64,000 bases of DNA from Candidatus Buchananbacteria bacterium CG10_big_fil_rev_8_21_14_0_10_33_19 (GTDB lineage: Bacteria > Patescibacteriota > Patescibacteriia > 2-01-FULL-39-33). The notes beneath the pieces were generated by a model. The model was not told where the DNA came from and did not search any database. It saw only the letters and a program-made list of their open reading frames with translations. The stretch is taken from assembly GCA_002773855.1 (NCBI GenBank), contig PEZY01000012.1, positions 367,847 through 431,846 of the forward strand. The letters are read 5' to 3'. Positions 1-64,000 of the stretch are shown here, in pieces; within the stretch, counting starts at the first letter, position 1, and each line of letters begins with the position of its first letter. The position numbers and the translations under genes were made by a program.

Positions 1-72
1 ATAGCACACTCAATGAATTTTGTCAATAGCTAAGCCCTAAAAATCAAATAAAATACCTAAATTTAGATAAAA

Positions 73-672
73 ATGAAGTACCCGCTCATCATCCAAAACC
101 TCATAGATCAATTTTCTAGACTGCCAAGCATTGGTCCTAAAAGTGCTGAACGCTTAGTTTTCCACATGCTGTATCGACCCCAAAATGAACTTCATGCGTT
201 TAGCCAAGCCATAGATAATCTCAAAAGTAATGTTAAGCAATGCCAAATTTGCTTTAATTTCTCTGAAAGCAACCCTTGCTATATCTGTAATAATCCCAAA
301 AGAAACAAAACTATAGTTTGTGTCGTCACCAAACCTCAAGATATGGCTATTATCGAAAAAACTGCCTCTTTTGATGGCCTCTATCATATCTTAGGCGGCA
401 ATATCAACCCACTAGAAAACATTTCTCCAAAGCAGATCAAAATTCAAGAATTACTTAATAGAATTAAAACAGATAATGTAACAGAAGTTATATTAGCTCT
501 TAATCCGGATATGAGCGGTGAAACTACTTCTATCTATTTAACCAAGCTCATCAAGCAATTTCCCAACATTAAAGTCACTAGATTAGCCAGAGGCTTACCC
601 ATGGGTGCTGACCTAGAATATGCTGATGAAATCACTTTAGAGAACGCTCTCAAAGATCGCCGAGAATTATAA
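73..672 (+). CDS. recR: Recombination protein RecR (C4 zinc finger + Toprim)
   Basis: N-terminal HhH (IGPKSAERL), CQIC...CYIC zinc finger and a Toprim-like C-terminal half; about 200 aa is typical for RecR; hairpin+T terminator follows. Confidence 0.85.
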   Translation: MKYPLIIQNLIDQFSRLPSIGPKSAERLVFHMLYRPQNELHAFSQAIDNLKSNVKQCQICFNFSESNPCYICNNPKRNKTIVCVVTKPQDMAIIEKTASFDGLYHILGGNINPLENISPKQIKIQELLNRIKTDNVTEVILALNPDMSGETTSIYLTKLIKQFPNIKVTRLARGLPMGADLEYADEITLENALKDRREL

Positions 673-684
673 AAAATCCAAAAC

Positions 685-712
685 AAAAATCCCGCCAGAA
701 GCGGGATTTTAT
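685..712 (+). terminator. Rho-independent terminator after recR
   Basis: aaatcccgc-cagaa-gcgggattt hairpin followed by T-rich run. Confidence 0.7.
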
Positions 713-723
713 AATTATCTAAA

Positions 724-2904
724 TTATAAAGTTAAAGGTTCTCCCCTACTATAATCATTTTCAAAACCATTTTGAATTTTAATAACCTCTGATTCCCAAT
801 TATTACCATACAATTCTAGTAATACATCACTGGTGGCATAATTAATAACTGCTCCATCAGACACAATATAAATTCTAGGACTGTTATAAAATCTAATTAA
901 TTTACTATCTGGCTTCACGGTTATATGCTCTCCTTCTTCTAAAGCATCAAAATCCTCTTGAGATATAGTTTCTAAATTTTGATCAGCCCAAGTACCTGTA
1001 TGCCAAGTCCAATAAGTTACACTATTAGGATATAAATGTCTTTTGCCATCATCGGTAATATGATAAACGGCATCACTATCAGCGGTTTTAATTACTCGAC
1101 CACTAGCATAGGAATAAATCTTTACACCTAAAACCTGTGGGGCTGGAGCGGATCCTCCACCACCACCTCCGCCACCAGCACTAGCAACAATAATATTCCA
1201 AGTAGCCGTAGTTGGATTGGTACCTATATCTTGCCAATTACCAGCTAAATCCTGACCAATAACTTCTAAGGTGTGTGAACTAATAGATAAAGTAGTTAAA
1301 GTTATTGGTGTCGCAATAGCCGTCGCTCCACTCACGGCTCCACCGTCTAAGCGATATTTATAATTAAGAACATCAGTGCCAGCTACTGTAATACTAAAAC
1401 TATTATCAGTGGTTTCGGCGGCTGGTGTATTGGATAAAGTAGATGTTGGAGCAACAGTATCAATTACTATGTAGCGACTACCAAAATAAACATCATCTGC
1501 GCTCAAAGTAGTTTGATGATTTCCAGCCTGATCATAAATATCGCCAGTGATACCCGATATATACAATCTGTCTGAATTATAACCATTAATAATAGAATAC
1601 TCGCAGCTAGCCGTGGTAGCTGGTGCTGAGGTAATAGCCAAATTACAAGAACCAATGTCAAAACTAATAGTTGAAGTGGCAACTAATGAAACAGCTTCAG
1701 AAAATGTTACCGTAAAAATTGCCGAACCCACCCCATAACTACTATCCGCTGCCGGATCAGTTAATCTTACTGTTGAAATTAGCGGCAGAACACCATCAAT
1801 AATAATATCAGAATTATCATCAATGTTTTCGTCTCTAATCTTGTAATTTAATAATATATTAGTTGAAGCCACACTATAAATACTACCAGTAATACTACTC
1901 ACACTTAAATCGGCTGTAGAATCATTTGCTCCCACTACATAATTACAAGAACCAGTGGTTAATGGTGATGAAGTAGCTATTTGAAAAGCACAACTACCCG
2001 TAGCACTAGCATTGAGATTAATAGTAATATCACTACTAGAATAAACTGACTCGGAAAATGTTAAATGAATAGGTACAATATCACCAATTTTATAGCGACC
2101 ATCACTAGCTGTACTAGTAGCCACAATAAGTCTGGGACTATCAGTATTAATGTGAATGCCATTGGCTAAATTACTATTAATATAACCAAAGGTGTTGCCA
2201 GCTAAATCATATATATTACCAGTAATACTACTGACACTTAAATTACTAGCATCATCGTTTGCCCCCACTATATAATTACAAGAACCAGTAGTTGATGGTG
2301 ATGATGTAGCTATCTGAAAAGCACAACTAGCTGTGGAACTAGCATTAAGATTAATAGTAATTTCACCGCCAGCATAGACTGATTCTGAAAATTTAACATT
2401 AATAGGAATAATATCACCAGCATCATAATAATCATTTATAACTGTGGTAGTTATAGTGGCATTAGGATTGCTAGTATCTACAATAATATTTTTTAACGAC
2501 GACATATAAACAGCCGGGACAAACGATGTCATAGCATTGCCAGTCTCATCATATATATCACCAGTAAGATAACGCAAATCCAAATCATTAGAACTATCAC
2601 CATTACTAACCGTATAAATACACGATGCGGTGGAACTAGCCGATGATTGATCAATGGAAAAATAACAACGAGTCAGCAAGCCTGATGTTAAAACTATAGT
2701 AGAAGTTCCTACCGTATAAACTGGCTCAGAAAAATTAACTCTAATTGTTATCTCATCTCCAGCTATGTAATAACCATCCGGACTATCACTAGTAATTTGA
2801 GTGATAGTGGGAGCTACTGTATCAACAGCTTCAACCGATTGACCTAGACCAAAAATTGCTAAAATAGCAACCACCATTATAAGTGGGTTTCTTACCGCTT
2901 TCAT
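724..2904 (-). CDS. Secreted surface protein with tandem ~100-aa Ig-like repeats, poly-Gly linker and a conserved C-terminal module
   Basis: Signal peptide (MKAVRNPLIMVVAILAIFGLGQSVEA); two near-identical internal repeats (…INLNAS.TASCAFQIATSSP.TTGSCNY.VGAND…); GGGGGGGGS linker; C-terminal ~130 aa homologous to the C-terminus of the 1352-aa protein at 9691-13749. Confidence 0.6.
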   Translation of the reverse strand: MKAVRNPLIMVVAILAIFGLGQSVEAVDTVAPTITQITSDSPDGYYIAGDEITIRVNFSEPVYTVGTSTIVLTSGLLTRCYFSIDQSSASSTASCIYTVSNGDSSNDLDLRYLTGDIYDETGNAMTSFVPAVYMSSLKNIIVDTSNPNATITTTVINDYYDAGDIIPINVKFSESVYAGGEITINLNASSTASCAFQIATSSPSTTGSCNYIVGANDDASNLSVSSITGNIYDLAGNTFGYINSNLANGIHINTDSPRLIVATSTASDGRYKIGDIVPIHLTFSESVYSSSDITINLNASATGSCAFQIATSSPLTTGSCNYVVGANDSTADLSVSSITGSIYSVASTNILLNYKIRDENIDDNSDIIIDGVLPLISTVRLTDPAADSSYGVGSAIFTVTFSEAVSLVATSTISFDIGSCNLAITSAPATTASCEYSIINGYNSDRLYISGITGDIYDQAGNHQTTLSADDVYFGSRYIVIDTVAPTSTLSNTPAAETTDNSFSITVAGTDVLNYKYRLDGGAVSGATAIATPITLTTLSISSHTLEVIGQDLAGNWQDIGTNPTTATWNIIVASAGGGGGGGGSAPAPQVLGVKIYSYASGRVIKTADSDAVYHITDDGKRHLYPNSVTYWTWHTGTWADQNLETISQEDFDALEEGEHITVKPDSKLIRFYNSPRIYIVSDGAVINYATSDVLLELYGNNWESEVIKIQNGFENDYSRGEPLTL

Positions 2905-2913
2905 ACTTTAAGA

Positions 2914-4698
2914 CTAAATAATTATTAAAATAATCAAAAGACTAATAAACACCAAACTAGATATTATCATCTTAAGATTTTGTTTTTTAAATTGAATAAA
3001 TATATTAATCAAGAGCGTTGCAACAATCAAACCTAACATTATTTTATAAATAGTCGCTGAAATCGAGAATAACCAATTAACATTGCCAGATTTACTATCT
3101 TTAGCAAAAAAATACTGTTGGGTTAAAGAAGCTTTAACTGGTTTAATGCCATCCCATGATACGTCGGTTGTTACTGAATTGCCAGCGTAGTCGGTCGCTG
3201 TAACACTAGGCAAAACCACTGGATTAAATAACTGTTCATTTTCTTGATTAAATATAATAGTGCTGCCAGTCCATTTGGTTGGCAAGCTAATATCTGGCTG
3301 AAGATCTATTTTATAATTACCAAATGAAACACTAGCGTTTTTAGTATCACTATCTAAGAAAACTTCAGCTCTAACTATTTTTTGCTCTTTGTCGTTAGCC
3401 TCTAGGACAAATAGTTTACTGGCTTCAATATTAATAGCTGGTGGAATTTGATCCAATGACACCCTATAAACATCTGAAGACAACGTTTTTGAACCATTAC
3501 TAGCTTCAAATCTTAAATTATTTTCACCTTCACTCAAAGACAAGCTAAATTCAAAATTACCGTCTTTAGAATTAGTTAACTCTAAATATTTTACATCATT
3601 TAAATAGACATTTAGTGTCTTAGCCGATACAGCTAGAACACTAAAATAAGTGGGATTTTCATTAACCACTGAATCATTTTTAGGATAAGACAAGATCGGC
3701 ACAGACAAAGAAGATGCAATAATCTTTTCACCAAAAACTTTTTGACTGGAATCACTAACAACAGTATTTTCATTTGGTTCTCGTGTTACTATATTAGCTA
3801 CCGGAATATCATTAACAGACCCAAAAAACTGAGCTACTAGCGTCGTATCATAACCATTAAACTTACCACTTACCACTCCCACACCAATTTCAGTAAAATC
3901 TGGATCAATTATATTAGCATAATGAGTCTTACTCTGAACCCAAGCATTAACCACGTCAGCCGCATCAACAAAACCCATGGCTAAATTTTCACCAGCCGTG
4001 CTATAAGTATAATTATTTTTCCGTAACCAATAACCTAACCCCTTCTTTTTTGGACTAACATGAGCAAAATACTGTTCAGTTAACATATCCTGAGCTTTTT
4101 CATAAGCGCCTTTATTTAGAACATCATTTTTGATCAATAAGTTTAAACCCAAACTACTTCTAATTTCATTGGTTAAATTTATAATTTTCTCCGCTTGCTT
4201 TTTAGAAACATCTGGCGTCACCCAAGCACTTAACGGTAAACTAACTACAAATATTACAATTAATAGTTTAATAGCAATAGCCGATACTCCATAAGCAAAT
4301 AAACTATTGGTTTTTAAAATTTTTGGTGAAAACTGATTACCTGAATAAGAAAAAAATAAATCCTTCAAATAACCACCACCTCTAGGATTTTTACCTTGTT
4401 TAATAGCCTCACCATCTGGCACACCATCACCATCAGAGTCAGGATTATTAGGATCGGTTTGATAAATTTTTATTTCTTCGTAATCAGAAATACCATCACC
4501 ATCCGAGTCGGGGTTATTGGATTTAGTGCCATAAAGCTTTTCTTGATAATCACTTAGACCATCACCGTCGGTATCAGCCATTATTCGAATTCTGTCTGAT
4601 AATTCTTTTACTTTTAGTTCTAATTTTTTAGACTTTAAATCAATATCACTTTTAGGTGTGACAATTATTTTTTTTCTACTTTTAATAGTCTTTTTCAT
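2914..4698 (-). CDS. Membrane-anchored protein with thrombospondin type-3-like Ca-binding repeats and a CAP/SCP (PR-1, YkwD-like) domain
   Basis: Three D.DGDG..D repeats (DTDGDGLSDYQE, DSDGDGISDYEE, DSDGDGVPDGEA); CAP motifs (HYANIIDPDFTEIGVGVV, GENLAMGF); internal and C-terminal TM helices. Confidence 0.6.
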   Translation of the reverse strand: MKKTIKSRKKIIVTPKSDIDLKSKKLELKVKELSDRIRIMADTDGDGLSDYQEKLYGTKSNNPDSDGDGISDYEEIKIYQTDPNNPDSDGDGVPDGEAIKQGKNPRGGGYLKDLFFSYSGNQFSPKILKTNSLFAYGVSAIAIKLLIVIFVVSLPLSAWVTPDVSKKQAEKIINLTNEIRSSLGLNLLIKNDVLNKGAYEKAQDMLTEQYFAHVSPKKKGLGYWLRKNNYTYSTAGENLAMGFVDAADVVNAWVQSKTHYANIIDPDFTEIGVGVVSGKFNGYDTTLVAQFFGSVNDIPVANIVTREPNENTVVSDSSQKVFGEKIIASSLSVPILSYPKNDSVVNENPTYFSVLAVSAKTLNVYLNDVKYLELTNSKDGNFEFSLSLSEGENNLRFEASNGSKTLSSDVYRVSLDQIPPAINIEASKLFVLEANDKEQKIVRAEVFLDSDTKNASVSFGNYKIDLQPDISLPTKWTGSTIIFNQENEQLFNPVVLPSVTATDYAGNSVTTDVSWDGIKPVKASLTQQYFFAKDSKSGNVNWLFSISATIYKIMLGLIVATLLINIFIQFKKQNLKMIISSLVFISLLIILIII

Positions 4699-4847
4699 GA
4701 TTAGGCCTGTTGAGTAATCATTTTCGTAGCGAAATTTTCATATTTTGAGATAAATTTTTGGAAATTTAACCGAAATATGAAAATTATAGTAGCAAATTAT
4801 TGTTTAATAGACCCCTGTATTATCTCATAAATATTACTCCAAATCAA

Positions 4848-4890
4848 GAAAAAAATAAAAGCAATACTGTAGTTTAGTATTGCTTTTGAA
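4848..4890 (-). terminator. Hairpin terminator downstream of purF (A-tract/T-tract flanked, possibly bidirectional)
   Basis: aagcaatact-gtagttt-agtattgctt hairpin with flanking A and T runs. Confidence 0.55.
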
Positions 4891-6243
4891 TTAAATTGGA
4901 TAATCACCGGTCATACAAGCAAAACAATAATCATCTGGATTATCGACTAAGCTTTTCAAATCTTCAACTGATAAAAATTCCAAAGAATCAGCACCGCATT
5001 CTTGTCTAATTTCTTCTTTAGAATGATTGGCTGCTATTAATTCACTTTTATTAGGTGTGTCTATACCATAATAACATGGTGAAATTATCATTGGAGAAAC
5101 AATGCGTAAATTAATACTTTTAGCGCCAGCAAATCTAATTAAACCCACTAAACCACGCATAGTTGTTAATCTAACGATCGAATCATCCACTACCACCACA
5201 TCCTTACCTTCAACTAATCGACGAATAATGATAAATTTTTTGCGGACTGCCAAGTCTCTAAGATATTGAAATGGTAAAATAAATGTCCTACCAATATAAT
5301 GATGCCGAGCAATGGCCCTGACAGAGCTAATCCCCATTTCATTAGCATAGCCCTCTGCGTGATAAACTGCCGAATCAGGCACACCAACAACACAATTAGT
5401 ATTAGTTGGGCAAACTTGGCAAAGTTTTTTACCAGCTCGCAAATGAAAATCTACTACCGCTTCATCAAAAACCACACTACCAGGATGAGAATAATATATT
5501 TTTTCAAAAATACATTGTGCTTTTTTATGGTTAGTTGGACTAATATAAATAGAATTTTCGTCAAAAAAATATGACTTAGATTCATTTTTACTGACAATTA
5601 ATATCTCGCCTGGCTGAACACTTCTTTTAGTGTTAACGCCCAAGCTTTCAAATGAAACTGTTTCTGACGAAAAGTAAAGACTATCGCCAAATTCACCTAT
5701 CGATAAAGGGCGATTTCCCCATGGATCACGTATAGCAATAACTGTATCATCAAACAAAATTAACAGCGAATAACTGCCTCGTAAAAATTTAACCGAGTCA
5801 TAAATCCTATCAACCAAACTCTCAGCCAATGACTCACAAAATAATCGTAAAATTATTTCAGTATCTATTTTTGTTTTTAGTCTTTCAGGGTGTTTTAATT
5901 TAGTTATTAATTCTGAGTAATTAACCAAATTACCATTATGAGCAATGGCTACTTCCCGATTATTAAAAACTCCTAAAATCGGTTGGGCATTATCTGCCTT
6001 AGGATTGTCTTCAACTGTTGAATAGCGAATATGACCAATGGCACATTTACCATGAAGCTTATCCAAGGTATCTTGATCAAAAACTTCTTGAACAATACCC
6101 TTGGCCTTATGACAAAAAATATTTGAACCGTCACTAGAGGCTATGCCAGCATACTCTTTGGCTCGATGCTGGATAGCATGACCCATAACATAGCAGATTT
6201 CTGCTGCTTTACGACAATTAAAGGCACCGAAGACTCCACACAC
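4891..6243 (-). CDS. purF: Amidophosphoribosyltransferase (glutamine-PRPP amidotransferase)
   Basis: N-terminal MCGVFG (Ntn Cys), class-II GATase fold, PRTase motif VVVVDDSIVRLTT, C-terminal Cys cluster. Confidence 0.8.
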   Translation of the reverse strand: MCGVFGAFNCRKAAEICYVMGHAIQHRAKEYAGIASSDGSNIFCHKAKGIVQEVFDQDTLDKLHGKCAIGHIRYSTVEDNPKADNAQPILGVFNNREVAIAHNGNLVNYSELITKLKHPERLKTKIDTEIILRLFCESLAESLVDRIYDSVKFLRGSYSLLILFDDTVIAIRDPWGNRPLSIGEFGDSLYFSSETVSFESLGVNTKRSVQPGEILIVSKNESKSYFFDENSIYISPTNHKKAQCIFEKIYYSHPGSVVFDEAVVDFHLRAGKKLCQVCPTNTNCVVGVPDSAVYHAEGYANEMGISSVRAIARHHYIGRTFILPFQYLRDLAVRKKFIIIRRLVEGKDVVVVDDSIVRLTTMRGLVGLIRFAGAKSINLRIVSPMIISPCYYGIDTPNKSELIAANHSKEEIRQECGADSLEFLSVEDLKSLVDNPDDYCFACMTGDYPI

Positions 6244-6311
6244 ATCCTTCTCCTTTGTTGTTAAGGTACAAAAATAAAATTCGCTCCAACTAGTGGAACG
6301 AATTTATTATT

Positions 6312-6614
6312 TTAAATTTTGTTTATTTCTACTTCTACAAACTCTTGACGATGTCCGAATTTCTTAGCTTGTCTGGTTTTTGGCTTATACTTAACACCAG
6401 TTACTTTTCTAGCCTTGCCAAAAGCCAAAACTTTACCTTCAACCTTAGACTTAAGTAGAGGTGCTCCAAGATCCATTTTATCACCATCAACCAGTAATAA
6501 AGTATCAAATTCTACCTTATCACCAGTTTCTACCTTAAGCTTTTCAATTTTTATTTTATCTTTTTCTTTGACAACGTATTGTTTGCCACCAGTTTTAATA
6601 ACTGCAATTTTCAT
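6312..6614 (-). CDS. rplU: 50S ribosomal protein L21
   Basis: MKIAVIKTGGKQYVV… is a typical L21 N-terminus; about 100 aa; basic. Confidence 0.85.
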   Translation of the reverse strand: MKIAVIKTGGKQYVVKEKDKIKIEKLKVETGDKVEFDTLLLVDGDKMDLGAPLLKSKVEGKVLAFGKARKVTGVKYKPKTRQAKKFGHRQEFVEVEINKI

Positions 6615-6687
6615 AATGTTTATTACAAAAGTGATTTATACAACGATTACATATTACACTTTTTAGATTTATTTGTCAAATAATATC

Positions 6688-7173
6688 CTAAAGACTAATT
6701 TTAACAATATCCCCTATTCTGAGGCTATATTTATCCACAAAGCCTGAATTTACCTCTAAAACATAGTTAACAAAAGACTTTGGTCTATAAATTGGTAAAT
6801 TAAGATTATCCCGCTGAGGCTCTAAATTCCTCTCATAACCAATCACCATATCGTCTTTTATCCAAATAATATCAATGGGGATAATCATATTTTTCATCCA
6901 AAAATTTGGCAATATATAGTCATCATAAACAAATAACATACCATTATTTGATGGCATTTTTTTAACATAACCCAAGCCTAATTGCTGTTCTGATGGAGTT
7001 TTAGCTAATCTTAATTTTATTTGTTGACCGGCAATATCGATAGTTTGCAAATTTGCTAGTGCCTGTTTGTTTTTAACAATTATTGCCAACGATACAAACA
7101 AAAGAATAGTAACAACAAAAACTATACTTAGTAGTCTAAAATTAACTTTTATTTTTTTGGGTTGACTTTCCAT
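6688..7173 (-). CDS. DUF192 (COG1430) family protein
   Basis: N-terminal TM; GMLFVYDD…PIDIIWI…VLEVNSGF pattern of the DUF192 family. Confidence 0.55.
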   Translation of the reverse strand: MESQPKKIKVNFRLLSIVFVVTILLFVSLAIIVKNKQALANLQTIDIAGQQIKLRLAKTPSEQQLGLGYVKKMPSNNGMLFVYDDYILPNFWMKNMIIPIDIIWIKDDMVIGYERNLEPQRDNLNLPIYRPKSFVNYVLEVNSGFVDKYSLRIGDIVKISL

Positions 7174-8206
7174 AGATTACTAAAATAATTAAACACATAA
7201 AAACAACTAAAACCCCTAAGCTAAATAATTTTCCCAGACTATTGCTTAATATGCCAAGTAGACCAAAAGTAATTGCTATTAAATATAGTAGTAATACTGC
7301 CTCTCTTTGACCAAAACCCACATCTAATAATTGAAAATGTAAATGTTTTCTATCAGCATGAGAAAATGGCGATTCGCCTCTTAAGAATCTTCTAATAATG
7401 ACAATTAAAACGTCTAAAGCCGGAATACCAATCACCAATAGAGTGGTAGCAATTTTAGAACCAGAGATTATAGATAATACACCCAACATAAAACCCATAA
7501 AAATGCTGCCACCCTCACCTAAAAATATCTTAGCTGGATAAAAATTAAAAACCAAAAACCCAATTGAAGCCCCAAATAAAACTAGAGCCCAAACACTAGT
7601 AGCTGACATATAAACATCCCAACTTAAACTAAGGATAAAAATCATAAAAGCCGCCACACTAGTAATGCCAGTAACTAGTCCATCCAAACCATCCAATAGT
7701 TTAGTAGTATACATTAAGCCCATTAGCCAAATAAAGGAAACCAAAGTACCTAATATTGGTGTTAAATAAACAATAGCATTGGTAGGGCCGCCAATAGGAT
7801 TAGTGATATAAGTAATTTTAATACCAACTAATAAAACCACTGTCGCCGCTAAGAGTGGCCAAATTATTTGTTGCCATGGTTTTAAATTATATTTATCATC
7901 TAATGTTCCACCAATCATAATTAACAAACCACCAATAAAAACCGCTAATATAAAATTAGCGCCAACACCAGAAAAATCAGCTAAGTTAAATAATTTAAAA
8001 ATAAAAACCGAAATAAAAATGGCTAAAAAAATAGCCCAGCCACCTAGCAACGGTACGGGGTTTTTGTGGATTTTTCTATCAGCTGAGTTTGGTTTGTCTA
8101 ATATATTAAAATAATGAGAAATTTTAATAACTAGTGGGGTAACCAAAAATGATATTAATAAGCCAATAGATACAGCTAAAAAATAAGCATAATTTATATT
8201 TATCAT
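7142..8206 (-). CDS. MraY/WecA-family polyprenyl-phosphate N-acetylhexosamine-1-phosphate transferase (GT4)
   Basis: About 10 TM helices; DDKYNL, LDGLDGL and NxxNxxDGxDGL-like motifs of the MraY/WecA family; I cannot distinguish MraY from WecA from sequence alone. Confidence 0.6.
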   Translation of the reverse strand: MININYAYFLAVSIGLLISFLVTPLVIKISHYFNILDKPNSADRKIHKNPVPLLGGWAIFLAIFISVFIFKLFNLADFSGVGANFILAVFIGGLLIMIGGTLDDKYNLKPWQQIIWPLLAATVVLLVGIKITYITNPIGGPTNAIVYLTPILGTLVSFIWLMGLMYTTKLLDGLDGLVTGITSVAAFMIFILSLSWDVYMSATSVWALVLFGASIGFLVFNFYPAKIFLGEGGSIFMGFMLGVLSIISGSKIATTLLVIGIPALDVLIVIIRRFLRGESPFSHADRKHLHFQLLDVGFGQREAVLLLYLIAITFGLLGILSNSLGKLFSLGVLVVFMCLIILVIYGKSTQKNKS

Positions 8207-8234
8207 GAAATAATTATAGCAAAATAATTGATAT

Positions 8235-8262
8235 TAAAAAATCCCAGAAATTAAACTGGGAT
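8235..8262 (-). terminator. Terminator of small gene 8266-8520
   Basis: tcccag-aaattaaa-ctggga hairpin with U-tract on the minus strand. Confidence 0.6.
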
Positions 8263-8265
8263 AAA

Positions 8266-8520
8266 TTACCTAGTAACATCTAATAAGCCGCGGGAATTAT
8301 AGATACCTATAACCGGTTGAACTATTTCCCATTCTTGACGGCTCTTAGCTTTTTCTGAAGCAACCAGAGCTGCTTTAGATATGGTTACATTTACTCCCAG
8401 GTAATTTGATACTAATCCATTAGACTCTGCCTGTAACATCAAAGCTAGCCCCTGATGCGATCCTGAATGTGATAAACGGTAACTTTCACCAATAGTCGTT
8501 GGCAAAGCATGTCCAAGCAT
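8266..8520 (-). CDS. Small hypothetical protein (84 aa) forming its own transcription unit
   Basis: Consensus promoter TTGACA-17-TATGGT at 8556-8584 and GGAG RBS 8 nt before the internal ATG (MLGHALPTT…). The ORF-track start at 8565 lies inside the -10 box, so it is probably not used. A terminator follows. Sequence is GC-richer than its surroundings. Confidence 0.45.
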   Translation of the reverse strand: MLGHALPTTIGESYRLSHSGSHQGLALMLQAESNGLVSNYLGVNVTISKAALVASEKAKSRQEWEIVQPVIGIYNSRGLLDVTR

Positions 8521-8555
8521 TTTACTATCTCCAAGGTTAAAAGACCTAACACTAA

Positions 8556-8584
8556 ACCATAGCAAAAAATTTAGACCTTGTCAA
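8556..8584 (-). promoter_or_regulatory. Sigma70-like promoter (TTGACA-17-TATGGT) for small gene
   Basis: Exact -35 hexamer, 17-nt spacer, TATGGT -10. Confidence 0.55.
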
Positions 8585-8597
8585 TAATAATTTAAAA

Positions 8598-9680
8598 TTA
8601 AAATTTACCTTTTTTAATTTCTATTCGCAAATCACTCATCATCGAAAGATAAAACTCTAAATTATTTAAAGTCGCTAGTCGCATACCCAGTGGTTCATTG
8701 GTTTTAAATAATTGATATAAATAAGCTCGACTGTATTGTTTTAAATTAGTTTTATTAATTGAAGATTTATCATTTTTAAACTTAGCGTTAGCAATATTAA
8801 TAGTTTCATAAAAACCAGCACCAAAGCCTGATTTTTTTCTAATATACAACCTGCCGTGTCTCGCTTCTCGAGTCGGAATAACACAATCAAACATATCTAC
8901 TCCCCGCTTAACCGCTGCGACAATATTGTCTGGCGTGCCTACGCCCATTAAGTATCTGGGTTTATCTTCTGGCATTTGATTTACTAAATAATCTAACACC
9001 GAATACATTTCTTGATTACTTTCACCCACGGCCAAACCACCAATAGCATAACCATCAAAGTCCAACTTCACTAAGTCCTTTAAACTTCTTTCTCTTAAAT
9101 CTTGATGTAATCCGCCCTGAACAATACCAAACATTAATTGTTTAGAGTTGAGCGTTTTTTTATACTTCTTCGCTTCTTTGGCCCAAGCGGTAGTTAAATC
9201 AACCGCTTCTCTAATTTTTGCCTTAGAGTCTTTGGAACTAGGACATACATCTAAAATCATCGCAATGTCCGAACCAATAATTTTTTGGATTTCTAAAACT
9301 TTTTTCGGTGTTAAGGTGTGCCGACTACCATCAATATGTGAATTAAATTCTACACCATGTGGCATTATTTTTCTAATCTTAGACAGAGAGAAAACTTGAA
9401 AACCACCACTGTCAGTTAGAATTGGCCCAGACCAATTCATCATTTTATGTAGTCCACCTTGTTTTTTTAGAACATCTAAACCAGGCTGAAGATATAAATG
9501 ATAAGTATTCGAAAGTATAATCTGAGCACCTAGTGATTTAACCTCACCCGTAGTCAGATGTTTGACCGCTGCTTTGGTAGCGATTGGCATAAAAAATGGT
9601 GTCCCAATAAAACCATGAGCGGTTTTTAATTTACCAAGTCTAGCTTTAGTCTTTTTAGATTCTTTTAAGATTTCATACAT
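8598..9680 (-). CDS. tgt: Queuine tRNA-ribosyltransferase
   Basis: Conserved Tgt N-terminus (…GTPFFMPIATKAAVKHL…ILSNTYHL…TDSGGFQ) and zinc-site Cys/His at the C-terminus. Confidence 0.85.
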   Translation of the reverse strand: MYEILKESKKTKARLGKLKTAHGFIGTPFFMPIATKAAVKHLTTGEVKSLGAQIILSNTYHLYLQPGLDVLKKQGGLHKMMNWSGPILTDSGGFQVFSLSKIRKIMPHGVEFNSHIDGSRHTLTPKKVLEIQKIIGSDIAMILDVCPSSKDSKAKIREAVDLTTAWAKEAKKYKKTLNSKQLMFGIVQGGLHQDLRERSLKDLVKLDFDGYAIGGLAVGESNQEMYSVLDYLVNQMPEDKPRYLMGVGTPDNIVAAVKRGVDMFDCVIPTREARHGRLYIRKKSGFGAGFYETINIANAKFKNDKSSINKTNLKQYSRAYLYQLFKTNEPLGMRLATLNNLEFYLSMMSDLRIEIKKGKF

Positions 9681-9690
9681 AATTTAACAA

Positions 9691-12600
9691 CTATTCCCAA
9701 GCTTCTAGCGGTTCACTGGTACTATACTCGACTGATTCAGGCACATCCTTAACGATATCAATATCTTTGAAGCCATTACTACTAAAGACATTGGAAGTTA
9801 CTAATCTTTTCGCATTATTTTCAATATACCAGATATCAGAAGAGTTAACATACTGAATAAGTGAACCATCGGGATACATTAAGGTATCGGCACTAATAGC
9901 ACAACTATCATCTCGAGTATAATCCGATTCAAACGAATTTTGAATTATAACTAATCTTTCCATCCATTTATCACCAAAGCCAAAAGTCGCTGGACAAAGC
10001 ACATCACCAGCTTTCACTACATAAATAATATTACTACCCTTGAACTGAATAAGCTTACTGCCAGGCCTAACTGTAACATTCTTAGCCACTGGGATAGCAT
10101 CAAATTCCGATTGTGTTACCACCTCGACTAAATGATCAGCCCAAGTGCCAGTTCGCCATGACCAAAAAGTTGGTGAGTTAACAAACAACCGTCTTTTACC
10201 ATCTATAGCTACATGATAAACTGCTGGATCATTAGCCACTTTAATTAACCTACCAGTATAAAATTTCTGTCTAATTAATTCTGTTTTAATAATAACGTTA
10301 TTAACAGTATCATCAGTATCAGTAGATGGAGCTCCAGCGCCTGCTGCTCCGCCACCAGCAGTAGCAGTACAACTAGTAGTTTCATTGGGCTTACCTTCTG
10401 GGATATTACAATTGTTAGTATCACTACATGACCTAGATTTAGAACTAGTAACACAGGCTGACCAAGAAGTGCACGTCCAATTAGGCGTACAAGTCACGCT
10501 ACAACCCTGAACCAAAGTTGGTTTGTCTAAAATAGTACCACAAGCGTTTGCATCAGTACAAGTTCTAGATTGAGAGCTACTGGTACAAGTTGACCAAGCA
10601 CTACAAGACCAATTTTCGATACAGGCTGGAGCAATGTCATACACTCTTTCCTTAACCACTTCAGCATTACCAGAAACATCACTAGCATAGAATCTTAAAG
10701 TTTTAGAAGTTGAAATAGCTAAAGCTGAATTATAAACAGCATTTGGTGTACAACCAACACCTAGACAATAATAAATAGTAGCTGGTTCGCTAGCCGACAA
10801 AGTTACTGATATAGCTGAGCTATAAGTACCACTAGCTTTAGAAGCAGTGGTCACTGGCTTAATCGTATCGGCAGCAGCGGAAGCGGTAGAAAAATAGCCA
10901 AAAACGGCCGCTGTTCTAGTTAAATCATCAATCACAAATTCACTGTATTTAGTAATATTAAAATTATCTAAGTATTTTCGGGCTGTTGGATAACCAGGGC
11001 TACCATAGTAAGCTGGATAAGCATTATCTAAAACCGCAATGTAATAACTCTTATATGGCAATGCATTAGCCGGACCATAAACACTAAACCCGGGTATTGG
11101 CTGAGCAATACCATCAAATTCAGACACTTTATTTAATGGATCAACTACCGGATTATCCCCAATGCCAGTAATAAACACTTTAGACAGTGGATTAGCTCCA
11201 AGTTGAAAATCTATATTCTGCTTAGCCCTATCTAAATAATAACTATTACCAGTTAGTTCATGGGCTAAAATGTAAATAAATGAATACCGAGTACTCATTG
11301 ACAATGTACCAAAGCCAACATTAATAAAATCTTTTTCGGCCACCTTATAATTCCACTGGTCTTCATCTTTCTTAAATTTATCCATTAGCTGACTAAAAGC
11401 TGTCATATAGACCGCTTTTCTCTCAGAATTAGCTCCAGCAATATTATAATAATCCCAACCTCGTCTTAGATTAGAAGCACTATAATAATAATCCGTTTTA
11501 GTCCAACTATTTAATTCATTGGTTGGAACCAAGTTAGTAAAAACATCCTCGTATTTTTGTTCGCCAGTTAAAGCATAAAGTTCTATAGCCGCCCAAGCTC
11601 TAGAATCTCTATTATCATTACTCCAATAACAACCAGAACTAACATCGGTTATACCTAAAGCCGGATTACCCTTAGGATTACAATAGGCCTCTTGTTCTGT
11701 TTTTGTAGTATATGGTGGCGGGTTTTGTTCTGGATGGGCTTCTAAGCATTGCCACGCCAGTAGCGCCTTGTCCCTATACCGCTGAGCATCCGTTGGGAAA
11801 AATGGTTGCATAATCCTAGCGGCTTTAGCTAATATGGCGGCGGCAAAACCAGTATCTTCTGTAGATTTAGTAATCACCCAGTGTTTTCTGGTGTCCAAAT
11901 CAGGCATTTTATCAGACCAAGTTTCAAAAGCCACTTTATTAAAAGTACAACCATTACTACTTACCATTTTAGCTATCCAATCTAACTCCCATTTAGACTC
12001 ATCCAATATATCTGGGACTCCATTATGACTCTCTGGAATATTTAATTGATTATCGGAAAAATGGGTTGGTACTATTTCATACATAGTGAAGTAATTATCC
12101 ACTGCTTCAGCCGCTGTTCTAATATATTTATTATAATCAGCCGCATCAAACCAACCACCAGTAAAGTCAGCTTGAGCACCAATTGGCTCGTTGGCATATA
12201 AATCCGGAGATTTATCTTTAATAGAATTATGATAATAACCAGCCGTTGGTTGAGCCGCTCCTCTGCTCCAAATACCGGCATATTGCGAGGTTAAGGCCAT
12301 GCCACTGCGCTGATAATACAGCGCTCTGGCTGTAGTGTAAAAAACATCATTATATATATTATCTCTAATATCAAAATCATAACTTCTACCAATACCATCT
12401 ATCTGTATATAATACGAACCGGGGGTTTCAAAATTTGTAAAATCCAAATACCACACATCCTCCCCAGTGAAAGGCCGAACGCTGTCATTAATATAAAAAT
12501 TATCTGATTCTGATGATTTTATTAAGGCTCCAGTCAAAACTACTTGACCAGTCGTTTTATTTTTAATCTTTGCTATTAGACCAGCGCTTAAAGTCATTTG

Positions 12601-13749
12601 TCCAGCGTCACCTAAGTAGTTACCCACATAAACCCGTTTTGGTGATTTTGGCAGATAACCAACTTGATTTACTTTAATACTAGAACTAATGTCATTATTA
12701 AAATCAAAAGAAAAATTAACACCTCCAACTTTAGGTAGATTACCTATTATATCCTTGACTTGTATAGAAAGGCTATAATTAGCATTGGAAGAAATTGGTG
12801 ATGCTAAATCTAAATAAATATAATCTTTTACCACAGGAGAAAATGAACTTCCGCTAAAATCAGTCACAAACCTCCTTATGCCCACTGAAGAAACATTTAT
12901 TTTACTATTGTCACTGGAATTCACCAGAGTATAATTGGCGACATTTCTAGCTGATGCGAAATTTAATTTTTCATCAATAGTTAACATTAGATTTTTACTG
13001 TCTAAAACCTCTATAGCCTCTACAACCAAACCTTGGGTGTCCTCTAGAGTAATATCATCAATATAAAAACTTTTTGGAGTTTGACTAGCAGGAACAGAAA
13101 AATAAATATTTCTAAAAGCTCCACCAAAATTACCAACAAAAGCACTGCCAGGTATTACCACTTGTCGATAAGTCCCATCTATGACGCCACCACTCACGTA
13201 GGGTAATATATTTAAATTTTGAGAGGCATCATTACCACCAGAATACTGAATCACTATATCTAATGTATTTGCATAAGTACCGGATGTTGTTCTAATCCAA
13301 AATTTAATAGAATCAACCTCACTAAAATTTAAAACGCCCTGGTTGCCATAACCCACGTCTAACCTTGATTTTGTATGATTACCATCAGGCATATCCATTT
13401 TTAAAGCCTTATTGCCTGTCTTAGATAATAATGGATCACTGATAACTGTCAAAGCGTAACCAGTTGTCAACGCTTCAAAATCCTTATCTTCTTCAAAAAT
13501 TACTTTTTTAACCTCATTTACACAAGAAGCCGAACAACCGTCATAGCTATCCACATTACCATCATCACATTGCTCTGCTAAATCAACTACACCATCACCA
13601 CAAGTAGTAGCCGCAATTGTGAAATCACCTAAAACCATCGATTTTGACTTTATTTTAAATAAAACAAAAATCAAACCCATTATACAAATAATTAATATAA
13701 ACAAAGTCAAGAAATATTTTTTTGATGGTCCTAATTTGAATGTTAGCAT
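9691..13749 (-). CDS. Giant membrane-anchored surface protein with a glycoside hydrolase family 9-like catalytic domain, Cys-rich repeats and a shared C-terminal module
   Basis: N-terminal signal anchor; CGDGVVD…CDDGN Cys-rich repeat; GGWFDAADYNKY resembles the GH9 GGWYDAGD signature, with Gly to Ala in the DAGD box; Fn3/CHB_HEX_C-like segment; two C-rich repeats; G/A linker; C-terminal ~130 aa homologous to the C-terminus of ORF 724-2904. Confidence 0.55.
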   Translation of the reverse strand: MLTFKLGPSKKYFLTLFILIICIMGLIFVLFKIKSKSMVLGDFTIAATTCGDGVVDLAEQCDDGNVDSYDGCSASCVNEVKKVIFEEDKDFEALTTGYALTVISDPLLSKTGNKALKMDMPDGNHTKSRLDVGYGNQGVLNFSEVDSIKFWIRTTSGTYANTLDIVIQYSGGNDASQNLNILPYVSGGVIDGTYRQVVIPGSAFVGNFGGAFRNIYFSVPASQTPKSFYIDDITLEDTQGLVVEAIEVLDSKNLMLTIDEKLNFASARNVANYTLVNSSDNSKINVSSVGIRRFVTDFSGSSFSPVVKDYIYLDLASPISSNANYSLSIQVKDIIGNLPKVGGVNFSFDFNNDISSSIKVNQVGYLPKSPKRVYVGNYLGDAGQMTLSAGLIAKIKNKTTGQVVLTGALIKSSESDNFYINDSVRPFTGEDVWYLDFTNFETPGSYYIQIDGIGRSYDFDIRDNIYNDVFYTTARALYYQRSGMALTSQYAGIWSRGAAQPTAGYYHNSIKDKSPDLYANEPIGAQADFTGGWFDAADYNKYIRTAAEAVDNYFTMYEIVPTHFSDNQLNIPESHNGVPDILDESKWELDWIAKMVSSNGCTFNKVAFETWSDKMPDLDTRKHWVITKSTEDTGFAAAILAKAARIMQPFFPTDAQRYRDKALLAWQCLEAHPEQNPPPYTTKTEQEAYCNPKGNPALGITDVSSGCYWSNDNRDSRAWAAIELYALTGEQKYEDVFTNLVPTNELNSWTKTDYYYSASNLRRGWDYYNIAGANSERKAVYMTAFSQLMDKFKKDEDQWNYKVAEKDFINVGFGTLSMSTRYSFIYILAHELTGNSYYLDRAKQNIDFQLGANPLSKVFITGIGDNPVVDPLNKVSEFDGIAQPIPGFSVYGPANALPYKSYYIAVLDNAYPAYYGSPGYPTARKYLDNFNITKYSEFVIDDLTRTAAVFGYFSTASAAADTIKPVTTASKASGTYSSAISVTLSASEPATIYYCLGVGCTPNAVYNSALAISTSKTLRFYASDVSGNAEVVKERVYDIAPACIENWSCSAWSTCTSSSQSRTCTDANACGTILDKPTLVQGCSVTCTPNWTCTSWSACVTSSKSRSCSDTNNCNIPEGKPNETTSCTATAGGGAAGAGAPSTDTDDTVNNVIIKTELIRQKFYTGRLIKVANDPAVYHVAIDGKRRLFVNSPTFWSWRTGTWADHLVEVVTQSEFDAIPVAKNVTVRPGSKLIQFKGSNIIYVVKAGDVLCPATFGFGDKWMERLVIIQNSFESDYTRDDSCAISADTLMYPDGSLIQYVNSSDIWYIENNAKRLVTSNVFSSNGFKDIDIVKDVPESVEYSTSEPLEAWE

Positions 13750-13767
13750 ATGATAAAACTATTTTAA

Positions 13768-15792
13768 TTACTGAACTATACCCTTGATTTTACCAAGAAT
13801 TGGATCATCAAAGCTAGTGGTAATAGCTTTAACATCCTTGGTAATTAATGTCCCTGTATTAGAATCTTTAGCCGATAAACTAATACCGGATAACAGTATT
13901 AATACTCGACCACGATCATTATTTGTTGGTTTAATATTAATATTAAATGATGCGATTACATCTTTAGCTGATCTTTTAAGGTTAGAAATATTCCAAATCA
14001 CTTCATTAGTAGCCGCATTATACGATAGATCGCCAATATCATGATTTTCCCGATTAGACCATGATACATTATTTGGCAATTTAGATCTAACCTGAACATT
14101 TTCTACGTCATGAAGGCTATTAGATAACTGTAAATAAATATTATAAGTTGACTCTTCACCAACTCTGGGCTCAGTTGGCCCAAGCCCTAGTGGGACGTTT
14201 TCTTCATCATAATACCTAGCCACTGCTTCAATGGCCAAATCAGAGTTAACTGAGTTAATAATTGATTTGGTAATAACAGAGGACTCTCCGGTTAACTGAC
14301 CTTTTTGATTAGCCTTAGCTTCAATATAACTTTCAACACTAAATTTACCAATTTTAGAATCACCCACAACCGAAGCATCACTAACTCTAATTTGCCACGA
14401 AATATCACCCTCTTCGTTAGCACCTAATTTTAGAAGTTTAGGCACATTTCGACCAATCCAAATAATAGAATTTTTATCAACAGTGCCATTGTTTTCATCT
14501 TTTAAGGTTGACCAATCAAGTATTTCTGAATTCAAAGTGGCTTTAATTTGAATATTTTCTAAACTTTCCTCACCTGTATTTTTGTAATGCAATGTGTACA
14601 CCAATAGATCACCCAAACCAATCGACTGATCTTCTGCTGAGCCGTTAGTAATTAATTGCAAACTTAGCTGATCTTTTATAACATTAGTTATCAAAGTCTC
14701 TTCATTTTGTGGGTAATAGTCATTATTGTAGTTCAATTGCATTCTAGCCACAAAATCCCTGTTACCACCAAATTCAGCTGTCGAATAGTTACCCTTAATT
14801 TTAATCTCCCCTTTTTCTCCAGCTTTTAACTCTTTTATATCCCAAATATCATTTGTTTCTTTGCTAGCTGCTGGTTCCGATGAACTAAACACAAAAGATT
14901 CTGAATAGTCCACTACTATTTGAATATCAGAAAAAACTTCTTCCGATAAATTTTCATACTTTAAAATATATTCCAAATCTTGATTGGCTAGTGCCTTATC
15001 TGGACCTTCAATATCTAAACTTAAAACTGATGAGGAAACAATTACATCAACAATAGTCTCTTGTTTAAAATTAGCATTTAAATTGGCTGGCTTAAAATTC
15101 AAAACTCCTCTAAAAGTTTGAGTGGAATTTAAAGCAGCAATTGTCTTACCTTTTAGTTCTATGGTTTTACTTTCACCAATGTTTAAAACGCTAAAATTCC
15201 ATTTATTGTTTTTATCACCACTAGCTTTTGGCAATGAATCAACATATTCAAAATTATCCGGATAAAAAAGCTCTAAATCTAAATTATAGAGGTTAACCTT
15301 TTCTTTATTAGTAATAGTAATTGTGTATAGTCCCTCTTGTCCAGACACAATAGTAATTGGCGTGTCTATTTTTAAACTTATTTTTTCATTGGTAAAATTA
15401 TTAGTTTCCAGTTTAGAAAAAACAAAAAATCCAGCCAAAGCCACTATTAAAAATACAGAAAAAACCCCAATCAATGAATACAAAATAGTTTTCCAAAGTG
15501 GTCGCTCGTTCTTTTCTAATTTAGTTAAATCTGGTATTGCTCCATCTTTATCAGTATAAACTTCAGTTAACTTTCTCTGTATTTCCACGTCACTAGCCGA
15601 ACTACTGCTAAATGTTTCCACAATCTTTCTTTTAGGCTTATTTTTTTTAGTAATCAAACCCGCTAAGTCATCTTGCATAGTATTTACAGATTTCTTTTTT
15701 TTGACATTAGATTTACTGATCTGTGCTTTTGTTTTTGATAATGACTTTACTTCTTCATCAAAATTTTCAGCTGGATAGTTTTGAACAGGCAT
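13768..15792 (-). CDS. Membrane-anchored extracellular repeat protein (hypothetical)
   Basis: Basic cytoplasmic N-terminus, single TM (LWKTILYSLIGVFSVFLIVALAGFFVF), long beta-rich ectodomain. Confidence 0.4.
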   Translation of the reverse strand: MPVQNYPAENFDEEVKSLSKTKAQISKSNVKKKKSVNTMQDDLAGLITKKNKPKRKIVETFSSSSASDVEIQRKLTEVYTDKDGAIPDLTKLEKNERPLWKTILYSLIGVFSVFLIVALAGFFVFSKLETNNFTNEKISLKIDTPITIVSGQEGLYTITITNKEKVNLYNLDLELFYPDNFEYVDSLPKASGDKNNKWNFSVLNIGESKTIELKGKTIAALNSTQTFRGVLNFKPANLNANFKQETIVDVIVSSSVLSLDIEGPDKALANQDLEYILKYENLSEEVFSDIQIVVDYSESFVFSSSEPAASKETNDIWDIKELKAGEKGEIKIKGNYSTAEFGGNRDFVARMQLNYNNDYYPQNEETLITNVIKDQLSLQLITNGSAEDQSIGLGDLLVYTLHYKNTGEESLENIQIKATLNSEILDWSTLKDENNGTVDKNSIIWIGRNVPKLLKLGANEEGDISWQIRVSDASVVGDSKIGKFSVESYIEAKANQKGQLTGESSVITKSIINSVNSDLAIEAVARYYDEENVPLGLGPTEPRVGEESTYNIYLQLSNSLHDVENVQVRSKLPNNVSWSNRENHDIGDLSYNAATNEVIWNISNLKRSAKDVIASFNINIKPTNNDRGRVLILLSGISLSAKDSNTGTLITKDVKAITTSFDDPILGKIKGIVQ

Positions 15793-15817
15793 GATAATTA
15801 TATATTAATATTGTAAT

Positions 15818-18616
15818 TTAATTTTTAAGACCCACAAAATAAAATAAATCTTTAGATATTTTTGAACTATAAACACTCTCATGGTCATTGTTTTGTACCT
15901 CACTAGGATAAGTGACGCCTACAGACACACTATTTGGATAATCTACTTTACTAACAAATTTATCATCACCACTACCAGATTGTTTTTGTATCAACAAACT
16001 ATAAGAATCACTAGAAATTTGTGATGCAAAGAGACTCTTAATTTTATTAACCAATCCAGGATCTGCTACCTCTTGTTTAGTAATATTAACTTTAAATGGT
16101 AATTTATAAACTAGTAACATCTCCTTAGACTCGCCTGGCTTAACAGTCACCCAATTAGCAAAAACCGTTTTATTACCCTCATTGTATATTTTAGTCAAAC
16201 TATCTTTATCAGTAATAGCTAATTTTTCATTTTCTAGTCTTTTATCTGGTTCTAAATACTCGTCTGGCTGTCTAAATTCTTCATAGTTAGGATAATTAAA
16301 TCCCTCAGCTTTAATTAATTGACTACCTAACGGCACATAAACTCTCATAAAACTGCGATTAGACACATTAGTAAAAACATCATCAACTGGTCCAAAATCG
16401 CTTCTATTTATCACTACACTATCAATGATCGAGCCGTCCTCAGCGATAGAAGCTTTATGATAAATTTCCTGATTAATAACATTATCAGTTTTACCACCAG
16501 CAATATTAGTAGCAACAACACTTAAATAATCCTTATTGGTATTTTTCACTCTACCGTCCCAATTATTTTCCGCCACAAACTTTTGTTCAGTTTCATTAAA
16601 CAAATATATCTGAATATCTTTATCTTTTAAGCCTTTACCAAAAGTATTAACTAAACTCAATACACTATCAGGTTCAATGTTAAAAATACCATCAATTAAT
16701 TTTGGTGCTAGATCGCCTAATATTTTTTTAGGCTCCTTCTTATTGGTGTATTCAATTTCTACACTTTTTTGTAGTTCAATTTCAAAATTAGATGACGAAA
16801 TTGTCTTATGATAATCAGGCATTTCAATTGGCCCGACAACATCCAATAAACTACCAAGCCAATCTGAATTAATAGCAATAACACCATCAATGGTAGCGCC
16901 ATCACTTTTATTATAAAAATAAGCAATATTATTGGCTGTAGTGGGAAAATCAGACCACCAATTAGAATCTTGAAATTCCCATTTGGGGTTTACCAATCTC
17001 AAAGGTTCTGGTGACTGTAATAATTCTGTTAGCCCAGCTCGTAAATCATAGGTGCCACCAGCTGGCATATTAATACCATCCAGATTACCATTTTTAAAAT
17101 CAGCCAAAGCTAAACTACCCATAAAGCCGCCGCTAGCCCTAAGCTCATTATCATTTTGAAAAATTATTAAATATTTTCTTAAGTCTCTTTCACCCAAAAA
17201 ATTAATAGCAAATTCCATAGTTTCATCTGACTTCTTTAGACTGGCAATAAATAGTGGCAAATTATCTTTGAGTTTAGAAAATTTTTCTCGATTATCCTCT
17301 GGTAAATGCTTAATATTAATTTTATTTAAATTATCCTCCGCTGCTTCCAATTGAGCCAATGCTTCCAAATTACTAGCTTTAAAATTTTTAATTCTAGATG
17401 ATAGGGAAAAATCAGATTGAGCAGAAAAATCATTCAAACCAGTAATTAAATACTCACCAGCCTTGGTTAATTTTTCGCCTAACTCCAATAAATTCTTGCC
17501 ACTTTTAAAAGTATTATTCACTGGGATAGTTGCAGCCAAGACAGTTAAAAAAGATTTAATTTCATTTAATTGATCCTGGGCTGAAATAAAATCAGCATTA
17601 GCGTCAACTATATGAGCCCGAGCATCTTCTAAATTAAGGTTAGCCAAATCATTTTGAACTGACTCTAAATTAAATAAAGCTTCTTCGGCTTGACCTAATA
17701 CCCGGCCCCTTGCATTTTGAGCGCTCTGTAAATAAAAGTACGACCTAAGTGGTACTGCGATTACTATAGCGATAGCAAAAAAAGCTAGCAGCGGTTTCAA
17801 AGAAACTCGACTAAGATTTAAACTATTTATCAAACTATAAAAATTAAAGCTATTTTTAGACTTATATTGTGAATAATCAATCTTCTCTTCCATCGCTTCA
17901 GTATTTGATATTGACTTTAAAGCTATAGATTTTTGCGGCTCAAAACCAAAAACTTCATCTTGTTTTAAATACTGTCTGATGGTTTTAGAATAAGCTCCAG
18001 CAAAAACACTAAAAACCAAATCAAATACACTACGTGCTTTAACTACTATAAAAACTATCAGGTTAACAACTGAGATCTCTTGCCAAACATCAGACCTATT
18101 TAAAGCCATGACTCTTCTAGATACCGGCAATTTAGGAGAAGTATCTATACGATAAAATATATTTTTAAATAACAAATTTAATCTACGCCAATTTTTCTTG
18201 AAAAAACTTATGATTTCGCTATTTTCAATAGACAATAAATCAAAAATTCCAATTTTTGCCAAAAAGTTACCGCCTGGCAAATCATTATAACTCAGACTTG
18301 CGGTGTTATCCAGAGACGGTCTAACTTTCTCTATGTATTTTTGAACTGATAAATTAAGTAAGTAAGGAGAGGAATATTGATCCAACGGATGATTAATAAC
18401 ATTAATACTAATATTATCACTAGGCATTGCTTTAATTGGAACATAAGAAAAATCATTTGATTTATCATAATCAAACATAACTACACCAAACGATTTATCA
18501 TCAGAGCCAACAAGTTTTTTGACTTTGTTAGATAGAATCGCCTTTTTTTTCGCAAGCCTTTTTTTAACCTTAGTTTTTAAAGTTTTTTTGGTTGCATTTT
18601 GTTTTTCTTGAGGCAT
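15818..18616 (-). CDS. Large membrane protein, possibly DUF4012-like (envelope polysaccharide locus)
   Basis: Lys-rich N-terminus, central TM, extracellular domain with RASGGFMGS…GVIAINSDWLGSLL segment; first gene of a GT/PGT cluster. The DUF4012 assignment is from memory and uncertain. Confidence 0.35.
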   Translation of the reverse strand: MPQEKQNATKKTLKTKVKKRLAKKKAILSNKVKKLVGSDDKSFGVVMFDYDKSNDFSYVPIKAMPSDNISINVINHPLDQYSSPYLLNLSVQKYIEKVRPSLDNTASLSYNDLPGGNFLAKIGIFDLLSIENSEIISFFKKNWRRLNLLFKNIFYRIDTSPKLPVSRRVMALNRSDVWQEISVVNLIVFIVVKARSVFDLVFSVFAGAYSKTIRQYLKQDEVFGFEPQKSIALKSISNTEAMEEKIDYSQYKSKNSFNFYSLINSLNLSRVSLKPLLAFFAIAIVIAVPLRSYFYLQSAQNARGRVLGQAEEALFNLESVQNDLANLNLEDARAHIVDANADFISAQDQLNEIKSFLTVLAATIPVNNTFKSGKNLLELGEKLTKAGEYLITGLNDFSAQSDFSLSSRIKNFKASNLEALAQLEAAEDNLNKINIKHLPEDNREKFSKLKDNLPLFIASLKKSDETMEFAINFLGERDLRKYLIIFQNDNELRASGGFMGSLALADFKNGNLDGINMPAGGTYDLRAGLTELLQSPEPLRLVNPKWEFQDSNWWSDFPTTANNIAYFYNKSDGATIDGVIAINSDWLGSLLDVVGPIEMPDYHKTISSSNFEIELQKSVEIEYTNKKEPKKILGDLAPKLIDGIFNIEPDSVLSLVNTFGKGLKDKDIQIYLFNETEQKFVAENNWDGRVKNTNKDYLSVVATNIAGGKTDNVINQEIYHKASIAEDGSIIDSVVINRSDFGPVDDVFTNVSNRSFMRVYVPLGSQLIKAEGFNYPNYEEFRQPDEYLEPDKRLENEKLAITDKDSLTKIYNEGNKTVFANWVTVKPGESKEMLLVYKLPFKVNITKQEVADPGLVNKIKSLFASQISSDSYSLLIQKQSGSGDDKFVSKVDYPNSVSVGVTYPSEVQNNDHESVYSSKISKDLFYFVGLKN

Positions 18617-18727
18617 TTAAAATTTATCTTTCAAAATGAATAAATTTTTATCTGTTTATGAGTATTATTATAACATAAAATAACTAAGTAAACCAAACTA
18701 AATTATCATAACTGGGGATAAAAAAAT

Positions 18728-18750
18728 AGACAGATCAGTGTGATCTGTCT
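18728..18750 (-). terminator. Terminator after glycosyltransferase cluster
   Basis: agacagatca-gtg-tgatctgtct perfect hairpin, A-tract upstream on the plus strand. Confidence 0.6.
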
Positions 18751-18768
18751 AAAGGTTAGTTTAAACGC

Positions 18769-19884
18769 CTACATTTGATATTGTTCTATGGTTTTTAAAG
18801 CACACTGATGCCAAGAATATTGTTTCAAATTATTATACCCTCTATTTCTCAAATCATCCATAGTTTGCTGATTACCTAAAACCTCAATAATCAACCTGGC
18901 TAATTCACTAGCATTATTAGGATTAAAATACAAAACACTATCACCTAAAATTTCTGGTAAACAGGAATTAAAGGAGCTGAGCACTGGCAAACCATAACTT
19001 TGAGCTTCCAAAGGCGGCAAGCCAAAGCCTTCTATTAGACTAGGAAAAATGTACAGTCTAGCTTCTCTATACAAGCAAGCTAGATCACTATCACTTAAAT
19101 AATCAGTCAAAATAACAGATTCATCCAAATCTGCTTTTTTAACCTCATTAGCTAGCTGACTGTAAAAATAATTTTTACTGCCAACTAATACTAATTGCAA
19201 AGTATTATTTACCAATAAAACTTGACCAAAGGCTTCAATTAATTTTTCTAAATTTTTATGAGGATAAGCCGAACCAACATATAATAAAAAATCTCTATTT
19301 ATACCCAAATCTTTCTTAATTTGATCACATTTAATCTGTCCAAGACTCGGCAAATCAACTCCTTCATAAGTAACTATTACTTTTGACTCTTTTATTTTCA
19401 ATAATTGAACAATGTCTTTCTTACTATACTCTGATACTGTAATTATTTTTTGAGCTTTATTGGCAATTATATTTATAATTAATTTATAAAAAAATAATTT
19501 TATTTTATAAATAACAATATTCTTAGTAGTAGCTCGGCTATTAGGATAATGAGAAATAATTAAATCGTGAATTGTCACTATGAACTGACTACGGTACAAT
19601 ATTGGCGCATTAAAATGAGTGAAATGTACCAAATCAAGTTGATATTTTTTTAATAAAAATGGAAATATAAATTGTTCACTAAAACCATAAACCTGAAAAT
19701 CAGCTAATACCTTAACGAAATGCTTACTATTTGGTTTATAACTATCAAAATTACTTTTTTGCAAAAAAACATAATACTGATTACTGCTATCAATAATTTC
19801 TAATTGCTTAATTAAATTTTCTATATAGCGTCCAATACCGCCATGTTTTGAGCCATATAGTCTAGCATCAATACCTATTTTCAT
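18769..19884 (-). CDS. Glycosyltransferase family 1 (GT4)
   Basis: EGFGLPPLEAQSYGLPVLSS motif of GT-B retaining glycosyltransferases. Confidence 0.75.
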   Translation of the reverse strand: MKIGIDARLYGSKHGGIGRYIENLIKQLEIIDSSNQYYVFLQKSNFDSYKPNSKHFVKVLADFQVYGFSEQFIFPFLLKKYQLDLVHFTHFNAPILYRSQFIVTIHDLIISHYPNSRATTKNIVIYKIKLFFYKLIINIIANKAQKIITVSEYSKKDIVQLLKIKESKVIVTYEGVDLPSLGQIKCDQIKKDLGINRDFLLYVGSAYPHKNLEKLIEAFGQVLLVNNTLQLVLVGSKNYFYSQLANEVKKADLDESVILTDYLSDSDLACLYREARLYIFPSLIEGFGLPPLEAQSYGLPVLSSFNSCLPEILGDSVLYFNPNNASELARLIIEVLGNQQTMDDLRNRGYNNLKQYSWHQCALKTIEQYQM

Positions 19885-19885
19885 G

Positions 19886-21001
19886 TTAATAGTTTAATGT
19901 TTTAAATACGTTAACCACTTCATAAGCGGTTTTGTCCCAACTATACTCGTTAGCTACCGAAAATCCATTGCTAATTAAATCTTTTTTGAGTTCATCATTA
20001 TTTAAAATTGCCGTCATAGATTCATGAAGTTCATTAACATTATAAGGATCAACTAATATAGCACCATTTTTTACAATCTCTACCTGAGAAGAGTTGGAAC
20101 CAGAAATAACAGGTGTCCCACAAGCCATGGCTTCAATTGGTGGCAAACCAAAGCCTTCATAATATGATGGGTAAACAAATAAACCAGCTAAGTTATACAA
20201 ACCTCGCTTATCAGACTCATTAATGTATCCAATTATTTTAATTTTATCATTTTTCTTAGCTAATTGCATTATTTTCTTCGATTTCCACCCGCCACCACCA
20301 CTAATTACCAAATAATAATCAGTATTTAATTTACTATAAGCTTCGACAATGCTTTCAATATTTTTTCTCGGCTCCAAAGTTCCCAAATATAAAATAAATT
20401 TAGCTGGTAATTTATACTTTTTAACCACTCTATTTAATTCTATTTGGTTAGTTACTACTCTAAATTTTGAATCAACACCTTCATAAACTACTCTCACGCC
20501 ATATGGGTCTACTTTAAGTAGATCAATTAAATCATTTTTAGTACTTTCTGAAACCGCAATTACTACTTCCGATTTTTCGATAATTCTTTTGACCATCAAT
20601 ATTTTATGCCAAAACCTAGATTTTAAAGTTAAAAACTGAGGATATCTTAGATAAGACAAGTCATGAACTGTAATAACTTTTTTACAATTATTTGATAAGG
20701 CAGAAAAATTAATATTTGGCATAAAAAATATATCCACCTCCCCTATTAATTTATCAATACTTGGTTTATTAAATAACAGAAATGACAAGTTTAAGATTTT
20801 ATTGGAATATTTAAAGCCAGAAAATGTCACATTTTTAGATGAAAATTTTGGCAATTTAAATGGTTTAGAATTATTATAAAAAAGAATATATTCATTATTT
20901 TTATCTAATTCAAAAATAGCTTGAAGCAAATTAAAGGTATACCAAGCAATACCAGAATAATTATCAGACATTAAACACCTTATATCAATACCTATTTTCA
21001 T
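19886..21001 (-). CDS. Glycosyltransferase family 1 (GT4)
   Basis: EGFGLPPIEAMACGTPVISG motif; adjacent paralog. Confidence 0.75.
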   Translation of the reverse strand: MKIGIDIRCLMSDNYSGIAWYTFNLLQAIFELDKNNEYILFYNNSKPFKLPKFSSKNVTFSGFKYSNKILNLSFLLFNKPSIDKLIGEVDIFFMPNINFSALSNNCKKVITVHDLSYLRYPQFLTLKSRFWHKILMVKRIIEKSEVVIAVSESTKNDLIDLLKVDPYGVRVVYEGVDSKFRVVTNQIELNRVVKKYKLPAKFILYLGTLEPRKNIESIVEAYSKLNTDYYLVISGGGGWKSKKIMQLAKKNDKIKIIGYINESDKRGLYNLAGLFVYPSYYEGFGLPPIEAMACGTPVISGSNSSQVEIVKNGAILVDPYNVNELHESMTAILNNDELKKDLISNGFSVANEYSWDKTAYEVVNVFKTLNY

Positions 21002-22079
21002 AGTTTTCTTTTAAAACTTCATTTATTTGTACCTTAAAATTATCAATACTAAATTTTTTAGCATGAGTCCTGATAAAATTGGGGTCGTATTTATTTTCAT
21101 CGAATCTAATAACTTTATCGGCTAATTCTTCCCACCATTGTTCCTCAAAAAATTCACCAGTTTGCCCTTCAATAATTGTTTCGGTGGCCCCACCGGACCT
21201 ATAGGCAATAACTGGTCGACCAGAAGCCATCGCTTCAATAGCCGTAATACCAAAATCCTCCTCTTGAGGATTAAGATAGGCTAAACAACCAGCATATAAA
21301 TCTTTCTTTTGATTGTCAGACACTTTGCCTAAAAATTCAATGTTAGATTTAGCTAAACTTTTTAAATATTTCATTTCTGGTCCAACTCCAAAAATTTTAA
21401 GTGGCACACCTAACCTAGAAAAAGCCTTAACCGCTAAATCCAATTTTTTATAAGGCACCAATCTACCACCGGCCAAATAGTACTTCTTAGGCTTATTAGA
21501 AATATAAAAGTTATCAATATCAACTGGTGGATAAATTACTCGACTATCACGACTATAATATTTTTTAATTCTACTTTTAACCGTGCTAGAATTAGCCACA
21601 AACAAATCTACCCTATCAGCTGCTAACCTATCCCATTGCCTTAATTTTCTCAGAGTAAATGGTAAAACAATTTTAACCAATGGATTAACCTTAAGGCCCT
21701 CAACATAAGAATAGGTATCGGTCCATAAAAATCTAGTTGGCGTATGACAATAACAAATATGTAAACTATTAGGATTGGTAATAACCCCCTTAGAAAAAGC
21801 TGAGGAGCTAGATATTACCAAATCATAGTCCATTAAATTATGACCCTCGGTGGCCATTGGCATTAGGGCCAACCACCACTGATATTTATTAACACCTAAG
21901 GATATTCTTTGTAAAAAAGAAGTTACGATTTTTTTATCGTGAAAAAATGTATGAGTGTGTTTTTTATCAATTAACAAAGTAAAAATAGGAGCTTCAGGAA
22001 ACATTTCCTTAAGCACCATTAAAACCCTCTCTGCGCCGCCATCCTGAGCCAGATGGTCATGAACTAAAGCAACTTTCAT
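20985..22079 (-). CDS. Glycosyltransferase family 1 (GT4)
   Basis: EDFGITAIEAMASGRPVIAYRSGGATETI motif. Confidence 0.7.
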   Translation of the reverse strand: MKVALVHDHLAQDGGAERVLMVLKEMFPEAPIFTLLIDKKHTHTFFHDKKIVTSFLQRISLGVNKYQWWLALMPMATEGHNLMDYDLVISSSSAFSKGVITNPNSLHICYCHTPTRFLWTDTYSYVEGLKVNPLVKIVLPFTLRKLRQWDRLAADRVDLFVANSSTVKSRIKKYYSRDSRVIYPPVDIDNFYISNKPKKYYLAGGRLVPYKKLDLAVKAFSRLGVPLKIFGVGPEMKYLKSLAKSNIEFLGKVSDNQKKDLYAGCLAYLNPQEEDFGITAIEAMASGRPVIAYRSGGATETIIEGQTGEFFEEQWWEELADKVIRFDENKYDPNFIRTHAKKFSIDNFKVQINEVLKENYENRY

Positions 22080-22156
22080 AGTAATTATCTTAACAAAAAT
22101 AGTCCTTTTTTAGCAAATAAAAAAGTAGGCAATCTACCTACTAATTATTCGATATC

Positions 22157-23560
22157 TTACTCCGTTTTTCTTTTCTTTAAGACAGCTAATGGCGTCCTAA
22201 ATAAAATCATTAGATCTAATTTGGGACTCCAATTTTCCATATACCAAATATCTAGCCGAATTTCATCATCAAAGTTTAAATCAGATCGTCCAGAAACTTG
22301 AGCCATACCAGTCATACCTGGCTTGATAGTCAAAACTCGCTTTTGATGACTATTATATTTAGCCACTTCCTCAACTTCATGAGGCCTAGGACCGACTAAA
22401 CTCATGCGACCTATTAAAACATTAAATAATTCCGGCAATTCATCAATAGAAAATCTTCTGATTATTTTTCCTACTCTGGTAATCCTCGGATCATCTTTTA
22501 ATTTAATCATCGGAGTACCAGCTCGTAAATTCTCATGAGTGGCCATAAATTCTTCATCAAATCTTTTTTGATGAGCATTTTTTACCATCGAACGAAATTT
22601 AAAATATTTAAATGGCCGGCCAAATTGCCCAATCCGTTGATAAGAAAAAAATATCTGCCCTCTGGAATCTATTAATATTAAAAATGAAATCAGCAGTAGA
22701 AATGGAATAATAAGGGTAATTAAAAAAGTAGAAATAACTACATCAAAAACTCTTTTATAAATTTTGCCCCATCCATCGAGTCTAGTTTTTTTGACCTCAA
22801 TAATCGGTAGACCAGCAATAGTATTGAATTCAAAATTAGTAATAGGCGTGTCAAATATGCCAGCTACAAATTTTAAGGTGATATGATTTAAATAAGAAAA
22901 ATCATTTAACCTGGTCACTTGTTCATTAGGAATACTAGCATCAGCGATTAATATCTCATCAAATTTATCACTCATCAGTAGCTGATAAATTTCTTTTTCA
23001 GACTCTAAACTAAAATCTGAAAATTTGCCAACTACTTTAAAACCAGCCTTCACATCTTTTTTAAAATTTTCTTCTACCTCTTGAGCTAATTTACCACGAC
23101 CAATAATTATCACTCGATGGACTCCTAAGCCATATTTATATAATGAATGTTGAATCAATCTGATCAAGCCACGACTAGTGATAACAAAAATTGTCGAAAA
23201 AATCCAACCAGCAATAATAATAAAACGAGAATCAAACAAATTACGAGAAAAGAAAAATATAAACATCAAAATAGCCACCGCCGTCGATGAACCCAAAATA
23301 ATTTTATAAATTTCATCAATCGGCCGTCTAGTGCCGCGCATTGAATAAAGTCCAGCTATTGCAAAACCAAATATCCAAATTGCCGATATCCCCCAAAGAA
23401 ACCCCAGATATGAATTAAATGACAATTCAAAAATAGCCGGTCTAATCTCTTGAACTGGCTGCCAAAAACGAATGGAATATGAAGCGATGCCAGCTAGAAC
23501 CACTGTTAAATAATCAATGGGCACTAGGCTAGCAGAAATCGCTATTTCTGATCTTTTCAT
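22157..23560 (-). CDS. Polyprenyl-phosphate glycosyl-1-phosphate transferase (WbaP-like bacterial sugar transferase, initiating PGT)
   Basis: N-terminal multi-TM domain; C-terminal PF02397-like motifs (FKFRSM…DELPELFNVLIGRMSLVGPRP). Confidence 0.8.
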   Translation of the reverse strand: MKRSEIAISASLVPIDYLTVVLAGIASYSIRFWQPVQEIRPAIFELSFNSYLGFLWGISAIWIFGFAIAGLYSMRGTRRPIDEIYKIILGSSTAVAILMFIFFFSRNLFDSRFIIIAGWIFSTIFVITSRGLIRLIQHSLYKYGLGVHRVIIIGRGKLAQEVEENFKKDVKAGFKVVGKFSDFSLESEKEIYQLLMSDKFDEILIADASIPNEQVTRLNDFSYLNHITLKFVAGIFDTPITNFEFNTIAGLPIIEVKKTRLDGWGKIYKRVFDVVISTFLITLIIPFLLLISFLILIDSRGQIFFSYQRIGQFGRPFKYFKFRSMVKNAHQKRFDEEFMATHENLRAGTPMIKLKDDPRITRVGKIIRRFSIDELPELFNVLIGRMSLVGPRPHEVEEVAKYNSHQKRVLTIKPGMTGMAQVSGRSDLNFDDEIRLDIWYMENWSPKLDLMILFRTPLAVLKKRKTE

Positions 23561-23565
23561 ACATA

Positions 23566-23641
23566 TATTTTAACACATAATACTACCATATAAAAGCTAA
23601 ATTGTCAATAAAAAAACCCAGTATATAACTGGGTATAATAA
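23566..23641 (-). promoter_or_regulatory. Compact terminator/promoter module (hairpin + T7 + ATTGACAA-17-TAGTAT) between the 189-aa gene and the PGT gene
   Basis: acccagttatatactgggt hairpin + ttttttt + TTGACA then 17 nt then TAGTAT, read on the minus strand. Confidence 0.5.
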
Positions 23642-24211
23642 TTATCCGAAAACAATCAATGAACAAATAAGAGAAATAACTAAAAAAATAACTACATGAC
23701 ATACAGCTGAAACCGTTTCCCAACTAACTTCGCCATGACTAGCTTCCGCAAATTTATACCTTCGCACATAAGAATAACTGCCATCCTCATTTTTTATACG
23801 ATCGGCCTTATGATAATAACTATATGATCTTAAAATAAAAGTACCAATAACTACCCAAACTAAACTACCACCGATTATCGACCAAACATCTTCGCCAACC
23901 ATTTTCCAGATAATAATACCCACCACCATAATACCAACTGGAGTTTTAACAAACTCGTTGACCTGTGTACCTAACTGATCACAGGCTCCAGAAATCGCTG
24001 TACCAATATTGACGCCAATATTTGTCCACTTTTCAGCCTGATCAGCCATCTCCAGTGGTGTAATCTCACCACTAGCGATTTTTTGCGCCTGTAACACTTG
24101 AGCCGCAGTTTCCGGATCAAGCTTATTCAAATCAATACTAATTTTATTACCCTGAGCAAAAATAGTACCACAAATAAGCACAAAAGCCAGAAAAATAGAT
24201 AATCTTTTCAT
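23642..24211 (-). CDS. Secreted/membrane hypothetical protein
   Basis: Signal peptide (MKRLSIFLAFVLICGTIFAQG), two C-terminal TM segments; promoter TTGACA-17-TATGTT at 24250-24311. Confidence 0.45.
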   Translation of the reverse strand: MKRLSIFLAFVLICGTIFAQGNKISIDLNKLDPETAAQVLQAQKIASGEITPLEMADQAEKWTNIGVNIGTAISGACDQLGTQVNEFVKTPVGIMVVGIIIWKMVGEDVWSIIGGSLVWVVIGTFILRSYSYYHKADRIKNEDGSYSYVRRYKFAEASHGEVSWETVSAVCHVVIFLVISLICSLIVFG

Positions 24212-24319
24212 GTTTCTGATTCCTTCTAGTTGAAAGGTGCTACTAGTGCTAAGATTGGCTTAGCACTTTCTGATCTATAACATAAAACAATATTAGAAAA
24301 TTGTCAATAAAAAAAGAGC

Positions 24320-24519
24320 CACCAGCAGCTCTTTGACTTTGTGTCTTGCATTCGGTCGTCCCTACTAACAAGCAAGCTAGCGAATCAATATTAGCTGGAG
24401 GCGAACCTCATAAGCCTATGGTACAACCAGTGTCTACTAGACATGGCGGAGATATTGATTCTACTGGTGACTAGGCCAAGACCTTAGAGAAACGCTTTTG
24501 GCCCAATTACGCTTCAGGT
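24320..24519 (-). ncRNA. Unclassified structured small RNA (~200 nt) with its own promoter and terminator
   Basis: Minus-strand promoter TTGACA(24549-24554)-17-AGTAAT(24526-24531). GC-rich (~50%) transcript with several stable hairpins (GGCCAA…UUGGCC; GAGG-UUCG-CCUC tetraloop; AGCUA…UAGCU). Ends in GAGCUGCUGGUGGCUC + U7. No ORF with an RBS. Confidence 0.4.
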
Positions 24520-24587
24520 AATTTCATTACTGTAAATATAAATTAATTTGTCAATAAAAAAACAGCTTGTCTAAAGCCGTTCTTTTT

Positions 24588-25140
24588 TGTCTAGATAAAT
24601 CTATAAGCCGAATTCTGTTCCTGATGGGTCTGTCTCCAAATAGTCTTTTGTTTATAAGTTTTCACAATTTTGAAATAAATTTTTTAAACAATTTTTAAAG
24701 TTTAGTGGAGCTAAGCTGAAAAAATTTTTATAAAATTTAGACAAAATTTGGAAATTTTAACAAATATGCTATTTGGTGACAGACCCATACAAAGAGATGA
24801 CAATCTATCTGGATTAACTATTACTAGTTAATTCTAGCCCCCTACTATATTTGGGGTTGCACTAAGTAGAGTTTACCACGAACTGCCGGTCACCGACAGC
24901 TGAGTCACGTAGCTTTAGACTAAGGGGATATCCCGTTCTTATTCTAAAACATCATGACACTTTTCACCTTTCATTTGCCGAAGCAAACTAGTATTGTCTC
25001 TGTGGCACTGGTCCTAACTATACCTCGCGATATAGCTGGTGGGCGTTACCCACTACCATGACTTTAATCATAGTGATTAAAGAGTGTTCGGACTTTCCTC
25101 TCCGATTAAAACCGGAGTAGTCATCCAACTTATCTAGACA
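24588..25140 (-). ncRNA. rnpB: RNase P RNA (bacterial type A) with a long AT-rich insertion
   Basis: Ordered conserved elements on the minus strand: P1 (5' gucuagauaag / 3' cuuaucuagac), P3 hairpin, P4 5' strand GAGGAAAGUCCGAAC, GGUAACGCC, AGUGCCACAGAGA, GGUGAAA, GGUAAACUC, and P4 3' strand ACAGAAUUCGGCUUAU with compensatory GG/CC to AA/UU change versus E. coli. A consensus promoter puts the TSS at P1. Confidence 0.8.
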
Positions 25141-25145
25141 GTCAT

Positions 25146-25174
25146 ATTGTATCATAAATATAGTAAAATGTCAA
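25146..25174 (-). promoter_or_regulatory. Promoter of rnpB (TTGACA-17-TACAAT)
   Basis: -35 TTGACA (complement of 25169-25174), 17-nt spacer, -10 TACAAT (complement of 25146-25151); predicted TSS coincides with the 5' end of RNase P P1. Confidence 0.65.
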
Positions 25175-25236
25175 TACTTATTTTAAAATAAATAACAAAA
25201 AAATCCACCTCAAAAATGTTAACTTTTAATATCTTT

Positions 25237-25641
25237 TTATTTTTTTAACGCTTTATCAATAGCTTCGTTAACTAGTTTATCCGCTTCAACATTAGACTCT
25301 CGAAAAACATGAATAAATTTGATTTTTTTAAATTGCTGAGATAAATTATGCACCTTAACGAATAAGGACGCTAAACCGGCATTTTTTACCTTATACTCAT
25401 GATTCAATTGCTTGACTACCAATTCAGAATCCAAATAACAATCCACTTCCTCAGCTTTAGCTTTTATCGCTTCTTCTAAACCCAAAATTAAAGCCTGGTA
25501 CTCAGCCTGATTATTTGTTGATTCACCAATATATTTTTTAAATAATTTCTTTTTGTCGCCAATTTCTAACACCACACCAATCCCCGCTGGACCAGGATTA
25601 CCTCTAGCGCCACCGTCTGAATGCAAAATTACCTTAGTCAT
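25237..25641 (-). CDS. rnhA: Ribonuclease HI
   Basis: MTKVILHSDGGARGNPGPAGIGVVLE… with RNase H type-1 catalytic Asp/Glu pattern; about 134 aa. Confidence 0.85.
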   Translation of the reverse strand: MTKVILHSDGGARGNPGPAGIGVVLEIGDKKKLFKKYIGESTNNQAEYQALILGLEEAIKAKAEEVDCYLDSELVVKQLNHEYKVKNAGLASLFVKVHNLSQQFKKIKFIHVFRESNVEADKLVNEAIDKALKK

Positions 25642-25645
25642 AAAT

Positions 25646-25681
25646 TTAAATACGTATTTAAATACGTATTTAAATACGTAT
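25646..25681. repeat. Three tandem copies of a perfect 12-bp palindrome (TAAATACGTATT/AAATACGTATTT) immediately upstream of the rnhA start
   Basis: taaatacgtatt x3 read directly at 25646-25681; each unit is self-complementary (AAATAC|GTATTT). Confidence 0.8.
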
Positions 25682-25723
25682 TTTTTTATTATAACAAAAA
25701 AGTTTCAAAATAAAAATCAAAAA

Positions 25724-27451
25724 CTACTTAGCACTTTCCATTAAATCTACTATTTTTAGCTGTAATTCTTTATTACCGTTCCATTCATTAACTCCTATTT
25801 CAAAAACGACATCAATATTATCACCGACATTTAATTTGGCACACCAATCACCAAAAGAAAAACCAATCATTTTATGAATGACTGGATGATTAGTTTGACT
25901 AACCATCGCCCGTAAATGCTTGCCATCACTACCCACTGTTTGAACTTGTTCAATTTTTAAATTCCTAATCAAAAACAATGGCATATCATTAGCCTCGCCA
26001 AATGGTTCAAATTTTTCTAACTTATAATAAAAATTCCAATCAATATCTGCTAGTTCAATTTCGGCTTCAATTTTTAATATTTCTCGAAGATCAGCATCTT
26101 TTAAAGCCTCCGTAGCAATAGCTACCATTTTTTTATGAAAATTATCTAAATTTTCTTTACCAATAATCGTAAAACCACAAGCCTGTGGATGGCCACCAAA
26201 TTTTTCTAAATACTCACTACATTCACTTAAAGCACTAGTAATATCAAAACCATTTACACTTCGGCCAGAACCCACATATTTATCACCATCCTGAGATATA
26301 ATAATAGCTGGTAAATTATATTTATCACTAATTCTACCAGCCACCAAACCTACCACCCCCGGATGCCAACTTTCACCGGATGCCAACAATAATTTATCAT
26401 CTTTTATCTGACTAACGATTTTGTCAGCTTCTTTCATCATTGTCACTGTTATAGATTGTCGTCTAGTGTTTTCTTCTTCTAATTTTTGTACTAATTTATC
26501 AGATTCATCATCATTATCAGAAATAAGTAATTCAAAGGCTAGTGAAGCGTGATTTATTCGTCCAGCCGCATTTAGTCGTGGCACTATGCGCCAGCCAATA
26601 TATTGAGTATCCAGCTTACCGCTAAAATGATTAAGCTTTTCAACTATTTTCATAATACCCTTGCGTCTAGTTTTATCTAGAACAATCAAGCCATATTTTA
26701 CAAAAATTCGGTTTTCACCCAAAAGCGGCATAATATCTCCCACTGTGGCAATCGCTACTAAATCAAGCAGCCATTTATCAAAGCCAAGCGGTAATTTATT
26801 AGCCCATACAAACTCATCTTGAGTTTTGAGTAGTCCTTGAACGACCTTAAAAGCTACACCAGCACCACATAATTTTCGAAAAGGATACTGACAATCATTG
26901 AGTGATGGATTAATAATAGCATAAGCGTCTAACGGCAATTCCTGTGGCTCCTTATGGTGGTCGGTGACAATTATATCAACCTTATTTTTTTTAAACTCAG
27001 ATACTTCTTCTTTATTAGAAATACCACAATCGACAGTGACTACTAATTTATAACCACTATCACTTATTTCTTGAACCGCTGTCATATTCAAACCATAGCC
27101 CTCACCTTCTCGAAAAGGAATTCTAATGTCAACATCAGCGCCTAACTTTTTAAGCGCACTATAAATGACCGCCGTTGAACAAACACCATCAGCATCATAA
27201 TCACCATAAATCATGATTTTTTCTTTATCCTTAATAGCCTGAAGTATTCTAGTAGTCGCCTTTTTCATATCTGCAAACAAAAAAGGATCAGCAACTTGCT
27301 CATCATAATTAGGACTTAAAAAATCATTAATTGATTTTTTATCATCAAAACCTCGATTATGTAATAACTGTAAAATTATTTTGTTTTCAGATGGTAAAAT
27401 TTTCACTAAATCTCCACCCATAACCTCAGATACCTGCCATTTTTTATGCAT
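25724..27451 (-). CDS. recJ: Single-stranded-DNA-specific exonuclease RecJ
   Basis: DHH motifs (IMIYGDYDADGV; VTDHH), DHHA1 region, C-terminal OB-like domain. Confidence 0.8.
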   Translation of the reverse strand: MHKKWQVSEVMGGDLVKILPSENKIILQLLHNRGFDDKKSINDFLSPNYDEQVADPFLFADMKKATTRILQAIKDKEKIMIYGDYDADGVCSTAVIYSALKKLGADVDIRIPFREGEGYGLNMTAVQEISDSGYKLVVTVDCGISNKEEVSEFKKNKVDIIVTDHHKEPQELPLDAYAIINPSLNDCQYPFRKLCGAGVAFKVVQGLLKTQDEFVWANKLPLGFDKWLLDLVAIATVGDIMPLLGENRIFVKYGLIVLDKTRRKGIMKIVEKLNHFSGKLDTQYIGWRIVPRLNAAGRINHASLAFELLISDNDDESDKLVQKLEEENTRRQSITVTMMKEADKIVSQIKDDKLLLASGESWHPGVVGLVAGRISDKYNLPAIIISQDGDKYVGSGRSVNGFDITSALSECSEYLEKFGGHPQACGFTIIGKENLDNFHKKMVAIATEALKDADLREILKIEAEIELADIDWNFYYKLEKFEPFGEANDMPLFLIRNLKIEQVQTVGSDGKHLRAMVSQTNHPVIHKMIGFSFGDWCAKLNVGDNIDVVFEIGVNEWNGNKELQLKIVDLMESAK

Positions 27452-27669
27452 TGATATAAACTAAGTAATTATAAGAATAGATTGATTTTATCAAAGATAG
27501 TACTAATTGACAATTAATAACATTTTTAATATCATTGATAGTGTTATGAAAAAGAAAAAATTACAAAAATTTGCTTGGACAATTATTGTCATAATTATGA
27601 TATTATCTATGGTTATTTTTAGCTTATCTCCTATCTTATAAAGTCAAAATTCCAAGAAAGGACACTTAA

Positions 27670-28008
27670 GTGAACAGTGACAGGAAACATAAACTCGAAA
27701 TAACTGATTTAAAAAGACAGTTAGCTCGAGCTAAACGACGCATTAACGAATTAGAAAATGTCGCTCATATTCGTCGAGAAGCCTATGTTAATATCCGCGA
27801 TGACGCCTTTCATTTTTGTCAACAATGGTTGGAATGTTTAAAACTTTTTGATAATACTTGGCGATCAAGATTTGTAGCCAAAGAAGCTTGGTTTGAACAT
27901 TGTATGGAAGTTTTTCCAAAATCTGAAGCAGACTTAATGTCAAAAATGCATCAAAGTCGATTATTTGAAAATGGTGAAGTCCCACCAATCAAAAAACCCC
28001 TTAAATAA
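27670..28008 (+). CDS. Hypothetical protein (GTG start), Cys/His/Trp-rich
   Basis: AAAGGA RBS 8 nt before GTG; terminator aaaaaacccctt-aaata-aaggggtttt at 27990-28020; isolated plus-strand gene next to the lepA 3'-end duplication. Confidence 0.45.
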   Translation: MNSDRKHKLEITDLKRQLARAKRRINELENVAHIRREAYVNIRDDAFHFCQQWLECLKLFDNTWRSRFVAKEAWFEHCMEVFPKSEADLMSKMHQSRLFENGEVPPIKKPLK

Positions 28009-28032
28009 AGGGGTTTTATATTTCCTAAAATT

Positions 28033-28100
28033 ATTTTTTCAGCACTGCCAAAAAAGCATCTGATGGAATATCTACTTTTCCAATACTCATCATTTTCTTT
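28033..28100 (-). pseudogene. Displaced duplicate of the lepA 3' end (last ~20 codons + stop)
   Basis: About 80% nucleotide identity to 28961-29030; minus-strand translation reads KKMMSIGKVDIPSDAFLAVLKK* versus genuine LepA C-terminus KKMMSIGRVDIPSDAFLAVLRK*. Confidence 0.7.
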
Positions 28101-28448
28101 ATTAAAATTATTAAATAGTAAAATTTGGACGCAATACATAAAAAAATAATTTATTCGTTCCTTTAACTAATGTTTTTTAATGAGTAAAAACAATTTTTTT
28201 AATACCTTGTATATACCAATCCAAAAATCAAACCAACACCCTTTATTCCTTCTCCTAATATTCCACCTATATAAAATGCTATTGTATAAGCGATAAGTGA
28301 TATTAAAAAACATTTTAAAACTTACATGTCGCCAATCATTTTTGCTAGTTTCATAGTTTGATAAATTTATTTTTTATTCATATAGTTAGATATACTTTTT
28401 TATGTGATGTAGTCTGAAATTTCACTTCCTTATTATCTTTTTGGAAAT

Positions 28449-28814
28449 TTATTTTGTCTTTGTTGCTTTTGGATCAGGACCATATTTATTATCACCTTTT
28501 GTTCCGTCGGTAATTGCTATAATCAAACTATAAATCGGGATTAAAAGAAACCAACCACTTTTATTTACATCGTGCATTCTACGGACGCTTACTGCAATAA
28601 ACGGAATCAATGTAGCTAACTGATAAATGTAAATTAATATAATTTCCCAATATATTTCAGCATCAATTCCCATTATCCCTTCAATGAAACCAATAACAAA
28701 ACTAAAACCATAAACAATAATAATATTAAACAGAAAAAAATACCAATATTCTGCCCTGCGTGCACGACCACTGAATATTGCGTACTTTTTCAAAACTGAT
28801 AAATAGTAATTCAT
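28449..28814 (-). CDS. DUF805 family inner-membrane protein
   Basis: GRARRAEYW…, three TM helices, C-terminal GDNKYGPDP motif typical of DUF805/YhaH-like proteins; lies between the two lepA 3'-end copies. Confidence 0.65.
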   Translation of the reverse strand: MNYYLSVLKKYAIFSGRARRAEYWYFFLFNIIIVYGFSFVIGFIEGIMGIDAEIYWEIILIYIYQLATLIPFIAVSVRRMHDVNKSGWFLLIPIYSLIIAITDGTKGDNKYGPDPKATKTK

Positions 28815-28958
28815 AGTTATTTTTTAAAATTTAAAACTGATTAAATTATATCACAAACATAAATAATCTAAAATTATACACATATTATACAAAAAAACAT
28901 TAGAGTTATAGATACAGGGGATATTAAAGAAAATACAACTCCATAAAACTATTTTACT

Positions 28959-30746
28959 TTATTTTCTCAACACGGCTAAAAAGGCGTCTGAAGGAATATC
29001 CACTCGACCGATACTCATCATTTTCTTCTTACCCTTCTTCTGTTTTTCTAATAATTTTTGACGACGACTCCAATCACCACCATATAACTTTGCCGTTACG
29101 TCTTTTTTAAGAGCTGATATTCGCTCAGAGGCTATCACTTTACCCCCAATTGCCGCCTGAATTTTAACCACAAACTGCTGACGACTTAATTCATTTTTTA
29201 AAATATTAACTATTTTTTTACCAACTTCATTAGCCGTGTCCTTATAAGTAATCAAAGATAAAGCTTCAATTTTGTCCTCAGCTACTAGTATATCCATTTT
29301 TACCACATCAGCTCTTTGATGCTCATAATAATCATAATTTAAACTAGCATAGCCAGAAGACACGGATTTTAAACGATCATAAAAATCAACTATTAATTGA
29401 GTAAGTGGGACATAATAATGCAGGATTGCTACATCCTTATCCAAATATTCAGTATTAATATAAACTCCTCTTTTTTCAGTCGCCATTTGCATAATACCAC
29501 CCAAATATTCTTTAGGGGTAAATATATCTACTCTCATAATTGGCTCTTCAACACGATCAATAAAAGTTGGATCTGGAAATTCCATGGGATTATAAATCAT
29601 TTTTTCACTACCATCCTTATAAAAAACTTTATAAGCCACGCTCGGTGTAGTAACGATTAAATCCAAATCAAATTCACGACTCAATCTTTCCTGAAAAATT
29701 TCTAAATGCAATAAACCAAGAAAACCACACCGAAAACCAAAACCTAAAGCTTGAGAATTTTCTGGTTCATACATCAAACCAGAATCATTTAATTTTAATT
29801 TTTCTATCGCTTCTCTTAATTTAGAATAATCGCTCCCGTCCTTACAAAAAACACCAGCAAACACCATCGGTTTCACCTCTTGAAAACCTGGCAACAATTC
29901 TGCATTGGCGTTTTGCAAAGTAATTGTATCACCTACTTTTACCTGAGACACATCTCGTAAACCAGTTACTATATAACCAATTTCACCAGTTTCTAGTTTA
30001 CCGGTTTTAACATATTTAGGTGAAAAATAACCAACTTCAATAGCATGAGCTAATTTTTTATTCGAAACAAATTTTATTTGCTCATTACTTTTAATTTCAC
30101 CTTCAAAAACTCTAATATAAGCAATCACTCCCTTGTACTCATCATAAATAGAATCAAATATCAAAGCTCTTAAATCTTTTTTATCAGTAAAAACTTTGGG
30201 CGGTGGGACTAATTTAATAACTGCCTGCAACACTTCTGGCACACCTTCGCCGGTCTTAGCTGACACCTTATAAATTTCCTCCGGCTGACAACCCAATATA
30301 CCTACAATTTCCGCTAATACCTTTTCCACATTAGAATTGGGTAAATCAATCTTATTAATCACCGGAATTATTTCTAAATTTTGATCTAAAGCTAAATATA
30401 AATTAGCTAGGGTTTGAGCCTGAATACCTTGAGTCGCATCCACCAATAAAACTGCCCCCTCCACAGACATCAAGCTACGAGAAACTTCATAGGTAAAATC
30501 AACATGCCCTGGAGTATCAATTAAATTAAGCTCATAACCATCATAACTCATCCGCACTGGCTGTAATTTAATAGTAATACCTCTTTCCTGCTCAATATCC
30601 ATTTGATCCAAGAGCTGGGCTTTCATGTTTCTTTTATCAATTGTACCGGTTACTTCCAACATTCTATCAGCCAAGGTAGATTTACCATGATCAATATGAG
30701 CGATGATACAAAAATTTCTAATTTTTTCTTTATTTAAAACTGACAT
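28959..30746 (-). CDS. lepA: Elongation factor 4 (LepA)
   Basis: G-domain motifs (AHIDHGKST, DTPGHVDF, NKID), EF-G-like domains, unique LepA C-terminal domain. Confidence 0.9.
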   Translation of the reverse strand: MSVLNKEKIRNFCIIAHIDHGKSTLADRMLEVTGTIDKRNMKAQLLDQMDIEQERGITIKLQPVRMSYDGYELNLIDTPGHVDFTYEVSRSLMSVEGAVLLVDATQGIQAQTLANLYLALDQNLEIIPVINKIDLPNSNVEKVLAEIVGILGCQPEEIYKVSAKTGEGVPEVLQAVIKLVPPPKVFTDKKDLRALIFDSIYDEYKGVIAYIRVFEGEIKSNEQIKFVSNKKLAHAIEVGYFSPKYVKTGKLETGEIGYIVTGLRDVSQVKVGDTITLQNANAELLPGFQEVKPMVFAGVFCKDGSDYSKLREAIEKLKLNDSGLMYEPENSQALGFGFRCGFLGLLHLEIFQERLSREFDLDLIVTTPSVAYKVFYKDGSEKMIYNPMEFPDPTFIDRVEEPIMRVDIFTPKEYLGGIMQMATEKRGVYINTEYLDKDVAILHYYVPLTQLIVDFYDRLKSVSSGYASLNYDYYEHQRADVVKMDILVAEDKIEALSLITYKDTANEVGKKIVNILKNELSRQQFVVKIQAAIGGKVIASERISALKKDVTAKLYGGDWSRRQKLLEKQKKGKKKMMSIGRVDIPSDAFLAVLRK

Positions 30747-30848
30747 AATAGTTAAGTGAATTAAAGCATATTATAACAGTAATAACTTTAAAAATCAAGT
30801 AAAATAAAACTCGCTAAAGTTAAGTATTAACGAGTAAAATAAGCTTAA

Positions 30849-32552
30849 TTAAACTCCAGTACCCTCTTGACTGGTGTCTTCTATGACTGTTACCTTTCTA
30901 AATAATTTACGGTGCATCGAAGAAACAAAAATACTCATCTCCTCCATATTAAGCAGATAACCCAGTAATCCATAACCCAATAGACCCACACTACCAGCTA
31001 CAAAACCTTGAAATAAAATGCCCAAAAAGGTTTCGGTGACCACATACATATTAATCAAGTACAGCGATGAGTATGTGAACAAGCCGGCACCCAATGAGGC
31101 AAAGACGATTCTAAAAGATGAGTCCATTATTTTACGACCATCTAACCTGCCAATACTATGTCTTAAGGCCAACATTAAAATAAGCAAATTAAACAACGCT
31201 GCGACCGATATAGCCATTGGCATGGATAAGATTCGTAAATCAGTAGTGTGCCATAAATCTGGCACTTTTAAAATAGCTACTACAAAAAATGAAAACCAAT
31301 TATCAAAACTAAACACCCAGGCAAAGAAAAATAAACTACCTAAGTTAATAAATAAATCTACTATCCCAATAAAAAATGGCGTCTTGGTGTTATGCAAAGC
31401 GTAAAATCCCCTGACTATCAGAGGTAGTGCTCCTTGAGCAAACAAACTAATAGAAAATATAGCCAAAGCTGCTGCCGTTAATCTAGTATCTGTCCAACTA
31501 AACTGCCCGCTACCCAAAATCACCCGAACAATTTGAGCTCGCAAGACATATAACAAAACCGACACTGGCACAATAAAAAATAATATTTGTCGAAAAGTGG
31601 TCGAAATTGTAGCCACAAAATCATCCATTTTTTTACTAGTCGCCAAGCTCGACAAAACTGGCAAAGCGGCTACCGCAAAAGACACACCAAAAATTCCCAA
31701 AGGAAAACTTTGCAAATTATTGGCCAAATTATATATCGCCAAAGAACCAACCATTAATGTTGAAGCAAAAATAGTAGTGATTAAAAAATTAAGTTGATTA
31801 ATAATTAAGGTCAAAGTTCTTGGGATCATTAATTTACCAACTTTTCTAACATTGCGATTATTCAGACCAAAAACTAATTCATAGCGGTAACCAGTAAAAA
31901 ATGTGGCTGGCAACTGAACCAACATATGCATCAAAGAACCTAGGACTACTCCCCAGGCTAAGCCATAAACGCCAAAATATTCTACCAAATACAGAGCTCC
32001 AATAATAATACCGACATTATAAAAAACTGGAGCCAAGGAATAAATAAAAAATCGTTTGTGAGATTGTAAGATAGAACTAAATATAGCCGAGATACCTAAA
32101 AATATAGGACTCAAAAACATTATCCTAGACAAACCAACAACCATGTTTAATTTTTCACCAGAAAATCCTGGTGTTATCAGTGACATAAGTTGTGGTGCCA
32201 GAATAAATAAAGTAGCACAAACTAAAACTACTGCCAAAAAAGCAATATTTAAAATACTATTTATTAAATACCAAGCTTCTTTTTTATTGCCAAATTTTTT
32301 ATTTAGTAATGCTATAAAAACCGGAATTACGCCGGCTGAAATAGCCCCTAAAATTAATAGATTATAAACCAAATCTGGTAATCTAAAAGCCGCATAATAA
32401 GCATCCAACACATCCCCCGCCCCAAACTGAGCGGCCAATACTCGATCACGAAATATACCTAAAAATCGACTCACTAAAGACAAGGCGCCGATGATAATCG
32501 CCGCTGAAGTAATATTTTTAGCTTGGGAATTGATTATTTTTTTAATCATCAA
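30849..32552 (-). CDS. murJ: Lipid II flippase MurJ (MviN)
   Basis: 14-TM MOP-superfamily protein with MurJ N-terminus (LGIFRDRVLAAQFGAGDVLDAYYAAFRLPD). Confidence 0.75.
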   Translation of the reverse strand: MMIKKIINSQAKNITSAAIIIGALSLVSRFLGIFRDRVLAAQFGAGDVLDAYYAAFRLPDLVYNLLILGAISAGVIPVFIALLNKKFGNKKEAWYLINSILNIAFLAVVLVCATLFILAPQLMSLITPGFSGEKLNMVVGLSRIMFLSPIFLGISAIFSSILQSHKRFFIYSLAPVFYNVGIIIGALYLVEYFGVYGLAWGVVLGSLMHMLVQLPATFFTGYRYELVFGLNNRNVRKVGKLMIPRTLTLIINQLNFLITTIFASTLMVGSLAIYNLANNLQSFPLGIFGVSFAVAALPVLSSLATSKKMDDFVATISTTFRQILFFIVPVSVLLYVLRAQIVRVILGSGQFSWTDTRLTAAALAIFSISLFAQGALPLIVRGFYALHNTKTPFFIGIVDLFINLGSLFFFAWVFSFDNWFSFFVVAILKVPDLWHTTDLRILSMPMAISVAALFNLLILMLALRHSIGRLDGRKIMDSSFRIVFASLGAGLFTYSSLYLINMYVVTETFLGILFQGFVAGSVGLLGYGLLGYLLNMEEMSIFVSSMHRKLFRKVTVIEDTSQEGTGV

Positions 32553-33697
32553 CTTGTCTTAACAATTTCTCGTGCGATCATTAATTCTTCATTAGCCTCA
32601 ATTACTATATTTTTAAATTTGGATAAATGTCTAATTTTATCCAAAACAATTTTTCGCACCGCCGGACTTCTTTCGCCAATCCCGCCAGTAAAAACTATTA
32701 AATCTACACCATCCATAGAAATGGCCAGTTGACCAATATATCTAACCACATCATAAACAAACATATCCAAAGCTAATTGAGCTTTGGCTTTTTGATTATC
32801 AGTAAATATTTTGTTACTAGAATAATCCAAAACTTTATGTCCACTAGCTAGCAGTATCTCTCGCATATCCATGGTGCCAGCAATAGCTAACAGCCCAGAT
32901 TCTTGATTAAAAACTTTAGTGATCTCACTGGTAGACATTTTTAATTCATTAATCATATATAACGGAATAGAAGCGTCTAAATCCCCGGCTCTAGTTGACA
33001 TGGTTAAGCCCTCAAGTGGTGTAAAGCCCATGGTAGTATCAATAGCTAATCCATTTTTAGTAGCCGTAATACTACACCCACTACCTAAATGACAAGTAAT
33101 AATTTTAGCTTTACTAATTTTTAGTTTAGCTTTTTTAGCACCTTCAATTGCTGAATACTGATGAGACAAGCCATGAAAACCATAACGCCTAATACCTAAT
33201 TTATAAAACTTGCTTGGCAAGGCATAGCGATGTATGTATTCGGGAATATCTGCGTAATAGGCCGTATCAAAAACTGCTACATGCTTGGCCTGAGGTAATA
33301 ACTTTAAAGCCGACTCCGCACAAGCTAAATTAATCGGATTGTGTAGCGGGGCTAATTTATTATACTTAGCCAATTTATTAATTATCCCTTGATTTAATTT
33401 TAAAGGTTGATTGTATGTGCCGCCACCATGAACTACCCGATGACCAACCAATTTTATATCCGGCAAAATAGTTTTAAGTTGCAACAGCACTTCGGCTAGT
33501 GCTTGTTCATAATCTAAAATCCCTGGAGGATATTTTTTGAGCAATCTATCTTTACCTAGACCATCGACAGACATAAAAGAATTTTTAAGACCAATTCTCT
33601 CCACAATGCCGCTTAGTTCTTCTGATAAATTTGAAGCCGAAAAAACCTTGAATTTCAAGGTGGCGCTGCCAGAATTAATGACTAATATTTTTTTCAT
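32549..33697 (-). CDS. ackA: Acetate kinase
   Basis: MKKILVINSGS.TLKFKVF N-terminus, HGGG and ASKHD-like fold motifs; 4-bp overlap with murJ. Confidence 0.8.
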   Translation of the reverse strand: MKKILVINSGSATLKFKVFSASNLSEELSGIVERIGLKNSFMSVDGLGKDRLLKKYPPGILDYEQALAEVLLQLKTILPDIKLVGHRVVHGGGTYNQPLKLNQGIINKLAKYNKLAPLHNPINLACAESALKLLPQAKHVAVFDTAYYADIPEYIHRYALPSKFYKLGIRRYGFHGLSHQYSAIEGAKKAKLKISKAKIITCHLGSGCSITATKNGLAIDTTMGFTPLEGLTMSTRAGDLDASIPLYMINELKMSTSEITKVFNQESGLLAIAGTMDMREILLASGHKVLDYSSNKIFTDNQKAKAQLALDMFVYDVVRYIGQLAISMDGVDLIVFTGGIGERSPAVRKIVLDKIRHLSKFKNIVIEANEELMIAREIVKTS

Positions 33698-33832
33698 TTA
33701 TAGATTAACTTAACTTTGATTGAACCAATAAAACCACAATAACTCCCACCGCGATTACACCGATAAAAACGTAAATCATATTTTATATATTTATTAATTT
33801 TTTACTCTTGTTGCAATAATAAAAAATCTAAC

Positions 33833-34411
33833 TTATTTCTTGGTTATTAATTCTCCAAAACCACACACGCCATCCGGCATAGCCGCATTGCCCTCATCGG
33901 TATCTAGATGAACCGACAAATCAAAATCATCCCTGATCCTAACTACCACATTATGAAAAGTGACACTTCTCTCACCGGCTGTTTTAACTGATACTAGTTG
34001 ATTGTTTTTTAAGCCTAATTTTTTAGCTTGGGCTGGATTACAATGCAAATGGCGATGAGTAACAATAATACCGGATTTTATTTTTACTTGTCCCTTGGGA
34101 CCAATTAACATTGCCCCGATAGATCCTTCTAGATCACCAGAAATTTTAAGTGGCGGTTTTATTTTTAGCTTTCTAGCAACAGTTAAAGTTAACTCAATTT
34201 GAGTTTGATCTCGCACTGGTCCAACTATTCGCACATTATCTAATTGACCACCCTTAGTTTTAATCGCAATAGTCTCTTGAGCAGCAAATTGTCCTTTTTG
34301 TGATATGGATTTAAGCGGTTTTAACTTATAACCAACGCCAAAAAGTTTATCCAAATCACTTTGAGATAAGTGACAATGTCGAGCTGAAACTTCTATTCTA
34401 ATTTTTGACAT
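33833..34411 (-). CDS. PduL-type phosphate acyltransferase (phosphotransacetylase analogue)
   Basis: Two PduL half-repeats with RHCHLS / THRHLHC metal-binding His motifs; about 190 aa; adjacent to ackA. Confidence 0.6.
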   Translation of the reverse strand: MSKIRIEVSARHCHLSQSDLDKLFGVGYKLKPLKSISQKGQFAAQETIAIKTKGGQLDNVRIVGPVRDQTQIELTLTVARKLKIKPPLKISGDLEGSIGAMLIGPKGQVKIKSGIIVTHRHLHCNPAQAKKLGLKNNQLVSVKTAGERSVTFHNVVVRIRDDFDLSVHLDTDEGNAAMPDGVCGFGELITKK

Positions 34412-34461
34412 AAATTGATAAATTGATAATTTATATTGGTAATTTTATCATTTTTTGGCAA

Positions 34462-34492
34462 ATAAAAAAAGCCCCGCAATTGCAGGGCTAGG
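34462..34492 (-). terminator. Terminator downstream of lipoprotein gene 34505-35287
   Basis: agccccgcaa/ttgcagggct hairpin with A-tract upstream on the plus strand. Confidence 0.55.
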
Positions 34493-34504
34493 ATTTTGAC
34501 TCAA

Positions 34505-35287
34505 TTAATAATTGAAGCCGATGTTGACATTAACGATGCCACCAGAGTATGGGATTAGAACTAACCCCGCAATGGCGTCGAAGATATCGAAATTCAGATA
34601 GGTGGAATATGGAGTGCCGATCAAATCAACCAGTTGAATAGTGGCATGATGACCATCAAAGCCAATAGGCAACCAACCAGCAAAATGCAGGGCGGTACCA
34701 ACTTTGGTATAAGCCATGAAATACTGATCACCAGTGTCGGTGACAATAGTCGCGTCACCACTTGCACTCCAATCACCTGGCATGTTATCAATTTGGAATT
34801 CAAAGAAATAGGAATCCACCAATTCGAACATGATGTTCAAGTTAGTAGTACTGCCAGCTGTCACGACCACGATCACAGAATCAAAAAACAATCTTTTATC
34901 GTGAACGTCATAAGCTTCGATCCAAACACTATAATTTGCTGGTACAATGGACAATTCGCCAAAGTAATTACCAGCGGCATCGACATCGATGACAAACGGA
35001 TCAGCATAAGCATTTGTTTGTGCTGGTGGGACACTAGAGTCTTCACCAAACCAAATGCTAATATAATCGATATTGTCTCGAAACATGTCGCCAATCTGGG
35101 TTTGAGTGTGGCTGAGTTTGGCACTTTGGTAATCATAAATATTACCAGAAACTACAACCTTCCCGGTTGTCGACGGAATTGGTGGTTCGTCTGCCGACGG
35201 ACCACTATATTGATCCGTCGGAGGACAACCCATATTAATTGAAGCCATGATTATAGCCAAAATTAAATAGGATGTTCTCGGTTTCAT
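34505..35287 (-). CDS. Lipoprotein, GC-rich, paralog of 35490-36323
   Basis: Lipobox (INMGC); C-terminal ~130 aa aligns with the neighbouring paralog (DNMPGDW…FDG…FDIFD…VNV.F); local GC is well above genome background. Confidence 0.55.
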   Translation of the reverse strand: MKPRTSYLILAIIMASINMGCPPTDQYSGPSADEPPIPSTTGKVVVSGNIYDYQSAKLSHTQTQIGDMFRDNIDYISIWFGEDSSVPPAQTNAYADPFVIDVDAAGNYFGELSIVPANYSVWIEAYDVHDKRLFFDSVIVVVTAGSTTNLNIMFELVDSYFFEFQIDNMPGDWSASGDATIVTDTGDQYFMAYTKVGTALHFAGWLPIGFDGHHATIQLVDLIGTPYSTYLNFDIFDAIAGLVLIPYSGGIVNVNIGFNY

Positions 35288-35447
35288 GTTGTTTTCCTTC
35301 TTGGCCTGGCCCTAATTGGACTCAGGTGTTGGTGGTGGTGGGGAGAATTCCCCTTTTCCAATCTAACTGAAGTTGGTTGGAAGGTACAATGAACTGTTAA
35401 TATTAGCATAGAGAGTCATTATTGTCAATAGCTGACCAAAAATAAAA

Positions 35448-35473
35448 CCCGCGATCACATTGTGACCGCGGGG
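35448..35473 (-). terminator. Terminator after lipoprotein gene 35490-36323
   Basis: cccgcgatcaca-t-tgtgaccgcggg long hairpin, A-tract on plus / U-tract on minus. Confidence 0.6.
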
Positions 35474-35489
35474 TACTCTTAACAGTAGG

Positions 35490-36323
35490 CTAATACTCTT
35501 GGAAATAAACGTTGACGTCCAAGCGTCCCAGCCATTCGGGGAAGATGTACGGTACGTTCATAAACCAGTAATCATTCTCCCGCAGCACATCAATGTCGAA
35601 GATGTTGAACTGCAACTCGGTAGCATAGTCCTTGCCATCCAGATCAGTGACAATCAAAGCCGATTCATCGACTCGACCATCAAAATCAATCGGCAAACTG
35701 GCCCGAAAAAGAACCACATATTCATTACTGCCCGAGTAAGGATAAACGCGCGAATACTGGCAGTAGTAGCCTTCCCCATTGACCACGAGATTGGCATAGC
35801 CATACTCACTATAGTCACCGGGCAGATCATCGACCACAAACTGAAACAGATAATGCTCGGACAAACCCAGTAATACTCCAAGTCGTCCGGATCTACCAGC
35901 GACTACGACCAAACTGGTGTTATAGACAAAAGTCTCCATGCCTAATTCATCGTAGGCCGTCACATACAAATTGTATTCACCGGCCGGTACCAATATACTG
36001 CCACTGTACGACCCATTAATTACATCAATGGAGTGGTAGTAAGATCCAATTTCCATCCCACCACCGCCTTTACCAATACCGCTGTCGGCCGGGAAAAAAA
36101 CGAAGGCCAACTGCCGAATCCGCGGCTTATGAAACTCCACAATGTCGTTCCAGTCCATCAGGGCCTTGCTCTCGTTGAAGTCGCCTTCAATGATGACATT
36201 GCCCATGCCGGCGGGGATTAAGAGTTCTTCCTCTACCGGTTCGCTGATCGGTGTGGTCGCTGGACAACCAGTTAACCCCACTACCAACATCAAGGTGGCC
36301 AGGATCACAAGAATTTTCTGCAT
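35490..36323 (-). CDS. Lipoprotein, GC-rich, paralog of 34505-35287
   Basis: Probable start MQKILVILATLMLVVGLTGC (lipobox) with AAGGAAGAG RBS; the ORF-track start at 36398 is an upstream extension; consensus promoter TTGACA-17-TATAAT at 36442-36470. Confidence 0.55.
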   Translation of the reverse strand: MQKILVILATLMLVVGLTGCPATTPISEPVEEELLIPAGMGNVIIEGDFNESKALMDWNDIVEFHKPRIRQLAFVFFPADSGIGKGGGGMEIGSYYHSIDVINGSYSGSILVPAGEYNLYVTAYDELGMETFVYNTSLVVVAGRSGRLGVLLGLSEHYLFQFVVDDLPGDYSEYGYANLVVNGEGYYCQYSRVYPYSGSNEYVVLFRASLPIDFDGRVDESALIVTDLDGKDYATELQFNIFDIDVLRENDYWFMNVPYIFPEWLGRLDVNVYFQEY

Positions 36324-36441
36324 GTTCTCTTCCTTTCGAATTAAGGTTATTAGCACCATACTAACAACCGATTGATGGAAATAAACCCGACTAGACAAAT
36401 CGAATTTACCATTTAACTATGTCAATGTTCTAATGTTTTGT

Positions 36442-36470
36442 TATTATATCATATATATTACACTTTGTCA
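36442..36470 (-). promoter_or_regulatory. Consensus sigma70-like promoter (TTGACA-17-TATAAT) for lipoprotein gene
   Basis: Exact -35 and -10 hexamers with a 17-nt spacer, read on the minus strand. Confidence 0.6.
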
Positions 36471-36580
36471 ATCAAATCCATAAATAATCACTCTTAAACG
36501 GCTATATTAGGCTATTTTTACTCAAAAACCTAAAAACCCAGCAACCACTGGGTTTTTAAATAATCCAATTCTTTGTATCT

Positions 36581-39232
36581 CTATTTTCTCTCACGAATAA
36601 CAGCTTGAGCCGCGGCTAATTTGGCAATTGGCACCCTAAATGGCGAACAGGACACGTAATCAAAACCTTCTCGATGACAAAACTCCACACTACTTGGCTC
36701 ACCACCGTGTTCACCACAAATCCCAACCTTTAAATTACTGCGAACACTTCTTCCTTTGGCGACCGCAATTTTCATCAATTCCCCCACTCCCTCTTGATCC
36801 AACACCTCAAACGGATCAGACTCATAAATACCTTTGGCAACATATTCTTTCAAAAATTTACCAGCATCATCTCGACTAAAGCCGCAACCCATCTGAGTTA
36901 AATCATTTGTACCAAAAGAGAAAAACTCCGCTTCCTCGGCAATCTTGTCGGCAGTGACCGCCGCTCTTGGAACTTCAATCATCGTGCCAATTTTATAATC
37001 CATTTGTATGCCAGCATTTTTTATAATCGTGTCTGCAATTACTACGGCTCTCTGTTTCAAAATAGAAAATTCTCGACTACTACCAATAAGTGGAATCATA
37101 ATTTCGGGCACGATTGGATTGCAACGACCACAAGTCGGACACTCACTAGAAACTTCAACTGCCGCTTCCATAATTGCTTGGACTTGCATATCATAAATTT
37201 CCGGATAAGTAATGGCCAGACGACAACCGCGATGACCCAACATCGGATTAAATTCGTGTAAATCAGAAATTTTGGCTTTTAATGTTCCTGCATCCACTTC
37301 CATTTCTCTAGCTAGTTCATAAATATCTTTTTCACTAGTCGGCAAAAATTCATGTAACGGTGGATCTAAAAGTCTAATAGTCACAGCATAACCTTCCATA
37401 GCATGAAATAAACCAATAAAATCTTTCTTTTGGTATGGTAATAGTTTGGCCAAAGCTTTTTTACGACCTTCCAGATCAGCTGACAAAATCATTTCCCGAA
37501 CCGCTTTAATTCTATCACCTTCAAAAAACATATGTTCAGTTCGGCATAGACCAACGCCTTCAGCTCCAAACCTTCTGGCCACCTTAGCATCATGAGGTGT
37601 ATCCGCATTAGTTCTAATCTTCAATCTTTTGATTTCGCTGGACCAATTCATAATTGTTCCAAAATCACCACTTAATTCCGGATCTTGAGTATTTAATTTC
37701 CCCAAATAGACTGTGCCATCTCCCCCATCTAAAGTGATAAAATCACCTTCTTTAACTACTTCACCAGTAGTCTTCAAAGTAAACTTGCGACCTTTTTCAT
37801 CAATAGAAATATCAGCACAACCAGCTACACAACAAGTACCCATGCCTCTAGCCACCACGGCGGCATGTGAAGTCATACCACCTCGAGCGGTCAAAATACC
37901 TTTAGCACTAAGCATACCATCAATATCTTCTGGTGATGTTTCTATCCGCACCAAAATCACATCTAGTCCAGCCTGAGTCTTAGCAAAGGCATCAGCAGCT
38001 GTAAAAGTAACTTGACCAACTGCGGCCCCCGGAGAAGCTGGCAAACCAGTCGCTACCACTTCTGCCTCACCCTTTGATATTGGATCTAATTGTTTGTGTA
38101 ATAATTGATCTAATTGATTGGGATCGACTTTCATCAACGCCTCTTCTCGATTCAAAACTCCCTCTTTGACCAATTCCACAGCAATTCGCACCGCCGCTGC
38201 CGCTGTTCTTTTGCCATTTCTAGCTTGTAATATATATAATTTACCCTCTTGAATAGTAAATTCCATGTCCTGCATATCACGGTAGTGTTTTTCTACTCGA
38301 TCACAAACAGTCACCAGTTCATCATAAATAACTTTATTTTGAGTTTCAAGATCTGATACCGGTTTAGGCGTTCTAATGCCAGCTACCACATCTTCACCTT
38401 GGGCGTTCATTAAATACTCACCATAAAATTTATTTTCACCAGTACTAGGATTACGAGTAAAGCAAACACCAGTGCCAGAATTATCATTCAAATTTCCAAA
38501 AACCATCGCCTGAATATTTACAGCGGTACCAATTAAATGCTTAAGATTGTTTAATTCTCTGTATCTTTTAGCTCGATAATTATGCCAAGAATTAAACACC
38601 GCATCAATAGCCAACTGTAATTGCTCTCTCGGATCTTGGGGGAAATCCACACCCTTTAATTCGACAATCTTAGCACGATATCTTTTGACAATTTCCTCTA
38701 AATGGCCGGCTGTTAAATCGGTATCGTATTCTGCGCCCACTGTATCCTTAACATTTTCTAAAATCTCTTCAAACTCACTACCGTCAACTTCCATTACTAC
38801 ATCACCAAACATCTGAATAAACCGACGATAAGAATCCCAAGCAAATCTAGGATTATTAGATTTTTCGGCCAAAGCTTCAACTGACTTATCATTTAAACCT
38901 AAATTTAAAATTGTATCCATCATACCTGGCATAGAAGCAGCCGCACCAGACCGAACAGAAACTAAGAGTGGATCATGAGTATCACCCAATTTCTTGCCCA
39001 TTTTTTCTTCTAATTCATTAAGTTTTTTTTCTATCTGATCACGCACCGCTTGTGGATAATTTTTGTCATTTTTATGATAAGTCTCACATACTTCAGTAGT
39101 CACTGTAAACCCAGGCGGCACCTTAATACCAAGACTACTCATTTCAGCTAGATTTGCACCCTTACCACCTAAAACTTCTTTTAAATCCTTATTTCCCTCT
39201 TCAAAGGAATAAACATATTTTTTTTCAGACAT
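36581..39232 (-). CDS. ppdK: Pyruvate, phosphate dikinase
   Basis: About 880 aa; ATP-grasp N-domain, central phospho-His domain (GGMTSHAAVVARGMG), C-terminal PEP-utilising TIM barrel. Confidence 0.9.
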   Translation of the reverse strand: MSEKKYVYSFEEGNKDLKEVLGGKGANLAEMSSLGIKVPPGFTVTTEVCETYHKNDKNYPQAVRDQIEKKLNELEEKMGKKLGDTHDPLLVSVRSGAAASMPGMMDTILNLGLNDKSVEALAEKSNNPRFAWDSYRRFIQMFGDVVMEVDGSEFEEILENVKDTVGAEYDTDLTAGHLEEIVKRYRAKIVELKGVDFPQDPREQLQLAIDAVFNSWHNYRAKRYRELNNLKHLIGTAVNIQAMVFGNLNDNSGTGVCFTRNPSTGENKFYGEYLMNAQGEDVVAGIRTPKPVSDLETQNKVIYDELVTVCDRVEKHYRDMQDMEFTIQEGKLYILQARNGKRTAAAAVRIAVELVKEGVLNREEALMKVDPNQLDQLLHKQLDPISKGEAEVVATGLPASPGAAVGQVTFTAADAFAKTQAGLDVILVRIETSPEDIDGMLSAKGILTARGGMTSHAAVVARGMGTCCVAGCADISIDEKGRKFTLKTTGEVVKEGDFITLDGGDGTVYLGKLNTQDPELSGDFGTIMNWSSEIKRLKIRTNADTPHDAKVARRFGAEGVGLCRTEHMFFEGDRIKAVREMILSADLEGRKKALAKLLPYQKKDFIGLFHAMEGYAVTIRLLDPPLHEFLPTSEKDIYELAREMEVDAGTLKAKISDLHEFNPMLGHRGCRLAITYPEIYDMQVQAIMEAAVEVSSECPTCGRCNPIVPEIMIPLIGSSREFSILKQRAVVIADTIIKNAGIQMDYKIGTMIEVPRAAVTADKIAEEAEFFSFGTNDLTQMGCGFSRDDAGKFLKEYVAKGIYESDPFEVLDQEGVGELMKIAVAKGRSVRSNLKVGICGEHGGEPSSVEFCHREGFDYVSCSPFRVPIAKLAAAQAVIRERK

Positions 39233-39330
39233 AATAGATGTTGTTAATTAAATTATTTAAAATAGTTGTTTAAAACAAAAAGATAGGCCACTTTGGTCCT
39301 ATCACTTTCCAATCTAGCTAGTCAAAACTA

Positions 39331-40323
39331 TCAGCCAATTTGCCGCTTGGAAAGCAATCCATTCTGAGCTCCAATTTTTTTAATGACTGAAGCTGAATTA
39401 TTTACCCCCCACTTTAGGGCTGTCTTAATAGTCTTATCATACAGTAAAGCTGCTGTAAAGGCAGACGAAAAAGCATCACCAATACCTACTGTATCGGCAC
39501 TTTTTACCTTGCTAGCTTTCATAAAATAATATTTTTTTCCATCATAGGCGTAAGCCCCAGTCGCTCCATCAGTAATCACTACCACTTCTGGTCCCAAGCC
39601 TTGGATATACTTTATCAAACCTTTGGTATTTTTTAATTTTTTAAATTCTAAAGCCTCATCTTTATTTAAAAATAATAACTTAACTTTTGGTAAATATTTT
39701 TTTAGTCTCGACGTACGCTTGAGCTGGGCACTACCAGGATTCCAAGCAATCTGACTGCCAGTTTTAACAATGGCATCGATAATCCCCTCCCAACCAATTT
39801 TAGGTAGTGAAGAAATATAAAACCAATCAGTTTTAAATTTATTTAAAGATAGATCCTTAGCGGCCAAGCCATCACTCGCCCCCCGATGCGCAAAAATTAT
39901 ATGTTCATTATCAGCACCCTTAACAGTTAAAATCATGGAAAAAGCTGTGGCCTTATTTTTATCAATTTTAATTAAATCAGAATTAACACCCTGACTTTTT
40001 AAATTAGCTAAAACTTTCTGACCATTATCATCCAAACCAACTTTTGCTATCACCCCAACTTTTAAACCTAATTTAGCTAATGACACCGAACTATTAGCTG
40101 CACCACCACCATAGGTTTGATAAATTTTATCAGCCAATATTTTAGCGCCGTACTCAAAAGCTAGTAATTTCTGTTTGGTCAAATTACTAGTAGAGATTAA
40201 TTCGCCCTCGCCAGAATAAAACATTAAATCACTAGTGGCCCCGCCAATAGAAACAATATCAAATTTTGAGGTTTTTAATTTAGTCATAATCAAATTATAG
40301 CAAAAAAATATTAAATTTGACAA
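39331..40323 (-). CDS. PfkB-family carbohydrate kinase (ribokinase-like)
   Basis: GG motif (GGATSDLMF), C-terminal DTVGIGDAFSSAF anion-hole motif; true start is probably the MTKLKTSKFDIV Met, 12 codons in. Confidence 0.65.
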   Translation of the reverse strand: MSNLIFFCYNLIMTKLKTSKFDIVSIGGATSDLMFYSGEGELISTSNLTKQKLLAFEYGAKILADKIYQTYGGGAANSSVSLAKLGLKVGVIAKVGLDDNGQKVLANLKSQGVNSDLIKIDKNKATAFSMILTVKGADNEHIIFAHRGASDGLAAKDLSLNKFKTDWFYISSLPKIGWEGIIDAIVKTGSQIAWNPGSAQLKRTSRLKKYLPKVKLLFLNKDEALEFKKLKNTKGLIKYIQGLGPEVVVITDGATGAYAYDGKKYYFMKASKVKSADTVGIGDAFSSAFTAALLYDKTIKTALKWGVNNSASVIKKIGAQNGLLSKRQIG

Positions 40324-40414
40324 TTAACTTTTTAAAACTCAGAAAATAGAGAACTAAAAAACCACTCATAAATATTGACGACTTAAAATAAATAATCAAC
40401 TATCTATTTATATA

Positions 40415-40867
40415 TTACCTAGTTATACTAATAGTGGCACTATTTTCGGCATTCGGAGCTGAAACAGTCACCCTGCCAGTCGTAGAATTTTTAAAAATAG
40501 TATACCCAACACCTTCACCAACTGAAGCTATGATACTTGGATCAACTGGCATAGACAAGATGTAATTTGGCACTAAATCTGTACTTAATATAATTAAAGA
40601 TGGACATGTTTCATCGTCTAAACAAATTTCTGTAGCTGTATTATTAATAGTTAATGGCAACGTTCCATTATTGTCCAAGGAAAATTGATAAACGGCATTT
40701 AAAATGATACTCACATCTATTCGTCTTTGAGCATTTCTAGTATCACCTAATTGTTTATTAGGGTTAATAGCAATAATAACAATACCGGCCAAAATACCAA
40801 TCGCCACTACCACTAATAAGATTTCTAAAAGAGTAAAACCTTTGAGTTGTGGTGGTATTTTTATCAT
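40415..40867 (-). CDS. Type IV pilin-like / pseudopilin (prepilin N-terminal methylation domain)
   Basis: KGFTLLEILLVVVAIGILAGIV: a G|FTLLE prepilin peptidase cleavage/methylation site followed by a hydrophobic helix. Confidence 0.7.
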   Translation of the reverse strand: MIKIPPQLKGFTLLEILLVVVAIGILAGIVIIAINPNKQLGDTRNAQRRIDVSIILNAVYQFSLDNNGTLPLTINNTATEICLDDETCPSLIILSTDLVPNYILSMPVDPSIIASVGEGVGYTIFKNSTTGRVTVSAPNAENSATISITR

Positions 40868-40928
40868 ACTTAAATTAATTATTTAATAATTAAATATATT
40901 ATCACACTTTATAAACCAATAAAAACAA

Positions 40929-42128
40929 TTATTTTTTTATAACCACTACTCCCTCTCTTAAAACTATGATATTACCAGCTTCTATTTTTACTAAAGTCGA
41001 TGGCGAAGATTCTAATTTACCACGATCAATATAAAAATCTACCATATTGCTAAAATATTTTTTAGCTTGACGAATAGTTAAGGCTGGATCTAAGCCTTCT
41101 GGATTAGCACTCGGTGCTACTAATGGTCCAGTTTTCCTCAGTAAAAATCTCAACCACTTATTATCTGGCAATCGAAAAGCCAAGGAATTAGTACCGCGAT
41201 GTAAATAATCTAATTTTTTATGACAACCCAAGATAACACTCACCTGGCCTGGCCAGTATTTTTGCAATATTTTTTTAGTTTTATTATCTATTTTTACGCC
41301 AAATTTATTTAAATCAGAAATTTGGCTAATTAAAATTATAAGTGGCTTATCAGGACTTCTTTTTCTAACTTTATAAATTCTTTCCACTGTATTTTTATTC
41401 AAAGCTTTACCAACTAAGCCATAAATAGTATCGGTTGGTACTACGCCAATACCGCCTTTTTTTAATATATCAATCTGTTGTTTAAAATACTTTTTAGACA
41501 ATTCATCAACACTTAATGTTTTTTTTAAATTAAAATCTCCTACTTTAGTTCTTTTTAACCCAGACATATAAGCACCCGTGTTTAAACTGGTACCAATATC
41601 TCGGGCCAAAGATCTAATATAAACTCCAGAACCACAAACCACCTTTATTTGAAGATCGGGAAATTTATACTTTAAAATTTTTATACTTTTAATTTCAACC
41701 GGTCTAGCTTGAAGTTCTATTGATTCACCATTTCTAGCTAGCTTATAAGATCTTCTCCCATGGACTTTGATGGCACTATACACAGGTGGAATTTGATTTA
41801 TCACACCAATAAATTTACTTATTGAGCTACTAACCTCATTACGCGTTATGTGTTTTATGTTTTGCATTATGTGTTTTATACCCTCTTCATCATCGGTCGT
41901 ACTAGAAATACCTAATTTAATATCAGCTACATATTCTTTTTCACCTCGAACAATATTGTCTAGTTGTCTAGTAGCTTCTCGTCCCAAGCCTACCACTAAA
42001 ATACCCTCAGCGAGCGGATCTAAAGTACCAGCATGACCAACCCTTTGTTCGCCGGTCGCTTTTTTAATTTGAGCAATTAAACTATAAGAGCTAGGCCCTT
42101 TTGGTTTATAAACTGCAAAGATATTCAT
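40929..42128 (-). CDS. Fusion protein: tRNA pseudouridine-55 synthase TruB (N-terminal) + L-threonylcarbamoyladenylate synthase TsaC/YrdC domain (C-terminal)
   Basis: N-terminus: GHAGTLDPLAEGILVVGLG catalytic Asp motif of TruB. C-terminus: VVPTDTIYGLVG, KPLIILIS and PSANPEG motifs of YrdC/Sua5. Confidence 0.65.
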   Translation of the reverse strand: MNIFAVYKPKGPSSYSLIAQIKKATGEQRVGHAGTLDPLAEGILVVGLGREATRQLDNIVRGEKEYVADIKLGISSTTDDEEGIKHIMQNIKHITRNEVSSSISKFIGVINQIPPVYSAIKVHGRRSYKLARNGESIELQARPVEIKSIKILKYKFPDLQIKVVCGSGVYIRSLARDIGTSLNTGAYMSGLKRTKVGDFNLKKTLSVDELSKKYFKQQIDILKKGGIGVVPTDTIYGLVGKALNKNTVERIYKVRKRSPDKPLIILISQISDLNKFGVKIDNKTKKILQKYWPGQVSVILGCHKKLDYLHRGTNSLAFRLPDNKWLRFLLRKTGPLVAPSANPEGLDPALTIRQAKKYFSNMVDFYIDRGKLESSPSTLVKIEAGNIIVLREGVVVIKK

Positions 42129-42224
42129 AACTTTGACATTACTAATTTAATCAGATATAATATATTTCTGTCGCACATTTAAAGAACAATATCTAAAAAC
42201 AAAAACCAGAAGGATATTTACCAA

Positions 42225-42386
42225 TATGTTTTTAGTAGCCCAAGAAAAATGTGGCTGCCTCTGCCATACCCTGGCCGGAGGCATGACGCATAAAATTAAT
42301 TGTTGTAAAACCTGTCCCTATTGTCAGAAAAATATTAAACCAGAATTCTACAGAAAACATACCAAAAGATGTAAAAAAGAACACAC
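42225..42386 (+). CDS. Small Cys/His-rich zinc-finger protein, family member 1 (53 aa; below the ORF-track size cutoff)
   Basis: MFLVAQEKCGCLCHTLAGGMTHKINCCKTCPYCQKNIKPEFYRKHTKRCKKEHTNN; shares the C.C.CH…CC..CP.C…(I/F)…(K/E)H…C pattern with three downstream genes; own terminator at 42404-42436. Confidence 0.5.
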
Positions 42387-42403
42387 TAATAACTAGATTG
42401 TTA

Positions 42404-42436
42404 TTGCCCCTTAACTCACTAAGGGGCTTTTTTTAT
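42404..42436 (+). terminator. Terminator after zinc-finger gene 1
   Basis: gcccctt-aactcact-aaggggc + T7. Confidence 0.7.
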
Positions 42437-42542
42437 TTAAAAAAAATACACTTTTAATTATTGACTTTATACCTATAATATGGTAATTTTTAATTAGTGG
42501 TTTATATGATTTAATTAGCAATTCTCTTTGGAGGATCTCAAG

Positions 42543-42737
42543 ATGTTTAAGCCAAAGAATGTTTTTAGAATTGAAATTTGTCATTGTGATGACAGTGGTC
42601 AAGATAATAAAAACAAAGACACTAAAACACCTTGTCATGCCATCTGTCCATTTTGTAATGAGAAAATTAGAATCAATTTTTTAGTCAAACATCTAACTGT
42701 TTGTGAAAAAAGACGTCCAGCTAAACATAAACTTTAA
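42543..42737 (+). CDS. Small Cys/His-rich zinc-finger protein, family member 2 (64 aa)
   Basis: GGAGG RBS 8 nt before ATG (the ORF-track TTG start at 42528 is unlikely); ICHCDD…CHAICPFCNEKIRINFLVKHLTVCEKRR. Confidence 0.55.
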   Translation: MFKPKNVFRIEICHCDDSGQDNKNKDTKTPCHAICPFCNEKIRINFLVKHLTVCEKRRPAKHKL

Positions 42738-42785
42738 ATCAATAATAGCACATTATCACAACTCAAAACAAGAAAGGGTGGCATC

Positions 42786-43016
42786 ATGGACCACTTTGGT
42801 GAATGTGATTGTGATTGTCATAATCCAAACATTATAGGTCAAATTAATCATGTTGGGCCATGTTGTTATGAATGCCCATATTGTCAAATGCGAATCACTC
42901 CGGGGTTTATTGATTTTCATAAGGCGGAGTGTCAAAAGAAAATTGAAGAGTATCTTAAGACGCAAGACACTTTTAATCCTATTGACTCCAACAAAACAGA
43001 AAACAAGAAAGGGTAA
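42786..43016 (+). CDS. Small Cys/His-rich zinc-finger protein, family member 3 (76 aa)
   Basis: GECDCDCHNPN…CCYECPYCQMRITPGFIDFHKAECQKK; aaGGGTGG RBS. Confidence 0.55.
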   Translation: MDHFGECDCDCHNPNIIGQINHVGPCCYECPYCQMRITPGFIDFHKAECQKKIEEYLKTQDTFNPIDSNKTENKKG

Positions 43017-43020
43017 TACC

Positions 43021-43347
43021 ATGGTCGTGAATGATTTTGAAATTTGTCATTGTAGATGTCATAATAATCCAAACATAATGCACTGCATGCCTTGTTGTCT
43101 ACCTTGTCATTATTGTGGAGCTAATATTAAACATTTTTATTTTGAAAAACATGTAACTGATTGTCAAGCGGCCATCAAAAATCAATGTACTAGTGACAGC
43201 GAATTATGTGATTGCGCCTTTCATCAATTACCAAGCCGTTGTTCGCCAGCTTGCTGTAAAGAATGCCCTAAATGTAAGTTGCACATTAAAGAAAAATTCT
43301 TTGCTGAGCATCTAGAAAAATGCTCGGGTAAAAAACCCAAAAAATAA
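43021..43347 (+). CDS. Small Cys/His-rich zinc-finger protein, family member 4 (two tandem finger modules, 108 aa)
   Basis: The ATG at 43021 follows the same aacaagaaagggt RBS context as member 3; ICHCRCHNNPN…CCLPCHYCGANIKHFYFEKHVTDC plus a second CDCAFH…CCKECPKCKLHIKEKFFAEHLEKC module; the ORF-track frame 42850-43347 is an upstream extension overlapping gene 3. Confidence 0.5.
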   Translation: MVVNDFEICHCRCHNNPNIMHCMPCCLPCHYCGANIKHFYFEKHVTDCQAAIKNQCTSDSELCDCAFHQLPSRCSPACCKECPKCKLHIKEKFFAEHLEKCSGKKPKK

Positions 43348-43348
43348 A

Positions 43349-43376
43349 AGTCTCAGACAATGAGACTTTTTTTATT
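43349..43376 (+). terminator. Terminator after zinc-finger array
   Basis: agtctca-gacaa-tgagact + T7. Confidence 0.7.
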
Positions 43377-44547
43377 TACCAACACTATAAAATCTATTGC
43401 GTCTTTTGCGTCGCCCCGCCGAATTACCAAATCGATGAGCTTCATCTCTAGCTTTAGTAATTAATTCCCGTTGGGACTTAGCCAACTCTTTAACGGCCAT
43501 ACTAGTTTTAATTGGAAAAACCATTCTATCTCCGGCCAATTTAGACAAGCCAATAATTGGAATACTAATACCAATTCTTTTTAAAACTTGATTGACATAA
43601 TCAATCTGTGGCTTACCGCCATCAATTAAAATTAAATTAGGAAATGGCCACTCAATGTGTTTAAATCTTCTCGTCAACATTTCTTCTAGACTTCTCAAAT
43701 CATCACTAGCTGGCGCCGTTTTAATATTAAACAAGCGATACTGATCTTTAGCTAATTGACCATTAATAACCACTGACATCGCGCCAACCGTTTCTTGACC
43801 AGTAAAGTGTGAAATATCATAACCCTCTATTCGATTTTTACCATGATTATTACTAAGTTCATCTTTGGTAATTAGTGTCACATCTTGAATATTTTTTAAA
43901 GCCGATAACACTTCGGGATTTTCTTTTTTTAATTTTGCCAGCAACCTTTTCTTTTCACCTTTAAACAATAAAACAATATTTAAAATATTTTTCTTATAAT
44001 CTTTTTTATTAATTTCCCCAATACAAGTACCGGGACATAATCCCACTTGATAATCAAAACAGGGTTTACCAGAATTTGGCGTGCAAGTACTATAAGGGAA
44101 AATCCGTCTGATAATTCGTAAAGTATTTTTTAACAACGTGGCATTTTGATAAGGTCCAAAAATATAAGCATCGGTAGTTGGAAACTTATTTAATTCTCGT
44201 TCCCGAATAATAATGGGGTAAGCATAATCTTTTTTAGAAATTACAATAAAAATAAACGACCGATGATCCTTATCCTTCACATTATACTTAGGCCAATGTT
44301 TTTTAATCAAATTAGCTTCCAAAATAATCGCTTCTAACACTGTGTCGGTTTGCTGGTGTTTAATATTTTGCGCTAAAGACACCATTTCACTAATTCGCGA
44401 ATCAATATCGAGTCGAAAATATTGCAAAACTCGACGCCGCAGACTAGTGGCGCGACCAATATAAAGAATCTCGCCCTTTTGGCCGATGAACATATACACC
44501 CCCGGTGTTAATGGTAAATTTTTCGCTAAATCTTTAATGTTTTTCAT
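43372..44547 (-). CDS. uvrC: UvrC-like excinuclease, short form (GIY-YIG + RNase H-like endonuclease domain; no UVR or (HhH)2 domains)
   Basis: N-terminal GIY-YIG (GVYMFIGQKGEILYIGRATSLRRR), Cys-rich box CFDYQVGLCPGTC, C-terminal IEGYDISHF…LILIDGGKPQI endonuclease domain; only 391 aa. Confidence 0.65.
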   Translation of the reverse strand: MKNIKDLAKNLPLTPGVYMFIGQKGEILYIGRATSLRRRVLQYFRLDIDSRISEMVSLAQNIKHQQTDTVLEAIILEANLIKKHWPKYNVKDKDHRSFIFIVISKKDYAYPIIIRERELNKFPTTDAYIFGPYQNATLLKNTLRIIRRIFPYSTCTPNSGKPCFDYQVGLCPGTCIGEINKKDYKKNILNIVLLFKGEKKRLLAKLKKENPEVLSALKNIQDVTLITKDELSNNHGKNRIEGYDISHFTGQETVGAMSVVINGQLAKDQYRLFNIKTAPASDDLRSLEEMLTRRFKHIEWPFPNLILIDGGKPQIDYVNQVLKRIGISIPIIGLSKLAGDRMVFPIKTSMAVKELAKSQRELITKARDEAHRFGNSAGRRKRRNRFYSVGK

Positions 44548-44560
44548 AAATTAACTGCTA

Positions 44561-44589
44561 TTGACAAAATACCATAAATATGATATAAT
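44561..44589 (+). promoter_or_regulatory. Perfect consensus promoter TTGACA-17-TATAAT
   Basis: TTGACA at 44561-44566, 17-nt spacer, TATAAT at 44584-44589; drives small gene 44638-44832. Confidence 0.65.
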
Positions 44590-44637
44590 TACAACAGTGT
44601 TGTACATTACTTTTGGCAAAAATTGGAGGAACTTGTT

Positions 44638-44832
44638 ATGCTCTGGATTATCCTGCGTGATTTCCACGCATCACTTGCAGACATGAAGGCCGCTGTCGAA
44701 CTTTTCAAGGAAGTTCATAGCGCTGAATCTCGGGGCCTTGGTCCAGCGATGATTGGCGGTCTCGTTTTCGAGACCAAGGGTGATATTCCATCTGAAGACC
44801 AGCTGGTCTTGGGCATCATCCCCTTCAGCTAG
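44638..44832 (+). CDS. Small hypothetical protein (64 aa) with atypical GC-rich codon usage
   Basis: GGAGG 8 nt before ATG; strong hairpin terminator at 44858-44898; codons mostly G/C-ending (ctg cgt gat ttc cac gca…), unlike the surrounding genome. Confidence 0.5.
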   Translation: MLWIILRDFHASLADMKAAVELFKEVHSAESRGLGPAMIGGLVFETKGDIPSEDQLVLGIIPFS

Positions 44833-44857
44833 CCTTTGACTAGTGGACATCAATTTT

Positions 44858-44898
44858 GGACTCTTAACTGCTAATCACAGTTAACGAGTCCTTTTTTA
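44858..44898 (+). terminator. Terminator after small gene
   Basis: ggactcttaactg…cagttaacgagtcc long hairpin + T6. Confidence 0.7.
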
Positions 44899-44944
44899 TT
44901 TTACCATAAATTGTTATACTAGCCTTATCGTGGAGGAAAAAATC

Positions 44945-45223
44945 ATGTTCATTCACAAAGAAATATATAACAAAATTTTCCACCAACCATTATTTCAACT
45001 AGATTTAAGTGGCGGTAAAGGTATACTTCTGATTCACAATTTACTTTGGGTTGTCGGTTTTACTATGATTATTACCGCTGTCGGCTATGCCTTGGGTCTT
45101 TATGATGAAACTGAAAATAAAAAAGATTTCAAAATTCCCAAAGATGTTATTTATATTTTCTTTATCGGACTAGCAATATTTTTAGCTAGTTTTTATGTTC
45201 CTATCCCTATTGTGCGTCAATAG
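44945..45223 (+). CDS. Small membrane protein (2 TM), hypothetical
   Basis: GGAGG RBS before MFIHKEIY…; two hydrophobic helices; the ORF-track start at 44930 is less likely. Confidence 0.4.
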   Translation: MFIHKEIYNKIFHQPLFQLDLSGGKGILLIHNLLWVVGFTMIITAVGYALGLYDETENKKDFKIPKDVIYIFFIGLAIFLASFYVPIPIVRQ

Positions 45224-45257
45224 GGATTTTTTATCATATAAATATCTTCATAAACCT

Positions 45258-45481
45258 GCGACAATTAAAAAATTTAAGGAGAAGATGAAACGAGAGCCCT
45301 GGCGATTGGGCGTCGTCTACATCCAAAATTTTCAACTGTTTGAACCATTTTCGACATATCTAGAATAATGAAAATGGTGAGTTTTGAAAATTAGCCAGGC
45401 GAAGTTTTAGATTCGACTATAAATTTTTTACTGTCGCGATTTTTGCGGTACTTTTTCTAAAAAAGTACCAAGGTGATTTAG
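45258..45481. repeat. Copy A of a ~225-bp hairpin-rich direct repeat (downstream of uvrA)
   Basis: About 85% identical to 48125-48356; conserved blocks gcgacaatt…aaggagaagatgaaacgagagccct.gcgattgggcgt.gtctac…gttttgaaaattagc…cgaagttttag.ttcgactataaattttttactgtcgcgatttttgcggtactttttctaaaaaagtacca. Confidence 0.75.
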
Positions 45482-45520
45482 AATAAAATTAGAAATTGAA
45501 AATTGAAAATTAATCCAAGT

Positions 45521-48115
45521 CTATTTCAAATACTCCTTAATATACTTGCCGGTCACACTCTTGGGGTCTTTCATCACCTGCTCTGGTGTCCCCTTAGCTA
45601 CAATATAGCCACCACGGTCGCCACCCTCGGGACCTAAATCAATTACATAATCAGCGGCATGAATAATATGTAAATTATGTTCAATGACGGCAATGCTATT
45701 TTGTCGATCGATTAATTTGTTTAATACTCCTAACAACAGTTCAATATCATGATAATGTAAACCAACAGTTGGCTCGTCCAGTAAATACAAAGTTTTTCGA
45801 CCCAAAGTATGCGTTAACTCTCTAGCCAATTTTATCCGCTGAGCTTCACCACCAGACAAAGTGGTCGCACTTTGACCTAATTGTAAATAACACAAGCCAA
45901 CTTCCTGTAAGACCTTTAATTTATCAGTGATCTGATAATGAGTATCAAAATAATCTATGGCCTCATCAATGGTTAAAGCTAGTACTTCGGAAATATTTTT
46001 ACCCTTATATTTCACCTGCAAAGTCTCCCGATTAAAACGCTTGCCATGACAGACTTCACACTCCACTGTTACCGCTGGCAAAAAATGCATTTCAATTAAA
46101 TTAACACCAGCCCCATCACAAGCTTCACACCGACCGCCCGGACGATTAAAAGAAAACCGCGACAAAGTATAACTTCGCTCTCGTGATTCTGGCAACATAG
46201 CAAAGAATTCTCTAATTGGTGTAAAAATACCGGTGTAAGTGGCTGGATTAGACCGAGGCGTTCGACCAATTGGCGATTGATCCACAATCACCACCCGATT
46301 AATATATTCAGTGCCAATAATTTTTGACACATCTTCTAAGTCCTCTTTTTTAACATTGGTCGCCAGTCGTGGATTGGCTTTTATTTTTTGAACATTTTTA
46401 TATAAGACATCATATAACAAAGATGATTTACCGCTACCAGACACCCCAGTAATACAGACCATTTTTCTAAGTGGAATATCCACTTGAACATTTTTTAAAT
46501 TATTAGCTCGCGCCCCAATAATTTTAATGGCTTCGCTAGTTGTCGTTCTTCTATTTGAGGCAGTTTCAATAAATCTCTCGCCTCGTAAATATTCTAAAGT
46601 CAAAGATTTTTGGGGATTAGTCTTTTTTAATAATTCTTTAGTCTCACCAATCGCTACTACTTCACCACCATGACGTCCAGCCAGTGGCCCTAAATCCACT
46701 AGATAATCCGAAGCCATAATTGTCCGCTCATCATGCTCGACAATAATCACGCTATTACCCTGATCTTTTAAAGCTTTTAGAGTTTTAATTAATCTTTCGG
46801 TATCTCTTTCGTGTAAGCCAATAGTTGGCTCGTCAAGTACATAAAGGGTTTTAGACAAATGCGAACCGATTTGTGAACCCAGTCTAATTCGTTGCGCCTC
46901 GCCACCAGATAATGTTTCCGCTTCGCGACTAAGCGACAAATAATTTAAACCTACCTGCAACAAGAAATCCAAACGATCACCAATCTCAATCACGACATTT
47001 TCGGCAATTTCTTTTTGACGGCTGGTCATTTTATTATGATAATCCACAAAAAAAGCATAAGCCTGTTCTATCGACAACGCACTGACTTCGGCTATATTTT
47101 TTTTATTAATTTTAACTGCCAATGGTTCGGCTCGCAATCTTTGGCCATGACACGACAAACAAGGTTCAATATTTTTCTCATATTTATTTTTATACTCACC
47201 TATTTCTTCGCCTTGATCATCAAATTTCTTTTTGGCTCCCCATTCTACTACTCGGCCTAAACCATTACACTTCTCACAAGCTCCGTGTGGACTATTAAAA
47301 GAAAATAATCTTGGCTCCACTTCAGGAAAGGCAAAGCCATCATTAGGGCAAGTCCAATTAGAGGACAACAAAAATTCTGGACTATCTTGTTTCTTTTCTC
47401 TAAACAAAGCAATAGCCAGTCCAGTGGCATAATTAATTGAATTTTCTACCGCTTCCGACAAACGACCTTCATCACTAATCATCACGCGATCAATCACAAT
47501 ATCAATACTGTGCTTGCTATGTCTAGCTAGTTTTACTTTTTCATGTAGCGAATAAAATTGACCATCAATTCTAGCTTCGGAAAAACCCAAAGCTAAATAA
47601 TCATAAAGCAACTGATAATATTCCCCTTTTCTATCGACGACAACAGGTGAAAGAATAGTAACATATTCTTCGTCCAACTCTTTGGCCCGGGATTTGATGA
47701 TATCAATCATCTCATCGAGTGCTAATTTATCAATTTTATGATTACATTTTGGACAATAAACTTCTCCTAACCGAGCATATAAAACGCGCAAATAATCATA
47801 AATTTCAGTCAGGGTGCCGACGGTAGACCGTGGATTATGCGACAAAGCCTTTTGGTCAATAGAAATAGATGGCGCTAGGCCAATGATTTCATCAACATCA
47901 GCCGGTTTCATTTGGCCCAAAAATTGCCGGGCATAAGGTGACAAAGATTCGATATAGCGTCGTTGGCCTTCAGCAAAAATGGTATCAAAAGCGAGTGATG
48001 ATTTACCACTGCCGGAGACACCAGTAAAAGCCACCAACTTGTTATGGGGTATTTCTAAACTAACATTTTTTAAATTGTGTACCCGCGCTCCACGGATGAT
48101 TATACTATCTTTCAT
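45521..48115 (-). CDS. uvrA: Excinuclease ABC subunit A
   Basis: Two ABC ATPase modules ([10 protein letters not shown] twice; LSGGEAQRI signature twice); zinc-finger Cys pairs. Confidence 0.9.
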
Positions 48116-48124
48116 ATTATATAA

Positions 48125-48356
48125 ATAAATTAATGCGACAATTTTAAAATTTAAGGAGAAGATGAAACGAGAGCCCTAGCGATTGGGCGTTGTCTACGCC
48201 CAAAATTTTCAATGTTTGAGAAACTTGTTCACTTATTTAAATAAAAAAGTTTCGAGTTTTGAAAATTAGCGGGACGAAGTTTTAGCTTCGACTATAAATT
48301 TTTTACTGTCGCGATTTTTGCGGTACTTTTTCTAAAAAAGTACCAATGTGATTTAG
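48125..48356. repeat. Copy B of the ~225-bp direct repeat (between uvrB and uvrA)
   Basis: See copy A; contains hairpins gggcgttgtctacgccc, cgaagc…cttcg and ggtactttttctaaaaaagtacc. Confidence 0.75.
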
Positions 48357-48382
48357 TGATATAAAAAACTATCCCAAAAAAC

Positions 48383-50224
48383 TTATTTCTCCACCACATC
48401 CAACATACTCTCAATATCTTTTTTAATCGTCTGAGGCGTAATCTTATATTTTTTATTGTAAGCCAATTGTAATTTCCTTCTTCTTTCTACTTCTTCAATC
48501 GCCCGCTTCATTGAACCGGTTTTTTTATCAGCATATAAAATCACTTTACCATCCACATTTCTCGCCGCTCGACCCATGGTCTGAATAAGCGCTTCCTCGC
48601 TTCGCAAGAAACCTTCTCGGTCAGCATCCATAATCGCCACCAGTGTTACCTCTGGTAAATCTAAGCCCTCGCGCAGTAGATTAACCCCCACCAAAATATC
48701 AAACTGACCCTCTCTAAACTCTTGCAAAATCTCGGTGCGTCTAAAAGTTTTGACATCACTATGCATATAGGCCGCTTTAAAGCCATTTTTCTGTAAATAA
48801 GCATCCAAATCTTCAGCCATTTTCTTGGTCAAGGTGTTAACAATCGCTCGTTCGCCTTTTTTAATTACTAATTTTAATTCTTCAATCAAATCGTCTACTT
48901 GGCTAATATTTTTCTTTTTATCAAACACTTGTCTAATTTCTATCGGTGGATCCACTAAGCCAGTTGGTCTAATCACTTGCTCGGCAATCGTCTTTGAATG
49001 TTTTATCTCCCAATCCCCTGGTGTCGCTGAAGTAAAAACCGTTTGACCAATACGTTCTAAAAATTCATCAAATTTTAATGGTCGATTGTCGAGGGCACTT
49101 GGTAATCGCCAGCCGTACTTAATTAAATTTTCTTTTCTGGCTTTATCGCCAGCATACATACCTCTGACCTGTGGTAAACCAATATGCGACTCATCCATCA
49201 CTAATAAAAAGTCTGGTTGGCCATTTTTATCCTTCGGGAAATAAGATAACAACGAATCTGGCGCCTCGCCAGATAATTTACCGGTCAAATGCCGAGAATA
49301 ATTTTCAATCCCATGACAATACCCCAAACTCCTTAACATTTCCATATCGTATTTAGTTCGACGTTCTAATCTTTCGGCTTCCAAATATAAATTATTTTTG
49401 TTATAAAATTTTAAACGATCTTTTAACTCCACTTTAATATCAGTAATAGCTCTCTCTATTTCTGGTTTAGTGGAAATAAAATGCTTGGGTGGAAAAATAA
49501 TGATATCTTTTAAACCCTCTATAATATGCCGAGTGGTTTTATCAACAATACCAATATCACTAATTTTTTGATCAGCTAATTCTAACCGATAGATTACATC
49601 CTCACCGGCTGGCCGAATTTCAAAGACATCGCCTCTTACCCGAAATGATCCCCTTACCAATTCACCAGTAGTTCTAGTAAATTGAATTTTAACTAACTGA
49701 GAAATTAAATCATGGCGAACAATATTTTGATCAATTTCTAAATGAAGTGATGACTGAGTATAGCTAACTGGTAAACCCAAATTATAAATACAGGACACGC
49801 TGGCTACAATGATGACATCACGCCTAGTCGCTAGAGCACTAGTCGCTTGATGACGCAATCTGTCTATTTCTTCGTTGATCATCGCTTCCTTTTCAATATA
49901 AGTATCACTAGTTGGCATATAAGCCTCTGGCTGATAATAATCATAATAAGATACAAAAAAATTAACACTGTTATCCGGAAAGAAATTTTTATACTCACGA
50001 TAAAGCTGAGCGGCCAAAGATTTATTTGGTGCCATTACCAAAACTGGCCGATTAAAATCAGTTATCAAATTAGCGGCCGTAAAGGTTTTACCAGAGCCCG
50101 TCACTCCTAGTAAGGTTTGAAAATCATTACCTATCTTAAGACTCTTAATTAGAGACCTAATCGCTTGGGGCTGATCACCAGTTGGCTGAAATTTTGATTT
50201 TAACTTAAATATTTTATCTGTCAT
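48383..50224 (-). CDS. uvrB: Excinuclease ABC subunit B, short form (no C-terminal UVR domain)
   Basis: Helicase motifs (GVTGSGKTF, DESH, QTMGRAARN), beta-hairpin region; 613 aa, ends before the UvrC-interacting coiled-coil (no …LEFEEAA..RD… motif). Confidence 0.85.
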   Translation of the reverse strand: MTDKIFKLKSKFQPTGDQPQAIRSLIKSLKIGNDFQTLLGVTGSGKTFTAANLITDFNRPVLVMAPNKSLAAQLYREYKNFFPDNSVNFFVSYYDYYQPEAYMPTSDTYIEKEAMINEEIDRLRHQATSALATRRDVIIVASVSCIYNLGLPVSYTQSSLHLEIDQNIVRHDLISQLVKIQFTRTTGELVRGSFRVRGDVFEIRPAGEDVIYRLELADQKISDIGIVDKTTRHIIEGLKDIIIFPPKHFISTKPEIERAITDIKVELKDRLKFYNKNNLYLEAERLERRTKYDMEMLRSLGYCHGIENYSRHLTGKLSGEAPDSLLSYFPKDKNGQPDFLLVMDESHIGLPQVRGMYAGDKARKENLIKYGWRLPSALDNRPLKFDEFLERIGQTVFTSATPGDWEIKHSKTIAEQVIRPTGLVDPPIEIRQVFDKKKNISQVDDLIEELKLVIKKGERAIVNTLTKKMAEDLDAYLQKNGFKAAYMHSDVKTFRRTEILQEFREGQFDILVGVNLLREGLDLPEVTLVAIMDADREGFLRSEEALIQTMGRAARNVDGKVILYADKKTGSMKRAIEEVERRRKLQLAYNKKYKITPQTIKKDIESMLDVVEK

Positions 50225-50350
50225 AATTATTATTTTTCATATACGCAAAAATGGCCGTGATTCACGACGTATAGGGGTATATTATAACAAAATTAGACTT
50301 TTAGCAAATAAAAACAGCCCTTTTGAGGGCTGTTTTAAAAATCAACTTAA

Positions 50351-50872
50351 CTATTCTACAATCAACTGACCAAACATACCATTAGCTCGATGTTGACCAA
50401 CACTACAGTAATACTCAAAAGTACCAGTTTTATCCGCTATAAACTCTACTGTTTTTGACTCCCCAGCTCTAATTTGACCAGTATTAACTCCAAATTCATC
50501 AATAATTAAATCATGAAAGCCTTCGATATTATTGAAAGTAATTTTTACTTTATCACCCTGTTTAACTTTTATTTCTTTCACAGAAAAAGCAAAGTTATCA
50601 CCTTCAACAGTAAACTCCTTAACATCACTCATCATTTCATCACCACTAACCTGACCATCCCCACCTACCATCATTTCGTCAACACCTTCACCAGATTCAT
50701 CTGATGCTGGCATGGTTAAATTAATATCATCACCATCTTGATCATTAATCTGATCACCCATCATATAATCATCACCCAAACTTTCTTTAGTCATTTTAGT
50801 ATAACCATAATAACCACCAGCTAAAACGATAATTACCAAAGCTACAATTAATAATATTTTATTAGTACCCAT
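50351..50872 (-). CDS. Membrane-anchored cupredoxin (type-1 copper protein, plastocyanin/azurin-like)
   Basis: N-terminal TM, acidic linker, C-terminal cupredoxin with H…C…H…M ligand set (FHDL; YYCSVGQHRANGM). Confidence 0.6.
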   Translation of the reverse strand: MGTNKILLIVALVIIVLAGGYYGYTKMTKESLGDDYMMGDQINDQDGDDINLTMPASDESGEGVDEMMVGGDGQVSGDEMMSDVKEFTVEGDNFAFSVKEIKVKQGDKVKITFNNIEGFHDLIIDEFGVNTGQIRAGESKTVEFIADKTGTFEYYCSVGQHRANGMFGQLIVE

Positions 50873-50886
50873 ATTTTTTTATTTAA

Positions 50887-51540
50887 TTATTTAGAATTAT
50901 TATAATATTCATTAACCTGTTCCCAGTTAATTACATTAAAAAATGCTTCAATGTATTCTGGTCGACGATTTTGATATTTTAGGTAATAAGCATGTTCCCA
51001 AACATCTAGTCCCAAAATTGGCATTTGACCACTACTAATTGGGGTGTCTTGATTGGCAGTAGTTACAATTTCTAATTGACCATTAGCTACCACTAGCCAA
51101 GCCCAACCACTACCAAAAACTTTTAAAGTGGCATCCGTAAATTGAGCTTTAAACTCAGATAAACTGCCAAATCTTTCATCGATAGCTGTAGCTATGTCGC
51201 CGGAAATCGCTACATCTTTTTTAAGTAACTGCCAAAACATCGCGTGATTTAGAGCACCACCACCATTATTTCTAACGGCTGATCTAATGCTATCTGGAAT
51301 ATCATTTAGATTTTTAAGCAAATCTTCTAATGATTTGTCTTGTAAATCTGGATGTGGCTCTAAGGCCGCATTTAACTTATCCACATAACCCACATAATGC
51401 TTATCATGGTGAATTTCCATGGTTTGTTGGTCAATAAATGGTTCCAAAGCATTGTAGTCATATGACAAGTCTTCAGCTGTATATTTCATATTTTCAATGT
51501 TATTAATTAAGCTTCTATTGTCTAGTAAATAGCTAGGCAT
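50887..51540 (-). CDS. sodA: Fe/Mn superoxide dismutase
   Basis: HHDKHY, DVWEHAYYL metal-ligand motifs; true start is probably MKYTAEDLSYDYNALEP, 17 codons in. Confidence 0.85.
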   Translation of the reverse strand: MPSYLLDNRSLINNIENMKYTAEDLSYDYNALEPFIDQQTMEIHHDKHYVGYVDKLNAALEPHPDLQDKSLEDLLKNLNDIPDSIRSAVRNNGGGALNHAMFWQLLKKDVAISGDIATAIDERFGSLSEFKAQFTDATLKVFGSGWAWLVVANGQLEIVTTANQDTPISSGQMPILGLDVWEHAYYLKYQNRRPEYIEAFFNVINWEQVNEYYNNSK

Positions 51541-51585
51541 TTATTTTTATAAATTATAATCTAACCGTTCAAGTTAATCAATACC

Positions 51586-51939
51586 TTAAGTAGCTTTAAT
51601 AAATCGCACACTAAAGGCTGGTTGATACTTGTTTTCATATTCATCAGTGATTTCCACTGTCTCCCCTTTCATTAATTGAGTTAAAGCTAGATCACCTAAA
51701 AGTTCATTATCAGTTTTAATGTCCAATTTTAAACCCTCTAGTTGCTCTAATTCATTTTTAAATTGAACTTTAACATCTTGTTCAATTTTTTTCTTTTTAT
51801 CTTTTATGGCCTCAAATTCTACCAAAATATCCTGATAATCTTTAGAAGTGGCCAAAGCATCTTTATATATCAATCTAATCTCTCGTTGTTCTTTCTTAGA
51901 ATCTTTAATACGATTAAAAACCTCTTCTAAACTAGCCAT
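51586..51939 (-). CDS. Hypothetical coiled-coil protein
   Basis: ORF with charged heptad-like N-terminal half; no recognisable motif. Confidence 0.35.
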   Translation of the reverse strand: MASLEEVFNRIKDSKKEQREIRLIYKDALATSKDYQDILVEFEAIKDKKKKIEQDVKVQFKNELEQLEGLKLDIKTDNELLGDLALTQLMKGETVEITDEYENKYQPAFSVRFIKAT

Positions 51940-52083
51940 AAAAAATTAATTTAATTTATTAAAACTATGACACTCAAGAAGTGACATAGTAGAATCAATT
52001 TTAACATAAATTTGCTAAATAAAAAATAAAAATAAAAAACCTCGAAATTACTTCGAGGAATTAACTAATTATGAATCTATATT

Positions 52084-52341
52084 TTAAGATTCAATTTCAA
52101 TTTTGACAAAAAACCATTGCCGAATACCAACGGCAAAAATTACCGTATAAACCAGACTCATTAGAAATAAGCCCCACTGCTGGTGATATAAAGTGGTAAA
52201 ATACCAGAAAGGCTGATGGAGTAGGCCAATTACGTTGCCCCATTTATTTTTAAAACAAGAAAGCAATAAAATAGTGCTTAAACCAATAATAAAAATAAGT
52301 ACCTGTGACAATATATCAAGCAGTTGCCAAGTATCCACCAC
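52084..52341 (-). CDS. Small membrane protein, hypothetical
   Basis: Two hydrophobic helices; W-rich. Confidence 0.3.
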   Translation of the reverse strand: MVDTWQLLDILSQVLIFIIGLSTILLLSCFKNKWGNVIGLLHQPFWYFTTLYHQQWGLFLMSLVYTVIFAVGIRQWFFVKIEIES

Positions 52342-52365
52342 AACCTCCTTTTGAGTAAATTATAA

Positions 52366-53079
52366 CTAGTCATTATTAATCAAAACAATCTTGGCCATAA
52401 ACTTTTGTGGTTTTACGTATTCTTCAAAATATGGATCCACTCGTTCTACTATAAATGCCAAAGCTTCTTCTGGTGTTTTATGAAGACTACCAACATCTCG
52501 TTTTAATCTTCTTTTCACCATAATATCATGGTCAGTATCGATAAAAATTGTAATAATATCACACATAACTTTTTGTAAAGCTACAATAGCAAATAAACCT
52601 TCAACAATAATTACTGAACTAGGTCCCACTAATCGCTTTTTACCCTTGAGGCGTTTACTAATTTTCTTATCGTAAGTCGGAACCTTCACCGATTTACCAG
52701 CTAATAAAAATTTCAAATCACGACGCAACTCAGCTAACAAATAAGATTGAGGCAAGTCATATATAGCTCGATATTCGGCATCAAAGGGAAAATCAGGATG
52801 ATCATAATCTTTATAATAATCATCTAAATTAAGCACTGTTGTGCTATGACTAGCATTAGTAATAGATTGAGCTAGTTTAATAGCCAATGAACTCTTGCCA
52901 GAACAGGTCCCACCAGCGATAGCTATTACCAAGCCCTCGGAATCAGTGGATTTTAGAAATATATCCACTGTTATAGTCAAATCTTTCACGCAATTATCAA
53001 CACCAATAGTCGATATTTGAACCATGCAATCATACTCCTGTTTGGTTATTATTAAGGTACAGACACTGAATAATAGCAC
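52366..53079 (-). CDS. Uridine kinase / PRK-family P-loop nucleoside kinase
   Basis: Walker A IAIAGGTCSGKSSLA, NLDDYY and lid motifs of the uridine kinase family; real start is probably MVQISTIG. Confidence 0.6.
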   Translation of the reverse strand: MLLFSVCTLIITKQEYDCMVQISTIGVDNCVKDLTITVDIFLKSTDSEGLVIAIAGGTCSGKSSLAIKLAQSITNASHSTTVLNLDDYYKDYDHPDFPFDAEYRAIYDLPQSYLLAELRRDLKFLLAGKSVKVPTYDKKISKRLKGKKRLVGPSSVIIVEGLFAIVALQKVMCDIITIFIDTDHDIMVKRRLKRDVGSLHKTPEEALAFIVERVDPYFEEYVKPQKFMAKIVLINND

Positions 53080-53161
53080 CTTTATTAAAAAATGTCAAAG
53101 CCAAGTTTTTTATTTGTTAAATTAAGATGTTATAATTAAATATTAAACAACTAATTATCCT

Positions 53162-55702
53162 ATGGATATATTTAAGTATACTCTTAAATCAGAAGCAGAA
53201 ACTATCAAAGAATTTAACTCCAGCTCAACTACTGGCTTGTCATCTAAAACCGCCAAAGAACTCCAAAAACAACACGGTAAAAATGTTTTAATAAACGGTG
53301 AACTCAGTTGGTGGAAAATATTGCTCCGTCAGTTTAAATCGGCTTTTATCTACCTATTAATTTTTGCGGCTATTATCGCTCTGGGCTTGGGCGAAATCAT
53401 TGAGGGCTTAATGATTATGTTATTTTTGCTGATTAATGCTGGTTTGGGCTTTTTTCAGGAATATCGCTCTGAAAAAACTGCCCAACTTTTAAAAAAATAT
53501 ATCATATCTTATGTTAAAATTTTACGTGATGGTAAAAAAATAATTTTAAAATCCGAAGAATTAATCCCAGGCGATATTATCTTTTTAGAAACCGGCGACA
53601 AAATACCAGCTGATGTGCGTTTTCTAAGTTTAGAAAGTTTAAGTGTTGATGAATCTATCTTAACCGGTGAAACCATACCAGTTAACAAAACCACCGCCTC
53701 ACTCAAAAAATTAGCTATCGATTATTATCAAGCCAGCAATTTGGGCTTCTCTGGCACCTCTATTATAAATGGCAAGGCTAAAGCTATTGTTATATCTTCT
53801 GGTGCCAAAACCGCTGTTGGTAAAATTGCCAAACTTTCTACCGAAACCAAAAGAATCAGTAACTTTGAAAAAGGTATTGCTAAATTTTCTAATTTTATTT
53901 TAAAATTAGTTATTTTTACTTTATTAATTGTTTTTTTAGTCAATGTTTTAATTAAAGGTGATTCGCTAAACATTGTTGAAATGATCATCTTTTCTATCGC
54001 TTTAACGGTTAGTGTTATTCCTGAAGCCCTGCCACTAGTAACAACTTTTTCCCTGTCTCGTGGGGCCATGAATTTAGCTAAGAAAAAAATTATCGTCAAA
54101 AGATTATCGGCGATAGAAGATTTGGGTAGTATCGAAGTGTTATGTACCGACAAAACTGGCACTCTCACTCAAAATAAATTATCCGTGGCCGATGTTTATA
54201 GCTCGAGCCAAAACCACGAAGCAATATTATTTTGTGCCAATTTAGCTTCGGCCTTTGATCAAGAAAAAAAACTCGAGCCATTTGACATTGCTCTTTGGGA
54301 TAAATTAACCAAAACCCAGCAAAAAGACATCTTAACCTACACCAAAATTAATGAAAATACTTTTGACCCAAAAATAAAACGTAACATTGTCTTAGTTGGT
54401 CAAAACAAAAAACATACCATCATCACTCGTGGAGCTTACGAATCAATTATGCCATTATGCCAAAACCTATCAACCAAAAATAAAAAGGATATCGAAGCCT
54501 GGATTGAAACCGAAGGCAAACTAGGCCACCGTACCATGGCTATTGCCCAAAAAGCCGACGGTAAAGCTACCACCAAATTAGACCAACAAACTAATTTTAC
54601 TTTTTTAGGTTTAATTTCTTTTGTGGATAGTATTAAGCAAAGTGCTTACCAAATTGCCAAGCAGGCCAAAATCCTAGGAGTAGATATTAAAATTATTACC
54701 GGCGACAGCAAAGATGTCGCTGGAGCCGTGGCCTACAAAATTGGCTTAACCGCTTCACCAGATGAAGTAATAACAGCCGAAGAATTAGATAAGTTAAGCC
54801 CATTAAAAAGAGTTGAAGCTCTAGAAAAATATGCTGTTTTTGCTAGAGTCTCACCCGAGCAAAAATACGCTATTATTGAAACTTTACAATTAAATCATGA
54901 GGTGGGCTTTCTTGGTGAAGGTATTAACGATGCCCCAGTCCTTAAAATTGCCGGCGTGTCCATAGTAGTTGACAGTGCTTCTGATATTGCCAAAGAAGCC
55001 GCTGATATTCTACTCCTCCAAAAAGATTTAAAAGTCATCTTAGATGGTATTTCCGAAGGTCGAAAAATATTTGCCAACACCACTAAATACATCAAAACCA
55101 CTTTAGTATCTAATTTTGGTAACTTTTTTGCGGTGGCGGCCGCCTCTTTGATGATCGATTTTTTACCGATGCTGCCTTTACAAATATTACTAGTTAACCT
55201 ACTGTCTGATTTTCCAATGATTGCTATTGCCACTGATTCAGTGGATGACAGTGAACTAAAATCTCCCAAAAAATATGAAATTAATAATATTATAATTTTC
55301 TCAATTGTCTTAGGCTTGCTAAGTATGATTTTTGATTTTATCTTCTTTGGCTTATTCTATAAAATATCACCGAGTGTTTTACAAACTAATTGGTTTATTG
55401 GTAGTATTTTAACTGAGCTGGTTCTAATATTTTCTATCCGTACTAAATCATTCTTCCCTACTAGCAAAAAACCTTCCGGCATACTATCTAGCTTAGCTGT
55501 ACTAGCAGCTGTTGTCACTCTAGCTGTTCCATTTACTTCTTGGGGCCAAGAAGTATTTAAATTTACCGCCCCATCACTTAATCATCTAGCTATAATTTTA
55601 GTCATTGTCATTGTCTATTTTATTGGTACCGAAGCCTTAAAATTATTTTTTACTTATAAATTTAAAGAGATCAATCATAAAAATAAATTAGCTACTACTT
55701 AA
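53162..55702 (+). CDS. P-type cation-transporting ATPase (type II/III; Ca2+/Mg2+-like)
   Basis: TGES-like actuator, phosphorylation motif CTDKTGTLT, hinge GEGINDAPVLK, 10 TM segments. Confidence 0.85.
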   Translation: MDIFKYTLKSEAETIKEFNSSSTTGLSSKTAKELQKQHGKNVLINGELSWWKILLRQFKSAFIYLLIFAAIIALGLGEIIEGLMIMLFLLINAGLGFFQEYRSEKTAQLLKKYIISYVKILRDGKKIILKSEELIPGDIIFLETGDKIPADVRFLSLESLSVDESILTGETIPVNKTTASLKKLAIDYYQASNLGFSGTSIINGKAKAIVISSGAKTAVGKIAKLSTETKRISNFEKGIAKFSNFILKLVIFTLLIVFLVNVLIKGDSLNIVEMIIFSIALTVSVIPEALPLVTTFSLSRGAMNLAKKKIIVKRLSAIEDLGSIEVLCTDKTGTLTQNKLSVADVYSSSQNHEAILFCANLASAFDQEKKLEPFDIALWDKLTKTQQKDILTYTKINENTFDPKIKRNIVLVGQNKKHTIITRGAYESIMPLCQNLSTKNKKDIEAWIETEGKLGHRTMAIAQKADGKATTKLDQQTNFTFLGLISFVDSIKQSAYQIAKQAKILGVDIKIITGDSKDVAGAVAYKIGLTASPDEVITAEELDKLSPLKRVEALEKYAVFARVSPEQKYAIIETLQLNHEVGFLGEGINDAPVLKIAGVSIVVDSASDIAKEAADILLLQKDLKVILDGISEGRKIFANTTKYIKTTLVSNFGNFFAVAAASLMIDFLPMLPLQILLVNLLSDFPMIAIATDSVDDSELKSPKKYEINNIIIFSIVLGLLSMIFDFIFFGLFYKISPSVLQTNWFIGSILTELVLIFSIRTKSFFPTSKKPSGILSSLAVLAAVVTLAVPFTSWGQEVFKFTAPSLNHLAIILVIVIVYFIGTEALKLFFTYKFKEINHKNKLATT

Positions 55703-55707
55703 TAAAT

Positions 55708-56217
55708 ATGCAACCAAATTTAATCGTCAAAAAATCAGGTATCGCTGGACAAGGTGTTTTTACTACCGTTAACTTTAAAGCTGGACAATTAATCACTGCG
55801 CTAATCGGCCGACGAATGTCAATGGAAGAAATGATCAAGACTGTTGATGCTGGCCTCGAAGCTGGCTCTGACCCCTTGCAAATCGGCGATGAAACTTATT
55901 TAGATTTAGAAGAATTATACAGAAGCATCAATCATTCCTGTGATCCCAACAGCTATATTAGTGGTGAAAATAAGTTAAAAGCGCTTAAAGCGATCAAACC
56001 TGGCGAAGAAATAACCTTTGACTACTCCACCACTATGAACGACAATGAGGCCAAGTTACTAGAGAGTGATAGCATCCTCTGGACGTGTAAATGTAAGTGC
56101 GGAGCCAAAAATTGTCGAAAAATCATTGATCAATTCAAAACTCTACCCCAGTGTCGTCAAAAATTTTATTTAGACAATAAACTAGCACCGGATTTTATTT
56201 TGAAAAAGTTTGGTTAA
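55708..56217 (+). CDS. SET-domain protein lysine methyltransferase (with post-SET Cys cluster)
   Basis: GQGVFT, NHSCDPN and EITFDYS SET signature motifs; C-terminal WTCKCKCGAKNC post-SET; 5 nt downstream of the ATPase. Confidence 0.7.
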   Translation: MQPNLIVKKSGIAGQGVFTTVNFKAGQLITALIGRRMSMEEMIKTVDAGLEAGSDPLQIGDETYLDLEELYRSINHSCDPNSYISGENKLKALKAIKPGEEITFDYSTTMNDNEAKLLESDSILWTCKCKCGAKNCRKIIDQFKTLPQCRQKFYLDNKLAPDFILKKFG

Positions 56218-56228
56218 AATTATCAACC

Positions 56229-56256
56229 AAAAAACCACCAAACGGTGGTTTTTTAA
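56229..56256 (+). terminator. Terminator after SET-domain gene
   Basis: aaaaccacc-aaac-ggtggtttttt. Confidence 0.7.
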
Positions 56257-56271
56257 ATTTAAATTAAGCTA

Positions 56272-57012
56272 TTATCTCAAAGTCCAGCCACCATCTACCA
56301 CAATCACCTGACCAGTTATATAACTAGCCATATCAGAGGCCAAAAATACTGTAGCACCAGCTATATCTTCTGGCTTACCCATGCGTGACAACGGAATCAT
56401 GGCAATGGTCTGTTTTACGCTATCAGGAGTGCTGGCTTTACTAGCCCCAGGAGTTTCAATCGCTCCAGGCGCCACGGCATTAACAGTAATTTTCTTAGGC
56501 GCTAATTCCAAGGCTAAAGCTCTAATTAAGCCATTAACACCACCTTTAGAAGCGCAGTAGTGTACTAATCCCTCAAAGCCCACAAAAGAAGCAATGGAGG
56601 AGATATTAATAATTTTACCACCTATTGGCATGACTTTAACTGCCGCCTGAGAGCATAGAAAAATACTTTTTAAATTAACATCTATCACTTTGTCCCAATC
56701 CGCTTCTGTCATTTTTTCAAAAGGCACAAAAGGAAAAATACCAGCATTGTTGACTAAAATATCAATCTTACCGAAAGTTTTAGCCGCTTTTTTAAACAAA
56801 TCAGCTACCGATGATTTTTTAGATACGTCGCATTTAACTGCTAATGCCTCGACTCCCAACTTCTTTAATTCTGCCACTACACTTTGGCAATTTTTTAAAT
56901 CTAAATCAGACACCACTACATTGCACTTTTCTTTAGCTAAAGCCAAAGCAATCCCCCGACCGATACCGCGTCCGGCGCCAGTAACGACAGCAGTTTTATT
57001 GTCTAATAACAT
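56272..57012 (-). CDS. Short-chain dehydrogenase/reductase (FabG-like 3-oxoacyl-ACP reductase)
   Basis: TGAGRGIGRGIA Rossmann motif, NNAG, catalytic YCASK. Confidence 0.75.
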   Translation of the reverse strand: MLLDNKTAVVTGAGRGIGRGIALALAKEKCNVVVSDLDLKNCQSVVAELKKLGVEALAVKCDVSKKSSVADLFKKAAKTFGKIDILVNNAGIFPFVPFEKMTEADWDKVIDVNLKSIFLCSQAAVKVMPIGGKIINISSIASFVGFEGLVHYCASKGGVNGLIRALALELAPKKITVNAVAPGAIETPGASKASTPDSVKQTIAMIPLSRMGKPEDIAGATVFLASDMASYITGQVIVVDGGWTLR

Positions 57013-57043
57013 ACTTTAATATATTAACTTATTTAATAAGTAA

Positions 57044-57316
57044 TTATTTCTTGCCTTTGATTTTTTGAGCACCAATAATCCCAGCAATAATGGCCGCGGC
57101 ACTGGCGACGCCAGCTACGATTTGTTTTTTAGTTTTATCGTCGGTGCTATCGTACTTCTTTTTGGCCTCCTGAGTTAGAGAGATAATCTTCTTTTTTAGC
57201 ATTTTGATATCATCAGTAATCTCTTTCTGGATTTTTTCAGATTTAGAAGCTGGTTTTTTAGTAACAGTTTTTTTAACCGCTTTTTTTACGGTTTTTTTAA
57301 TTGGAGTTTTTGGCAT
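57044..57316 (-). CDS. Small Lys-rich protein with C-terminal TM helix (hypothetical)
   Basis: KKTVKKAVKKTVTKKPASK N-terminus, IVAGVASAAAIIAGIIGA hydrophobic C-terminus. Confidence 0.35.
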   Translation of the reverse strand: MPKTPIKKTVKKAVKKTVTKKPASKSEKIQKEITDDIKMLKKKIISLTQEAKKKYDSTDDKTKKQIVAGVASAAAIIAGIIGAQKIKGKK

Positions 57317-57433
57317 GGGTTTAAGTTAAATTAATATTATAATTAGTATAACACTTTTACTGAGTTATATAAAATAGATTAATTCAACAATTAAAAAATC
57401 GCCCTCCATATTATGGAGCGCGATTGTAAATGA

Positions 57434-58030
57434 TTAGGGGTATATCCACATACCCAGACGCCGAATGGCTAATATCTCTACCCCAATGACATCCCTGTCA
57501 TTATTATTATCAATTTTTGTAAGTCTCACCTTAAAGCCACTTTTAAGAGCTATTACCTCATCAAAAACTAATTTATTTGGATAGGCCTGCCGTATTTCTT
57601 TACCAGATTTATTTATTTTCACCAATACATCAGAAAAAATCTTATACGATTTATCTTCCAAAAAAACGTCATCAAAACCATAAGCTAAGCAAATTCTTTT
57701 CTTAATTAAAAAATCATGAATAATATTAATATAGGAATTAAAAGGAATTTTATACACGTAGTCACTCAAACCTTTAATTGTATGCTTATATAAAAAATAT
57801 CTCTCTAATATAATCCACGAAATAAAAAATAATTCAGAGATAACCATCACACCAATCACCATCCAAAGACTCGGCACATGATGTCCAAGAACTGGTTCGA
57901 GAATATAAGCTTCAATTAAAATAATTATTGGCGCCAAAACAATCATAATCAGAGCCAAAACCTCTAGTATTCCTTGAGAAACATAACAATAACGATAATT
58001 AGGCAATTGATCCATAACTGGTAAATACAT
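57434..58030 (-). CDS. Membrane protein, hypothetical
   Basis: Two N-terminal TM helices; soluble C-terminal domain. Confidence 0.35.
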   Translation of the reverse strand: MYLPVMDQLPNYRYCYVSQGILEVLALIMIVLAPIIILIEAYILEPVLGHHVPSLWMVIGVMVISELFFISWIILERYFLYKHTIKGLSDYVYKIPFNSYINIIHDFLIKKRICLAYGFDDVFLEDKSYKIFSDVLVKINKSGKEIRQAYPNKLVFDEVIALKSGFKVRLTKIDNNNDRDVIGVEILAIRRLGMWIYP

Positions 58031-58120
58031 GACTAAGTTCTCCCGTTGGTTGAATTAAAAGGTACAGATACTAAAAGACTACTATAAAGACAGTGTTTTG
58101 TCAATATTAAGGTTTGAGAT

Positions 58121-58279
58121 TTATCTTGTCCAATCTCTAATTGTGATACCCTTGCCTCTTTTGGTAATAACTAGTTTTTGGCGTTCTTTGATTTTTAGTT
58201 CTTTAATGATTTCGGCTGGAATGACTATTGATAAGCTACCCTGGCCAACACGGGTAACTTTTCTGATGTATTTTTTCAT
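58121..58279 (-). CDS. AbrB/MazE (SpoVT_AbrB)-family small DNA-binding protein (52 aa; not in ORF track)
   Basis: MKKYIRKVTRVGQGSLSIVIPAEIIKELKIKERQKLVITKRGKGITIRDWTR matches the swapped-hairpin AbrB/MazE pattern (…VG.kG.vtIP.eiR..L.i..Gd.l.i…); a perfect 14-bp inverted repeat lies immediately upstream. Confidence 0.5.
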   Translation of the reverse strand: MKKYIRKVTRVGQGSLSIVIPAEIIKELKIKERQKLVITKRGKGITIRDWTR

Positions 58280-58296
58280 AAATTTGCCTGTTACCT

Positions 58297-58328
58297 AACT
58301 AGTTACGTAATGAGTTACGTAACTAGTT
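58297..58328. promoter_or_regulatory. Perfect 14-bp inverted repeat AACTAGTTACGTAA-N4-TTACGTAACTAGTT (candidate operator/terminator)
   Basis: Read directly; it sits between the DUF1697 stop and the AbrB-like start; a T-rich run follows on the plus strand. Confidence 0.6.
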
Positions 58329-58343
58329 ATTTTATTTTTTTAA

Positions 58344-58886
58344 TTAATTTTTTAACATCAATAAAGCAAGTTTTCGCACAGTATTAATATTTCGCGCGGT
58401 CATATTTTTGTATACCTCACTGCCAATAAAATTATTCATTTTACTTTTAGAATAATCTGTCTTTTTTAGGTGCCAGATTATAGCGCCATCAACATACATC
58501 AAAGAATCGACTTTTGGATTAATTTCAATTAATTTTAGAGTCTTGCTATTAGCAAATTTTTCCCACAAAAACAACACGTCAGTTTTATGGTCCTGATCAT
58601 TAACCCAAGTTTTAGGAACTTTACTACAAATTTTTTCAATATTATTTTGATCACGCAATACAACTCTAATATTCAGGCCAAACGTTTTTTTTATTATTTT
58701 TTCAATCTCACTGGTAATTTCAGCAATATCTTGCTTTTTGGTATCAAAAATAACATTACCTGAATTTATATAAGTAATGACATTAGTACAATAAAGGGAC
58801 TCAAAACACTTTTTGAGTTTTGGCATTTCAATTTTATTGTTACCACCGACATTAATGCCGCGCAGTAGGGCTACGTATGTTTTCAT
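58344..58886 (-). CDS. DUF1697 family protein
   Basis: ALLRGINVGGNNKIEM…VITYINSGNVIF N-terminal pattern characteristic of DUF1697. Confidence 0.55.
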   Translation of the reverse strand: MKTYVALLRGINVGGNNKIEMPKLKKCFESLYCTNVITYINSGNVIFDTKKQDIAEITSEIEKIIKKTFGLNIRVVLRDQNNIEKICSKVPKTWVNDQDHKTDVLFLWEKFANSKTLKLIEINPKVDSLMYVDGAIIWHLKKTDYSKSKMNNFIGSEVYKNMTARNINTVRKLALLMLKN

Positions 58887-58945
58887 AATTAAAGTATATC
58901 AATAATTTAAAAAGAAGAATACTTTAATTTGTTTTATGCTCGGGG

Positions 58946-59108
58946 GCAGGGATTTACGACGTAAACCGCCTGCCAAAAGCAGGACGGTTTACTCTGTCCT
59001 GGGTTGGCGTCTAATCTGCCACCGGCAGATTATTCGACGTTCGCTGTGTCGTTTCGGCTTCCGCCTCCACTCCTGGCTCACTTCCAACCCGTTCGAATCC
59101 CTGCCCCC
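58946..59108 (+). other. GC-rich structured element (~165 nt) of unknown function beside tRNA-Gln; tRNA-derived ends
   Basis: Closed by a 13-bp helix (5' gggggcagggatt / 3' aatccctgccccc). The 5' end belongs to a 27-nt direct repeat of the tRNA-Gln 3' end. The 3' end is an inverted 18-nt copy of the tRNA T-loop/acceptor. Internal hairpins (caggac…gtcctg; atctgcc-acc-ggcagat). A bidirectional terminator follows at 59121-59152. Confidence 0.4.
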
Positions 59109-59120
59109 TCCGAAAAATAA

Positions 59121-59152
59121 AACAAAAACACCGCTTCCAGCGGTGTTTTTGT
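59121..59152. terminator. Bidirectional hairpin terminator (A-tract/T-tract flanked)
   Basis: acaccgc-ttccag-cggtgt hairpin between aaaaataaaacaaaa and tttttgtttt. Confidence 0.65.
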
Positions 59153-59158
59153 TTTATG

Positions 59159-59229
59159 CTCGGGGGCAGGGATTCGAACCCCGATACCTTGGACCAGAAC
59201 CAAGAGTCCTACCGTTAGACGACCCCCGA
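59159..59229 (-). tRNA. tRNA-Gln (anticodon CUG)
   Basis: Minus-strand cloverleaf folded by hand: acceptor UCGGGGG/CCCCCGA (U1:A72), D-arm GUCU-AACGGUA-GGAC, anticodon arm CUUGG-UUCUGGU-CCAAG, T-arm CGGGG-UUCGAAU-CCCUG, discriminator G; CCA not encoded. Confidence 0.8.
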
Positions 59230-59370
59230 ATAATATACTTTTTATATATAATAGCTACAATATCCCCCTATAATACCACAAAAAGACTTAAATATCAATA
59301 TTAACTCTACTCAAAATCATTAAATCAAGTTATAATAGCCTTAGAACCTTTATAACCAAGGAGTGAACCA

Positions 59371-59667
59371 ATGGACACCAATATAACTGGCAGCCTAGAA
59401 ATTGCTAAAGCTATTTTAGCTATGAAAGAGACTGAACTGCAAATGTTAGTTACTGTTCTTCAAGAAGCTCATTATTTAAGTGATGAATTAGTTTGTTTAT
59501 TAGCTGAATTTTGGGGTGTAGCCAAACAAGAAGCACAAGCTTTAGCAGAGGCTATTACCTCATTAGAACAACAAAAAGAAATATTTGGTAATATCGGATT
59601 GCCCAAAGAAATCGAAATTGCCTCCAAAGAAGACTATCCCGATGACCAGCAACCGACTGGTAATTAA
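59371..59667 (+). CDS. Hypothetical acidic protein
   Basis: GGAG RBS before ATG; 98-aa ORF; no motif recognised. Confidence 0.35.
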   Translation: MDTNITGSLEIAKAILAMKETELQMLVTVLQEAHYLSDELVCLLAEFWGVAKQEAQALAEAITSLEQQKEIFGNIGLPKEIEIASKEDYPDDQQPTGN

Positions 59668-59730
59668 AATCGTAAGCCACTGGCCTACGATTTTTTAAAT
59701 TATAGTTTATTTATATACCTCCTTAAAACC

Positions 59731-61494
59731 TCAAAACATACTAATCACATCCTGACTGACATCGGCTGGCTTATCCAAAGATATTTTCTCAACACTGGCG
59801 GACAAGTTTAGGCTTGGCGTCGCCGAGCTAATAGCTTGGCTACTGGGCGCTCCACTAGCAATTCCCACTCCTTCTATCTCCATCGGCATAGGAGTAGCGT
59901 TTTCTTTAATTACCGGTTTTATTTGCACTTCGATTTTTAAAACTTCTGACATTATCCTTTCTACCAACAACTTATTACTATGATCGGTAATTCTGTCGTA
60001 ATAAAACTTATTTTTTACACCCAATTCCACTACATTATTATCACACTTAAGTGGTTCGCCAATTCTAAGCAGTGATGACAAGGTATAGTTTTCTTCTAAC
60101 AATTTAACTACAATATCTTTCCAGCTCTCTTTGACTTTGCTAAATTTAATAGATTTAACATCACCTAATTTGCCATCAGTTGAGTTTAAATCAATTTTAA
60201 TTTCACTGGCCACTACCTCCTCTTTTTTCAAATCAATATTCTCTAGGGCTACTACCTCTTCCTTGTGCTTGATTGGATTTAAATATGATAATTTATCTTT
60301 AATTTTTTCTTTCACCTTTTGAGTCCTAGAAACATCATCACCAACTAGTTTACTACCACCATCTAAATCATCATCACTCTCATCATCTTTTCTAACAAAT
60401 ACTGGTTTTTCCTGAGTTAATTGAATCACGGCGATTTCCAGTGGAAACTGTTGAATTAAGGCAGATTTAATTTCTTGTCTTTTTATTACAAACAAATCTA
60501 TAGTCAAAACTAGTTTGACATAATCAAACCGTCTAGCCAAATCCTCAGCTGATTTTTGTGAACCCTCATCAAGCTCAATACCAAAATCACTTAAATCACC
60601 ATTGACCTTTAACAACATTATTTTACGTAAAAATTCTAATAAATTTTCTACAAATATCTGCAAGTCAAAACCATCTTCCACTAAATTATTAATTAGTTCG
60701 ATGCCAGCTGTAGTATTATTTTCAACAATGAAGCTCAAAAACTGAGCCACTTTATTAAAATCTGATCGAGGTAAAATAATTTCGGCCTGTTCGGCAGTAA
60801 TATCATTGCCTAAAGTAAATACTTTACCCAATAAACTCTCGGCATCACGGACACACCCCTCAGAATGAATAACAATATTATCCAAAACCGAACTTTCAAT
60901 TTTAATGTTTTCAGTTTTAGCAATTTTTTCTAAGCGATTTTTTAAATCCTTCGAAGACACTTTCTTTAAATCAAAACGCTGACACCTAGATATAATTGTT
61001 TGTGGTAATTTATGAGTTTCGGTGGTACACAAAATAAAAATAGCATGAGCTGGTGGCTCTTCGAGAGTTTTTAGTAGAGCATTAAAAGCCGAAATCGAAA
61101 GCATATGGACTTCATCGATAATGAAAACTTTATACTGACTAGAATTTGGAGTAAACCGAGCATTTTCGATAATATTTTCTCGAACATTATCCACCCCAGT
61201 ATGAGAAGCAGCGTCAATTTCTATAATATCCATAGAACTGTTAGTAGTAATGCTAGTGCAGGATCGACATTCATTGCATGGTTCACTACTACCCTCTTTT
61301 CTATTCTCACAATTTATCGCTTTAGCAAAAAGTCTGGCTAAAGTGGTTTTACCCAAACCCCTGGGGCCACAAAAAAGATAAGCATGACCAATTTGGCCCT
61401 GCTCAATCTCGTGTTGCAAAGTTATTTTAACGTGATTTTGACCGATAACATCAGCAAACTTCTGCGGTCGATATTTACGATAAATAGTAGACAT
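59731..61494 (-). CDS. dnaX: DNA polymerase III subunit gamma/tau
   Basis: AAA+ clamp-loader motifs (GPRGLGKTT, DEVHML, SRC), zinc module CNECRSC. Confidence 0.85.
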   Translation of the reverse strand: MSTIYRKYRPQKFADVIGQNHVKITLQHEIEQGQIGHAYLFCGPRGLGKTTLARLFAKAINCENRKEGSSEPCNECRSCTSITTNSSMDIIEIDAASHTGVDNVRENIIENARFTPNSSQYKVFIIDEVHMLSISAFNALLKTLEEPPAHAIFILCTTETHKLPQTIISRCQRFDLKKVSSKDLKNRLEKIAKTENIKIESSVLDNIVIHSEGCVRDAESLLGKVFTLGNDITAEQAEIILPRSDFNKVAQFLSFIVENNTTAGIELINNLVEDGFDLQIFVENLLEFLRKIMLLKVNGDLSDFGIELDEGSQKSAEDLARRFDYVKLVLTIDLFVIKRQEIKSALIQQFPLEIAVIQLTQEKPVFVRKDDESDDDLDGGSKLVGDDVSRTQKVKEKIKDKLSYLNPIKHKEEVVALENIDLKKEEVVASEIKIDLNSTDGKLGDVKSIKFSKVKESWKDIVVKLLEENYTLSSLLRIGEPLKCDNNVVELGVKNKFYYDRITDHSNKLLVERIMSEVLKIEVQIKPVIKENATPMPMEIEGVGIASGAPSSQAISSATPSLNLSASVEKISLDKPADVSQDVISMF

Positions 61495-61582
61495 AAAAAC
61501 TTAAAAAAACGGCCAATCAAATATAAAAATCAGCCCTCTTAATATGTATTATAAACCAATAAACTACTACCTGCAAGCCAAC

Positions 61583-61620
61583 AAAAAAACCGCCTGTTAT
61601 CACCTAACAAGCGGCCTTTT
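61583..61620 (-). terminator. Terminator between 84-aa gene and dnaX
   Basis: ccgcctgtta…taacaagcgg hairpin with A7 upstream and T4 downstream. Confidence 0.55.
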
Positions 61621-61636
61621 ATCAACAATAAAACGA

Positions 61637-61891
61637 CTAGTCCTCAGTTTTACTTAAATGATCAATGATTTGGCCATCTATATCGGCTAGTGCCTGAGAT
61701 TCTACTTTTTCTAAATCATTATTTATTTTATCCATAGCCTTAAAGCCAGCATTAACATCACTAATTATTTTATTAGTCTTGTTGGCGAATTGAGCATTAG
61801 TTAAATTAATATCATCTAGTAGTATATCAGCTTGATTAATTACATCTTTAGGATCAATTTGAGTCATATATTTAAAATTAATGAATGCCAA
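61637..61891 (-). CDS. Hypothetical small protein
   Basis: 84-aa ORF overlapping the end of the upstream gene by 14 nt; no motif. Confidence 0.3.
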   Translation of the reverse strand: MAFINFKYMTQIDPKDVINQADILLDDINLTNAQFANKTNKIISDVNAGFKAMDKINNDLEKVESQALADIDGQIIDHLSKTED

Positions 61892-63719
61892 AATAGGCTC
61901 TTAATAAATTGATTTTCTCTGTAGTTTTATTTTTTAATTGTCGTTCATTTAAACCTTTAAACCTAGTGGTTTTAACAATACTCTCTAATCTTTTAATATT
62001 TAAATCACCATGTTTGGCTAAAATTTGCTCTGGCATCAAAAGCATACCATCATTTTTAGAAAACGAATTCCATTTATCCACATAAGCCTTGGCCGAGAAA
62101 ACTGGCGTCTCTCTGGCCGAGCCTTCGGACTCTCTAGATCGGATTTGTGGTATATAGCCAGGACTAATTACTTCTCGCTCTTTTTCTTCTCGCTTTTTAG
62201 CCGCTTCTTGCAAATCACCTCTGATATTTTGCCATTTTTCTATTCTAGATTCTTCTTTGTTGATACGACCATTAATTTTAATGATATTATCTTCTAATTT
62301 ATCTATATTTTTCTGCGATACCTTAAGGGCCGCCTCAATATCATCTACCTTTCTTTTTAACACAGCTTTAAAAGATTTTTTAGCTTGAGTTGGCATAGTC
62401 ACTTCATCTAATTCTAATATCCGATTTTTTAAATTCAATAAACGACCTGAAAATTCATCGGCGACTACTTCAAAATTATCTTTCTCGGCTACTAAATCCA
62501 ACCGGCTACTCTCTAATTTAGACATTTCCGTCTGATACGGTTCTAATTTAGAATCTATCGCTTGTTCCAATTTAACCATATTTGCCACCAAACCAACTTC
62601 TAGTTCTGCTCTACCAGTATCTTCAATTTTTAATTTTTCAGCTAATTTTATCTTGGCTTTTTCGGCGGTCTGTATTTTAGTTTCTAAATCTTTCCGGCTT
62701 TTTTCAATAGCTTTTAATTCACGAGGCTTTAACTCGCCAGTCATTTTGCCAGACATCTCCTCTATATTTAGAAGCTTGTCTTTAAGCTCTTCGATATTGT
62801 CTTCTGATTTTAATAAATCCTTATTTAAATTGTGAATTTTATCACTTGATCGTTCAATCAATTTTTGACCCTTATTAATTTCTTGTTGGCCGCGATACTT
62901 AAAAGTTAAATCCGCAAATACTTGTCTGGCTTCTTGACTCATTTTAGTAAAAACACCAACATTCTTTTTGGTTCTAAGTGGCACGTCAACTTTTTCATCA
63001 TTTTCCCGAGGATTTTCCAAAACTACAGACGTATCTGCCTCTTCAAACAAACCAAAATCTATTGACCCAGATTCAATTGAATCTATTTCCGGATTAACAA
63101 AAGTTGTGGCTTCTGTTGGCACCTCATCTAATATATCAGCCCAATCATCTGGCTGTTTTTCAACAGATAATTTAGAATCTAAATCTAAATTATTATCTGA
63201 TTTTTGGTTTAAAGTTATTTCTCTTGCAGATCTTAAGCCCTGTTCTACGTCTGATAATCCAGTAATCCATTCCAGTGGCTGAGTTTTTTGGTAGTTCCAT
63301 TTTTTTCTTAAAGCTACTAAACGATCACTGTCAGACAAAATTTCTTCAACTCGTTCTTTAAATTCATCGGCGGCATCGCTGGTTCTGCCCAATAAATCAT
63401 TTTCTGCTTCAGCTAATTCTGACTTAATCGGCTCAGTCTCCATTCCCAAATCAGCTTCAGTCAACTGCTCATCCACCAATTGCTCTGAAGATTCAACCAA
63501 ACTAGTTACCGAATCAGCTTCTTGACTATATTCTTTATCTACTTCACCTAATAACTCTTGCATTTTTTCCAAAGCACTCATTGGCTTTTCAGCTAACTCT
63601 TCTATTAAATCTACTGCTTTTTCCAACCCTAAATCAGAGCCGCTGGTTTTTTCAGAGGTCTTAGTATTAATTGATTTTCTTAAAATATCACCAGGTCTTG
63701 TTGGGTTTTCTTCTACCAT
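61878..63719 (-). CDS. Large acidic coiled-coil protein, hypothetical
   Basis: 613-aa ORF, strongly charged, long heptad-like segments; no catalytic motif recognised. Confidence 0.4.
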   Translation of the reverse strand: MVEENPTRPGDILRKSINTKTSEKTSGSDLGLEKAVDLIEELAEKPMSALEKMQELLGEVDKEYSQEADSVTSLVESSEQLVDEQLTEADLGMETEPIKSELAEAENDLLGRTSDAADEFKERVEEILSDSDRLVALRKKWNYQKTQPLEWITGLSDVEQGLRSAREITLNQKSDNNLDLDSKLSVEKQPDDWADILDEVPTEATTFVNPEIDSIESGSIDFGLFEEADTSVVLENPRENDEKVDVPLRTKKNVGVFTKMSQEARQVFADLTFKYRGQQEINKGQKLIERSSDKIHNLNKDLLKSEDNIEELKDKLLNIEEMSGKMTGELKPRELKAIEKSRKDLETKIQTAEKAKIKLAEKLKIEDTGRAELEVGLVANMVKLEQAIDSKLEPYQTEMSKLESSRLDLVAEKDNFEVVADEFSGRLLNLKNRILELDEVTMPTQAKKSFKAVLKRKVDDIEAALKVSQKNIDKLEDNIIKINGRINKEESRIEKWQNIRGDLQEAAKKREEKEREVISPGYIPQIRSRESEGSARETPVFSAKAYVDKWNSFSKNDGMLLMPEQILAKHGDLNIKRLESIVKTTRFKGLNERQLKNKTTEKINLLRAYFGIH

Positions 63720-64000
63720 ATTTTAAATATTTAACTTTCTTTTTAAACTCGAAATTTTTTTATCGTCAATTTTTTGTAAAATTTTATCAATTTTATTATG
63801 ATAATCACCTTTAGCCGATTCAACCTTAGCTGTAAAATCAGCTAAAGCCTTAGTTAATTCAGTTTTATATTTATCTTCACTCATATTTTTATTGCTTAGA
63901 AATTATATTTTTTTAATATTTTTTATCATCATTAAATTGCGGAGCCACTTTCTTCCTCGTCATTGCGAAGAAGCGGAGCGTATGAAGCAATCTAATTTCA

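Follow-up and report, generated by a model that had tools for sequence, protein, structure and literature searches.

The stretch of DNA analysed here, a window of 64,000 nucleotides, carries an old tandem pair of lipoprotein genes, LpA (A-type) and LpB (B-type), and the GC-richness of the B-type gene has persisted among genomes whose synonymous sites are saturated. Atypical composition is routinely taken as a sign of horizontal transfer; that reading is wrong here, because the anomaly is ancient and has been maintained. The explanation we consider on balance probable is that gene-specific selection acts on the synonymous GC of a surface lipoprotein gene which was inherited vertically and which, judging from the quality of its promoter and ribosome-binding site, would be very highly expressed. 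A preliminary description of the region had proposed a GC-rich lipoprotein pair produced either by recent horizontal acquisition or by strong amino acid and codon constraint; the GC-rich pair and the codon constraint were borne out, and recent import was not.

The gene pair, its transcription signals and its protein family

The features of the region, all on the minus strand, are as follows.

34505..35287, minus strand: LpA (A-type), a 260-aa lipoprotein with lipobox N-M-G-C and GC3 0.406
35490..36323, minus strand: LpB (B-type), a 277-aa lipoprotein with lipobox L-T-G-C and GC3 0.576
36443..36471, minus strand: LpB promoter scoring 12/12, TTGACA-17-TATAAT plus extended -10 TG; kept in L002 and L012
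35400..35428, minus strand: LpA promoter scoring 10/12, TTGACA-17-TAATAT plus extended -10 TG
35438..35472, minus strand: LpB intrinsic terminator, an 11-bp stem with 8 G-C pairs and a T tract; almost identical in L002
34460..34489, minus strand: LpA intrinsic terminator, an 8-bp stem and a T tract; conserved in L002 and L012
36324..36436, minus strand: predicted LpB 5' untranslated region, approximately 113 nt, GC approximately 0.35, with the AAGGAAG Shine-Dalgarno sequence at its 3' end
35194..35221, minus strand: hairpin in the LpA coding region just past the lipobox Cys codon, CCGACGGAU...GUCCGUCGG, conserved

Here and below, W denotes the window genome, that of an uncultured bacterium from groundwater, and L001, L002, L012, L015, L017, L021 and similar labels denote the related loci with which it was compared. 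Both open reading frames, both signal peptides and both lipobox cysteines are present, as expected for two adjacent minus-strand lipoprotein paralogs. The LpB reading frame as called spans 35490-36398, but its true start is the ATG at 36323, which has AAGGAAG as its Shine-Dalgarno sequence and opens the signal peptide MQKILVILATLMLVVGLTGC; in both proteins G-C-P follows the signal peptide. Lipoboxes were judged by eye: that of LpB is canonical and fits the lipoprotein pattern [LVI][ASTVI][GAS]C, that of the window LpA is atypical, and among the lipoboxes of the A-type orthologs (F-V-G-C, L-A-G-C and T-V-G-C) the one in L012 (L-A-G-C) is canonical and those of L002 and L015 are looser. LpA is identical in sequence to PIS06037.1 from Candidatus Buchananbacteria bacterium CG10_big_fil_rev_8.... 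The paralogy of the two proteins had been placed in about 130 C-terminal residues; BLASTP aligns them over 242 residues with 29% identity (E = 4e-29), so that the paralogy stands but the restriction does not, and the similarity covers nearly the whole mature protein. The pair is flanked by ppdK on one side and by a pduL-type phosphotransacylase gene with ackA on the other (Pfam matches at orthologous loci), which agrees with its earlier placement between the acetate-formation genes and ppdK.

LpA and LpB each form a separate transcription unit, equipped with a sigma-70 promoter close to consensus, a strong Shine-Dalgarno sequence and an intrinsic terminator. The promoter and strong terminator claimed earlier for each gene were both recovered, the terminators at 35472-35448 (LpB) and 34489-34470 (LpA) within the listed spans. 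Perfect promoter matches occur only 3 times in the 64 kb window; among 31 other window genes 9/12 is the usual promoter score, and a single gene reaches 11. The promoters and terminators of both genes are kept at the ortholog locus L002, and 8 of the 11 B-type genes have promoters scoring 11-12/12 (TTGACAAA...TGnTATAAT) together with AAGGAG-type ribosome-binding sites. The transcription start of LpB was deduced from the position of the -10 element; part of the resulting 5' untranslated region is conserved with L002, and Rfam gave no match for it or elsewhere in the region.

The two proteins belong to a family of 78 representatives, detected by exhaustive HMMER search and seen in genomes of the Candidate Phyla Radiation (CPR) only; nearly all of the representatives have an L-x-G-C-P lipobox (L-[AT]-G-C-P). 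Word-indexed homolog searches returned only 2-3 relatives per protein, and the family emerged only with the exhaustive search; scans of metagenome and genome contig collections yielded no further loci. Sequence searches of Pfam, NCBIfam and PDB with LpA and LpB gave nothing significant, since in Pfam LpA and LpB matched nothing at E <= 1 and 47 family members matched nothing at E <= 0.01, and the UniRef label of LpA (carboxypeptidase regulatory-like) is accompanied by no match to CarboxypepD_reg-type Pfam models. The family is previously undescribed. In the structure model of LpB (pLDDT 87.7), the signal peptide and lipobox are followed by a short linker and two predicted beta-sandwich domains; the structures nearest to the model are putative adhesins of Bacteroides and lipoproteins that resemble type V pilins, with a TM-score of only 0.27 over approximately 115 aligned residues (one domain). 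Given the lipid anchor, the linker and the two modelled beta-sandwich domains, these are most likely adhesin-like or surface-coat proteins with a presumed surface location, and they are probably major surface components of CPR bacteria, whose surface and host attachment are poorly known.

Base composition, locus and age of the pair

The pair is, as had been noted, markedly GC-richer than its surroundings. Overall GC is 0.42 for LpA and 0.47 for LpB compared to 0.343 for the window, and the GC3 values listed above compare to a mean of 0.259 (sd 0.042, maximum 0.371) in the 47 other window ORFs, which gives z-scores of 3.5 for LpA and 7.5 for LpB. GC2 is not raised in either gene, and the shift therefore lies in codon choice and not in amino acid composition, so that of the amino acid and codon constraint suggested earlier only the codon part is retained. 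The third-position shift is alike in three lineages, with C3 at 0.30-0.36 vs 0.10 and G3 at 0.27 vs 0.15. All two-fold NNY families move strongly to C (TTC 47% vs 6%, TAC 45% vs 12%, AAC 46% vs 13%, GAC 42% vs 13%, ATC 33% vs 10%), and G-ending codons rise alongside them (CAG 83% vs 32%, AAG 60% vs 21%; also GAG, CTG and CCG). GC jumps at the B-type start codon in W, L002, L012 and L011, the four genomes whose background GC3 is lowest: it goes from 0.29-0.31 in the 150 nt upstream to 0.50-0.55 over the initial 150 nt of coding sequence. The preliminary description had named as a refutation a uniform GC3 among secreted proteins of similar amino acid composition; in the genomes compared, GC3 is at background in the remaining secreted proteins and lipoproteins, and the effect is specific to the gene family.

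The high GC3 of the B-type gene is maintained across genomes of very different composition, being 0.55-0.73 in 11 genomes with background GC3 of 0.24-0.69. The individual B-type/background pairs, in which the background for some loci is based on only 3-7 genes, are 0.56/0.26, 0.63/0.29, 0.59/0.31, 0.55/0.24, 0.63/0.45, 0.59/0.53, 0.71/0.65, 0.68/0.30, 0.59/0.41, 0.66/0.38 and 0.73/0.69; the mean excess over background is +0.28, and regression of B-type on background GC3 gives a slope of 0.27 and an intercept of 0.52. Four of these 11 genes lie in unrelated genomic contexts, and five different contexts are represented overall. The A-type paralog, only 200 bp away, is at about background in three of four genomes (A-type/background 0.32/0.29, 0.30/0.24 and 0.49/0.45), and a regional cause is therefore ruled out.

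The pair itself is old. Related Candidatus Buchananbacteria genomes carry it between ppdK and pduL-ackA. L002 preserves the order ppdK, B-type, A-type, pduL/ackA, and L015 has the same order with two small genes inserted; in L012 ppdK is followed by the B-type and then the A-type gene, with a gene of the ADP-forming acetyl-CoA synthetase type in place of pduL/ackA, and the B-type gene adjoins pduL in L001, L017 and L021. The A clade is composed of the genes of W, L002, L015 and L012, and its tree matches the relationships of the flanking genes, which the B-type tree does only broadly. Since the A and B clades each hold several of these genomes, the duplication is old and predates these lineages. 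Synonymous sites are saturated among these genomes (dS about 1-2), the flanking genes having dS of approximately 1.0-1.5 between W and L002 and of 1.3-2.1 between W and L001. Under a neutral relaxation model, an ancestral GC3 of 0.89 to more than 1 would be needed to leave 0.58 today; this requirement is impossible, and neutral decay therefore fails to explain the GC3 of LpB.

These results bear directly on the proposal that the pair is a duplicated secreted-protein module recently acquired from a higher-GC donor, the contrast being donor composition that has not yet ameliorated. The strength of the contrast, the self-contained transcription units and the very small number of close homologs would all fit such an event, but the duplication is older than the lineages concerned, and with dS saturated neutral decay would have wiped out the GC signal that is still seen. 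The promoters and terminators, moreover, are of host type and conserved, and there are no integrase or transposase genes, flanking tRNA or flanking direct repeats (blastn) by the pair. Presence at the same locus in relatives had been named in advance as evidence against import, and the pair or its B-type member occupies the ppdK / pduL-ackA locus in every related genome examined (L002, L001, L012, L015, L017 and L021). A recent horizontal origin is thus very improbable.

Candidate forces on the synonymous sites

The persistence of GC in the B-type gene points to an unexplained pressure on nominally “silent” sites. Whether genes above the mutational GC equilibrium are held there by selection or by GC-biased gene conversion is an open debate, for which this family provides a compact test bed: the B-type gene stays near a GC3 of 0.6 in genomes of 34% to 55% GC, while its tandem paralog, which shares fold, strand and locus with it, has relaxed to background. 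In the account that we favour, an old tandem pair has been passed on vertically and the GC-richness would be a property of the B-type gene itself, in which a gene-specific force on synonymous sites would keep GC3 at approximately 0.55-0.73 against the AT-biased drift of the genome; this force would have been largely lost from the A-type duplicate. Its most likely cause would be selection tied to very high expression and acting at the level of the mRNA, with GC-rich codons giving a much more structured, longer-lived and efficiently translated message for an envelope protein of very high abundance. Folding energies per 120 nt are -30 to -39 kcal/mol for the Lp mRNAs vs -16 to -27 in other window genes, and comparison with synonymous shuffles gives the Lp mRNAs folding z-scores of -3.0 to -3.9, a range in which 3 of 25 control genes also fall at or below -3.2. 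In a consensus-structure test (RNAalifold, with per-sequence synonymous shuffles) pduL and ackA scored as “significant” too, and the Lp genes were not set apart.

Selection of this kind must be distinguished from classical translational selection, in which the codons of a highly expressed gene are fitted to the tRNA pool and NNC is preferred over NNU. The strong C-shift of every two-fold NNY family and the near-consensus promoter and ribosome-binding site would be explained by it, but the rise of G-ending codons would not, and an Akashi-type test found no concentration of GC-ending codons at conserved residues (odds ratio 1.2). The sole ribosomal protein gene in the window, that of L21 (6312-6614), lacks such a bias, with a GC3 of 0.21, and GC-rich codons therefore do not generally mark highly expressed genes in W; what is constant across genomes is the absolute GC3 and not the rarity or commonness of the codons. 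The rise of G-ending codons and the even spread over residues do not look like classical translational selection, which we regard as improbable. A further reading, which we entertain tentatively, is a gene-specific, lineage-independent GC floor on the B-type synonymous sites whose target would be the nucleic acid itself, as in rRNA and tRNA genes. Such a floor might serve the thermodynamic stability of the mRNA or a second role, or it might reflect recruited GC-biased repair or conversion, and the adjacent A-type duplicate would be a natural control in which the floor has been lost. If it is true, the family would be a rare natural case that isolates selection or biased conversion on GC in one gene.

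The alternatives that invoke recombination draw on the evolutionary rate of the gene. If the B-type product is a fast-evolving surface antigen or receptor whose gene recombines often between strains or species, including by replacement of whole alleles, then GC-biased heteroduplex repair would lift GC at every site where constraint is weak. LpB evolves faster than any other gene of its neighbourhood (52-54% amino acid identity vs 82-95% for its neighbours; dN 0.40 vs approximately 0.08), and the three closest B-type genes (W, L002 and L001) are nearly equidistant in a star-like pattern (dN 0.40, 0.42 and 0.46), out of step with the flanking genes, which clearly pair W with L002; this near-equidistance leaves room for recombination or allele replacement. 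In addition, G- and C-ending codons shift alike and evenly across conserved and variable sites, the nearby uvrC has a dS of 0.28, so that recombination between these lineages does occur, and in many bacteria GC3 is higher in genes that recombine (PMC4450053). Against gene conversion stand the abrupt end of the effect at the start codon, since conversion tracts should not respect gene borders, the unaffected A-type paralog in three of four genomes, the attainment of the same GC3 level in 11 genomes and 5 genomic contexts, and the finding of no within-population SNPs in the Lp genes of the three populations sampled, of which that of the window is clonal across 6 samples. [quoted passage not shown] Parsimony polarisation of changes gave a spurious AT-to-GC excess in the neighbouring genes, reflecting saturation and a known parsimony bias, and only 19 events in LpB. 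On this evidence we consider gene conversion unlikely.

The star-like distances would equally suit repeated replacement in place by xenologs, in which low-GC lineages keep re-importing alleles from GC-rich relatives, and GC-rich CPR genomes with family members do exist (L017, L021 and L023), two of which share the pduL adjacency; members with a native GC3 of approximately 0.7, in genomes such as L017 and L023, would be the sources. But the closest relatives of the low-GC B-type genes are the B-type genes of other low-GC genomes (54-56% identity), those of L017 and L021 being only 36-38% identical to them, and the flanks have diverged too far to allow homologous exchange (61-63% amino acid identity for pduL). 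No near-identical donor was found among about 15 billion proteins, and independent recent events would be needed in at least 8 lineages, which makes this scenario decidedly improbable. The least credible alternative is a hidden overlapping element, either a protein-coding gene on the antisense strand or a structured RNA embedded in the pair, that would dictate the composition. Opposite-strand ORFs of 202 aa and 124 aa do run across the pair, the antisense stop-free run of LpA is longer than in 300 synonymous shuffles, and the conserved hairpin in the 5' coding region of LpA shows one compensatory change, from A-U to G-C, in L015. The antisense ORF of LpB, however, has a length within the range of synonymous shuffles, and that of LpA is spurious because in the L002 ortholog the stop-free run there shrinks to 41 codons; in the L002 and L001 orthologs the antisense runs are reduced to 41-74 codons, and the ORFs were rejected as genes since they are absent as conserved frames in orthologs, in agreement with their original dismissal as by-products of composition. 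Rfam has no match, the B-type genes share no conserved nucleotide block, and the hairpin is only approximately 30 nt long and lies in the less GC-rich A-type gene.

Comparison with known systems

The pair has the sharp contrast in composition with flanking DNA by which genomic islands are recognized. Most genomic islands are AT-richer than their host, whereas this pair is GC-richer, occupies one conserved locus across species without mobility genes or repeats, and has kept its composition through saturating divergence. The two-domain lipoprotein adhesins and type V pilin-like proteins of Bacteroidales (PDB 3pay, 5cag, 3liu; Mfa2/Mfa3/FimA), to which the LpB model is weakly similar in structure, show no sequence similarity and no Pfam match to the pair, and LpA and LpB are not members by sequence of the type V pilin or FimA-Mfa Pfam families; they also come from another phylum and envelope type, with no sign of pilus assembly.

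A rise of GC3 linked to recombination, mainly by way of non-optimal GC-ending codons, has been described in bacterial genes under the hypothesis of GC-biased gene conversion (PMC4450053, Lassalle et al. 2015). The B-type gene resembles the core genes of that study in having a GC3 above the mutational equilibrium. The differences among those core genes are reportedly modest and statistical over many genes, while here a single family is affected, by approximately +0.28 GC3 in the mean, the borders of the gene being sharp and the adjacent paralog unaffected.

The vls/vlsE system of Borrelia is likewise a surface lipoprotein system that is GC-rich relative to its genome (approximately 49% in a genome of approximately 28.6% GC), the surface location of LpA and LpB being presumed, and its GC anomaly is conserved across species despite sequence divergence, which its authors attribute to strong selection to maintain GC (PMC11499132). 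The coding-strand GC skew of vls is approximately 0.52 (PMC11499132), with clustered G runs, whereas that of the pair is 0.13-0.17 and its G4 motifs number 0. The vls locus has contiguous arrays of silent cassettes and undergoes segmental gene conversion; for the LpA/LpB family, tblastn, blastn and hmmsearch found no extra copies or fragments, only two full genes, in the 64-kb window and the 20-kb loci. The folds are also unrelated, VlsE being alpha-helical and LpB a beta-sandwich in the model. A target of a diversity-generating retroelement was considered separately and rejected, there being no repeat of any part of the genes in the window and no reverse transcriptase among the neighbours at any locus.

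The lpp gene of E. coli encodes a very abundant envelope lipoprotein, and its mRNA is unusually stable and highly structured. Its protein is unrelated to LpA and LpB, and we know of no GC3 anomaly of lpp relative to its genome. Like lpp, however, each gene of the pair is a small self-contained lipoprotein unit with a strong promoter and terminator, and a stable mRNA is what we propose as the reason for the codon bias of the B-type gene.

The gene pair and its signals

In the low-GC (34.3%) Candidate Phyla Radiation (CPR) genome from which the window is taken, two lipoprotein genes, LpA (A-type) and LpB (B-type), lie between the acetate-formation genes and ppdK, and the ORF positions bear out this placement:

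32549-33697, ackA
33833-34411, pduL-type phosphotransacylase
34505-35287 (-), LpA, ORF of 260 aa
35194-35221 (-), hairpin CCGACGGAU-loop-GUCCGUCGG inside the LpA coding region, directly after the lipobox Cys codon
(-), LpA promoter, TTGACA-17-TAATAT
35490-36323 (-), LpB, ORF of 277 aa from the ATG at 36323
36471-36443 (-), LpB promoter, perfect TTGACA-17-TATAAT with an extended -10 TG
36581-39232, ppdK

LpA is identical to PIS06037.1 (Candidatus Buchananbacteria bacterium CG10_big_fil_rev_8...). The LpB start appears best placed at ATG 36323, because an AAGGAAG Shine-Dalgarno sequence precedes it and a canonical signal peptide with lipobox L-T-G-C would result. The preliminary description was right that the two are paralogs, but its figure of about 130 C-terminal residues is an underestimate: 242 residues align (29% identity, E = 4e-29), spanning nearly the whole mature protein. 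The promoter and strong terminator that it ascribed to each gene were both found, the terminators being intrinsic, and are kept in the orthologous locus L002 despite diverged surrounding intergenic DNA. Perfect TTGACA-17-TATAAT matches number three in the 64 kb; those other than the LpB promoter, at 42133-42161 (+) and 44561-44589 (+), point to plus-strand targets, and the latter resembles the LpB promoter across 35 nt (83% identity). A bacterial RNase P RNA (Rfam 126 bits) lies at 24757-25136 (-), with an 11/12 consensus promoter directly upstream at 25146-25174 (-).

The long ORFs opposite the pair, previously called spurious products of GC richness, are indeed by-products rather than genes. 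Those opposite LpB have lengths within what synonymous shuffles yield; opposite LpA, a stop-free run of 225 codons stands out in length (reached by 0 of 300 shuffles), but shrinks to 41 codons in the L002 ortholog. An Rfam search of the LpA/LpB region matched no family. The hairpin, whose folding energy in the window is -28.8 kcal/mol over 76 nt (z = -3.7), recurs in the A-type genes of L002 (about 10036-10065), L012 (about 10075-10101) and L015 (about 12235-12261) and has no counterpart in B-type genes. Three genomes share the same arm sequences though dS is saturated, while L015 carries a compensatory A-U to G-C substitution by which both residues change (T to A, S to P); the hairpin could act as a palindromic operator or, in the mRNA, as a pause or processing element.

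Descent of the family and the locus

An exhaustive HMMER search returned a small family, with 78 representatives at E <= 1e-3, of which 18 reach E <= 1e-30, that no Pfam or NCBIfam model covers; close homologs are rare, and the named sources are Candidatus Buchananbacteria and single records labelled Falkowbacteria and Saccharibacteria. Nearly all members begin with a signal peptide and L-x-G-C-P, and LPGEY, LPxDFDG and IFD are common motifs. Some reach about 520-550 aa because about 250 aa are added at the C-terminus (proteins P0015, P0022, P0027 and P0028; L020 850-2505), with a Pfam Beta_helix match in two; in P0022 the GC3 of this extension (0.62) is no lower than that of the core (0.57).

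The proposal of recent horizontal acquisition is rejected, because the ppdK/pduL locus is occupied in relatives, the duplication is old and neutral decay fails as a model. The order ppdK, B-type (281 aa), A-type (245 aa), pduL, ackA is found in L002 (Logan SRR33452760); L012 has ppdK, B-type (355 aa) and A-type (263 aa); L015 (Candidatus Buchananbacteria E14_maxbin.167) keeps that order, two small genes separating the lipoprotein genes; and in L001, L017 and L021 a B-type gene lies immediately upstream of pduL, so that synteny counts against import. The A-type genes of the window genome (W), L002, L015 and L012 form one clade in a neighbour-joining tree, in an order agreeing with the flanking genes, which the B-type genes also broadly track; the duplication therefore predates these lineages. 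Flanking dS is saturated (about 1.0-1.5 for W vs L002, 1.3-2.1 for W vs L001). Under a two-state relaxation model with a genomic equilibrium GC3 of about 0.27, a starting GC3 of 0.65 decays to 0.33-0.46 today, and a present value of 0.58 requires an ancestral 0.89 to >1. The pair is not a genomic island.

Several local features accompany these loci. The genes between B-type and A-type in L015 (10882-12161) are a nucleoside deoxyribosyltransferase-like gene and a 71-aa ORF, and an 850-bp uncalled gap lies between ppdK and the B-type gene. Downstream of the lipoprotein genes in L012 (10924-15589), pduL-ackA is replaced by genes for a 645-aa secreted protein, a TSP3-like protein and an ADP-forming acetyl-CoA synthetase type enzyme (CoA_binding, Succ_CoA_lig, ATP-grasp_5), an alternative acetate-forming enzyme in the same position. 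At the 3' end of the 645-aa protein gene (12605-12682), 11 SNPs within 78 bp separate L012 from L013 and L014, the rest of 4.7 kb being identical, a pattern suggestive of a patch of local recombination or repeat conversion. For uvrC (window 43372-44547, L002 128-1300), a dS of 0.28 and 95% amino-acid identity, vs about 1.0-1.3 in dS for its neighbours, suggest recent recombination between the W and L002 lineages.

Third-position GC and its possible causes

The compositional contrast that had been noted is borne out: overall GC is 0.42 in LpA and 0.47 in LpB vs 0.34 in the window, and GC3 is 0.406 and 0.576 (z = 3.5 and 7.5) vs 0.259 +/- 0.042 in 47 other window ORFs (maximum 0.371). The excess is located at third codon positions, where C is raised threefold and G nearly twofold over background; GC2 is normal. 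It is not general to secreted proteins, since the remaining secreted proteins and lipoproteins in the window and related loci have background GC3. The sole other window "ORF" with GC3 >0.4, at 58936-59304 (+) (GC 0.48), overlaps a tRNA gene (59159-59229, -) and is probably not a real gene.

GC3 of B-type genes and of their genomic background
Genome: B-type, background
W: 0.56, 0.26
L002: 0.63, 0.29
L001: 0.59, 0.31
L012: 0.55, 0.24
L015: 0.63, 0.45
L021: 0.59, about 0.53
L017: 0.71, 0.65
L011: 0.68, 0.30
L020: 0.59, 0.41
L024: 0.66, 0.38
L023: 0.73, 0.69

B-type genes retain high GC3 irrespective of genome (regression on background: slope 0.27, intercept 0.52; mean excess +0.28 in the eight genomes with background <0.5), and since those of L011, L020, L023 and L024 lie in unrelated contexts, high GC3 moves with the gene rather than the locus. 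The A-type paralog, on the same strand 200 bp away, serves as an internal control: in three of four genomes its GC3 lies close to background (0.32/0.29, 0.30/0.24, 0.49/0.45), and in the window alone it is intermediate (0.41/0.26). In W, L002, L012 and L011, which have the lowest background GC3, GC steps from 0.29-0.31 in the 150 nt upstream of the B-type start codon to 0.50-0.55 in the first 150 nt of coding sequence. Because the A-type gene stays near background and the rise begins at the start codon, a regional mutational or recombinational cause is unlikely. The codon constraint suggested earlier thus stands in sharpened form: a family-wide, gene-specific GC3 floor, with a relaxed paralog as control and normal GC2, is supported.

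Promoters of the form TTGACAAA...TGnTATAAT score 11-12/12 in eight of the 11 B-type genes (the best promoter-like sites upstream of 31 other window genes are mostly 9/12) and, together with AAGGAG-type ribosome-binding sites, argue for very high expression. Classical translational selection fits the codon bias poorly: the shift raises G-ending codons along with C-ending ones, conserved residues show no excess of GC-ending codons (odds ratio 1.2), no bias is seen in the L21 ribosomal protein gene, and what is constant across genomes is absolute GC3, not codon rarity. Predicted mRNA folding is much stronger in LpA and LpB (-30 to -39 kcal/mol per 120 nt) than in all other window genes (-16 to -27), and exceeds synonymous shuffles (z -3.0 to -3.9), but as three of 25 control genes have comparable z-scores this is suggestive only. 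A serious rival to a selected floor is GC-biased gene conversion acting on a surface-antigen gene that recombines: bacteria are known to show raised GC3 linked to recombination (PMC4450053), and dN among the three closest B-type genes is almost uniform (0.40, 0.42, 0.46) whereas their flanks clearly pair W with L002. The sharp gene borders of the GC rise, the unaffected A-type paralog and the effect size speak against it. LpB evolves fastest in its neighbourhood (52-54% identity vs 82-95% for neighbours; dN/dS about 0.23).

Comparison with known systems

The nearest precedent for GC-rich surface-lipoprotein sequence inside a low-GC genome is Borrelia vls, whose cassettes reach about 49% GC against about 28.6% for the genome, which its authors credit to strong selection (PMC11499132). 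The GC skew of about 0.5, G runs and silent cassette arrays that define vls are all missing from LpA/LpB, which rules out a vls-like system; the pair is accordingly placed among compositionally anomalous surface-protein genes probably maintained by selection.

Follow-up and report, generated by a model that had tools for sequence, protein, structure and literature searches.

A tandem array of small, putatively zinc-binding proteins with UBZ4-like C-terminal fingers in Candidatus Buchananbacteria

To our knowledge, zinc fingers of the UBZ4/Rad18 type have been regarded as an innovation of eukaryotes, linked to ubiquitin signalling during DNA repair. Small free-standing zinc-finger proteins of 50–110 aa include Com of phage Mu, Ogr of P2 and Delta of P4, YacG, and the CPxCG micro-proteins of haloarchaea. 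In proteins of the Com/Ogr/YacG type, which are found both in phages and on chromosomes, zinc serves only as a scaffold, and the proteins bind RNA, RNA polymerase or gyrase. The bacterial metallothioneins SmtA/BmtA hold eleven Cys/His ligands (Cys9His2 in SmtA) within ∼50 residues, with a zinc-finger-like sub-fold inside the cluster. The dual fingers of bunyavirus Gn tails are described as tightly packed and as functioning in the binding of proteins or ribonucleoproteins (PMC12163917, PMC3243910). The proteins described below share features with each of these systems and differ from all of them.

The array and its chromosomal slot

Four small plus-strand genes of Candidatus Buchananbacteria (Patescibacteria), g1–g4, share a Cys/His module that occurs five times in all, twice within g4 (Table 1). 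An earlier note had described four consecutive paralogous genes with a double module in the last. All four exist and the paralogy and doubling were borne out, but the first protein has 56 aa and not the 53 stated. With a family HMM built from an alignment of 110 sequences, g1 and g3 among them, no other ORF in the window (the whole 64-kb stretch of DNA analysed) scored better than E = 1. The recurrence of the module in g1–g4 is far beyond chance, and a reading of the four as chance ORFs was rejected on fold, conservation and context. The array region is identical across six independent metagenome assemblies, and g1 and g2 were left uncalled by gene callers in several assemblies of this same locus. 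Rfam and tRNA scans of positions 42000–45600 gave no match. We conclude that g1–g4 are real, vertically inherited genes.

Table 1. Features of the array (positions are those of the window).
Feature	Coordinates	Strand	Description
Promoter-like site 5' of g1	42133-42161	+	TTGACA, 17-nt spacer, TATAAT; 12/12 sigma-70 match, consensus match only
g1	42226-42396	+	56 aa, one canonical module, CGCLCH...H-x3-CC-x2-CPYC-x11-H-x3-C; basic, pI 9.3; family HMM E = 1.1e-18
Intrinsic-terminator-like hairpin and T-run 3' of g1	42406-42437	+	hairpin at 42406-42427
Possible weak promoter of g2-g4	42461-42489	+	TTGACT, 17-nt spacer, TG-n-TAATTT; putative, picked by eye, under scan threshold
g2	42543-42737	+	64 aa, reduced eight-ligand subtype, RIEICHC...PCH-x2-CPFC-x11-H-x3-C; basic, pI 9.4; family HMM E = 7.9e-9
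Duplicated segment, copy 1	42757-42789	+	carries ribosome-binding site and start codon of g3
g3	42786-43016	+	76 aa, one canonical module and 20-aa tail; acidic, pI 5.4; family HMM E = 1.2e-20; lineage-specific tandem duplicate
Duplicated segment, copy 2	42992-43024	+	codes for the last residues of g3; ribosome-binding site of g4
g4	43021-43347	+	108 aa, two modules; family HMM E = 1e-28
g4 module a	43021-43185	+	residues 1-55; canonical, CHYC replacing CPxC
g4 module b	43186-43347	+	residues 56-108 and stop codon; variant C-x6-CxC-x-[FY]H...C-x3-CC...
Bidirectional terminator-like hairpin	43346-43370	.	common to g4 (+) and convergent uvrC (-)

The motif that the earlier note had given for all members is exact in g1 and nearly so in g3 (F-H for (K/E)H), whereas g2 and both modules of g4 deviate from it. 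In g2, CHCDD and a C-H in place of CC leave eight of the eleven ligands. The same reduced motif recurs in g2 orthologs at five related loci (L198, L199, L203, L204 and L205), and a reading of g2 as a decayed copy was therefore rejected; the gene represents a conserved eight-ligand subtype. Module b of g4 reads CDCAFH, with Phe at the third Cys, Cys at the central His, and one extra upstream Cys that brings the ligand count back to 11, and this variant is kept in three orthologs (P0002, P0003 and P0006). Since a His-to-Cys swap with a compensating Cys is the pattern expected of metal ligands, we count it in favour of a ligand role.

Separate terminators after the first and last genes, as previously proposed, are matched by terminator-like hairpins at both places. 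The one following g1 has an 8-bp stem with five GC pairs and the tail TTTTTTTATT, and the one following g4 has a similar counterpart 3' of the orthologs of this gene in L198 and L199. A GGAGGA ribosome-binding site lies just 5' of g2. The duplicated segment reported upstream of g3 and g4 is real: its two 33-nt copies are 79% identical and share the exact 15-mer AAAACAAGAAAGGGT (42765–42779 and 43000–43014), and only 4 nt separate the g3 stop from the g4 start. In the relative L198 the segment is present once, 5' of the g4 ortholog.

Within the clade the array occupies a fixed chromosomal slot, between truB-tsaC and uvrC-uvrA-uvrB, which is kept in eight related loci, each with one to three family genes compared with four in the window. 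The family genes are syntenic residents of the core genome with normal GC content; g1–g4 are convergent with uvrC and lie outside its operon. A g1 ortholog is found in the same slot of L205; none of the eight related loci has g3. Judged from these occurrences, g3 is the sole lineage-specific tandem duplicate, and the paralog types represented by g1, g2 and g4, which have same-slot orthologs in related genomes, are older. The earlier proposal that recent tandem duplication built the array consequently holds for g3 and not for the other three. Because g3 and module a of g4 are only ∼40% identical in amino acid sequence, the duplication is recent by phylogenetic placement and not by sequence.

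The family genes are under purifying selection. Values of dN/dS were 0.16–0.31 for g2; for g4, the LWL85 method gave dN of 0.31–0.37 and dS of about 1.0–1.3, to be compared with dN of 0.04 and dN/dS of 0.06 for uvrC. The ligands are frozen, and the remaining positions evolve ∼8 times faster than uvrC, with dN/dS of about 0.2–0.35. Patescibacteria have reduced genomes rich in unknown small proteins, for which a vertically kept, locally duplicating locus such as this one offers a tractable entry.

A widespread family of Cys/His mini-domains

A profile made from the window modules alone retrieved 771 cluster representatives at E≤1e-3 (33 at E≤1e-10) when 1.84 billion proteins were searched, and the complete motif is present in ∼140 of the best 150. 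Across 110 representatives the family motif is CxCxCH-x(5-9)-H-x3-CC-x2-C-x2-C-x11-H-x3-C, in which C7, C9, C11, H12, H22, C26, C27, C30, C33 and H45 never vary, and conservation of I37 and C49 reaches at least 90%. The Cys/His spacing in homologs, which the earlier note had named as one of the points on which its reading could fail, is conserved: the distance from CxxC to His is 11 residues in 132 of 148 family modules and in all five of the window, and the central His sits four residues ahead of CC in 144 of the 148. The full Cys8His3 motif is found in g1, g3 and module a of g4, and with compensated substitutions in module b. The g1–g4 proteins belong to a large unnamed family of ∼45-residue, putatively zinc-binding mini-domains, whose eleven conserved ligands could accommodate two to three structural Zn(II). 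The module is among the densest conserved Cys/His arrangements in any free-standing bacterial protein.

As the earlier note had suspected, no described family accounts for these proteins. No Pfam, NCBIfam, PHROG or PADLOC model spans the whole module, cluster look-ups for family members returned only 'hypothetical protein' or nameless entries, and no description of the family was found in the literature on prokaryotic UBZ fingers and small Cys-rich proteins of the Candidate Phyla Radiation. Word-index homolog searches with g3, or with the 110-sequence alignment, yielded almost nothing beyond the query's own entries. The absence of the family from Pfam, NCBIfam and PHROGs implies that thousands of small genes are unannotated or uncalled.

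In Patescibacteria, and in a few further phyla, the family is encoded on the chromosome, and confirmed phage contigs carry it as well; it is found mainly in ultra-small bacteria and phages. Wider loci were gathered with a degenerate DNA pattern, about one third of whose matches proved to be true members after filtering with the family HMM. In IMG/VR, family ORFs are present in ∼30 of the 71 loci matching the pattern, and the phage identity of four contigs was confirmed by DNA polymerase and UvsX, by portal and clamp, by small terminase, and by integrase, respectively. Searches of 50,697 GenBank phage records (tblastn with two members) gave no real match at BLAST sensitivity, and no PHROG family matched. 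Among the best 150 of the 771 representatives, the module is fused to Smr (in Nitrospirota), to a YAcAr SLOG/DprA-like domain (in viral contigs) and to YunG, and we count these fusions as support for its modular use. Clustering of the neighbours at 69 loci revealed no recurrent partner gene across lineages, and hence no associated gene that would point to a target. In other Patescibacteria, members lie among what we take to be housekeeping genes, namely those for ribosomal proteins L9 and L27, the RNase P protein and YidD, which were recognised by eye from N-terminal sequences and not by family search.

Predicted fold and relation to known fingers

In the AlphaFold2 model of g3 (mean pLDDT 83.9), a hairpin surrounds the CPYC knuckle, and H45 and C49 sit on a helix. 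Both modules of g4 are predicted in this same layout (mean pLDDT 77), and the predicted secondary structure of module b is the same as that of module a. The C-terminal half (CxxC-x11-H-x3-C) is, by sequence profile, a finger of the UBZ4/C2HC type (zf_UBZ, PF18439; related zf-C2HC_2, PF13913, and zf-Di19, PF05605) with a predicted beta-beta-alpha fold, in line with the Rad18-type assignment of the earlier note. It has the same C-x2-C-x11-H-x3-C ligands and, following the knuckle, the same G-x-N-I turn, and the spacing in all five window modules falls within the C-x2-C-x(9-12)-H-x3-C of zf_UBZ. The family profile matches the RAD18 UBZ domain (5vf0_B) with E=5.9e-4, and the predicted fold differs from it by an rmsd of 0.8 Å over 30 columns, albeit with a non-significant Foldseek E-value of 1.6. 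Among the sequences recovered with the window-module profile is a genuine multi-UBZ protein of a eukaryote (P0082).

The window proteins, however, miss every Pfam cut-off, none of them matching zf_UBZ at its gathering cut-off of 25.6 bits. Two syntenic orthologs lie at the borderline: P0004 has 26.2 bits, although none of its stretches passes by itself, and P0003 reaches 24.9 bits. Only g2 is hit by zf-Di19 (25.9 bits, E=1.2e-5, under the 27.5 cut-off), along its CPFC...H stretch only. Conserved hydrophobic or aromatic positions are I37 and the F/Y preceding His; helix positions around His and Cys are variable across the family.

UBZ4 domains are without the extra seven-ligand N-terminal cluster (CxCxCH...H-x3-CC), which has no described relative. 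A compact multi-zinc arrangement with H-x3-C directly ahead of the next finger's CPYC knuckle is also characteristic of bunyavirus Gn tails (Crimean-Congo haemorrhagic fever virus, CCHFV, 2l7x; hantavirus). The family profile matches the dual beta-beta-alpha finger of CCHFV Gn (2l7x_A) with E=2.7e-3, and Nairovirus_Gn (PF20726) aligns to g3 residues 8–56 with 15.1 bits against a cut-off of 26.5. Unlike in Gn, the N-terminal half of the module has CxCxCH in place of CxxC and is not predicted as beta-beta-alpha in the g3 model; moreover, Gn has eight ligands in a glycoprotein tail, compared with eleven here in a soluble free-standing protein. The Com, Ogr/Delta, YacG and CPxCG proteins have four-ligand sites in contrast to the Cys8His3 cluster of the window proteins, and Pfam and NCBIfam scans showed no sequence relationship to them.

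A UBZ-like finger in at least 771 bacterial and phage clusters would move this finger back to prokaryotes, with a ubiquitin-independent role.

Candidate functions

Going by the conserved ligand pattern, g1–g4 probably bind zinc. We give about even chances to the proposal that they are zinc-stabilised, free-standing recognition or adaptor modules whose task is to bind a partner protein or nucleic acid, as do the phage zinc-finger regulators Com of Mu and Ogr of P2, and YacG. The zinc ions would only hold the fold together, and the functional part would comprise the tails and the variable surface formed by hairpin and helix; each paralog would act neither as an enzyme nor as a metal store. The array arose through duplication inside the one fixed slot, and its copies have come to differ in charge and surface, a divergence suggestive of distinct targets. 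General nucleic-acid binding is not supported by the mixed net charge of the family (48 acidic, 36 basic and 29 neutral among 113 single-module proteins).

It is also conceivable, but unlikely, that the module originated in phages for virus–host conflict, in host take-over or anti-defence, and that the chromosomal copies of Patescibacteria are domesticated. The IMG/VR loci with their four confirmed phage contigs, the SLOG fusion in viral contigs and the fast-evolving surface set against fixed ligands would fit such an origin, and a conflict-related role for the family is possible given its presence in phages. Against it, neither PHROG families nor the GenBank phage records, at BLAST sensitivity, contained a match, and PADLOC run on seven family proteins returned nothing better than E=0.05. 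The clade copies are furthermore syntenic core genes of normal GC with dN/dS well under 1, and members in other Patescibacteria sit among housekeeping genes as recognised by eye. The anti-invader role suggested by the earlier note is not upheld, given the lack of PADLOC matches and of conserved neighbours and the core chromosomal contexts.

The ligand density (11 per ∼43 residues, with CxC, CC and CxxC), equal in number to that of SmtA, and the one to four genes held in the same slot would suit a metallothionein-like buffer, in which the peptides would take up and give off Zn(II) or some other thiophilic metal, with capacity set by the number of gene copies. We consider this improbable: no metallothionein family of Pfam or NCBIfam matches, no sequence match to SmtA/BmtA exists, and no metal transporter or regulator was found nearby. 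The confidently folded model with its long helix, the conserved core positions (I37 and F/Y before His), the fusions to Smr, SLOG and YunG, and the presence in phage genomes also speak against it.

We are equally sceptical that the finger works as a UBZ, binding a ubiquitin-like protein tag or, like eukaryotic UBZ4 proteins in the DNA-damage response, acting together with nucleotide excision repair. The likeness to RAD18 in sequence and predicted fold points that way, as do the constant adjacency to uvrC-uvrA-uvrB in the clade and the Smr nuclease fusion in Nitrospirota; the eukaryotic Smr nucleases Cue2 and N4BP2 carry ubiquitin-binding domains. However, the array runs convergently to uvrC, a uvr neighbourhood is seen only in this clade (in none of 68 other loci), and no ubiquitin-like conjugation genes are present among the ORFs of 33000–52000. 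The variable helix positions flanking His and Cys leave no ubiquitin-contact signature evident in the family, and we know of no ubiquitin in its bacterial and phage hosts.

Tandem short, Cys-rich, diverging paralogs are typical of clusters for ribosomally made, post-translationally modified natural products, but precursor peptides of this kind are highly improbable here and were rejected on fold, conservation and context (flanks truB-tsaC and uvrC), since conservation covers the full peptide, in the manner of a folded domain and not of a leader with a variable core, the module is doubled within one protein and fused to enzymes, and no maturation enzyme, transporter or protease lies near the array in the window or recurs in the 69 loci.

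The most novel proposal is a long shot: the module could be a new multi-zinc fold, probably with three Zn on its 11 ligands, and the equivalent in prokaryotes and phages, perhaps even the ancestral form, of the eukaryotic damage-response finger of the UBZ4/Rad18 type. With UvrABC here, or with nucleic-acid processing in the Smr and DprA-like fusions, it might serve as a lesion-site or protein-tag adaptor. At 56–108 aa and with folding predicted, the proteins should suit metal analysis and NMR.

The array and its flanking genes

Four plus-strand ORFs (g1–g4) coding for small Cys/His-rich proteins are located between the minus-strand truB-tsaC(Sua5) fusion gene and the minus-strand uvrC gene of this member of Candidatus Buchananbacteria (Patescibacteria). 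The lengths and coordinates of the earlier note were found to be right for the array, except that g1 codes for 56 rather than 53 aa. A perfect promoter-like match to the consensus TTGACA-17-TATAAT lies upstream of g1, and a GC-rich hairpin with a T-run is positioned directly 3' of this gene; a second hairpin is common to g4 and the convergent uvrC. The ribosome-binding site of g2 is GGAGGA, and AAAGGGT is present at the correct start-codon distance in both g3 and g4. The GC content of the array (0.30–0.34) equals that of its surroundings, and six independent metagenome assemblies share the 1.3-kb region without a single base difference.

Coordinates of the array, its neighbours and module fusions in other contigs
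Feature	Sequence	Position	Strand	Product
Gene with weak pilin-like motif	window	40415-40867	-	150 aa
truB-tsaC(Sua5) fusion	window	40929-42128	-	399 aa
g1	window	42226-42396	+	56 aa
g2	window	42543-42737	+	64 aa
15-mer, first copy	window	42765-42779
g3	window	42786-43016	+	76 aa
15-mer, second copy	window	43000-43014
g4	window	43021-43347	+	108 aa
Second hairpin	window	43346-43370
uvrC	window	43372-44547	-	391 aa
GC bump	window	44400-45000
ORF, not conserved	window	44623-44832		69 aa
Hydrophobic ORF	window	44930-45223	+	97 aa
uvrA	window	45521-48115	-
uvrB	window	48383-50224	-
Called ORF	L200	7696-7887		63 aa
Called ORF	L203	8116-8307		63 aa
Smr nuclease domain, C-terminal module	L045	4-453	+	Nitrospirota MAG
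Smr nuclease domain, C-terminal module	L107	5158-5658	-	Nitrospirota MAG
N-terminal module, YAcAr SLOG/DprA-like domain	L159	5929-6468	+	IMG/VR contig
N-terminal module, YAcAr SLOG/DprA-like domain	L197	11088-11582	+	IMG/VR contig

The upstream neighbour is a single protein in which TruB (TruB_N + TruB_C_2) is fused to a Sua5/YciO/YrdC domain of the TsaC type (t6A pathway), and the fusion is kept at 399–401 aa in the related loci L200–L205. Beyond it lies a gene whose product carries a weak N-terminal methylation (type IV pilin-like) motif, narrowly short of the Pfam cut-off; genes for a PfkB-family kinase and pyruvate phosphate dikinase are adjacent to it, and the matching region of L200–L202 contains T2SS E/F-type pilus assembly genes. 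UvrC of the window is short (392–417 aa in relatives) and carries the GIY-YIG and UvrC RNase-H-like domains, but neither a UVR motif nor the C-terminal helix-hairpin-helix region was matched in the Pfam scan. The uvrC-uvrA spacer of ~970 nt, in which no Rfam or tRNA match was found, shows a GC bump (0.41 vs ~0.33); the 63-aa ORFs called in L200 and L203 resemble, by eye, the C-terminal part of its 97-aa ORF.

The Cys8His3 module and its relatives

Residues C7, C9, C26, C30, C33, I37, H45 and C49 (g3 numbering) are invariant across the five aligned modules of the window, two of which (a and b) belong to g4. A profile made from these five modules only and scored against 1.84 billion cluster representatives retrieved 771 proteins at E≤1e-3 (33 at E≤1e-10), raw counts for Cys-rich profiles being slightly inflated, as exemplified by the repetitive P0007 (1140 aa; E=5e-21), a compositional false positive with 18 short 'CC..P' stretches and without the motif. 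Nearly all matches are 50–110 aa long and cover the whole module, and ~140 of the top 150 contain the full pattern. In 110 single-module representatives, C7, C9, C11, H12, H22, C26, C27, C30, C33 and H45 are invariant, with I37 and C49 conserved in at least 90%. Of 148 modules, 132 have a spacing of 11 between CxxC and His, and in 144 the central His lies four residues ahead of the CC pair. Therefore, the family signature is CxCxCH-x(5-9)-H-x3-CC-x2-C-x2-C-x11-H-x3-C, comprising eight Cys and three His. The HMM built from the 110-sequence alignment, g1 and g3 included, retrieved the four ORFs of the array at E = 1e-28, 1e-20, 1e-18 and 8e-9, and none of the other ORFs of the 64-kb window scored better than E = 1. 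The Cys/His pattern that had been noticed earlier is thus real, and its spacing is conserved in homologues.

As the earlier note had supposed, the module corresponds to no described family: Pfam-A, NCBIfam, PHROGs and PADLOC contain no model of it, and its proteins are named 'hypothetical' or not at all. Database signals are limited to the C-terminal half and comprise zf-Di19 for g2 (25.9 bits; cut-off 27.5), zf_UBZ for the syntenic ortholog P0004 (26.2 bits against a cut-off of 25.6, although no individual stretch passes) and the g4 ortholog P0003 (24.9 bits), and zf-C2HC_2 for P0151 (25.4 bits; cut-off 27). The family profile matches the UBZ of RAD18 (5vf0_B, E=5.9e-4) and the CCHFV Gn tail (2l7x_A, E=2.7e-3; alignment spanning H-x3-C...CPYC...H-x3-C), and also retrieves P0082, a genuine eukaryotic multi-UBZ protein (zf_UBZ 46.8 bits). 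Gn tails of the CCHFV type are compact double beta-beta-alpha fingers (PMC12163917, PMC3243910).

The fold of the module is confidently predicted. The AlphaFold2 model of g3 (110-sequence alignment; mean pLDDT 83.9) displays a short turn at CxCH, a hairpin round the CPYC knuckle and, starting at residue 39, a helix bearing H45 and C49; that of g4 (12 two-module sequences; mean pLDDT 77) repeats a g3-like layout twice. Foldseek matches were all non-significant and consistently to UBZ, TRAF or CHHC fingers, among them the UBZ of RAD18 (rmsd 0.8 Å over 30 columns). The profile and Pfam signals and the predicted fold support the UBZ4-type finger proposed earlier for the back half of the module, but the front half is new. 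We consider this a new family of composite, putatively zinc-binding domains that combine a UBZ4-like finger with a novel Cys/His cluster.

The canonical module is present in g1, in g3 and as module a of g4. In g4 module b, Phe replaces C11, Cys replaces H22, and an extra Cys is placed seven residues before CxC; all three changes recur in the orthologs P0002, P0003 and P0006, so that the ligand count stays 11. Metal ligands are expected to behave in this way, with His and Cys exchanged for one another and losses made up by gains. g2 is devoid of C11, H12 and H22, and His replaces C27. The same reduced pattern, RIDICxC...PCC-x2-CPFC-x-E-x-IRL-x-FF...HV-x2-C, is common to its orthologs in five related loci, which rules out a decaying copy and argues for a conserved 8-ligand subtype; the joint loss suggests that C11, H12 and H22 contribute to one (third) metal site.

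History of the array

The slot, truB-tsaC (-), family genes (+), uvrC (-), uvrA and uvrB, is kept in eight related loci with differing family-gene content: the two-module gene only (L200–L202), a g2-type and the two-module gene (L203, L204 and the short contigs L198 and L199), or g1-type, g2-type and two-module genes (L205). g3 is absent from all eight. In L198 the segment ATAGCACATTA...AAACAAGAAAGGGTAACACCATGGTCG is single-copy, upstream of the g4 ortholog; in the window the exact 15-mer AAAACAAGAAAGGGT occurs on both sides of g3, confirming the duplicated upstream segment with ribosome-binding site that had been described, and g3 shares local DNA identity with g4 module a (CATAATCCAAACAT). 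Together, these features identify g3 as a tandem duplicate, specific to this lineage, of the first g4 module with its ribosome-binding site; the second copy of that site is now read as coding sequence for the C-terminal tail of g3. Since g3 has diverged to ~40% identity with g4 module a, the duplication, previously called recent, is so in phylogenetic placement but not by sequence.

Between the window and L198, amino-acid identity is 93% for UvrC (dN 0.043, dN/dS 0.06), 58% for g4 (dN 0.34–0.37, dN/dS about 0.35, LWL85) and 45% for g2 (dN 0.46, dN/dS 0.31). Among the window, L198 and L199, dN/dS is about 0.24–0.35 for g4 (LWL85) and 0.16–0.31 for g2. Purifying selection acts on the array proteins, which outside the frozen ligands change ~8x faster than the neighbouring uvrC.

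Distribution and possible roles

A scan with a degenerate DNA pattern of the motif, filtered with the family HMM, identified true members in about 42 of 120 genome loci among the matches listed. More than half of these, an indicative proportion, are Patescibacteria (Saccharibacteria, Paceibacteria, Lloyd-, Uhr- and Azambacteria), the other hosts including Gemmatimonadota, Abditibacteriota, Nitrospirota and a few proteobacterial MAGs. True members are also present in about 30 of 71 IMG/VR viral loci, four of which are on confirmed phage contigs (DNA polymerase and UvsX; portal and clamp; small terminase; integrase); tblastn found none in GenBank isolate phages. The slot of the eight related loci contains 1–3 family genes; other loci have a single one, with no recurrent neighbour across 69 loci. 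In other Patescibacteria the gene lies among housekeeping genes (ribosomal proteins L9 and L27, RNase P protein and YidD, recognised by eye from N-terminal sequences).

The module is fused to Smr (Nitrospirota), a YAcAr SLOG/DprA-like domain (viral contigs) and YunG. Eukaryotic Smr nucleases Cue2 and N4BP2 carry ubiquitin-binding domains, an architecture that the Smr fusions recall. A Pfam scan gave no match for the C-terminal domains of viral fusions L138 and L170; L181 is a close homologue of L138.

The genes of the array are real and belong to a large family that has invariant ligands and is used as a module in fusions; they have been inherited vertically and duplicated locally. The observation behind the earlier note is confirmed, and its interpretation is supported in part. 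We propose that the ligands would bind two to three structural zinc ions, and that the exposed hairpin, helix and tails might form a recognition surface that would let each paralog dock onto its partner, either a protein or a nucleic acid. Net charge is mixed in the family (48 acidic, 36 basic, 29 neutral), and therefore nucleic-acid binding is not proposed for the whole of it; its sole constant basic feature is a conserved G-[KQR]-[NR]-I-[KR] strand. In the window, pI is 9.3 (g1), 9.4 (g2), 5.4 (g3) and 8.3 (g4).

A true UBZ function, with ubiquitin-like proteins or in excision repair, is attractive given the position next to uvrCAB and the fusion to Smr; however, this position is restricted to the clade, and the array converges on uvrC instead of sharing a transcript with it. 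A phage-derived conflict protein is possible for the family but not indicated at the window locus, which is core-genome. The conserved core, the fusions and the occurrence in phages disfavour a metallothionein-like store, and RiPP precursors are rejected. Demonstration of a new three-zinc topology, or of a link to repair, would add much to the interest of the family.

Automatic gene calls at the array are inconsistent in L001–L006, loci of the same organism from six metagenomes: g1 was in no case called, three of the six assemblies lacked a call for g2, the length called for g4 was 86, 89 or 108 aa, and a spurious minus-strand ORF of 42 aa was placed over g1. Under-annotation is probably general for the small Cys-rich genes of this family.

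Follow-up and report, generated by a model that had tools for sequence, protein, structure and literature searches.

The genes uvrB, uvrA and uvrC of the UvrABC nucleotide excision repair (NER) system lie together on the minus strand of the window, that is, the whole 64-kb stretch of DNA that we analyzed. The list of open reading frames agrees exactly with the earlier coordinates of all three genes.

43372-44547, minus strand: uvrC, 391 aa, a compact form with a GIY-YIG domain, a beta-sheet motif, a Cys-rich four-helix bundle and an RNase H2 domain
45521-48115, minus strand: uvrA, 864 aa
48383-50224, minus strand: uvrB, 613 aa

The spacing between uvrA and uvrC in the window is 973 bp, and a metagenome scan for an intergenic repeat found nothing. 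In several relatives, uvrA directly abuts uvrC with no gap at all.

Gene identities were assigned with NCBIfam equivalog models, each applied with its own bit-score cut-off. UvrB scored 895 bits with TIGR00631 (cut-off 750; profile positions 2-596 of 658) and 910 bits with NF003673 (cut-off 743), and UvrA scored 1199 bits with NF001503 (cut-off 1147). UvrC passed TIGR00194 marginally, with 294.8 bits against a cut-off of 285.45. The three genes are orthologous to those of the canonical UvrABC systems of Escherichia coli, Bacillus and Thermotoga. At NCBI, the identical UvrC protein is named only "GIY-YIG nuclease family protein". Together with the score close to the cut-off, this label suggests that uvrC may be under-called in surveys of repair genes in the candidate phyla radiation (CPR).

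The Pfam search of the window proteins was performed at a threshold of E<=1. Together with alignments, structure comparison and conservation across 117 relatives, it resolved the following features within UvrC.

44281-44502, minus strand: GIY-YIG 3'-incision nuclease domain (PF01541), residues 16-89, from Pfam, conservation and a structure match
44023-44085, minus strand: Cys-rich motif of the Fe-S type, C155-x7-C163-x3-Q167-x3-C171-x3-C175, from sequence and conservation
43870-43959, minus strand: vestige of the UvrB-binding hairpin, residues 197-226, GEKKRLLAKLKKENPEVLSALKNIQDVTLI, from alignment, with no match to the UVR profile
43429-43848, minus strand: RNase H-like 5'-incision nuclease domain, residues 234-373, from Pfam (UvrC_RNaseH_dom), alignment and Foldseek

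In the GIY-YIG domain, Y29, R39, E77 and N89 are invariant across the 117 relatives and Y18 is nearly invariant; Foldseek matched the fold to 1yd6 and 1ycz, with a TM of 0.85-0.92 on the target. The RNase H-like domain gave 130.9 bits with PF08459 and matched 2nrt and 8b0q in Foldseek. Its residues D244, D283, D309 and H371, which correspond to D399, D438, D466 and H538 of E. coli UvrC, are invariant in the same relatives, and D244, D309 and H371 constitute the DDH triad of the 5' nuclease. Residues C155, C163, Q167, C171 and C175 are likewise conserved in the 117 sequences, the consensus of the Fe-S Cys motif in UvrC being CX6-14CX3H/QX3CX3C (PMC10085695). Both nuclease folds were recognized in an AF2 model of the protein (pLDDT 85.9). 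Purifying selection on UvrC is evident, since the GIY-YIG and DDH residues as well as the Cys motif are invariant or nearly so in the 117 sequences.

The other modules of UvrC are missing. Neither Pfam at E<=1 nor a local UVR profile detected a UVR domain (PF02151), and no HhH family was found by Pfam at E<=1. The RNase H1 middle domain (PF22920, about 120 residues) is also absent at E<=1, and nothing in it aligns to residues ~250-380 of E. coli UvrC. A basic tail takes the place of (HhH)2, the protein stopping about 18 residues beyond the RNase H domain. In E. coli UvrC, used as a positive control with the same library, UVR was found at 205-237, PF22920 at 251-368 and HhH at 557-608; (HhH)2 was detectable by the same searches in the relative L075. 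The original prediction that UvrC keeps both nuclease domains but lacks UVR and (HhH)2 was thus borne out.

Compared with UVR-containing compact relatives, the UVR loss in UvrC is a clean in-frame deletion of 15 residues at the tip of the hairpin, which cost helix alpha7 its end and helix alpha8 its F-E-x-A-A core, together with the turn. Two short helices are left (199-209 and 211-218), and the conserved "IQDV" segment sits downstream of the hairpin in the same alignment. An alignment with E. coli UvrC had suggested that helix alpha8 was retained, which we rejected based on the alignment with the compact relatives.

In UvrB, Pfam identified ResIII, UvrB_inter, Helicase_C and PF12344. The protein contains an SF2 helicase core with motifs I-VI, as judged from ResIII, Helicase_C and the equivalog scores, and the UvrA-interaction domain 2 (PF17757) at residues 160-249. 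The beta-hairpin SYYDYYQPEAY is identical in the aligned B. subtilis UvrB. The last conserved element lies close to the end of the gene.

48413-48538, minus strand: last conserved UvrB element, PF12344, residues 563-604, from Pfam and alignment

The stop codon at 48383-48385 is located where canonical UvrB goes on into a linker and the UVR hairpin. The C-terminus is therefore only about nine residues past PF12344, and both the linker and the UVR domain 4 are absent. The protein aligned to residues 5-596 of the 661 residues of B. subtilis UvrB, making it about 60 residues shorter at this end, and terminated at profile position 597 of 653 in the NCBIfam search. No UVR domain (PF02151) was found in it by Pfam at E<=1 or by the local UVR profile, whereas the same Pfam library located UVR at 634-667 of E. 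coli UvrB. The loss in UvrB is a simple truncation, just as had been proposed for this 613-aa protein, and a UVR motif is found in neither partner.

UvrA retained two ABC ATPase modules and the UvrB-binding domain (PF17760, residues 139-237), and its insertion or DNA-binding domain PF17755 was not detected by Pfam at E<=1.

47213-47245, minus strand: site of the missing UvrA insertion domain, residues 291-301, from alignment to 2r6f

These residues stand for chain residues 305-407 of 2r6f, the crystal construct of Bacillus stearothermophilus UvrA, so that about 100 residues are replaced by a short linker. PF17755 is present in the UvrA of L075 and absent from those of the window, L006 and L033. 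UvrA had been noted as short (864 aa), which the missing insertion domain explains. The losses of this domain and of RNase H1 were not part of the original prediction, and both bear on the mechanism.

The cluster thus shares with canonical UvrABC the ABC modules and the UvrB-binding domain of UvrA, the helicase core, beta-hairpin and domain 2 of UvrB, and the GIY-YIG and RNase H (DDH) nucleases and Cys-rich motif of UvrC. Five modules are missing by comparison: UvrB domain 4, the UvrC UVR hairpin, RNase H1 (PF22920), (HhH)2 and the UvrA insertion domain. A search of the literature on UvrC in Patescibacteria and the candidate phyla radiation found no description of this architecture.

The original prediction had raised the question of whether related genomes carry the same paired truncation, and they strongly do. 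Among 38 genomes in which both uvrB and uvrC were readable, UVR was absent from both proteins in 30 and present in both in eight; not a single pair was mixed. The UVR profile scores of the relatives were bimodal, at 41-71 bits or at 8 bits or less. In the UVR-containing compact relatives, the UvrC hairpin scored 49-71 bits and the C-terminal UVR of UvrB 41-47 bits. PF02151 was found in none of the 120 nearest UvrC and 120 nearest UvrB relatives, all of them Patescibacteria with the same architecture, and is listed for more distant Patescibacteria UvrBs. This strict co-variation of UVR in UvrB and UvrC is a new result.

One apparently mixed pair, L039, in which UvrC carried UVR and UvrB seemed to lack it, was discarded: its scaffold contains a gap of 100 N, and UVR sequence was found beyond the gap. 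Similarly, P0457, P0497 and P0451 were first taken as UVR-less, but they have a divergent UVR that Pfam also recognizes. In the core tree of UvrC as well as in that of UvrB, the UVR-less forms occupy separate clades, and by these neighbor-joining trees, built without support values, the paired losses appear to fall in two to three separate lineages. The UvrB core was also compared between the independent UVR-less lineages for compensatory changes that had arisen convergently, and none was found. The only candidate that these lineages shared, Y75 of UvrB, was dismissed, as this position is also Y in B. subtilis UvrB, and the change lies within the UVR-containing comparison group; it is presumably Y in E. 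coli UvrB as well.

Close counterparts of the window UvrC are the compact UVR-containing UvrCs of other Patescibacteria (for example L032, L033, L041, L071 and the Saccharimonadales L075), which have the same backbone without RNase H1. In most of them, (HhH)2 is missing as well and the partner UvrA has no insertion domain, as in the window. Unlike the window proteins, they have the full UVR hairpin in UvrC and the C-terminal UVR in UvrB, and some Saccharimonadales additionally retain (HhH)2 and the UvrA insertion domain. RNase H1 was missing in all 80 of 80 compact UvrCs. As this includes those that keep UVR, RNase H1 was lost first.

Two known systems each resemble one half of the pair. Cho (E. 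coli ydjQ), a class II UvrC homologue, also has a GIY-YIG and Cys-rich nuclease without UVR. Although it has no UvrB-binding domain, it reportedly makes the 3' cut in UvrB-DNA complexes (PMC1564403, PMC10085695), and thus sets a precedent for UVR-independent recruitment. Unlike the window UvrC, which keeps RNase H2, Cho has no 5' nuclease domain, has a C-terminal domain of its own and works in E. coli beside a UvrB that still bears domain 4. We rejected the window UvrC as a Cho protein: it contains RNase H2, and its score with NF007833 was 67.5 bits where the cut-off is 367. The window UvrB has the same end point, just past PF12344, as UvrB*, the domain-4-less form obtained by proteolysis or engineering in E. 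coli and Bacillus, and crystallized 593-aa UvrB constructs (of the type of PDB 6o8e) aligned to its residues 6-604. In the work of Moolenaar in 1995 and of Wang in 2006, such domain-4-less UvrB reportedly lost both its autoinhibition and UvrC-dependent 3' incision. The same two losses are described for laboratory-truncated UvrB without domain 4 (PMC7835731). Unlike these laboratory forms, the truncation in the window arose in nature, is conserved and has a matching deletion in UvrC.

How could the paired loss be explained? Metagenome-assembled genomes of uncultured organisms can carry frameshifts, and N-gaps are indeed present in the relatives L039 and L070, so that the short forms might have been artefacts of assembly, frameshift or gene calling. 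However, three independent assemblies, made from different samples, contain the same trio of 613, 864 and 391 aa, the identical UvrC is found on at least 23 contigs, and the architecture is common to hundreds of homologues. The reading frame of uvrC runs cleanly through the deletion. Moreover, the UVR profile run in six frames over the whole 64-kb window gave no match (best E = 5.8), leaving neither a frameshifted remnant, downstream of uvrB or elsewhere, nor a stand-alone UVR ORF. Likewise, the regions downstream of the uvrB and uvrC genes, and the 973 bp separating uvrA from uvrC, contain no frameshifted or split UVR or HhH remnants. The artefact reading, with a negligible chance of being correct, is refuted. 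The original prediction had left two branches open for a genuine loss, a different recruitment mechanism or an adaptor. An adaptor or trans-acting protein with a UVR-like or other bridging domain might stand in for the direct UvrB-UvrC handshake, and some replacement is plausible, given the textbook need for the UVR contact in 3' incision (PMC7835731). Small unannotated ORFs, among them a 97-aa membrane-like, a 64-aa and Cys-rich ones, do adjoin uvrC, but of the relatives only the closest, L004, has them too. When we compared the window ORFs between 33 and 60.5 kb and the small ORFs with 80 related loci, no syntenic adaptor candidate emerged, as only uvrA, uvrB and uvrC were conserved; in the 35 UVR-less loci, too, no other ORF near the cluster was conserved. 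The zero gap between uvrA and uvrC in several relatives and the absence of a UVR motif from every frame of the window also speak against an adaptor, which would moreover have to be recruited separately in each of three lineages. We therefore regard an adaptor as improbable, and the different-mechanism branch is favored, although, as the analysis covered only the 64-kb window, a UVR-containing adaptor, or a second UvrC or a Cho, may be encoded elsewhere in the genome.

A somewhat more serious alternative, albeit still an unlikely one, is a system partly disabled or repurposed, in which UvrC would have lost coupled dual incision and would make one cut only or act as a UvrB-independent structure-specific nuclease, with UvrAB in another role. 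Reductive pressure on CPR genomes is strong. In E. coli, the UVR contact is required for 3' incision, not for 5' incision (PMC7835731), and (HhH)2 is needed for 5' incision, its loss impairing the 5' cut (PMC7835731, PMC10085695); the window proteins lack both. Furthermore, UvrB domain 4 also serves as an autoinhibitory gate, so its loss alters UvrB regulation (PMC7835731). Against this, more than 100 diverged sequences conserve the active sites of both nucleases and the Fe-S motif, as well as the beta-hairpin of UvrB and the domains through which UvrA and UvrB interact. In addition, the genes are clustered in the order uvrB-uvrA-uvrC in 27 of the 35 UVR-less loci compared with eight of 45 UVR-containing relatives. 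The frequent clustering and the conserved sites argue for continued joint function.

We consider it fairly probable that the window encodes a functional, evolutionarily minimized UvrABC of a Patescibacteria (CPR, "Falkowbacteria"-type) genome, in which the UVR-UVR handshake was removed from both partners and recruitment is UVR-independent. By analogy with Cho, we infer that UvrC could be recruited to UvrB independently of UVR. Because the E. coli system no longer makes the 3' incision once the UVR contact is lost, excinuclease activity of this UvrABC is here only assumed, from catalytic-residue conservation and gene clustering. The absence of (HhH)2, given its role in E. coli 5' incision, counts against this explanation, as does the negative result on compensatory changes in the UvrB core. 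In such a minimized system, UvrA2, which keeps the UvrB-binding domain, would use it to load UvrB onto the lesion in the usual way, and UvrC would be recruited without UVR, as is thought for E. coli Cho. According to the current model of canonical UvrC, RNase H1 occludes the GIY-YIG active site and UvrB binding is proposed to release it; this "unlocking" is itself a model, derived from a structure that AlphaFold predicted (PMC10085695). The handshake may have become dispensable because the RNase H1 platform was already gone from these UvrCs. The disappearance of one UVR partner would have left its counterpart without function and led to its loss, too.

More tentatively, and with somewhat less than even confidence, we propose that, instead of being essential for recruitment, the UVR-UVR contact works as a regulatory latch linked to the RNase H1 platform. 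Patescibacteria without RNase H1 could then have dropped the latch repeatedly and in both partners, and the 391-aa UvrC would dock on the UvrB-DNA complex via an undescribed core interface, perhaps hidden in canonical systems as well. For bacterial NER, the locus amounts to a natural experiment on the open question of how the UvrB-DNA complex recruits UvrC and activates it. From an evolutionary point of view, the all-or-none co-variation speaks against any essential role of the two UVR domains other than binding each other, and it shows that repair genes can persist without them. The 391-aa UvrC and the 613-aa UvrB form the smallest natural dual-nuclease NER pair in this analysis and would be attractive for structural studies of the incision complex.

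The uvr genes of the window lie in ordinary chromosomal DNA of about 34% GC, which also encodes pyruvate phosphate dikinase, LepA, DnaX, RNase P RNA and superoxide dismutase. An identical UvrC carries the NCBI label 'Candidatus Falkowbacteria bacterium'.

50224-48383, minus strand, uvrB, 613 aa; NCBIfam equivalog at 895 bits (cut-off 750)
48115-45521, minus strand, uvrA, 864 aa; NCBIfam equivalog at 1199 bits (cut-off 1147)
44547-43372, minus strand, uvrC, 391 aa; NCBIfam equivalog at 294.8 bits (cut-off 285.45), a marginal pass

The paired absence of the UVR hairpin (PF02151) from UvrB and UvrC was confirmed. In UvrC, Pfam matches at E<=1 were limited to GIY-YIG (residues 16-89) and a C-terminal RNase H nuclease (234-373); those in UvrB were the helicase core, the UvrA-interaction domain and PF12344 (563-604). 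UVR was found in neither protein, nor any HhH family in UvrC. As a positive control, the E. coli proteins searched against the same library gave UVR at 634-667 of UvrB and at 205-237 of UvrC, the latter also matching PF22920 and HhH. A UVR profile that we built and iterated locally recovered the motifs of control loci at E-values of 1e-12 to 1e-20, whereas a six-frame scan of all 64 kb of the window gave none, its best match having an E-value of 5.8. The window UvrB aligned along its whole length with B. subtilis UvrB, ending at the position of residue 596 in that 661-residue protein. The original prediction, of a UvrB stopping before its C-terminal UVR and a UvrC keeping both nuclease domains without UVR and (HhH)2, thus held. 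Two points were absent from the original prediction. The window UvrC also lacks PF22920, the central domain of about 120 residues that Seck et al. (2023; PMC10085695) describe as an inactive 'RNase H1'. UvrA, rightly described as short, is so because about 10 residues replace its insertion/DNA-binding domain PF17755; its UvrB-binding domain is retained.

These short forms are not assembly or frameshift artefacts and are under selection. The trio of 613, 864 and 391 aa was called in three independent assemblies, independent samples yielded at least 23 contigs with the identical UvrC, and the window holds no six-frame UVR remnant. The 120 nearest relatives of UvrC measure 337-421 aa, the 337-aa copy lying on a contig of 1.3 kb, and those of UvrB, also 120, measure 608-684 aa; all named members are Patescibacteria. 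PF02151 appears in none of the precomputed Pfam lists of these proteins, an absence that is informative because it does appear for more distant Patescibacteria UvrBs. Among 117 aligned UvrCs, substitutions are absent or rare at the catalytic positions of GIY-YIG (Y18, Y29, R39, E77 and N89) and of RNase H (D244, D283, D309 and H371) and in a Cys motif (C155/C163/Q167/C171/C175). In the AlphaFold2 model of the window UvrC (pLDDT 85.9), Foldseek matched the GIY-YIG fold to 1yd6/1ycz and the RNase H fold to 2nrt/8b0q.

The main new finding is that UVR co-varies in the two partners. Scanning one genome per GTDB species yielded 80 loci with compact UvrCs across Patescibacteria, in which local-profile UVR scores split cleanly for UvrC (49-71 bits versus at most 8 bits) and as cleanly for UvrB (41-47 bits versus no match); Pfam confirmed the split for a subset. 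Further loci were added by looking up UVR-less UvrBs from other lineages, and co-variation was counted over the 38 genomes with both genes readable. UVR was absent from both proteins in 30 of them and present in both in eight (L032, L033, L039, L041, L050, L051, L066 and L071), with no mixed state in any of the 38, so that the paired truncation recurs in related genomes. L039 had looked like an exception, which was rejected as the apparent absence is a scaffold gap. The UVR-less pairs comprise 25 in the window's clade, the window included, four in a second clade (L067, L084, L085, L086) and one in a third (L087).

UVR-less forms sit in separate clades of neighbour-joining trees, from which UVR columns were excluded. 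The UvrC tree places them in one main clade plus L067, and the UvrB core tree gives a Fitch minimum of four changes, lowered to three because one small 'UVR-less' clade carries a divergent UVR. As the trees have no support values, the safe statement is that paired loss occurred independently at least twice. In the window's clade, UvrC lost its UVR by a clean deletion that removes 15 residues and keeps the reading frame. Gone are the end of alpha7, the turn that follows and, in alpha8, the F-E-x-A-A core; 'GxKKxLLxKLKKENP' and 'ALKxIQDV' remain, two short helices in the AlphaFold2 model. UVR-less UvrB simply terminates after '...ITPxTIxKxIExxLD', a short basic tail then being added in some lineages. 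Such Lys/Arg-rich low-complexity tails (e.g., ...KKSIKKQAEKK, ...RKRPRKHRR) occupy the former UVR position in L005, L007-L010, L012, L067, L084 and L085, independent lineages; the window UvrB has none.

RNase H1 is absent from all 80 compact UvrCs, UVR-containing ones included, and UvrA already lacks its insertion domain in UVR-containing lineages such as L033; (HhH)2 and the UvrA insertion domain persist only in some Saccharimonadales. Loss of the UVR pair is thus the last step of a stepwise minimisation.

How UvrC is recruited had been ascribed to either a different mechanism or an adaptor. Across 35 UVR-less loci, conservation near the cluster is limited to uvrA, uvrB and uvrC themselves, and the small ORFs of the 973-bp uvrA-uvrC gap and beside uvrC recur in just one genome, that of the nearest relative, L004. 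This leaves no syntenic candidate for an adaptor; one encoded outside the 64-kb window may exist, though we regard it as improbable. The intact uvrB-uvrA-uvrC cluster is commoner in UVR-less loci (27/35) than in UVR-containing ones (8/45).

In the E. coli system, 3' incision depends on the UVR contact and 5' incision does not, and UvrB domain 4 doubles as an autoinhibitory gate (PMC7835731; PMC10085695). Seck et al. modelled RNase H1 as a platform occluding the GIY-YIG site, proposed its release when UvrB binds helices alpha7-alpha8, and noted further UvrB contacts outside the UVR motif (PMC10085695). Class II Cho functions without a UvrB-binding domain (PMC10085695; PMC1564403). From the occlusion model, the additional contacts and the Cho precedent, we propose UVR-independent recruitment, in which UvrC would be brought in through core UvrB-UvrC and DNA contacts, by analogy with Cho. 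Where RNase H1 is missing, the UVR handshake would have no unlocking role and might be just a redundant tether; loss of one side would then leave the other useless, to be lost as well. No convergent compensatory changes turned up when the UvrB core was searched for them. By orthology the trio belongs to the UvrABC system, although five domain features of the canonical system are missing. The window UvrC resembles Cho only in its UVR independence, and its assignment as Cho was rejected, since it scores 67.5 bits where the cut-off is 367. We found no description of this UvrC architecture or of paired UVR loss in the literature searched.

NCBI names compact UvrCs (P0001, P0005 and other homologues) just 'GIY-YIG nuclease family protein'; with this generic naming and a UvrC equivalog cut-off that the window protein clears by only 9 bits, automated surveys may miss uvrC in many CPR genomes. 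The uvrA-uvrC gap holds two plus-strand ORFs, one of 64 aa (44641-44832), which is GC-richer, matches no family and has a strong GGAGG ribosome-binding site, and one of 97 aa (44930-45223) with two hydrophobic segments, otherwise present only in L004. As these opposite-strand ORFs break the cluster, uvrC is probably transcribed separately here.

A repeat of about 225 nt, present in only two copies in the window (45257-45481 and 48134-48356, 92-95% identical), lies about 45 nt downstream of the uvrA and uvrB stop codons. On the gene strand it opens with a terminator-like hairpin, GGTACTTTTTT-AGA-AAAAAGTACC, followed by a unit of about 190 nt bounded by inverted ends, and its predicted RNA fold reaches -64.1 kcal/mol (z = -6.9 versus shuffles). 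It matched no Rfam family, is not in L004 and had zero exact matches in a metagenome scan. Possible identities are a MITE-like element and a structured 3' element.

Tandem small ORFs (42786-43016 and 43018-43347, plus strand) with repeated Cys/His-rich modules (CxCxCH...CCxxCxxC...H...C) have no secure Pfam family and are kept only in L004; in precomputed calls, an ORF next to them shows a faint trace of zf-Di19. A single 399-aa ORF (40929-42128, minus strand) has a TruB tRNA pseudouridine synthase at residues 22-216 and, fused to it, a Sua5/YciO/YrdC threonylcarbamoyl-AMP synthase domain at 221-393; the fusion is also called in independent assemblies. The titles of MAG records with typical Patescibacteria uvr clusters (L005, L007, L010, L012 and others) often read 'uncultured Gammaproteobacteria bacterium' or 'uncultured Candidatus Saccharibacteria'; they look unreliable and were left out of taxonomic assignment. 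Among homologues in relatives, P0372 (999 aa) joins a compact UVR-containing UvrC (residues 1-385) to a transglutaminase-like domain, and P0433 is a 796-aa UvrB with alpha/beta-hydrolase domains.

Follow-up and report, generated by a model that had tools for sequence, protein, structure and literature searches.

SgrS/SgrT, RNAIII/hld and SR1/SR1P are dual-function mRNAs, which encode small proteins. The locus described here resembles them in being a short, highly structured and independently transcribed RNA with a small ORF, but differs from them in that its 64-codon ORF fills nearly the whole transcript, no conserved non-coding RNA module was found and nothing indicated base-pairing targets. 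On the protein side, the closest described systems are small domains with a ferredoxin-like fold. The stand-alone ACT-like/ferredoxin-like mini-domains (aspartokinase 3mah, TyrR 2jhe, PGDH 1ygy, SerB 3p96, NIL 3ced) share 7–11% sequence identity with the protein encoded here; ACT domains bind their ligand at the β1-α1 loop. Subtilase propeptides and I9 inhibitors (PCSK9 prodomain, Tk-subtilisin propeptide, POIA1) are also ferredoxin-like and have 65–90 residues.

The gene is located next to uvrC in a 64,000-nucleotide stretch of a Candidatus Buchananbacteria contig, which we call the window (Table 1). A preliminary description of the window had claimed a 64-codon ORF behind a perfect TTGACA-17-TATAAT promoter and a GGAGG-8-ATG ribosome binding site, followed by a terminator with a 13-bp stem, and all of these elements are present, the promoter with an additional TG extension and the terminator stem with one bulged C. 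Positions 44561–44903 are most probably (we estimate about 85%) a monocistronic transcription unit, in which an extended −10 promoter, a strong Shine-Dalgarno sequence and a terminator frame one gene for a 64-residue protein. The protein, with the stretches AAVELFK, EVHSAESR and GLGPAMIGGLVFETK and the C-terminus PFS, is identical to the database entry GW933_02135 (NCN07470.1)/PIS06046.1/UniRef100_A0A2H0W3W5, a "hypothetical protein" from Candidatus Falkowbacteria/Buchananbacteria MAGs, and the identical sequence is present on 22 contigs. The entries NCN07470.1 and PIS06046.1 hold the same, already gene-called protein without a name, domain or family. The gene call as such is already public, and what we can add is limited to the family, the fold, the expression unit and the odd behaviour of the synonymous sites.

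Table 1. Features of the locus between uvrC and uvrA (positions in the window).
Feature	Position	Strand	Remarks
uvrC	43372-44547	minus	flanks the gene of the 64-residue protein
Sigma-70-type promoter	44561-44589	+	TTGACA (44561-44566), 17-nt spacer with TG extension at its 3´ end, TATAAT (44584-44589); 12/12 match
5´ UTR	44590-44637	+	short; putative transcription start near 44596; Shine-Dalgarno GGAGG at 44625-44629, then 8 nt, then ATG at 44638
CDS of the 64-residue protein	44638-44832	+	MLWIILRDFHASLADMKAAVELFKEVHSAESRGLGPAMIGGLVFETKGDIPSEDQLVLGIIPFS; ORF includes the TAG stop at 44830-44832
Intrinsic terminator	44858-44903	+	13-bp stem, one bulge, 7-nt loop CTAATCA, T-run; hairpin 44858-44891: GGACTCTTAACTG-CTAATCA-CAGTTAA(C)GAGTCC (13 pairs, one bulged C), then TTTTTTATTTT; expected transcript end near 44897
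Unit of the 2-TM neighbour	44912-45223	+	separate from the gene; own extended -10 (TGTTATACT, 44912-44920), RBS and terminator; CDS of a 92-residue membrane protein with two transmembrane segments 44945-45223
uvrA	45521-48115	minus	beyond the 2-TM gene

The expression signals had been counted among the strongest in the window. This holds for the promoter, which was the best-scoring site of the promoter scan, although it is one of three perfect 12/12 sites in the 64 kb (the other two at 36443–36471 on the minus strand and at 42133–42161). Sites with at most one mismatch were found six times in the 64 kb, compared to 1.2 expected. A one-mismatch site lies immediately 5´ of the RNase P RNA gene, and TTGACA/TATAAT is therefore the strong-promoter type of this organism. 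The terminator was overlooked by the automatic scan because of its bulged base. Its helix appears in the MFE fold of the transcript, and across six homologues 95.5% of the alignment cells were paired and 6 of 12 pairs were altered on both sides, which none of 500 shuffles equalled; it is the sole RNA element with clear covariation at the locus.

These signals are conserved in related loci (designated here by L numbers). The promoter sequence CTATTGACAAAA..TGATATAAT is kept in L001, L081, L083 and L084, and close variants are present in L092 and L038. Between the window and L081 the promoter is 97% identical and the 5´ UTR 92%, compared to about 55–64% at neutral sites. The distance between GGAGG/GGAGA and the ATG is equal in all homologues. 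Flanks were read for three distant members, L087, L089 and L092, and each of them shows a TTGACA-type promoter as well, followed in L087 and L092 by a hairpin plus T-run and in L089 by a hairpin only. At the sequence level, the hexamers, the 17-nt spacing, the hairpin with its U-run and the conservation are those of a sigma-70 promoter combined with an intrinsic terminator.

A word-indexed protein search returned five clusters, namely the window protein itself and P0002, P0003, P0005 and P0004 with 84, 78, 61 and 45% identity, respectively. The most divergent of these, P0004, is the ORF at the equivalent uvrC-adjacent position in L001 (UvrC 80% identical), with in-frame one-codon insertions and start and stop at equal places. 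An exhaustive HMMER search with a profile of the five sequences against 1.84 billion representatives (E≤1e-3) yielded 39 proteins, nearly all of them 53–93 residues long. A pattern scan based on a 12-sequence alignment found only two metagenome loci, one of them already known. The homology searches thus led to an undescribed family of 39 relatives and to no named match: Pfam, NCBIfam, PHROGs and PADLOC gave no family match for any of 38 members, and two profiles searched against the sequences of the PDB were equally without a match. Only two members carry an organism name, both from Patescibacteria/CPR, while the majority comes without taxon assignment; several further members are found in CPR-type synteny or in A+T-rich contexts. 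Judging from these searches, the family is rare and undescribed; its proteins have about 60 residues, and those members that are taxonomically placeable are all CPR.

The family motif reads M.LYLV..(loop)..L.DMKAAVELLKEvYgA..RGlaP..GLVYeT...IPeeD...LGivP[WF]x. Increasing the number of aligned sequences from 5 to 38 raised the pLDDT of the AlphaFold2 prediction from 74 to 94.9 (pTM 0.80). The model comprises β1 (residues 2–6), α1 (13–27), β2 (30–34), β3 (41–45), α2 (52–58) and β4 (60–62), so that the predicted fold is a minimal ferredoxin-like β-α-β-β-α-β sandwich. Foldseek found nothing significant (best E 0.38); the top matches were subtilase/PCSK prodomains and HMA domains, and the fold matches are generic. 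Conserved parts are helix 1, the RG.aP hairpin (β2-β3), the GLVY.T strand and the C-terminal LGi.P[WF], while the β1-α1 loop is the most variable part in both length and sequence. Most members are mildly acidic, with a median pI of 5.3 and, in the case of the window protein, a net charge of −4, and the family has no conserved cysteine, Cys motif, signal peptide, transmembrane segment or conserved catalytic-type residues.

The order uvrC, 64-residue protein gene, 2-TM gene and uvrA is shared by the window, L001/L083, L081 and L092/93; on the short contigs L082 and L084/85 the gene is again followed by the 2-TM gene, and L084/85 carry a second, divergent tandem paralogue (P0022). The nearest uvrC relatives belong to Buchananbacteria and other Patescibacteria. 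By this comparison, the gene is inherited at a fixed place across several Buchananbacteria/Falkowbacteria-like lineages. It is nevertheless patchy, since it was found in only one (L001) of 80 uvrC loci from Patescibacteria, each covering about 13 kb. L002 and L038, with UvrC proteins 76–81% identical and thus as close as L001, are without the gene, which therefore seems to be dispensable, but have kept the 2-TM gene, which was found at every syntenic locus.

Outside the uvrC/uvrA clade the members are located in different surroundings: between RNase Y and an AAA_33/zeta-like kinase (L087/88), next to UPF0102 (L089–91), 3´ of Ro60/TROVE and two small basic ORFs (L096), after a SET-domain gene (L099), and on a 136-kb contig with a GC content of 0.53 in an array of small same-strand ORFs of no assigned function near an SSB gene (L086). 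This last contig may be a mobile element; PHROG scans of its neighbouring ORFs matched only the SSB. In ten contexts examined, no neighbour or operon partner recurred outside the uvrC/uvrA clade, and most members with flanks read are monocistronic.

The region next to uvrC differs between relatives. L038 shares with the window the promoter (ACTATTGACAAAA...TGATATAAT), the terminator base with T-run and the TGCTATACT promoter of the downstream 2-TM gene, but between promoter and terminator it encodes a hydrophobic peptide of 51 residues, unrelated to the 64-residue protein. In L002, both the strong promoter and a cargo are missing. L007 has a consensus promoter that diverges from uvrC and precedes rpmA with its long leader, and in L006, L012 and L016 such a diverging promoter is followed by 300–600 nt of G+C-richer, ORF-poor sequence.

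It had been considered that the G+C-rich segment might be a structured ncRNA with an incidental ORF. Several features are consistent with that: compared with dinucleotide shuffles the transcript reaches z = −4.9, the 5´ and 3´ ends pair into a closed rod, the GC content of about 0.5 in a genome of 0.34 resembles that of RNase P RNA and tRNA, and a very strong promoter and terminator are located on either side. However, the reverse strand folds nearly as well (z = −4.2), and an Rfam cmscan of the whole window found only RNase P RNA and tRNA-Gln and nothing on the gene. A permissive scan of 44450–45000 at E≤10 gave short chance matches, the best with 21.8 bits against a gathering score of 82, so that no Rfam family covers the region at either threshold, and ARAGORN detected no tmRNA. 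The substitutions, moreover, follow the codons. A Nei-Gojobori analysis on five independent CDSs gave counts of 8/4/13, 11/3/19, 21/13/39 (window versus L084) and 28/16/46 for the three codon positions and a dN/dS of 0.19–0.28 in unsaturated pairs; in distant pairs pS reaches about 0.77 and the protein is still kept. In L001/L083, L081, L082, L084/85 and L092 the ORF is maintained with in-frame indels of one and two codons. A kept ORF, in-frame indels, an excess of third-position changes and a dN/dS below 1 are the marks of a coding gene. Conversely, a conserved RNA structure without codon conservation was not observed: RNAalifold on five transcripts gave a weak consensus of −23 kcal/mol, while the single sequence reached −104, and the covariation term was unfavourable (+3.08); third-position changes were equally frequent at paired and unpaired sites of the MFE structure (Fisher p=1.0), and pair-breaking changes were nearly as frequent as pair-keeping ones (11:7 and 14:11). 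No specific helix of the putative ncRNA is conserved, the codon pattern is purifying, and the protein family extends to members with about 30% identity and has a fold predicted with high confidence. We regard an ncRNA with an incidental ORF as extremely improbable; on the comparative evidence, the locus is a protein-coding gene under purifying selection.

A coding gene might in addition have a selected function at the RNA level, such as unusual stability of the mRNA, sequestration of its own Shine-Dalgarno sequence or a regulatory RNA activity, which would account for the GC3, the excess folding and the low synonymous divergence. Two observations indicate constraint at synonymous sites. The CDS of 8 out of 9 members folds more stably than permutations in which synonymous codons were exchanged while protein and codon set stayed unchanged (mean z −2.2, compared to −0.3 for 72 control segments of host genes; Mann-Whitney p=3e-4). 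Between the window and L081, pS is 0.27 in the gene, about half of that in the flanking genes (0.56 in uvrC and 0.65 in the 2-TM gene), and the 5´ UTR is conserved as described above. In addition, each of the five aligned homologues allows pairing of the Shine-Dalgarno GGAGG with CCCUUC of the conserved Pro-Phe codons at the CDS 3´ end; a double change occurs once, in L092. This pairing has only 5 bp and includes G-U pairs, and it may simply follow from the conservation of the amino acids. Within the CDS no particular helix is conserved, and synonymous identity decays to about 40% in distant pairs, where the pattern of low divergence fades as well. Codon selection in a gene with high expression can lower dS as well, and so can recombination; since the low synonymous divergence is patchy and fades with distance, it could be due to recombination among closely related lineages and not to selection. 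A recent exchange of the whole cassette is not supported as a simple model for the low dS, because third positions in codons 1–18 are only 50% identical to L081 (codons 19–64: 91%) and the spacer behind the stop codon only 58%, which is neutral divergence. Selection for a generic G+C-rich stable mRNA, selection on codon choice and recombination among close lineages are all candidate explanations. A dual function in which a real protein is combined with a selected RNA-level function seems unlikely to us.

The preliminary description was right in that the codons are G/C-rich compared to the A+T-rich host: the gene has a GC content of 0.52 and a GC3 of 0.56, while in-frame 64-codon windows of long host ORFs have a mean GC3 of 0.262 (sd 0.079) and only 0.6% of them reach 0.56. 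Locally, GC rises to 0.50–0.53 from about 0.30–0.35 in the flanks. The recent acquisition that it also proposed is not supported for this lineage. In such a reading, a foreign gene (a toxin, antitoxin, anti-defence gene or moron of a mobile element) would have brought G+C-rich codons from its donor, and the compositional outlier fits, as do the patchy occurrence at one of 80 related uvrC loci with absence from L002 and L038, the member beside the SSB gene on the contig of GC 0.53, the member adjoining the zeta-toxin/AAA_33-like kinase and the different ORF between the same promoter and terminator in L038. The gene is, however, syntenic in at least five lineages with saturated synonymous sites, so the acquisition would be old and amelioration should have erased the signature of a donor. 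Yet GC3 exceeds that of the host in all hosts examined but one: it is 0.51–0.65 in all syntenic copies (hosts 0.28–0.39) and 0.80 in L089 (host 0.57), and only in L086 is it about equal to the host. Saturated synonymous sites combined with a high GC3 in the syntenic copies show that the composition has been maintained and is not left over from an import. We infer that selection on synonymous positions, through codon choice and/or generic mRNA stability, has preserved the high G+C content of the third positions. High GC3 as a general mark of high expression was rejected, since in the window rpL21 has a GC3 of 0.21 and a small Cys-rich gene behind an equally perfect promoter 0.36; another gene with a perfect promoter (35490–36359) has 0.57.

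Neither do the searches point to a foreign effector. The preliminary description had suggested a small regulatory or toxin-like protein, but no toxin or antitoxin signature was found with PADLOC, PHROG or Pfam; for type II toxin-antitoxin systems the best hit was AbiEi with E=0.043 in one of 38 members. A tblastn search with two members found nothing in 50,697 phage records, nor did a scan of IMG/VR yield a homologue. Beside the zeta-like kinase, the small gene ends in a terminator of its own and the kinase has a separate promoter, and no gene recurs as a conserved partner. That the gene is a recent foreign acquisition is therefore quite improbable, while the patchy distribution and the member on a possibly mobile contig make an older horizontal movement plausible. 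The comparison of loci suggests that the uvrC-proximal locus is a place where small units with strong expression signals turn over. It might even be that a strong promoter and terminator form an "expression slot" beside uvrC with exchangeable cargo, which would be the 64-residue protein gene in the window, L001, L081 and L092, the tandem paralogues in L084 and the 51-residue peptide in L038. The 64-residue protein gene would then be mobile cargo, found also on a possibly phage-like contig, and its mRNA would be under selection, as GC3, excess folding and pairing of the Shine-Dalgarno sequence might indicate. We consider this unlikely, slightly more so than the dual function discussed above; if it were true, the unit could function both as RNA and as protein, or could be an effector with which an episymbiotic bacterium interacts with its host or counters defence.

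Our preferred reading remains that of a monocistronic unit for a small protein. Strong expression signals together with purifying selection imply that the product is probably abundant, and from the signals we infer that it could be very abundant. For its role, the ferredoxin/ACT-like mini-domains are the best guide, and since the family is without catalytic-type residues, Cys motif, signal peptide and transmembrane segment, a binding role is the most likely one. The protein may thus be cytoplasmic and bind a small ligand or a partner protein instead of acting as an enzyme, probably as a dimer formed through its sheet; as a specific mode of action this is tentative and not the likelier outcome. 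The neighbours differ between members, so the partner cannot be inferred from them. The analogy with ACT domains has its limits: in this family the loop that binds the ligand in ACT domains varies most, and unlike in the ACT ligand site the conserved positions are located in helix 1, the β2-β3 hairpin and the C-terminus. ACT Pfam models (ACT, ACT_4 etc.) were absent among the matches of any of the 38 members at E≤1.

Subtilase propeptides are the top, non-significant Foldseek matches, and the C-terminus of the family is hydrophobic/aromatic and conserved. The protein might be a stand-alone protease inhibitor or chaperone of the I9 type, whose C-terminal I-[IV]-P-[FW]-x docks in the active site of a protease like the classic AAPF substrate. 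However, all fold scores are non-significant (E≥0.38), none of the 38 members has an Inhibitor_I9 Pfam match at E≤1, and the family is without a signal peptide, although secretion is the rule for S8 proteases. Neither the neighbours of the members in the ten contexts nor the ten large window proteins scanned included a protease, and the last strand is trailed by only 1–2 residues, too short for a propeptide-type tail. We regard such an inhibitor as very improbable. HMA/copper-chaperone domains reach a Foldseek TM score of about 0.55 but differ in the metal-binding CxxC of their β1-α1 loop, which is absent here as the family has no conserved cysteine. For ferredoxin-fold nucleases of the Cas2/VapD type, neither a catalytic Asp at the end of β1 nor a CRISPR or toxin-antitoxin context was found. 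Our best guess, drawn from the structural analogies, is an abundant cytoplasmic binding or regulatory module.

The locus provides a useful calibration example. In an A+T-rich genome, an island of high G+C content and strong folding proved to be a protein gene instead of an ncRNA, and codon usage that looks foreign proved to be a long-maintained property and no evidence of recent transfer. In other respects this is an ordinary hypothetical small protein. CPR/Patescibacteria genomes are small and have a large share of genes without known function. The gene described here defines a compact family of about 60 residues that is described in no database and whose fold is confidently predicted; as the protein is small, soluble and easy to synthesise, it would be tractable for structural and interaction studies.

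A comparison of relatives suggests that the position adjoining uvrC is a slot with exchangeable content. The promoter and terminator pair around the 64-aa gene of the window recurs in the related locus L038, where it encloses an unrelated hydrophobic peptide of 51 aa; in L002 (5890-6000) the entire unit is absent. In the related loci L084 and L085, the first copy of the gene is directly followed at its 3' side by a divergent paralogue, P0022, which has an RBS of its own; a single promoter and a single terminator serve both genes.

The 64-aa gene (44638-44829) was compared with its homologue in L081 (1185-1376), and synonymous conservation was found to be a mosaic: identity at third positions was 50% in codons 1-18 and 91% in codons 19-64. 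For the flanking genes, third-position identity to L081 was 64% (uvrC) and 53% (the neighbouring gene for a protein with two transmembrane segments). This mosaic could reflect a constraint at the RNA level, codon selection or a recombination tract. The Shine-Dalgarno sequence GGAGG (44625-44629) could pair with CCCUUC (44821-44826) in the conserved Pro-Phe codons at the coding region's 3' end, and such a pairing would close the mRNA into a rod from end to end. All five aligned homologues keep the potential for this pairing, L092 showing one double change; it may be a coincidence arising from the conserved amino acids.

A near-consensus promoter (TTGACA-17-TACAAT, 25146-25174, minus strand) lies immediately upstream of the RNase P RNA, which confirms that in this genome promoters of this type mark highly expressed units. 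Further features and their locations are listed in the table.

Features in the window and in related loci (positions refer to the window unless a locus is named)
Feature	Position	Strand	Remarks
RNase P RNA, class A	24757-25174	-	126 bits; promoter included
Two neighbouring lipoprotein-like genes	34505-36471	-	compositional outliers
Perfect consensus promoter	36443-36471	-	precedes lipoprotein-like gene 35490-36359
Cluster of small paralogous Cys-rich ORFs	42133-43347	+	56, 64 and 76 aa
Perfect TTGACA-17-TATAAT	42133-42161	+	precedes first Cys-rich ORF
tRNA-Gln(CTG), terminator and G+C-rich segment	58935-59229	-	tRNA 59229->59158
Slot unit	L038 5640-5925	-	promoter and terminator match those around the 64-aa gene
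G+C-richer segment	L012 ~1600-2000	-	like segments upstream of uvrC in L006 and L016
P0022, divergent tandem paralogue	L084 317-502; L085 263-448		61 aa, MRYSVYRELHQSVEDMKAAVDLIKQVYDG...

The lipoprotein-like genes have a G+C content at third codon positions of 0.41 (34505-35287) and 0.57 (35490-36359), and neither has a Pfam match. Upstream of uvrC in L006, L012 and L016, a consensus promoter points away from uvrC and leads into a G+C-richer stretch of 300-600 nt, which in L012 ends in a GGACTCTGCA...TGCAGAGTC terminator. No credible ORF was found in these segments, and the sole Rfam match, in L012, was a weak one to tmRNA on the opposite strand. These promoter-led segments may be novel ncRNAs. 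The segment of about 170 nt (GC about 0.55) downstream of tRNA-Gln and its terminator starts with the tRNA 3' end in reverse complement, GGAGGGGGCAGGGATTCGAAC; at its other end, the tRNA 3' end and trailer recur as a 27-nt direct repeat, AATCCCTGCCCCCGAGCATAAAACAAA. Apart from the tRNA itself, no Rfam family matched this region. The segment resembles an att-type duplication or the remnant of an integration, or else a new small RNA.

The Cys-rich ORFs show a zinc-ribbon-like pattern, C.C..CC..CP.C...H...C, with two further repeats in a longer ORF; at least the first two seem to have separate promoters, and a terminator follows the first. Along with the 64-aa gene and its two-transmembrane neighbour, these ORFs make the surroundings of uvrC and uvrA an island of small genes, each apparently transcribed on its own.
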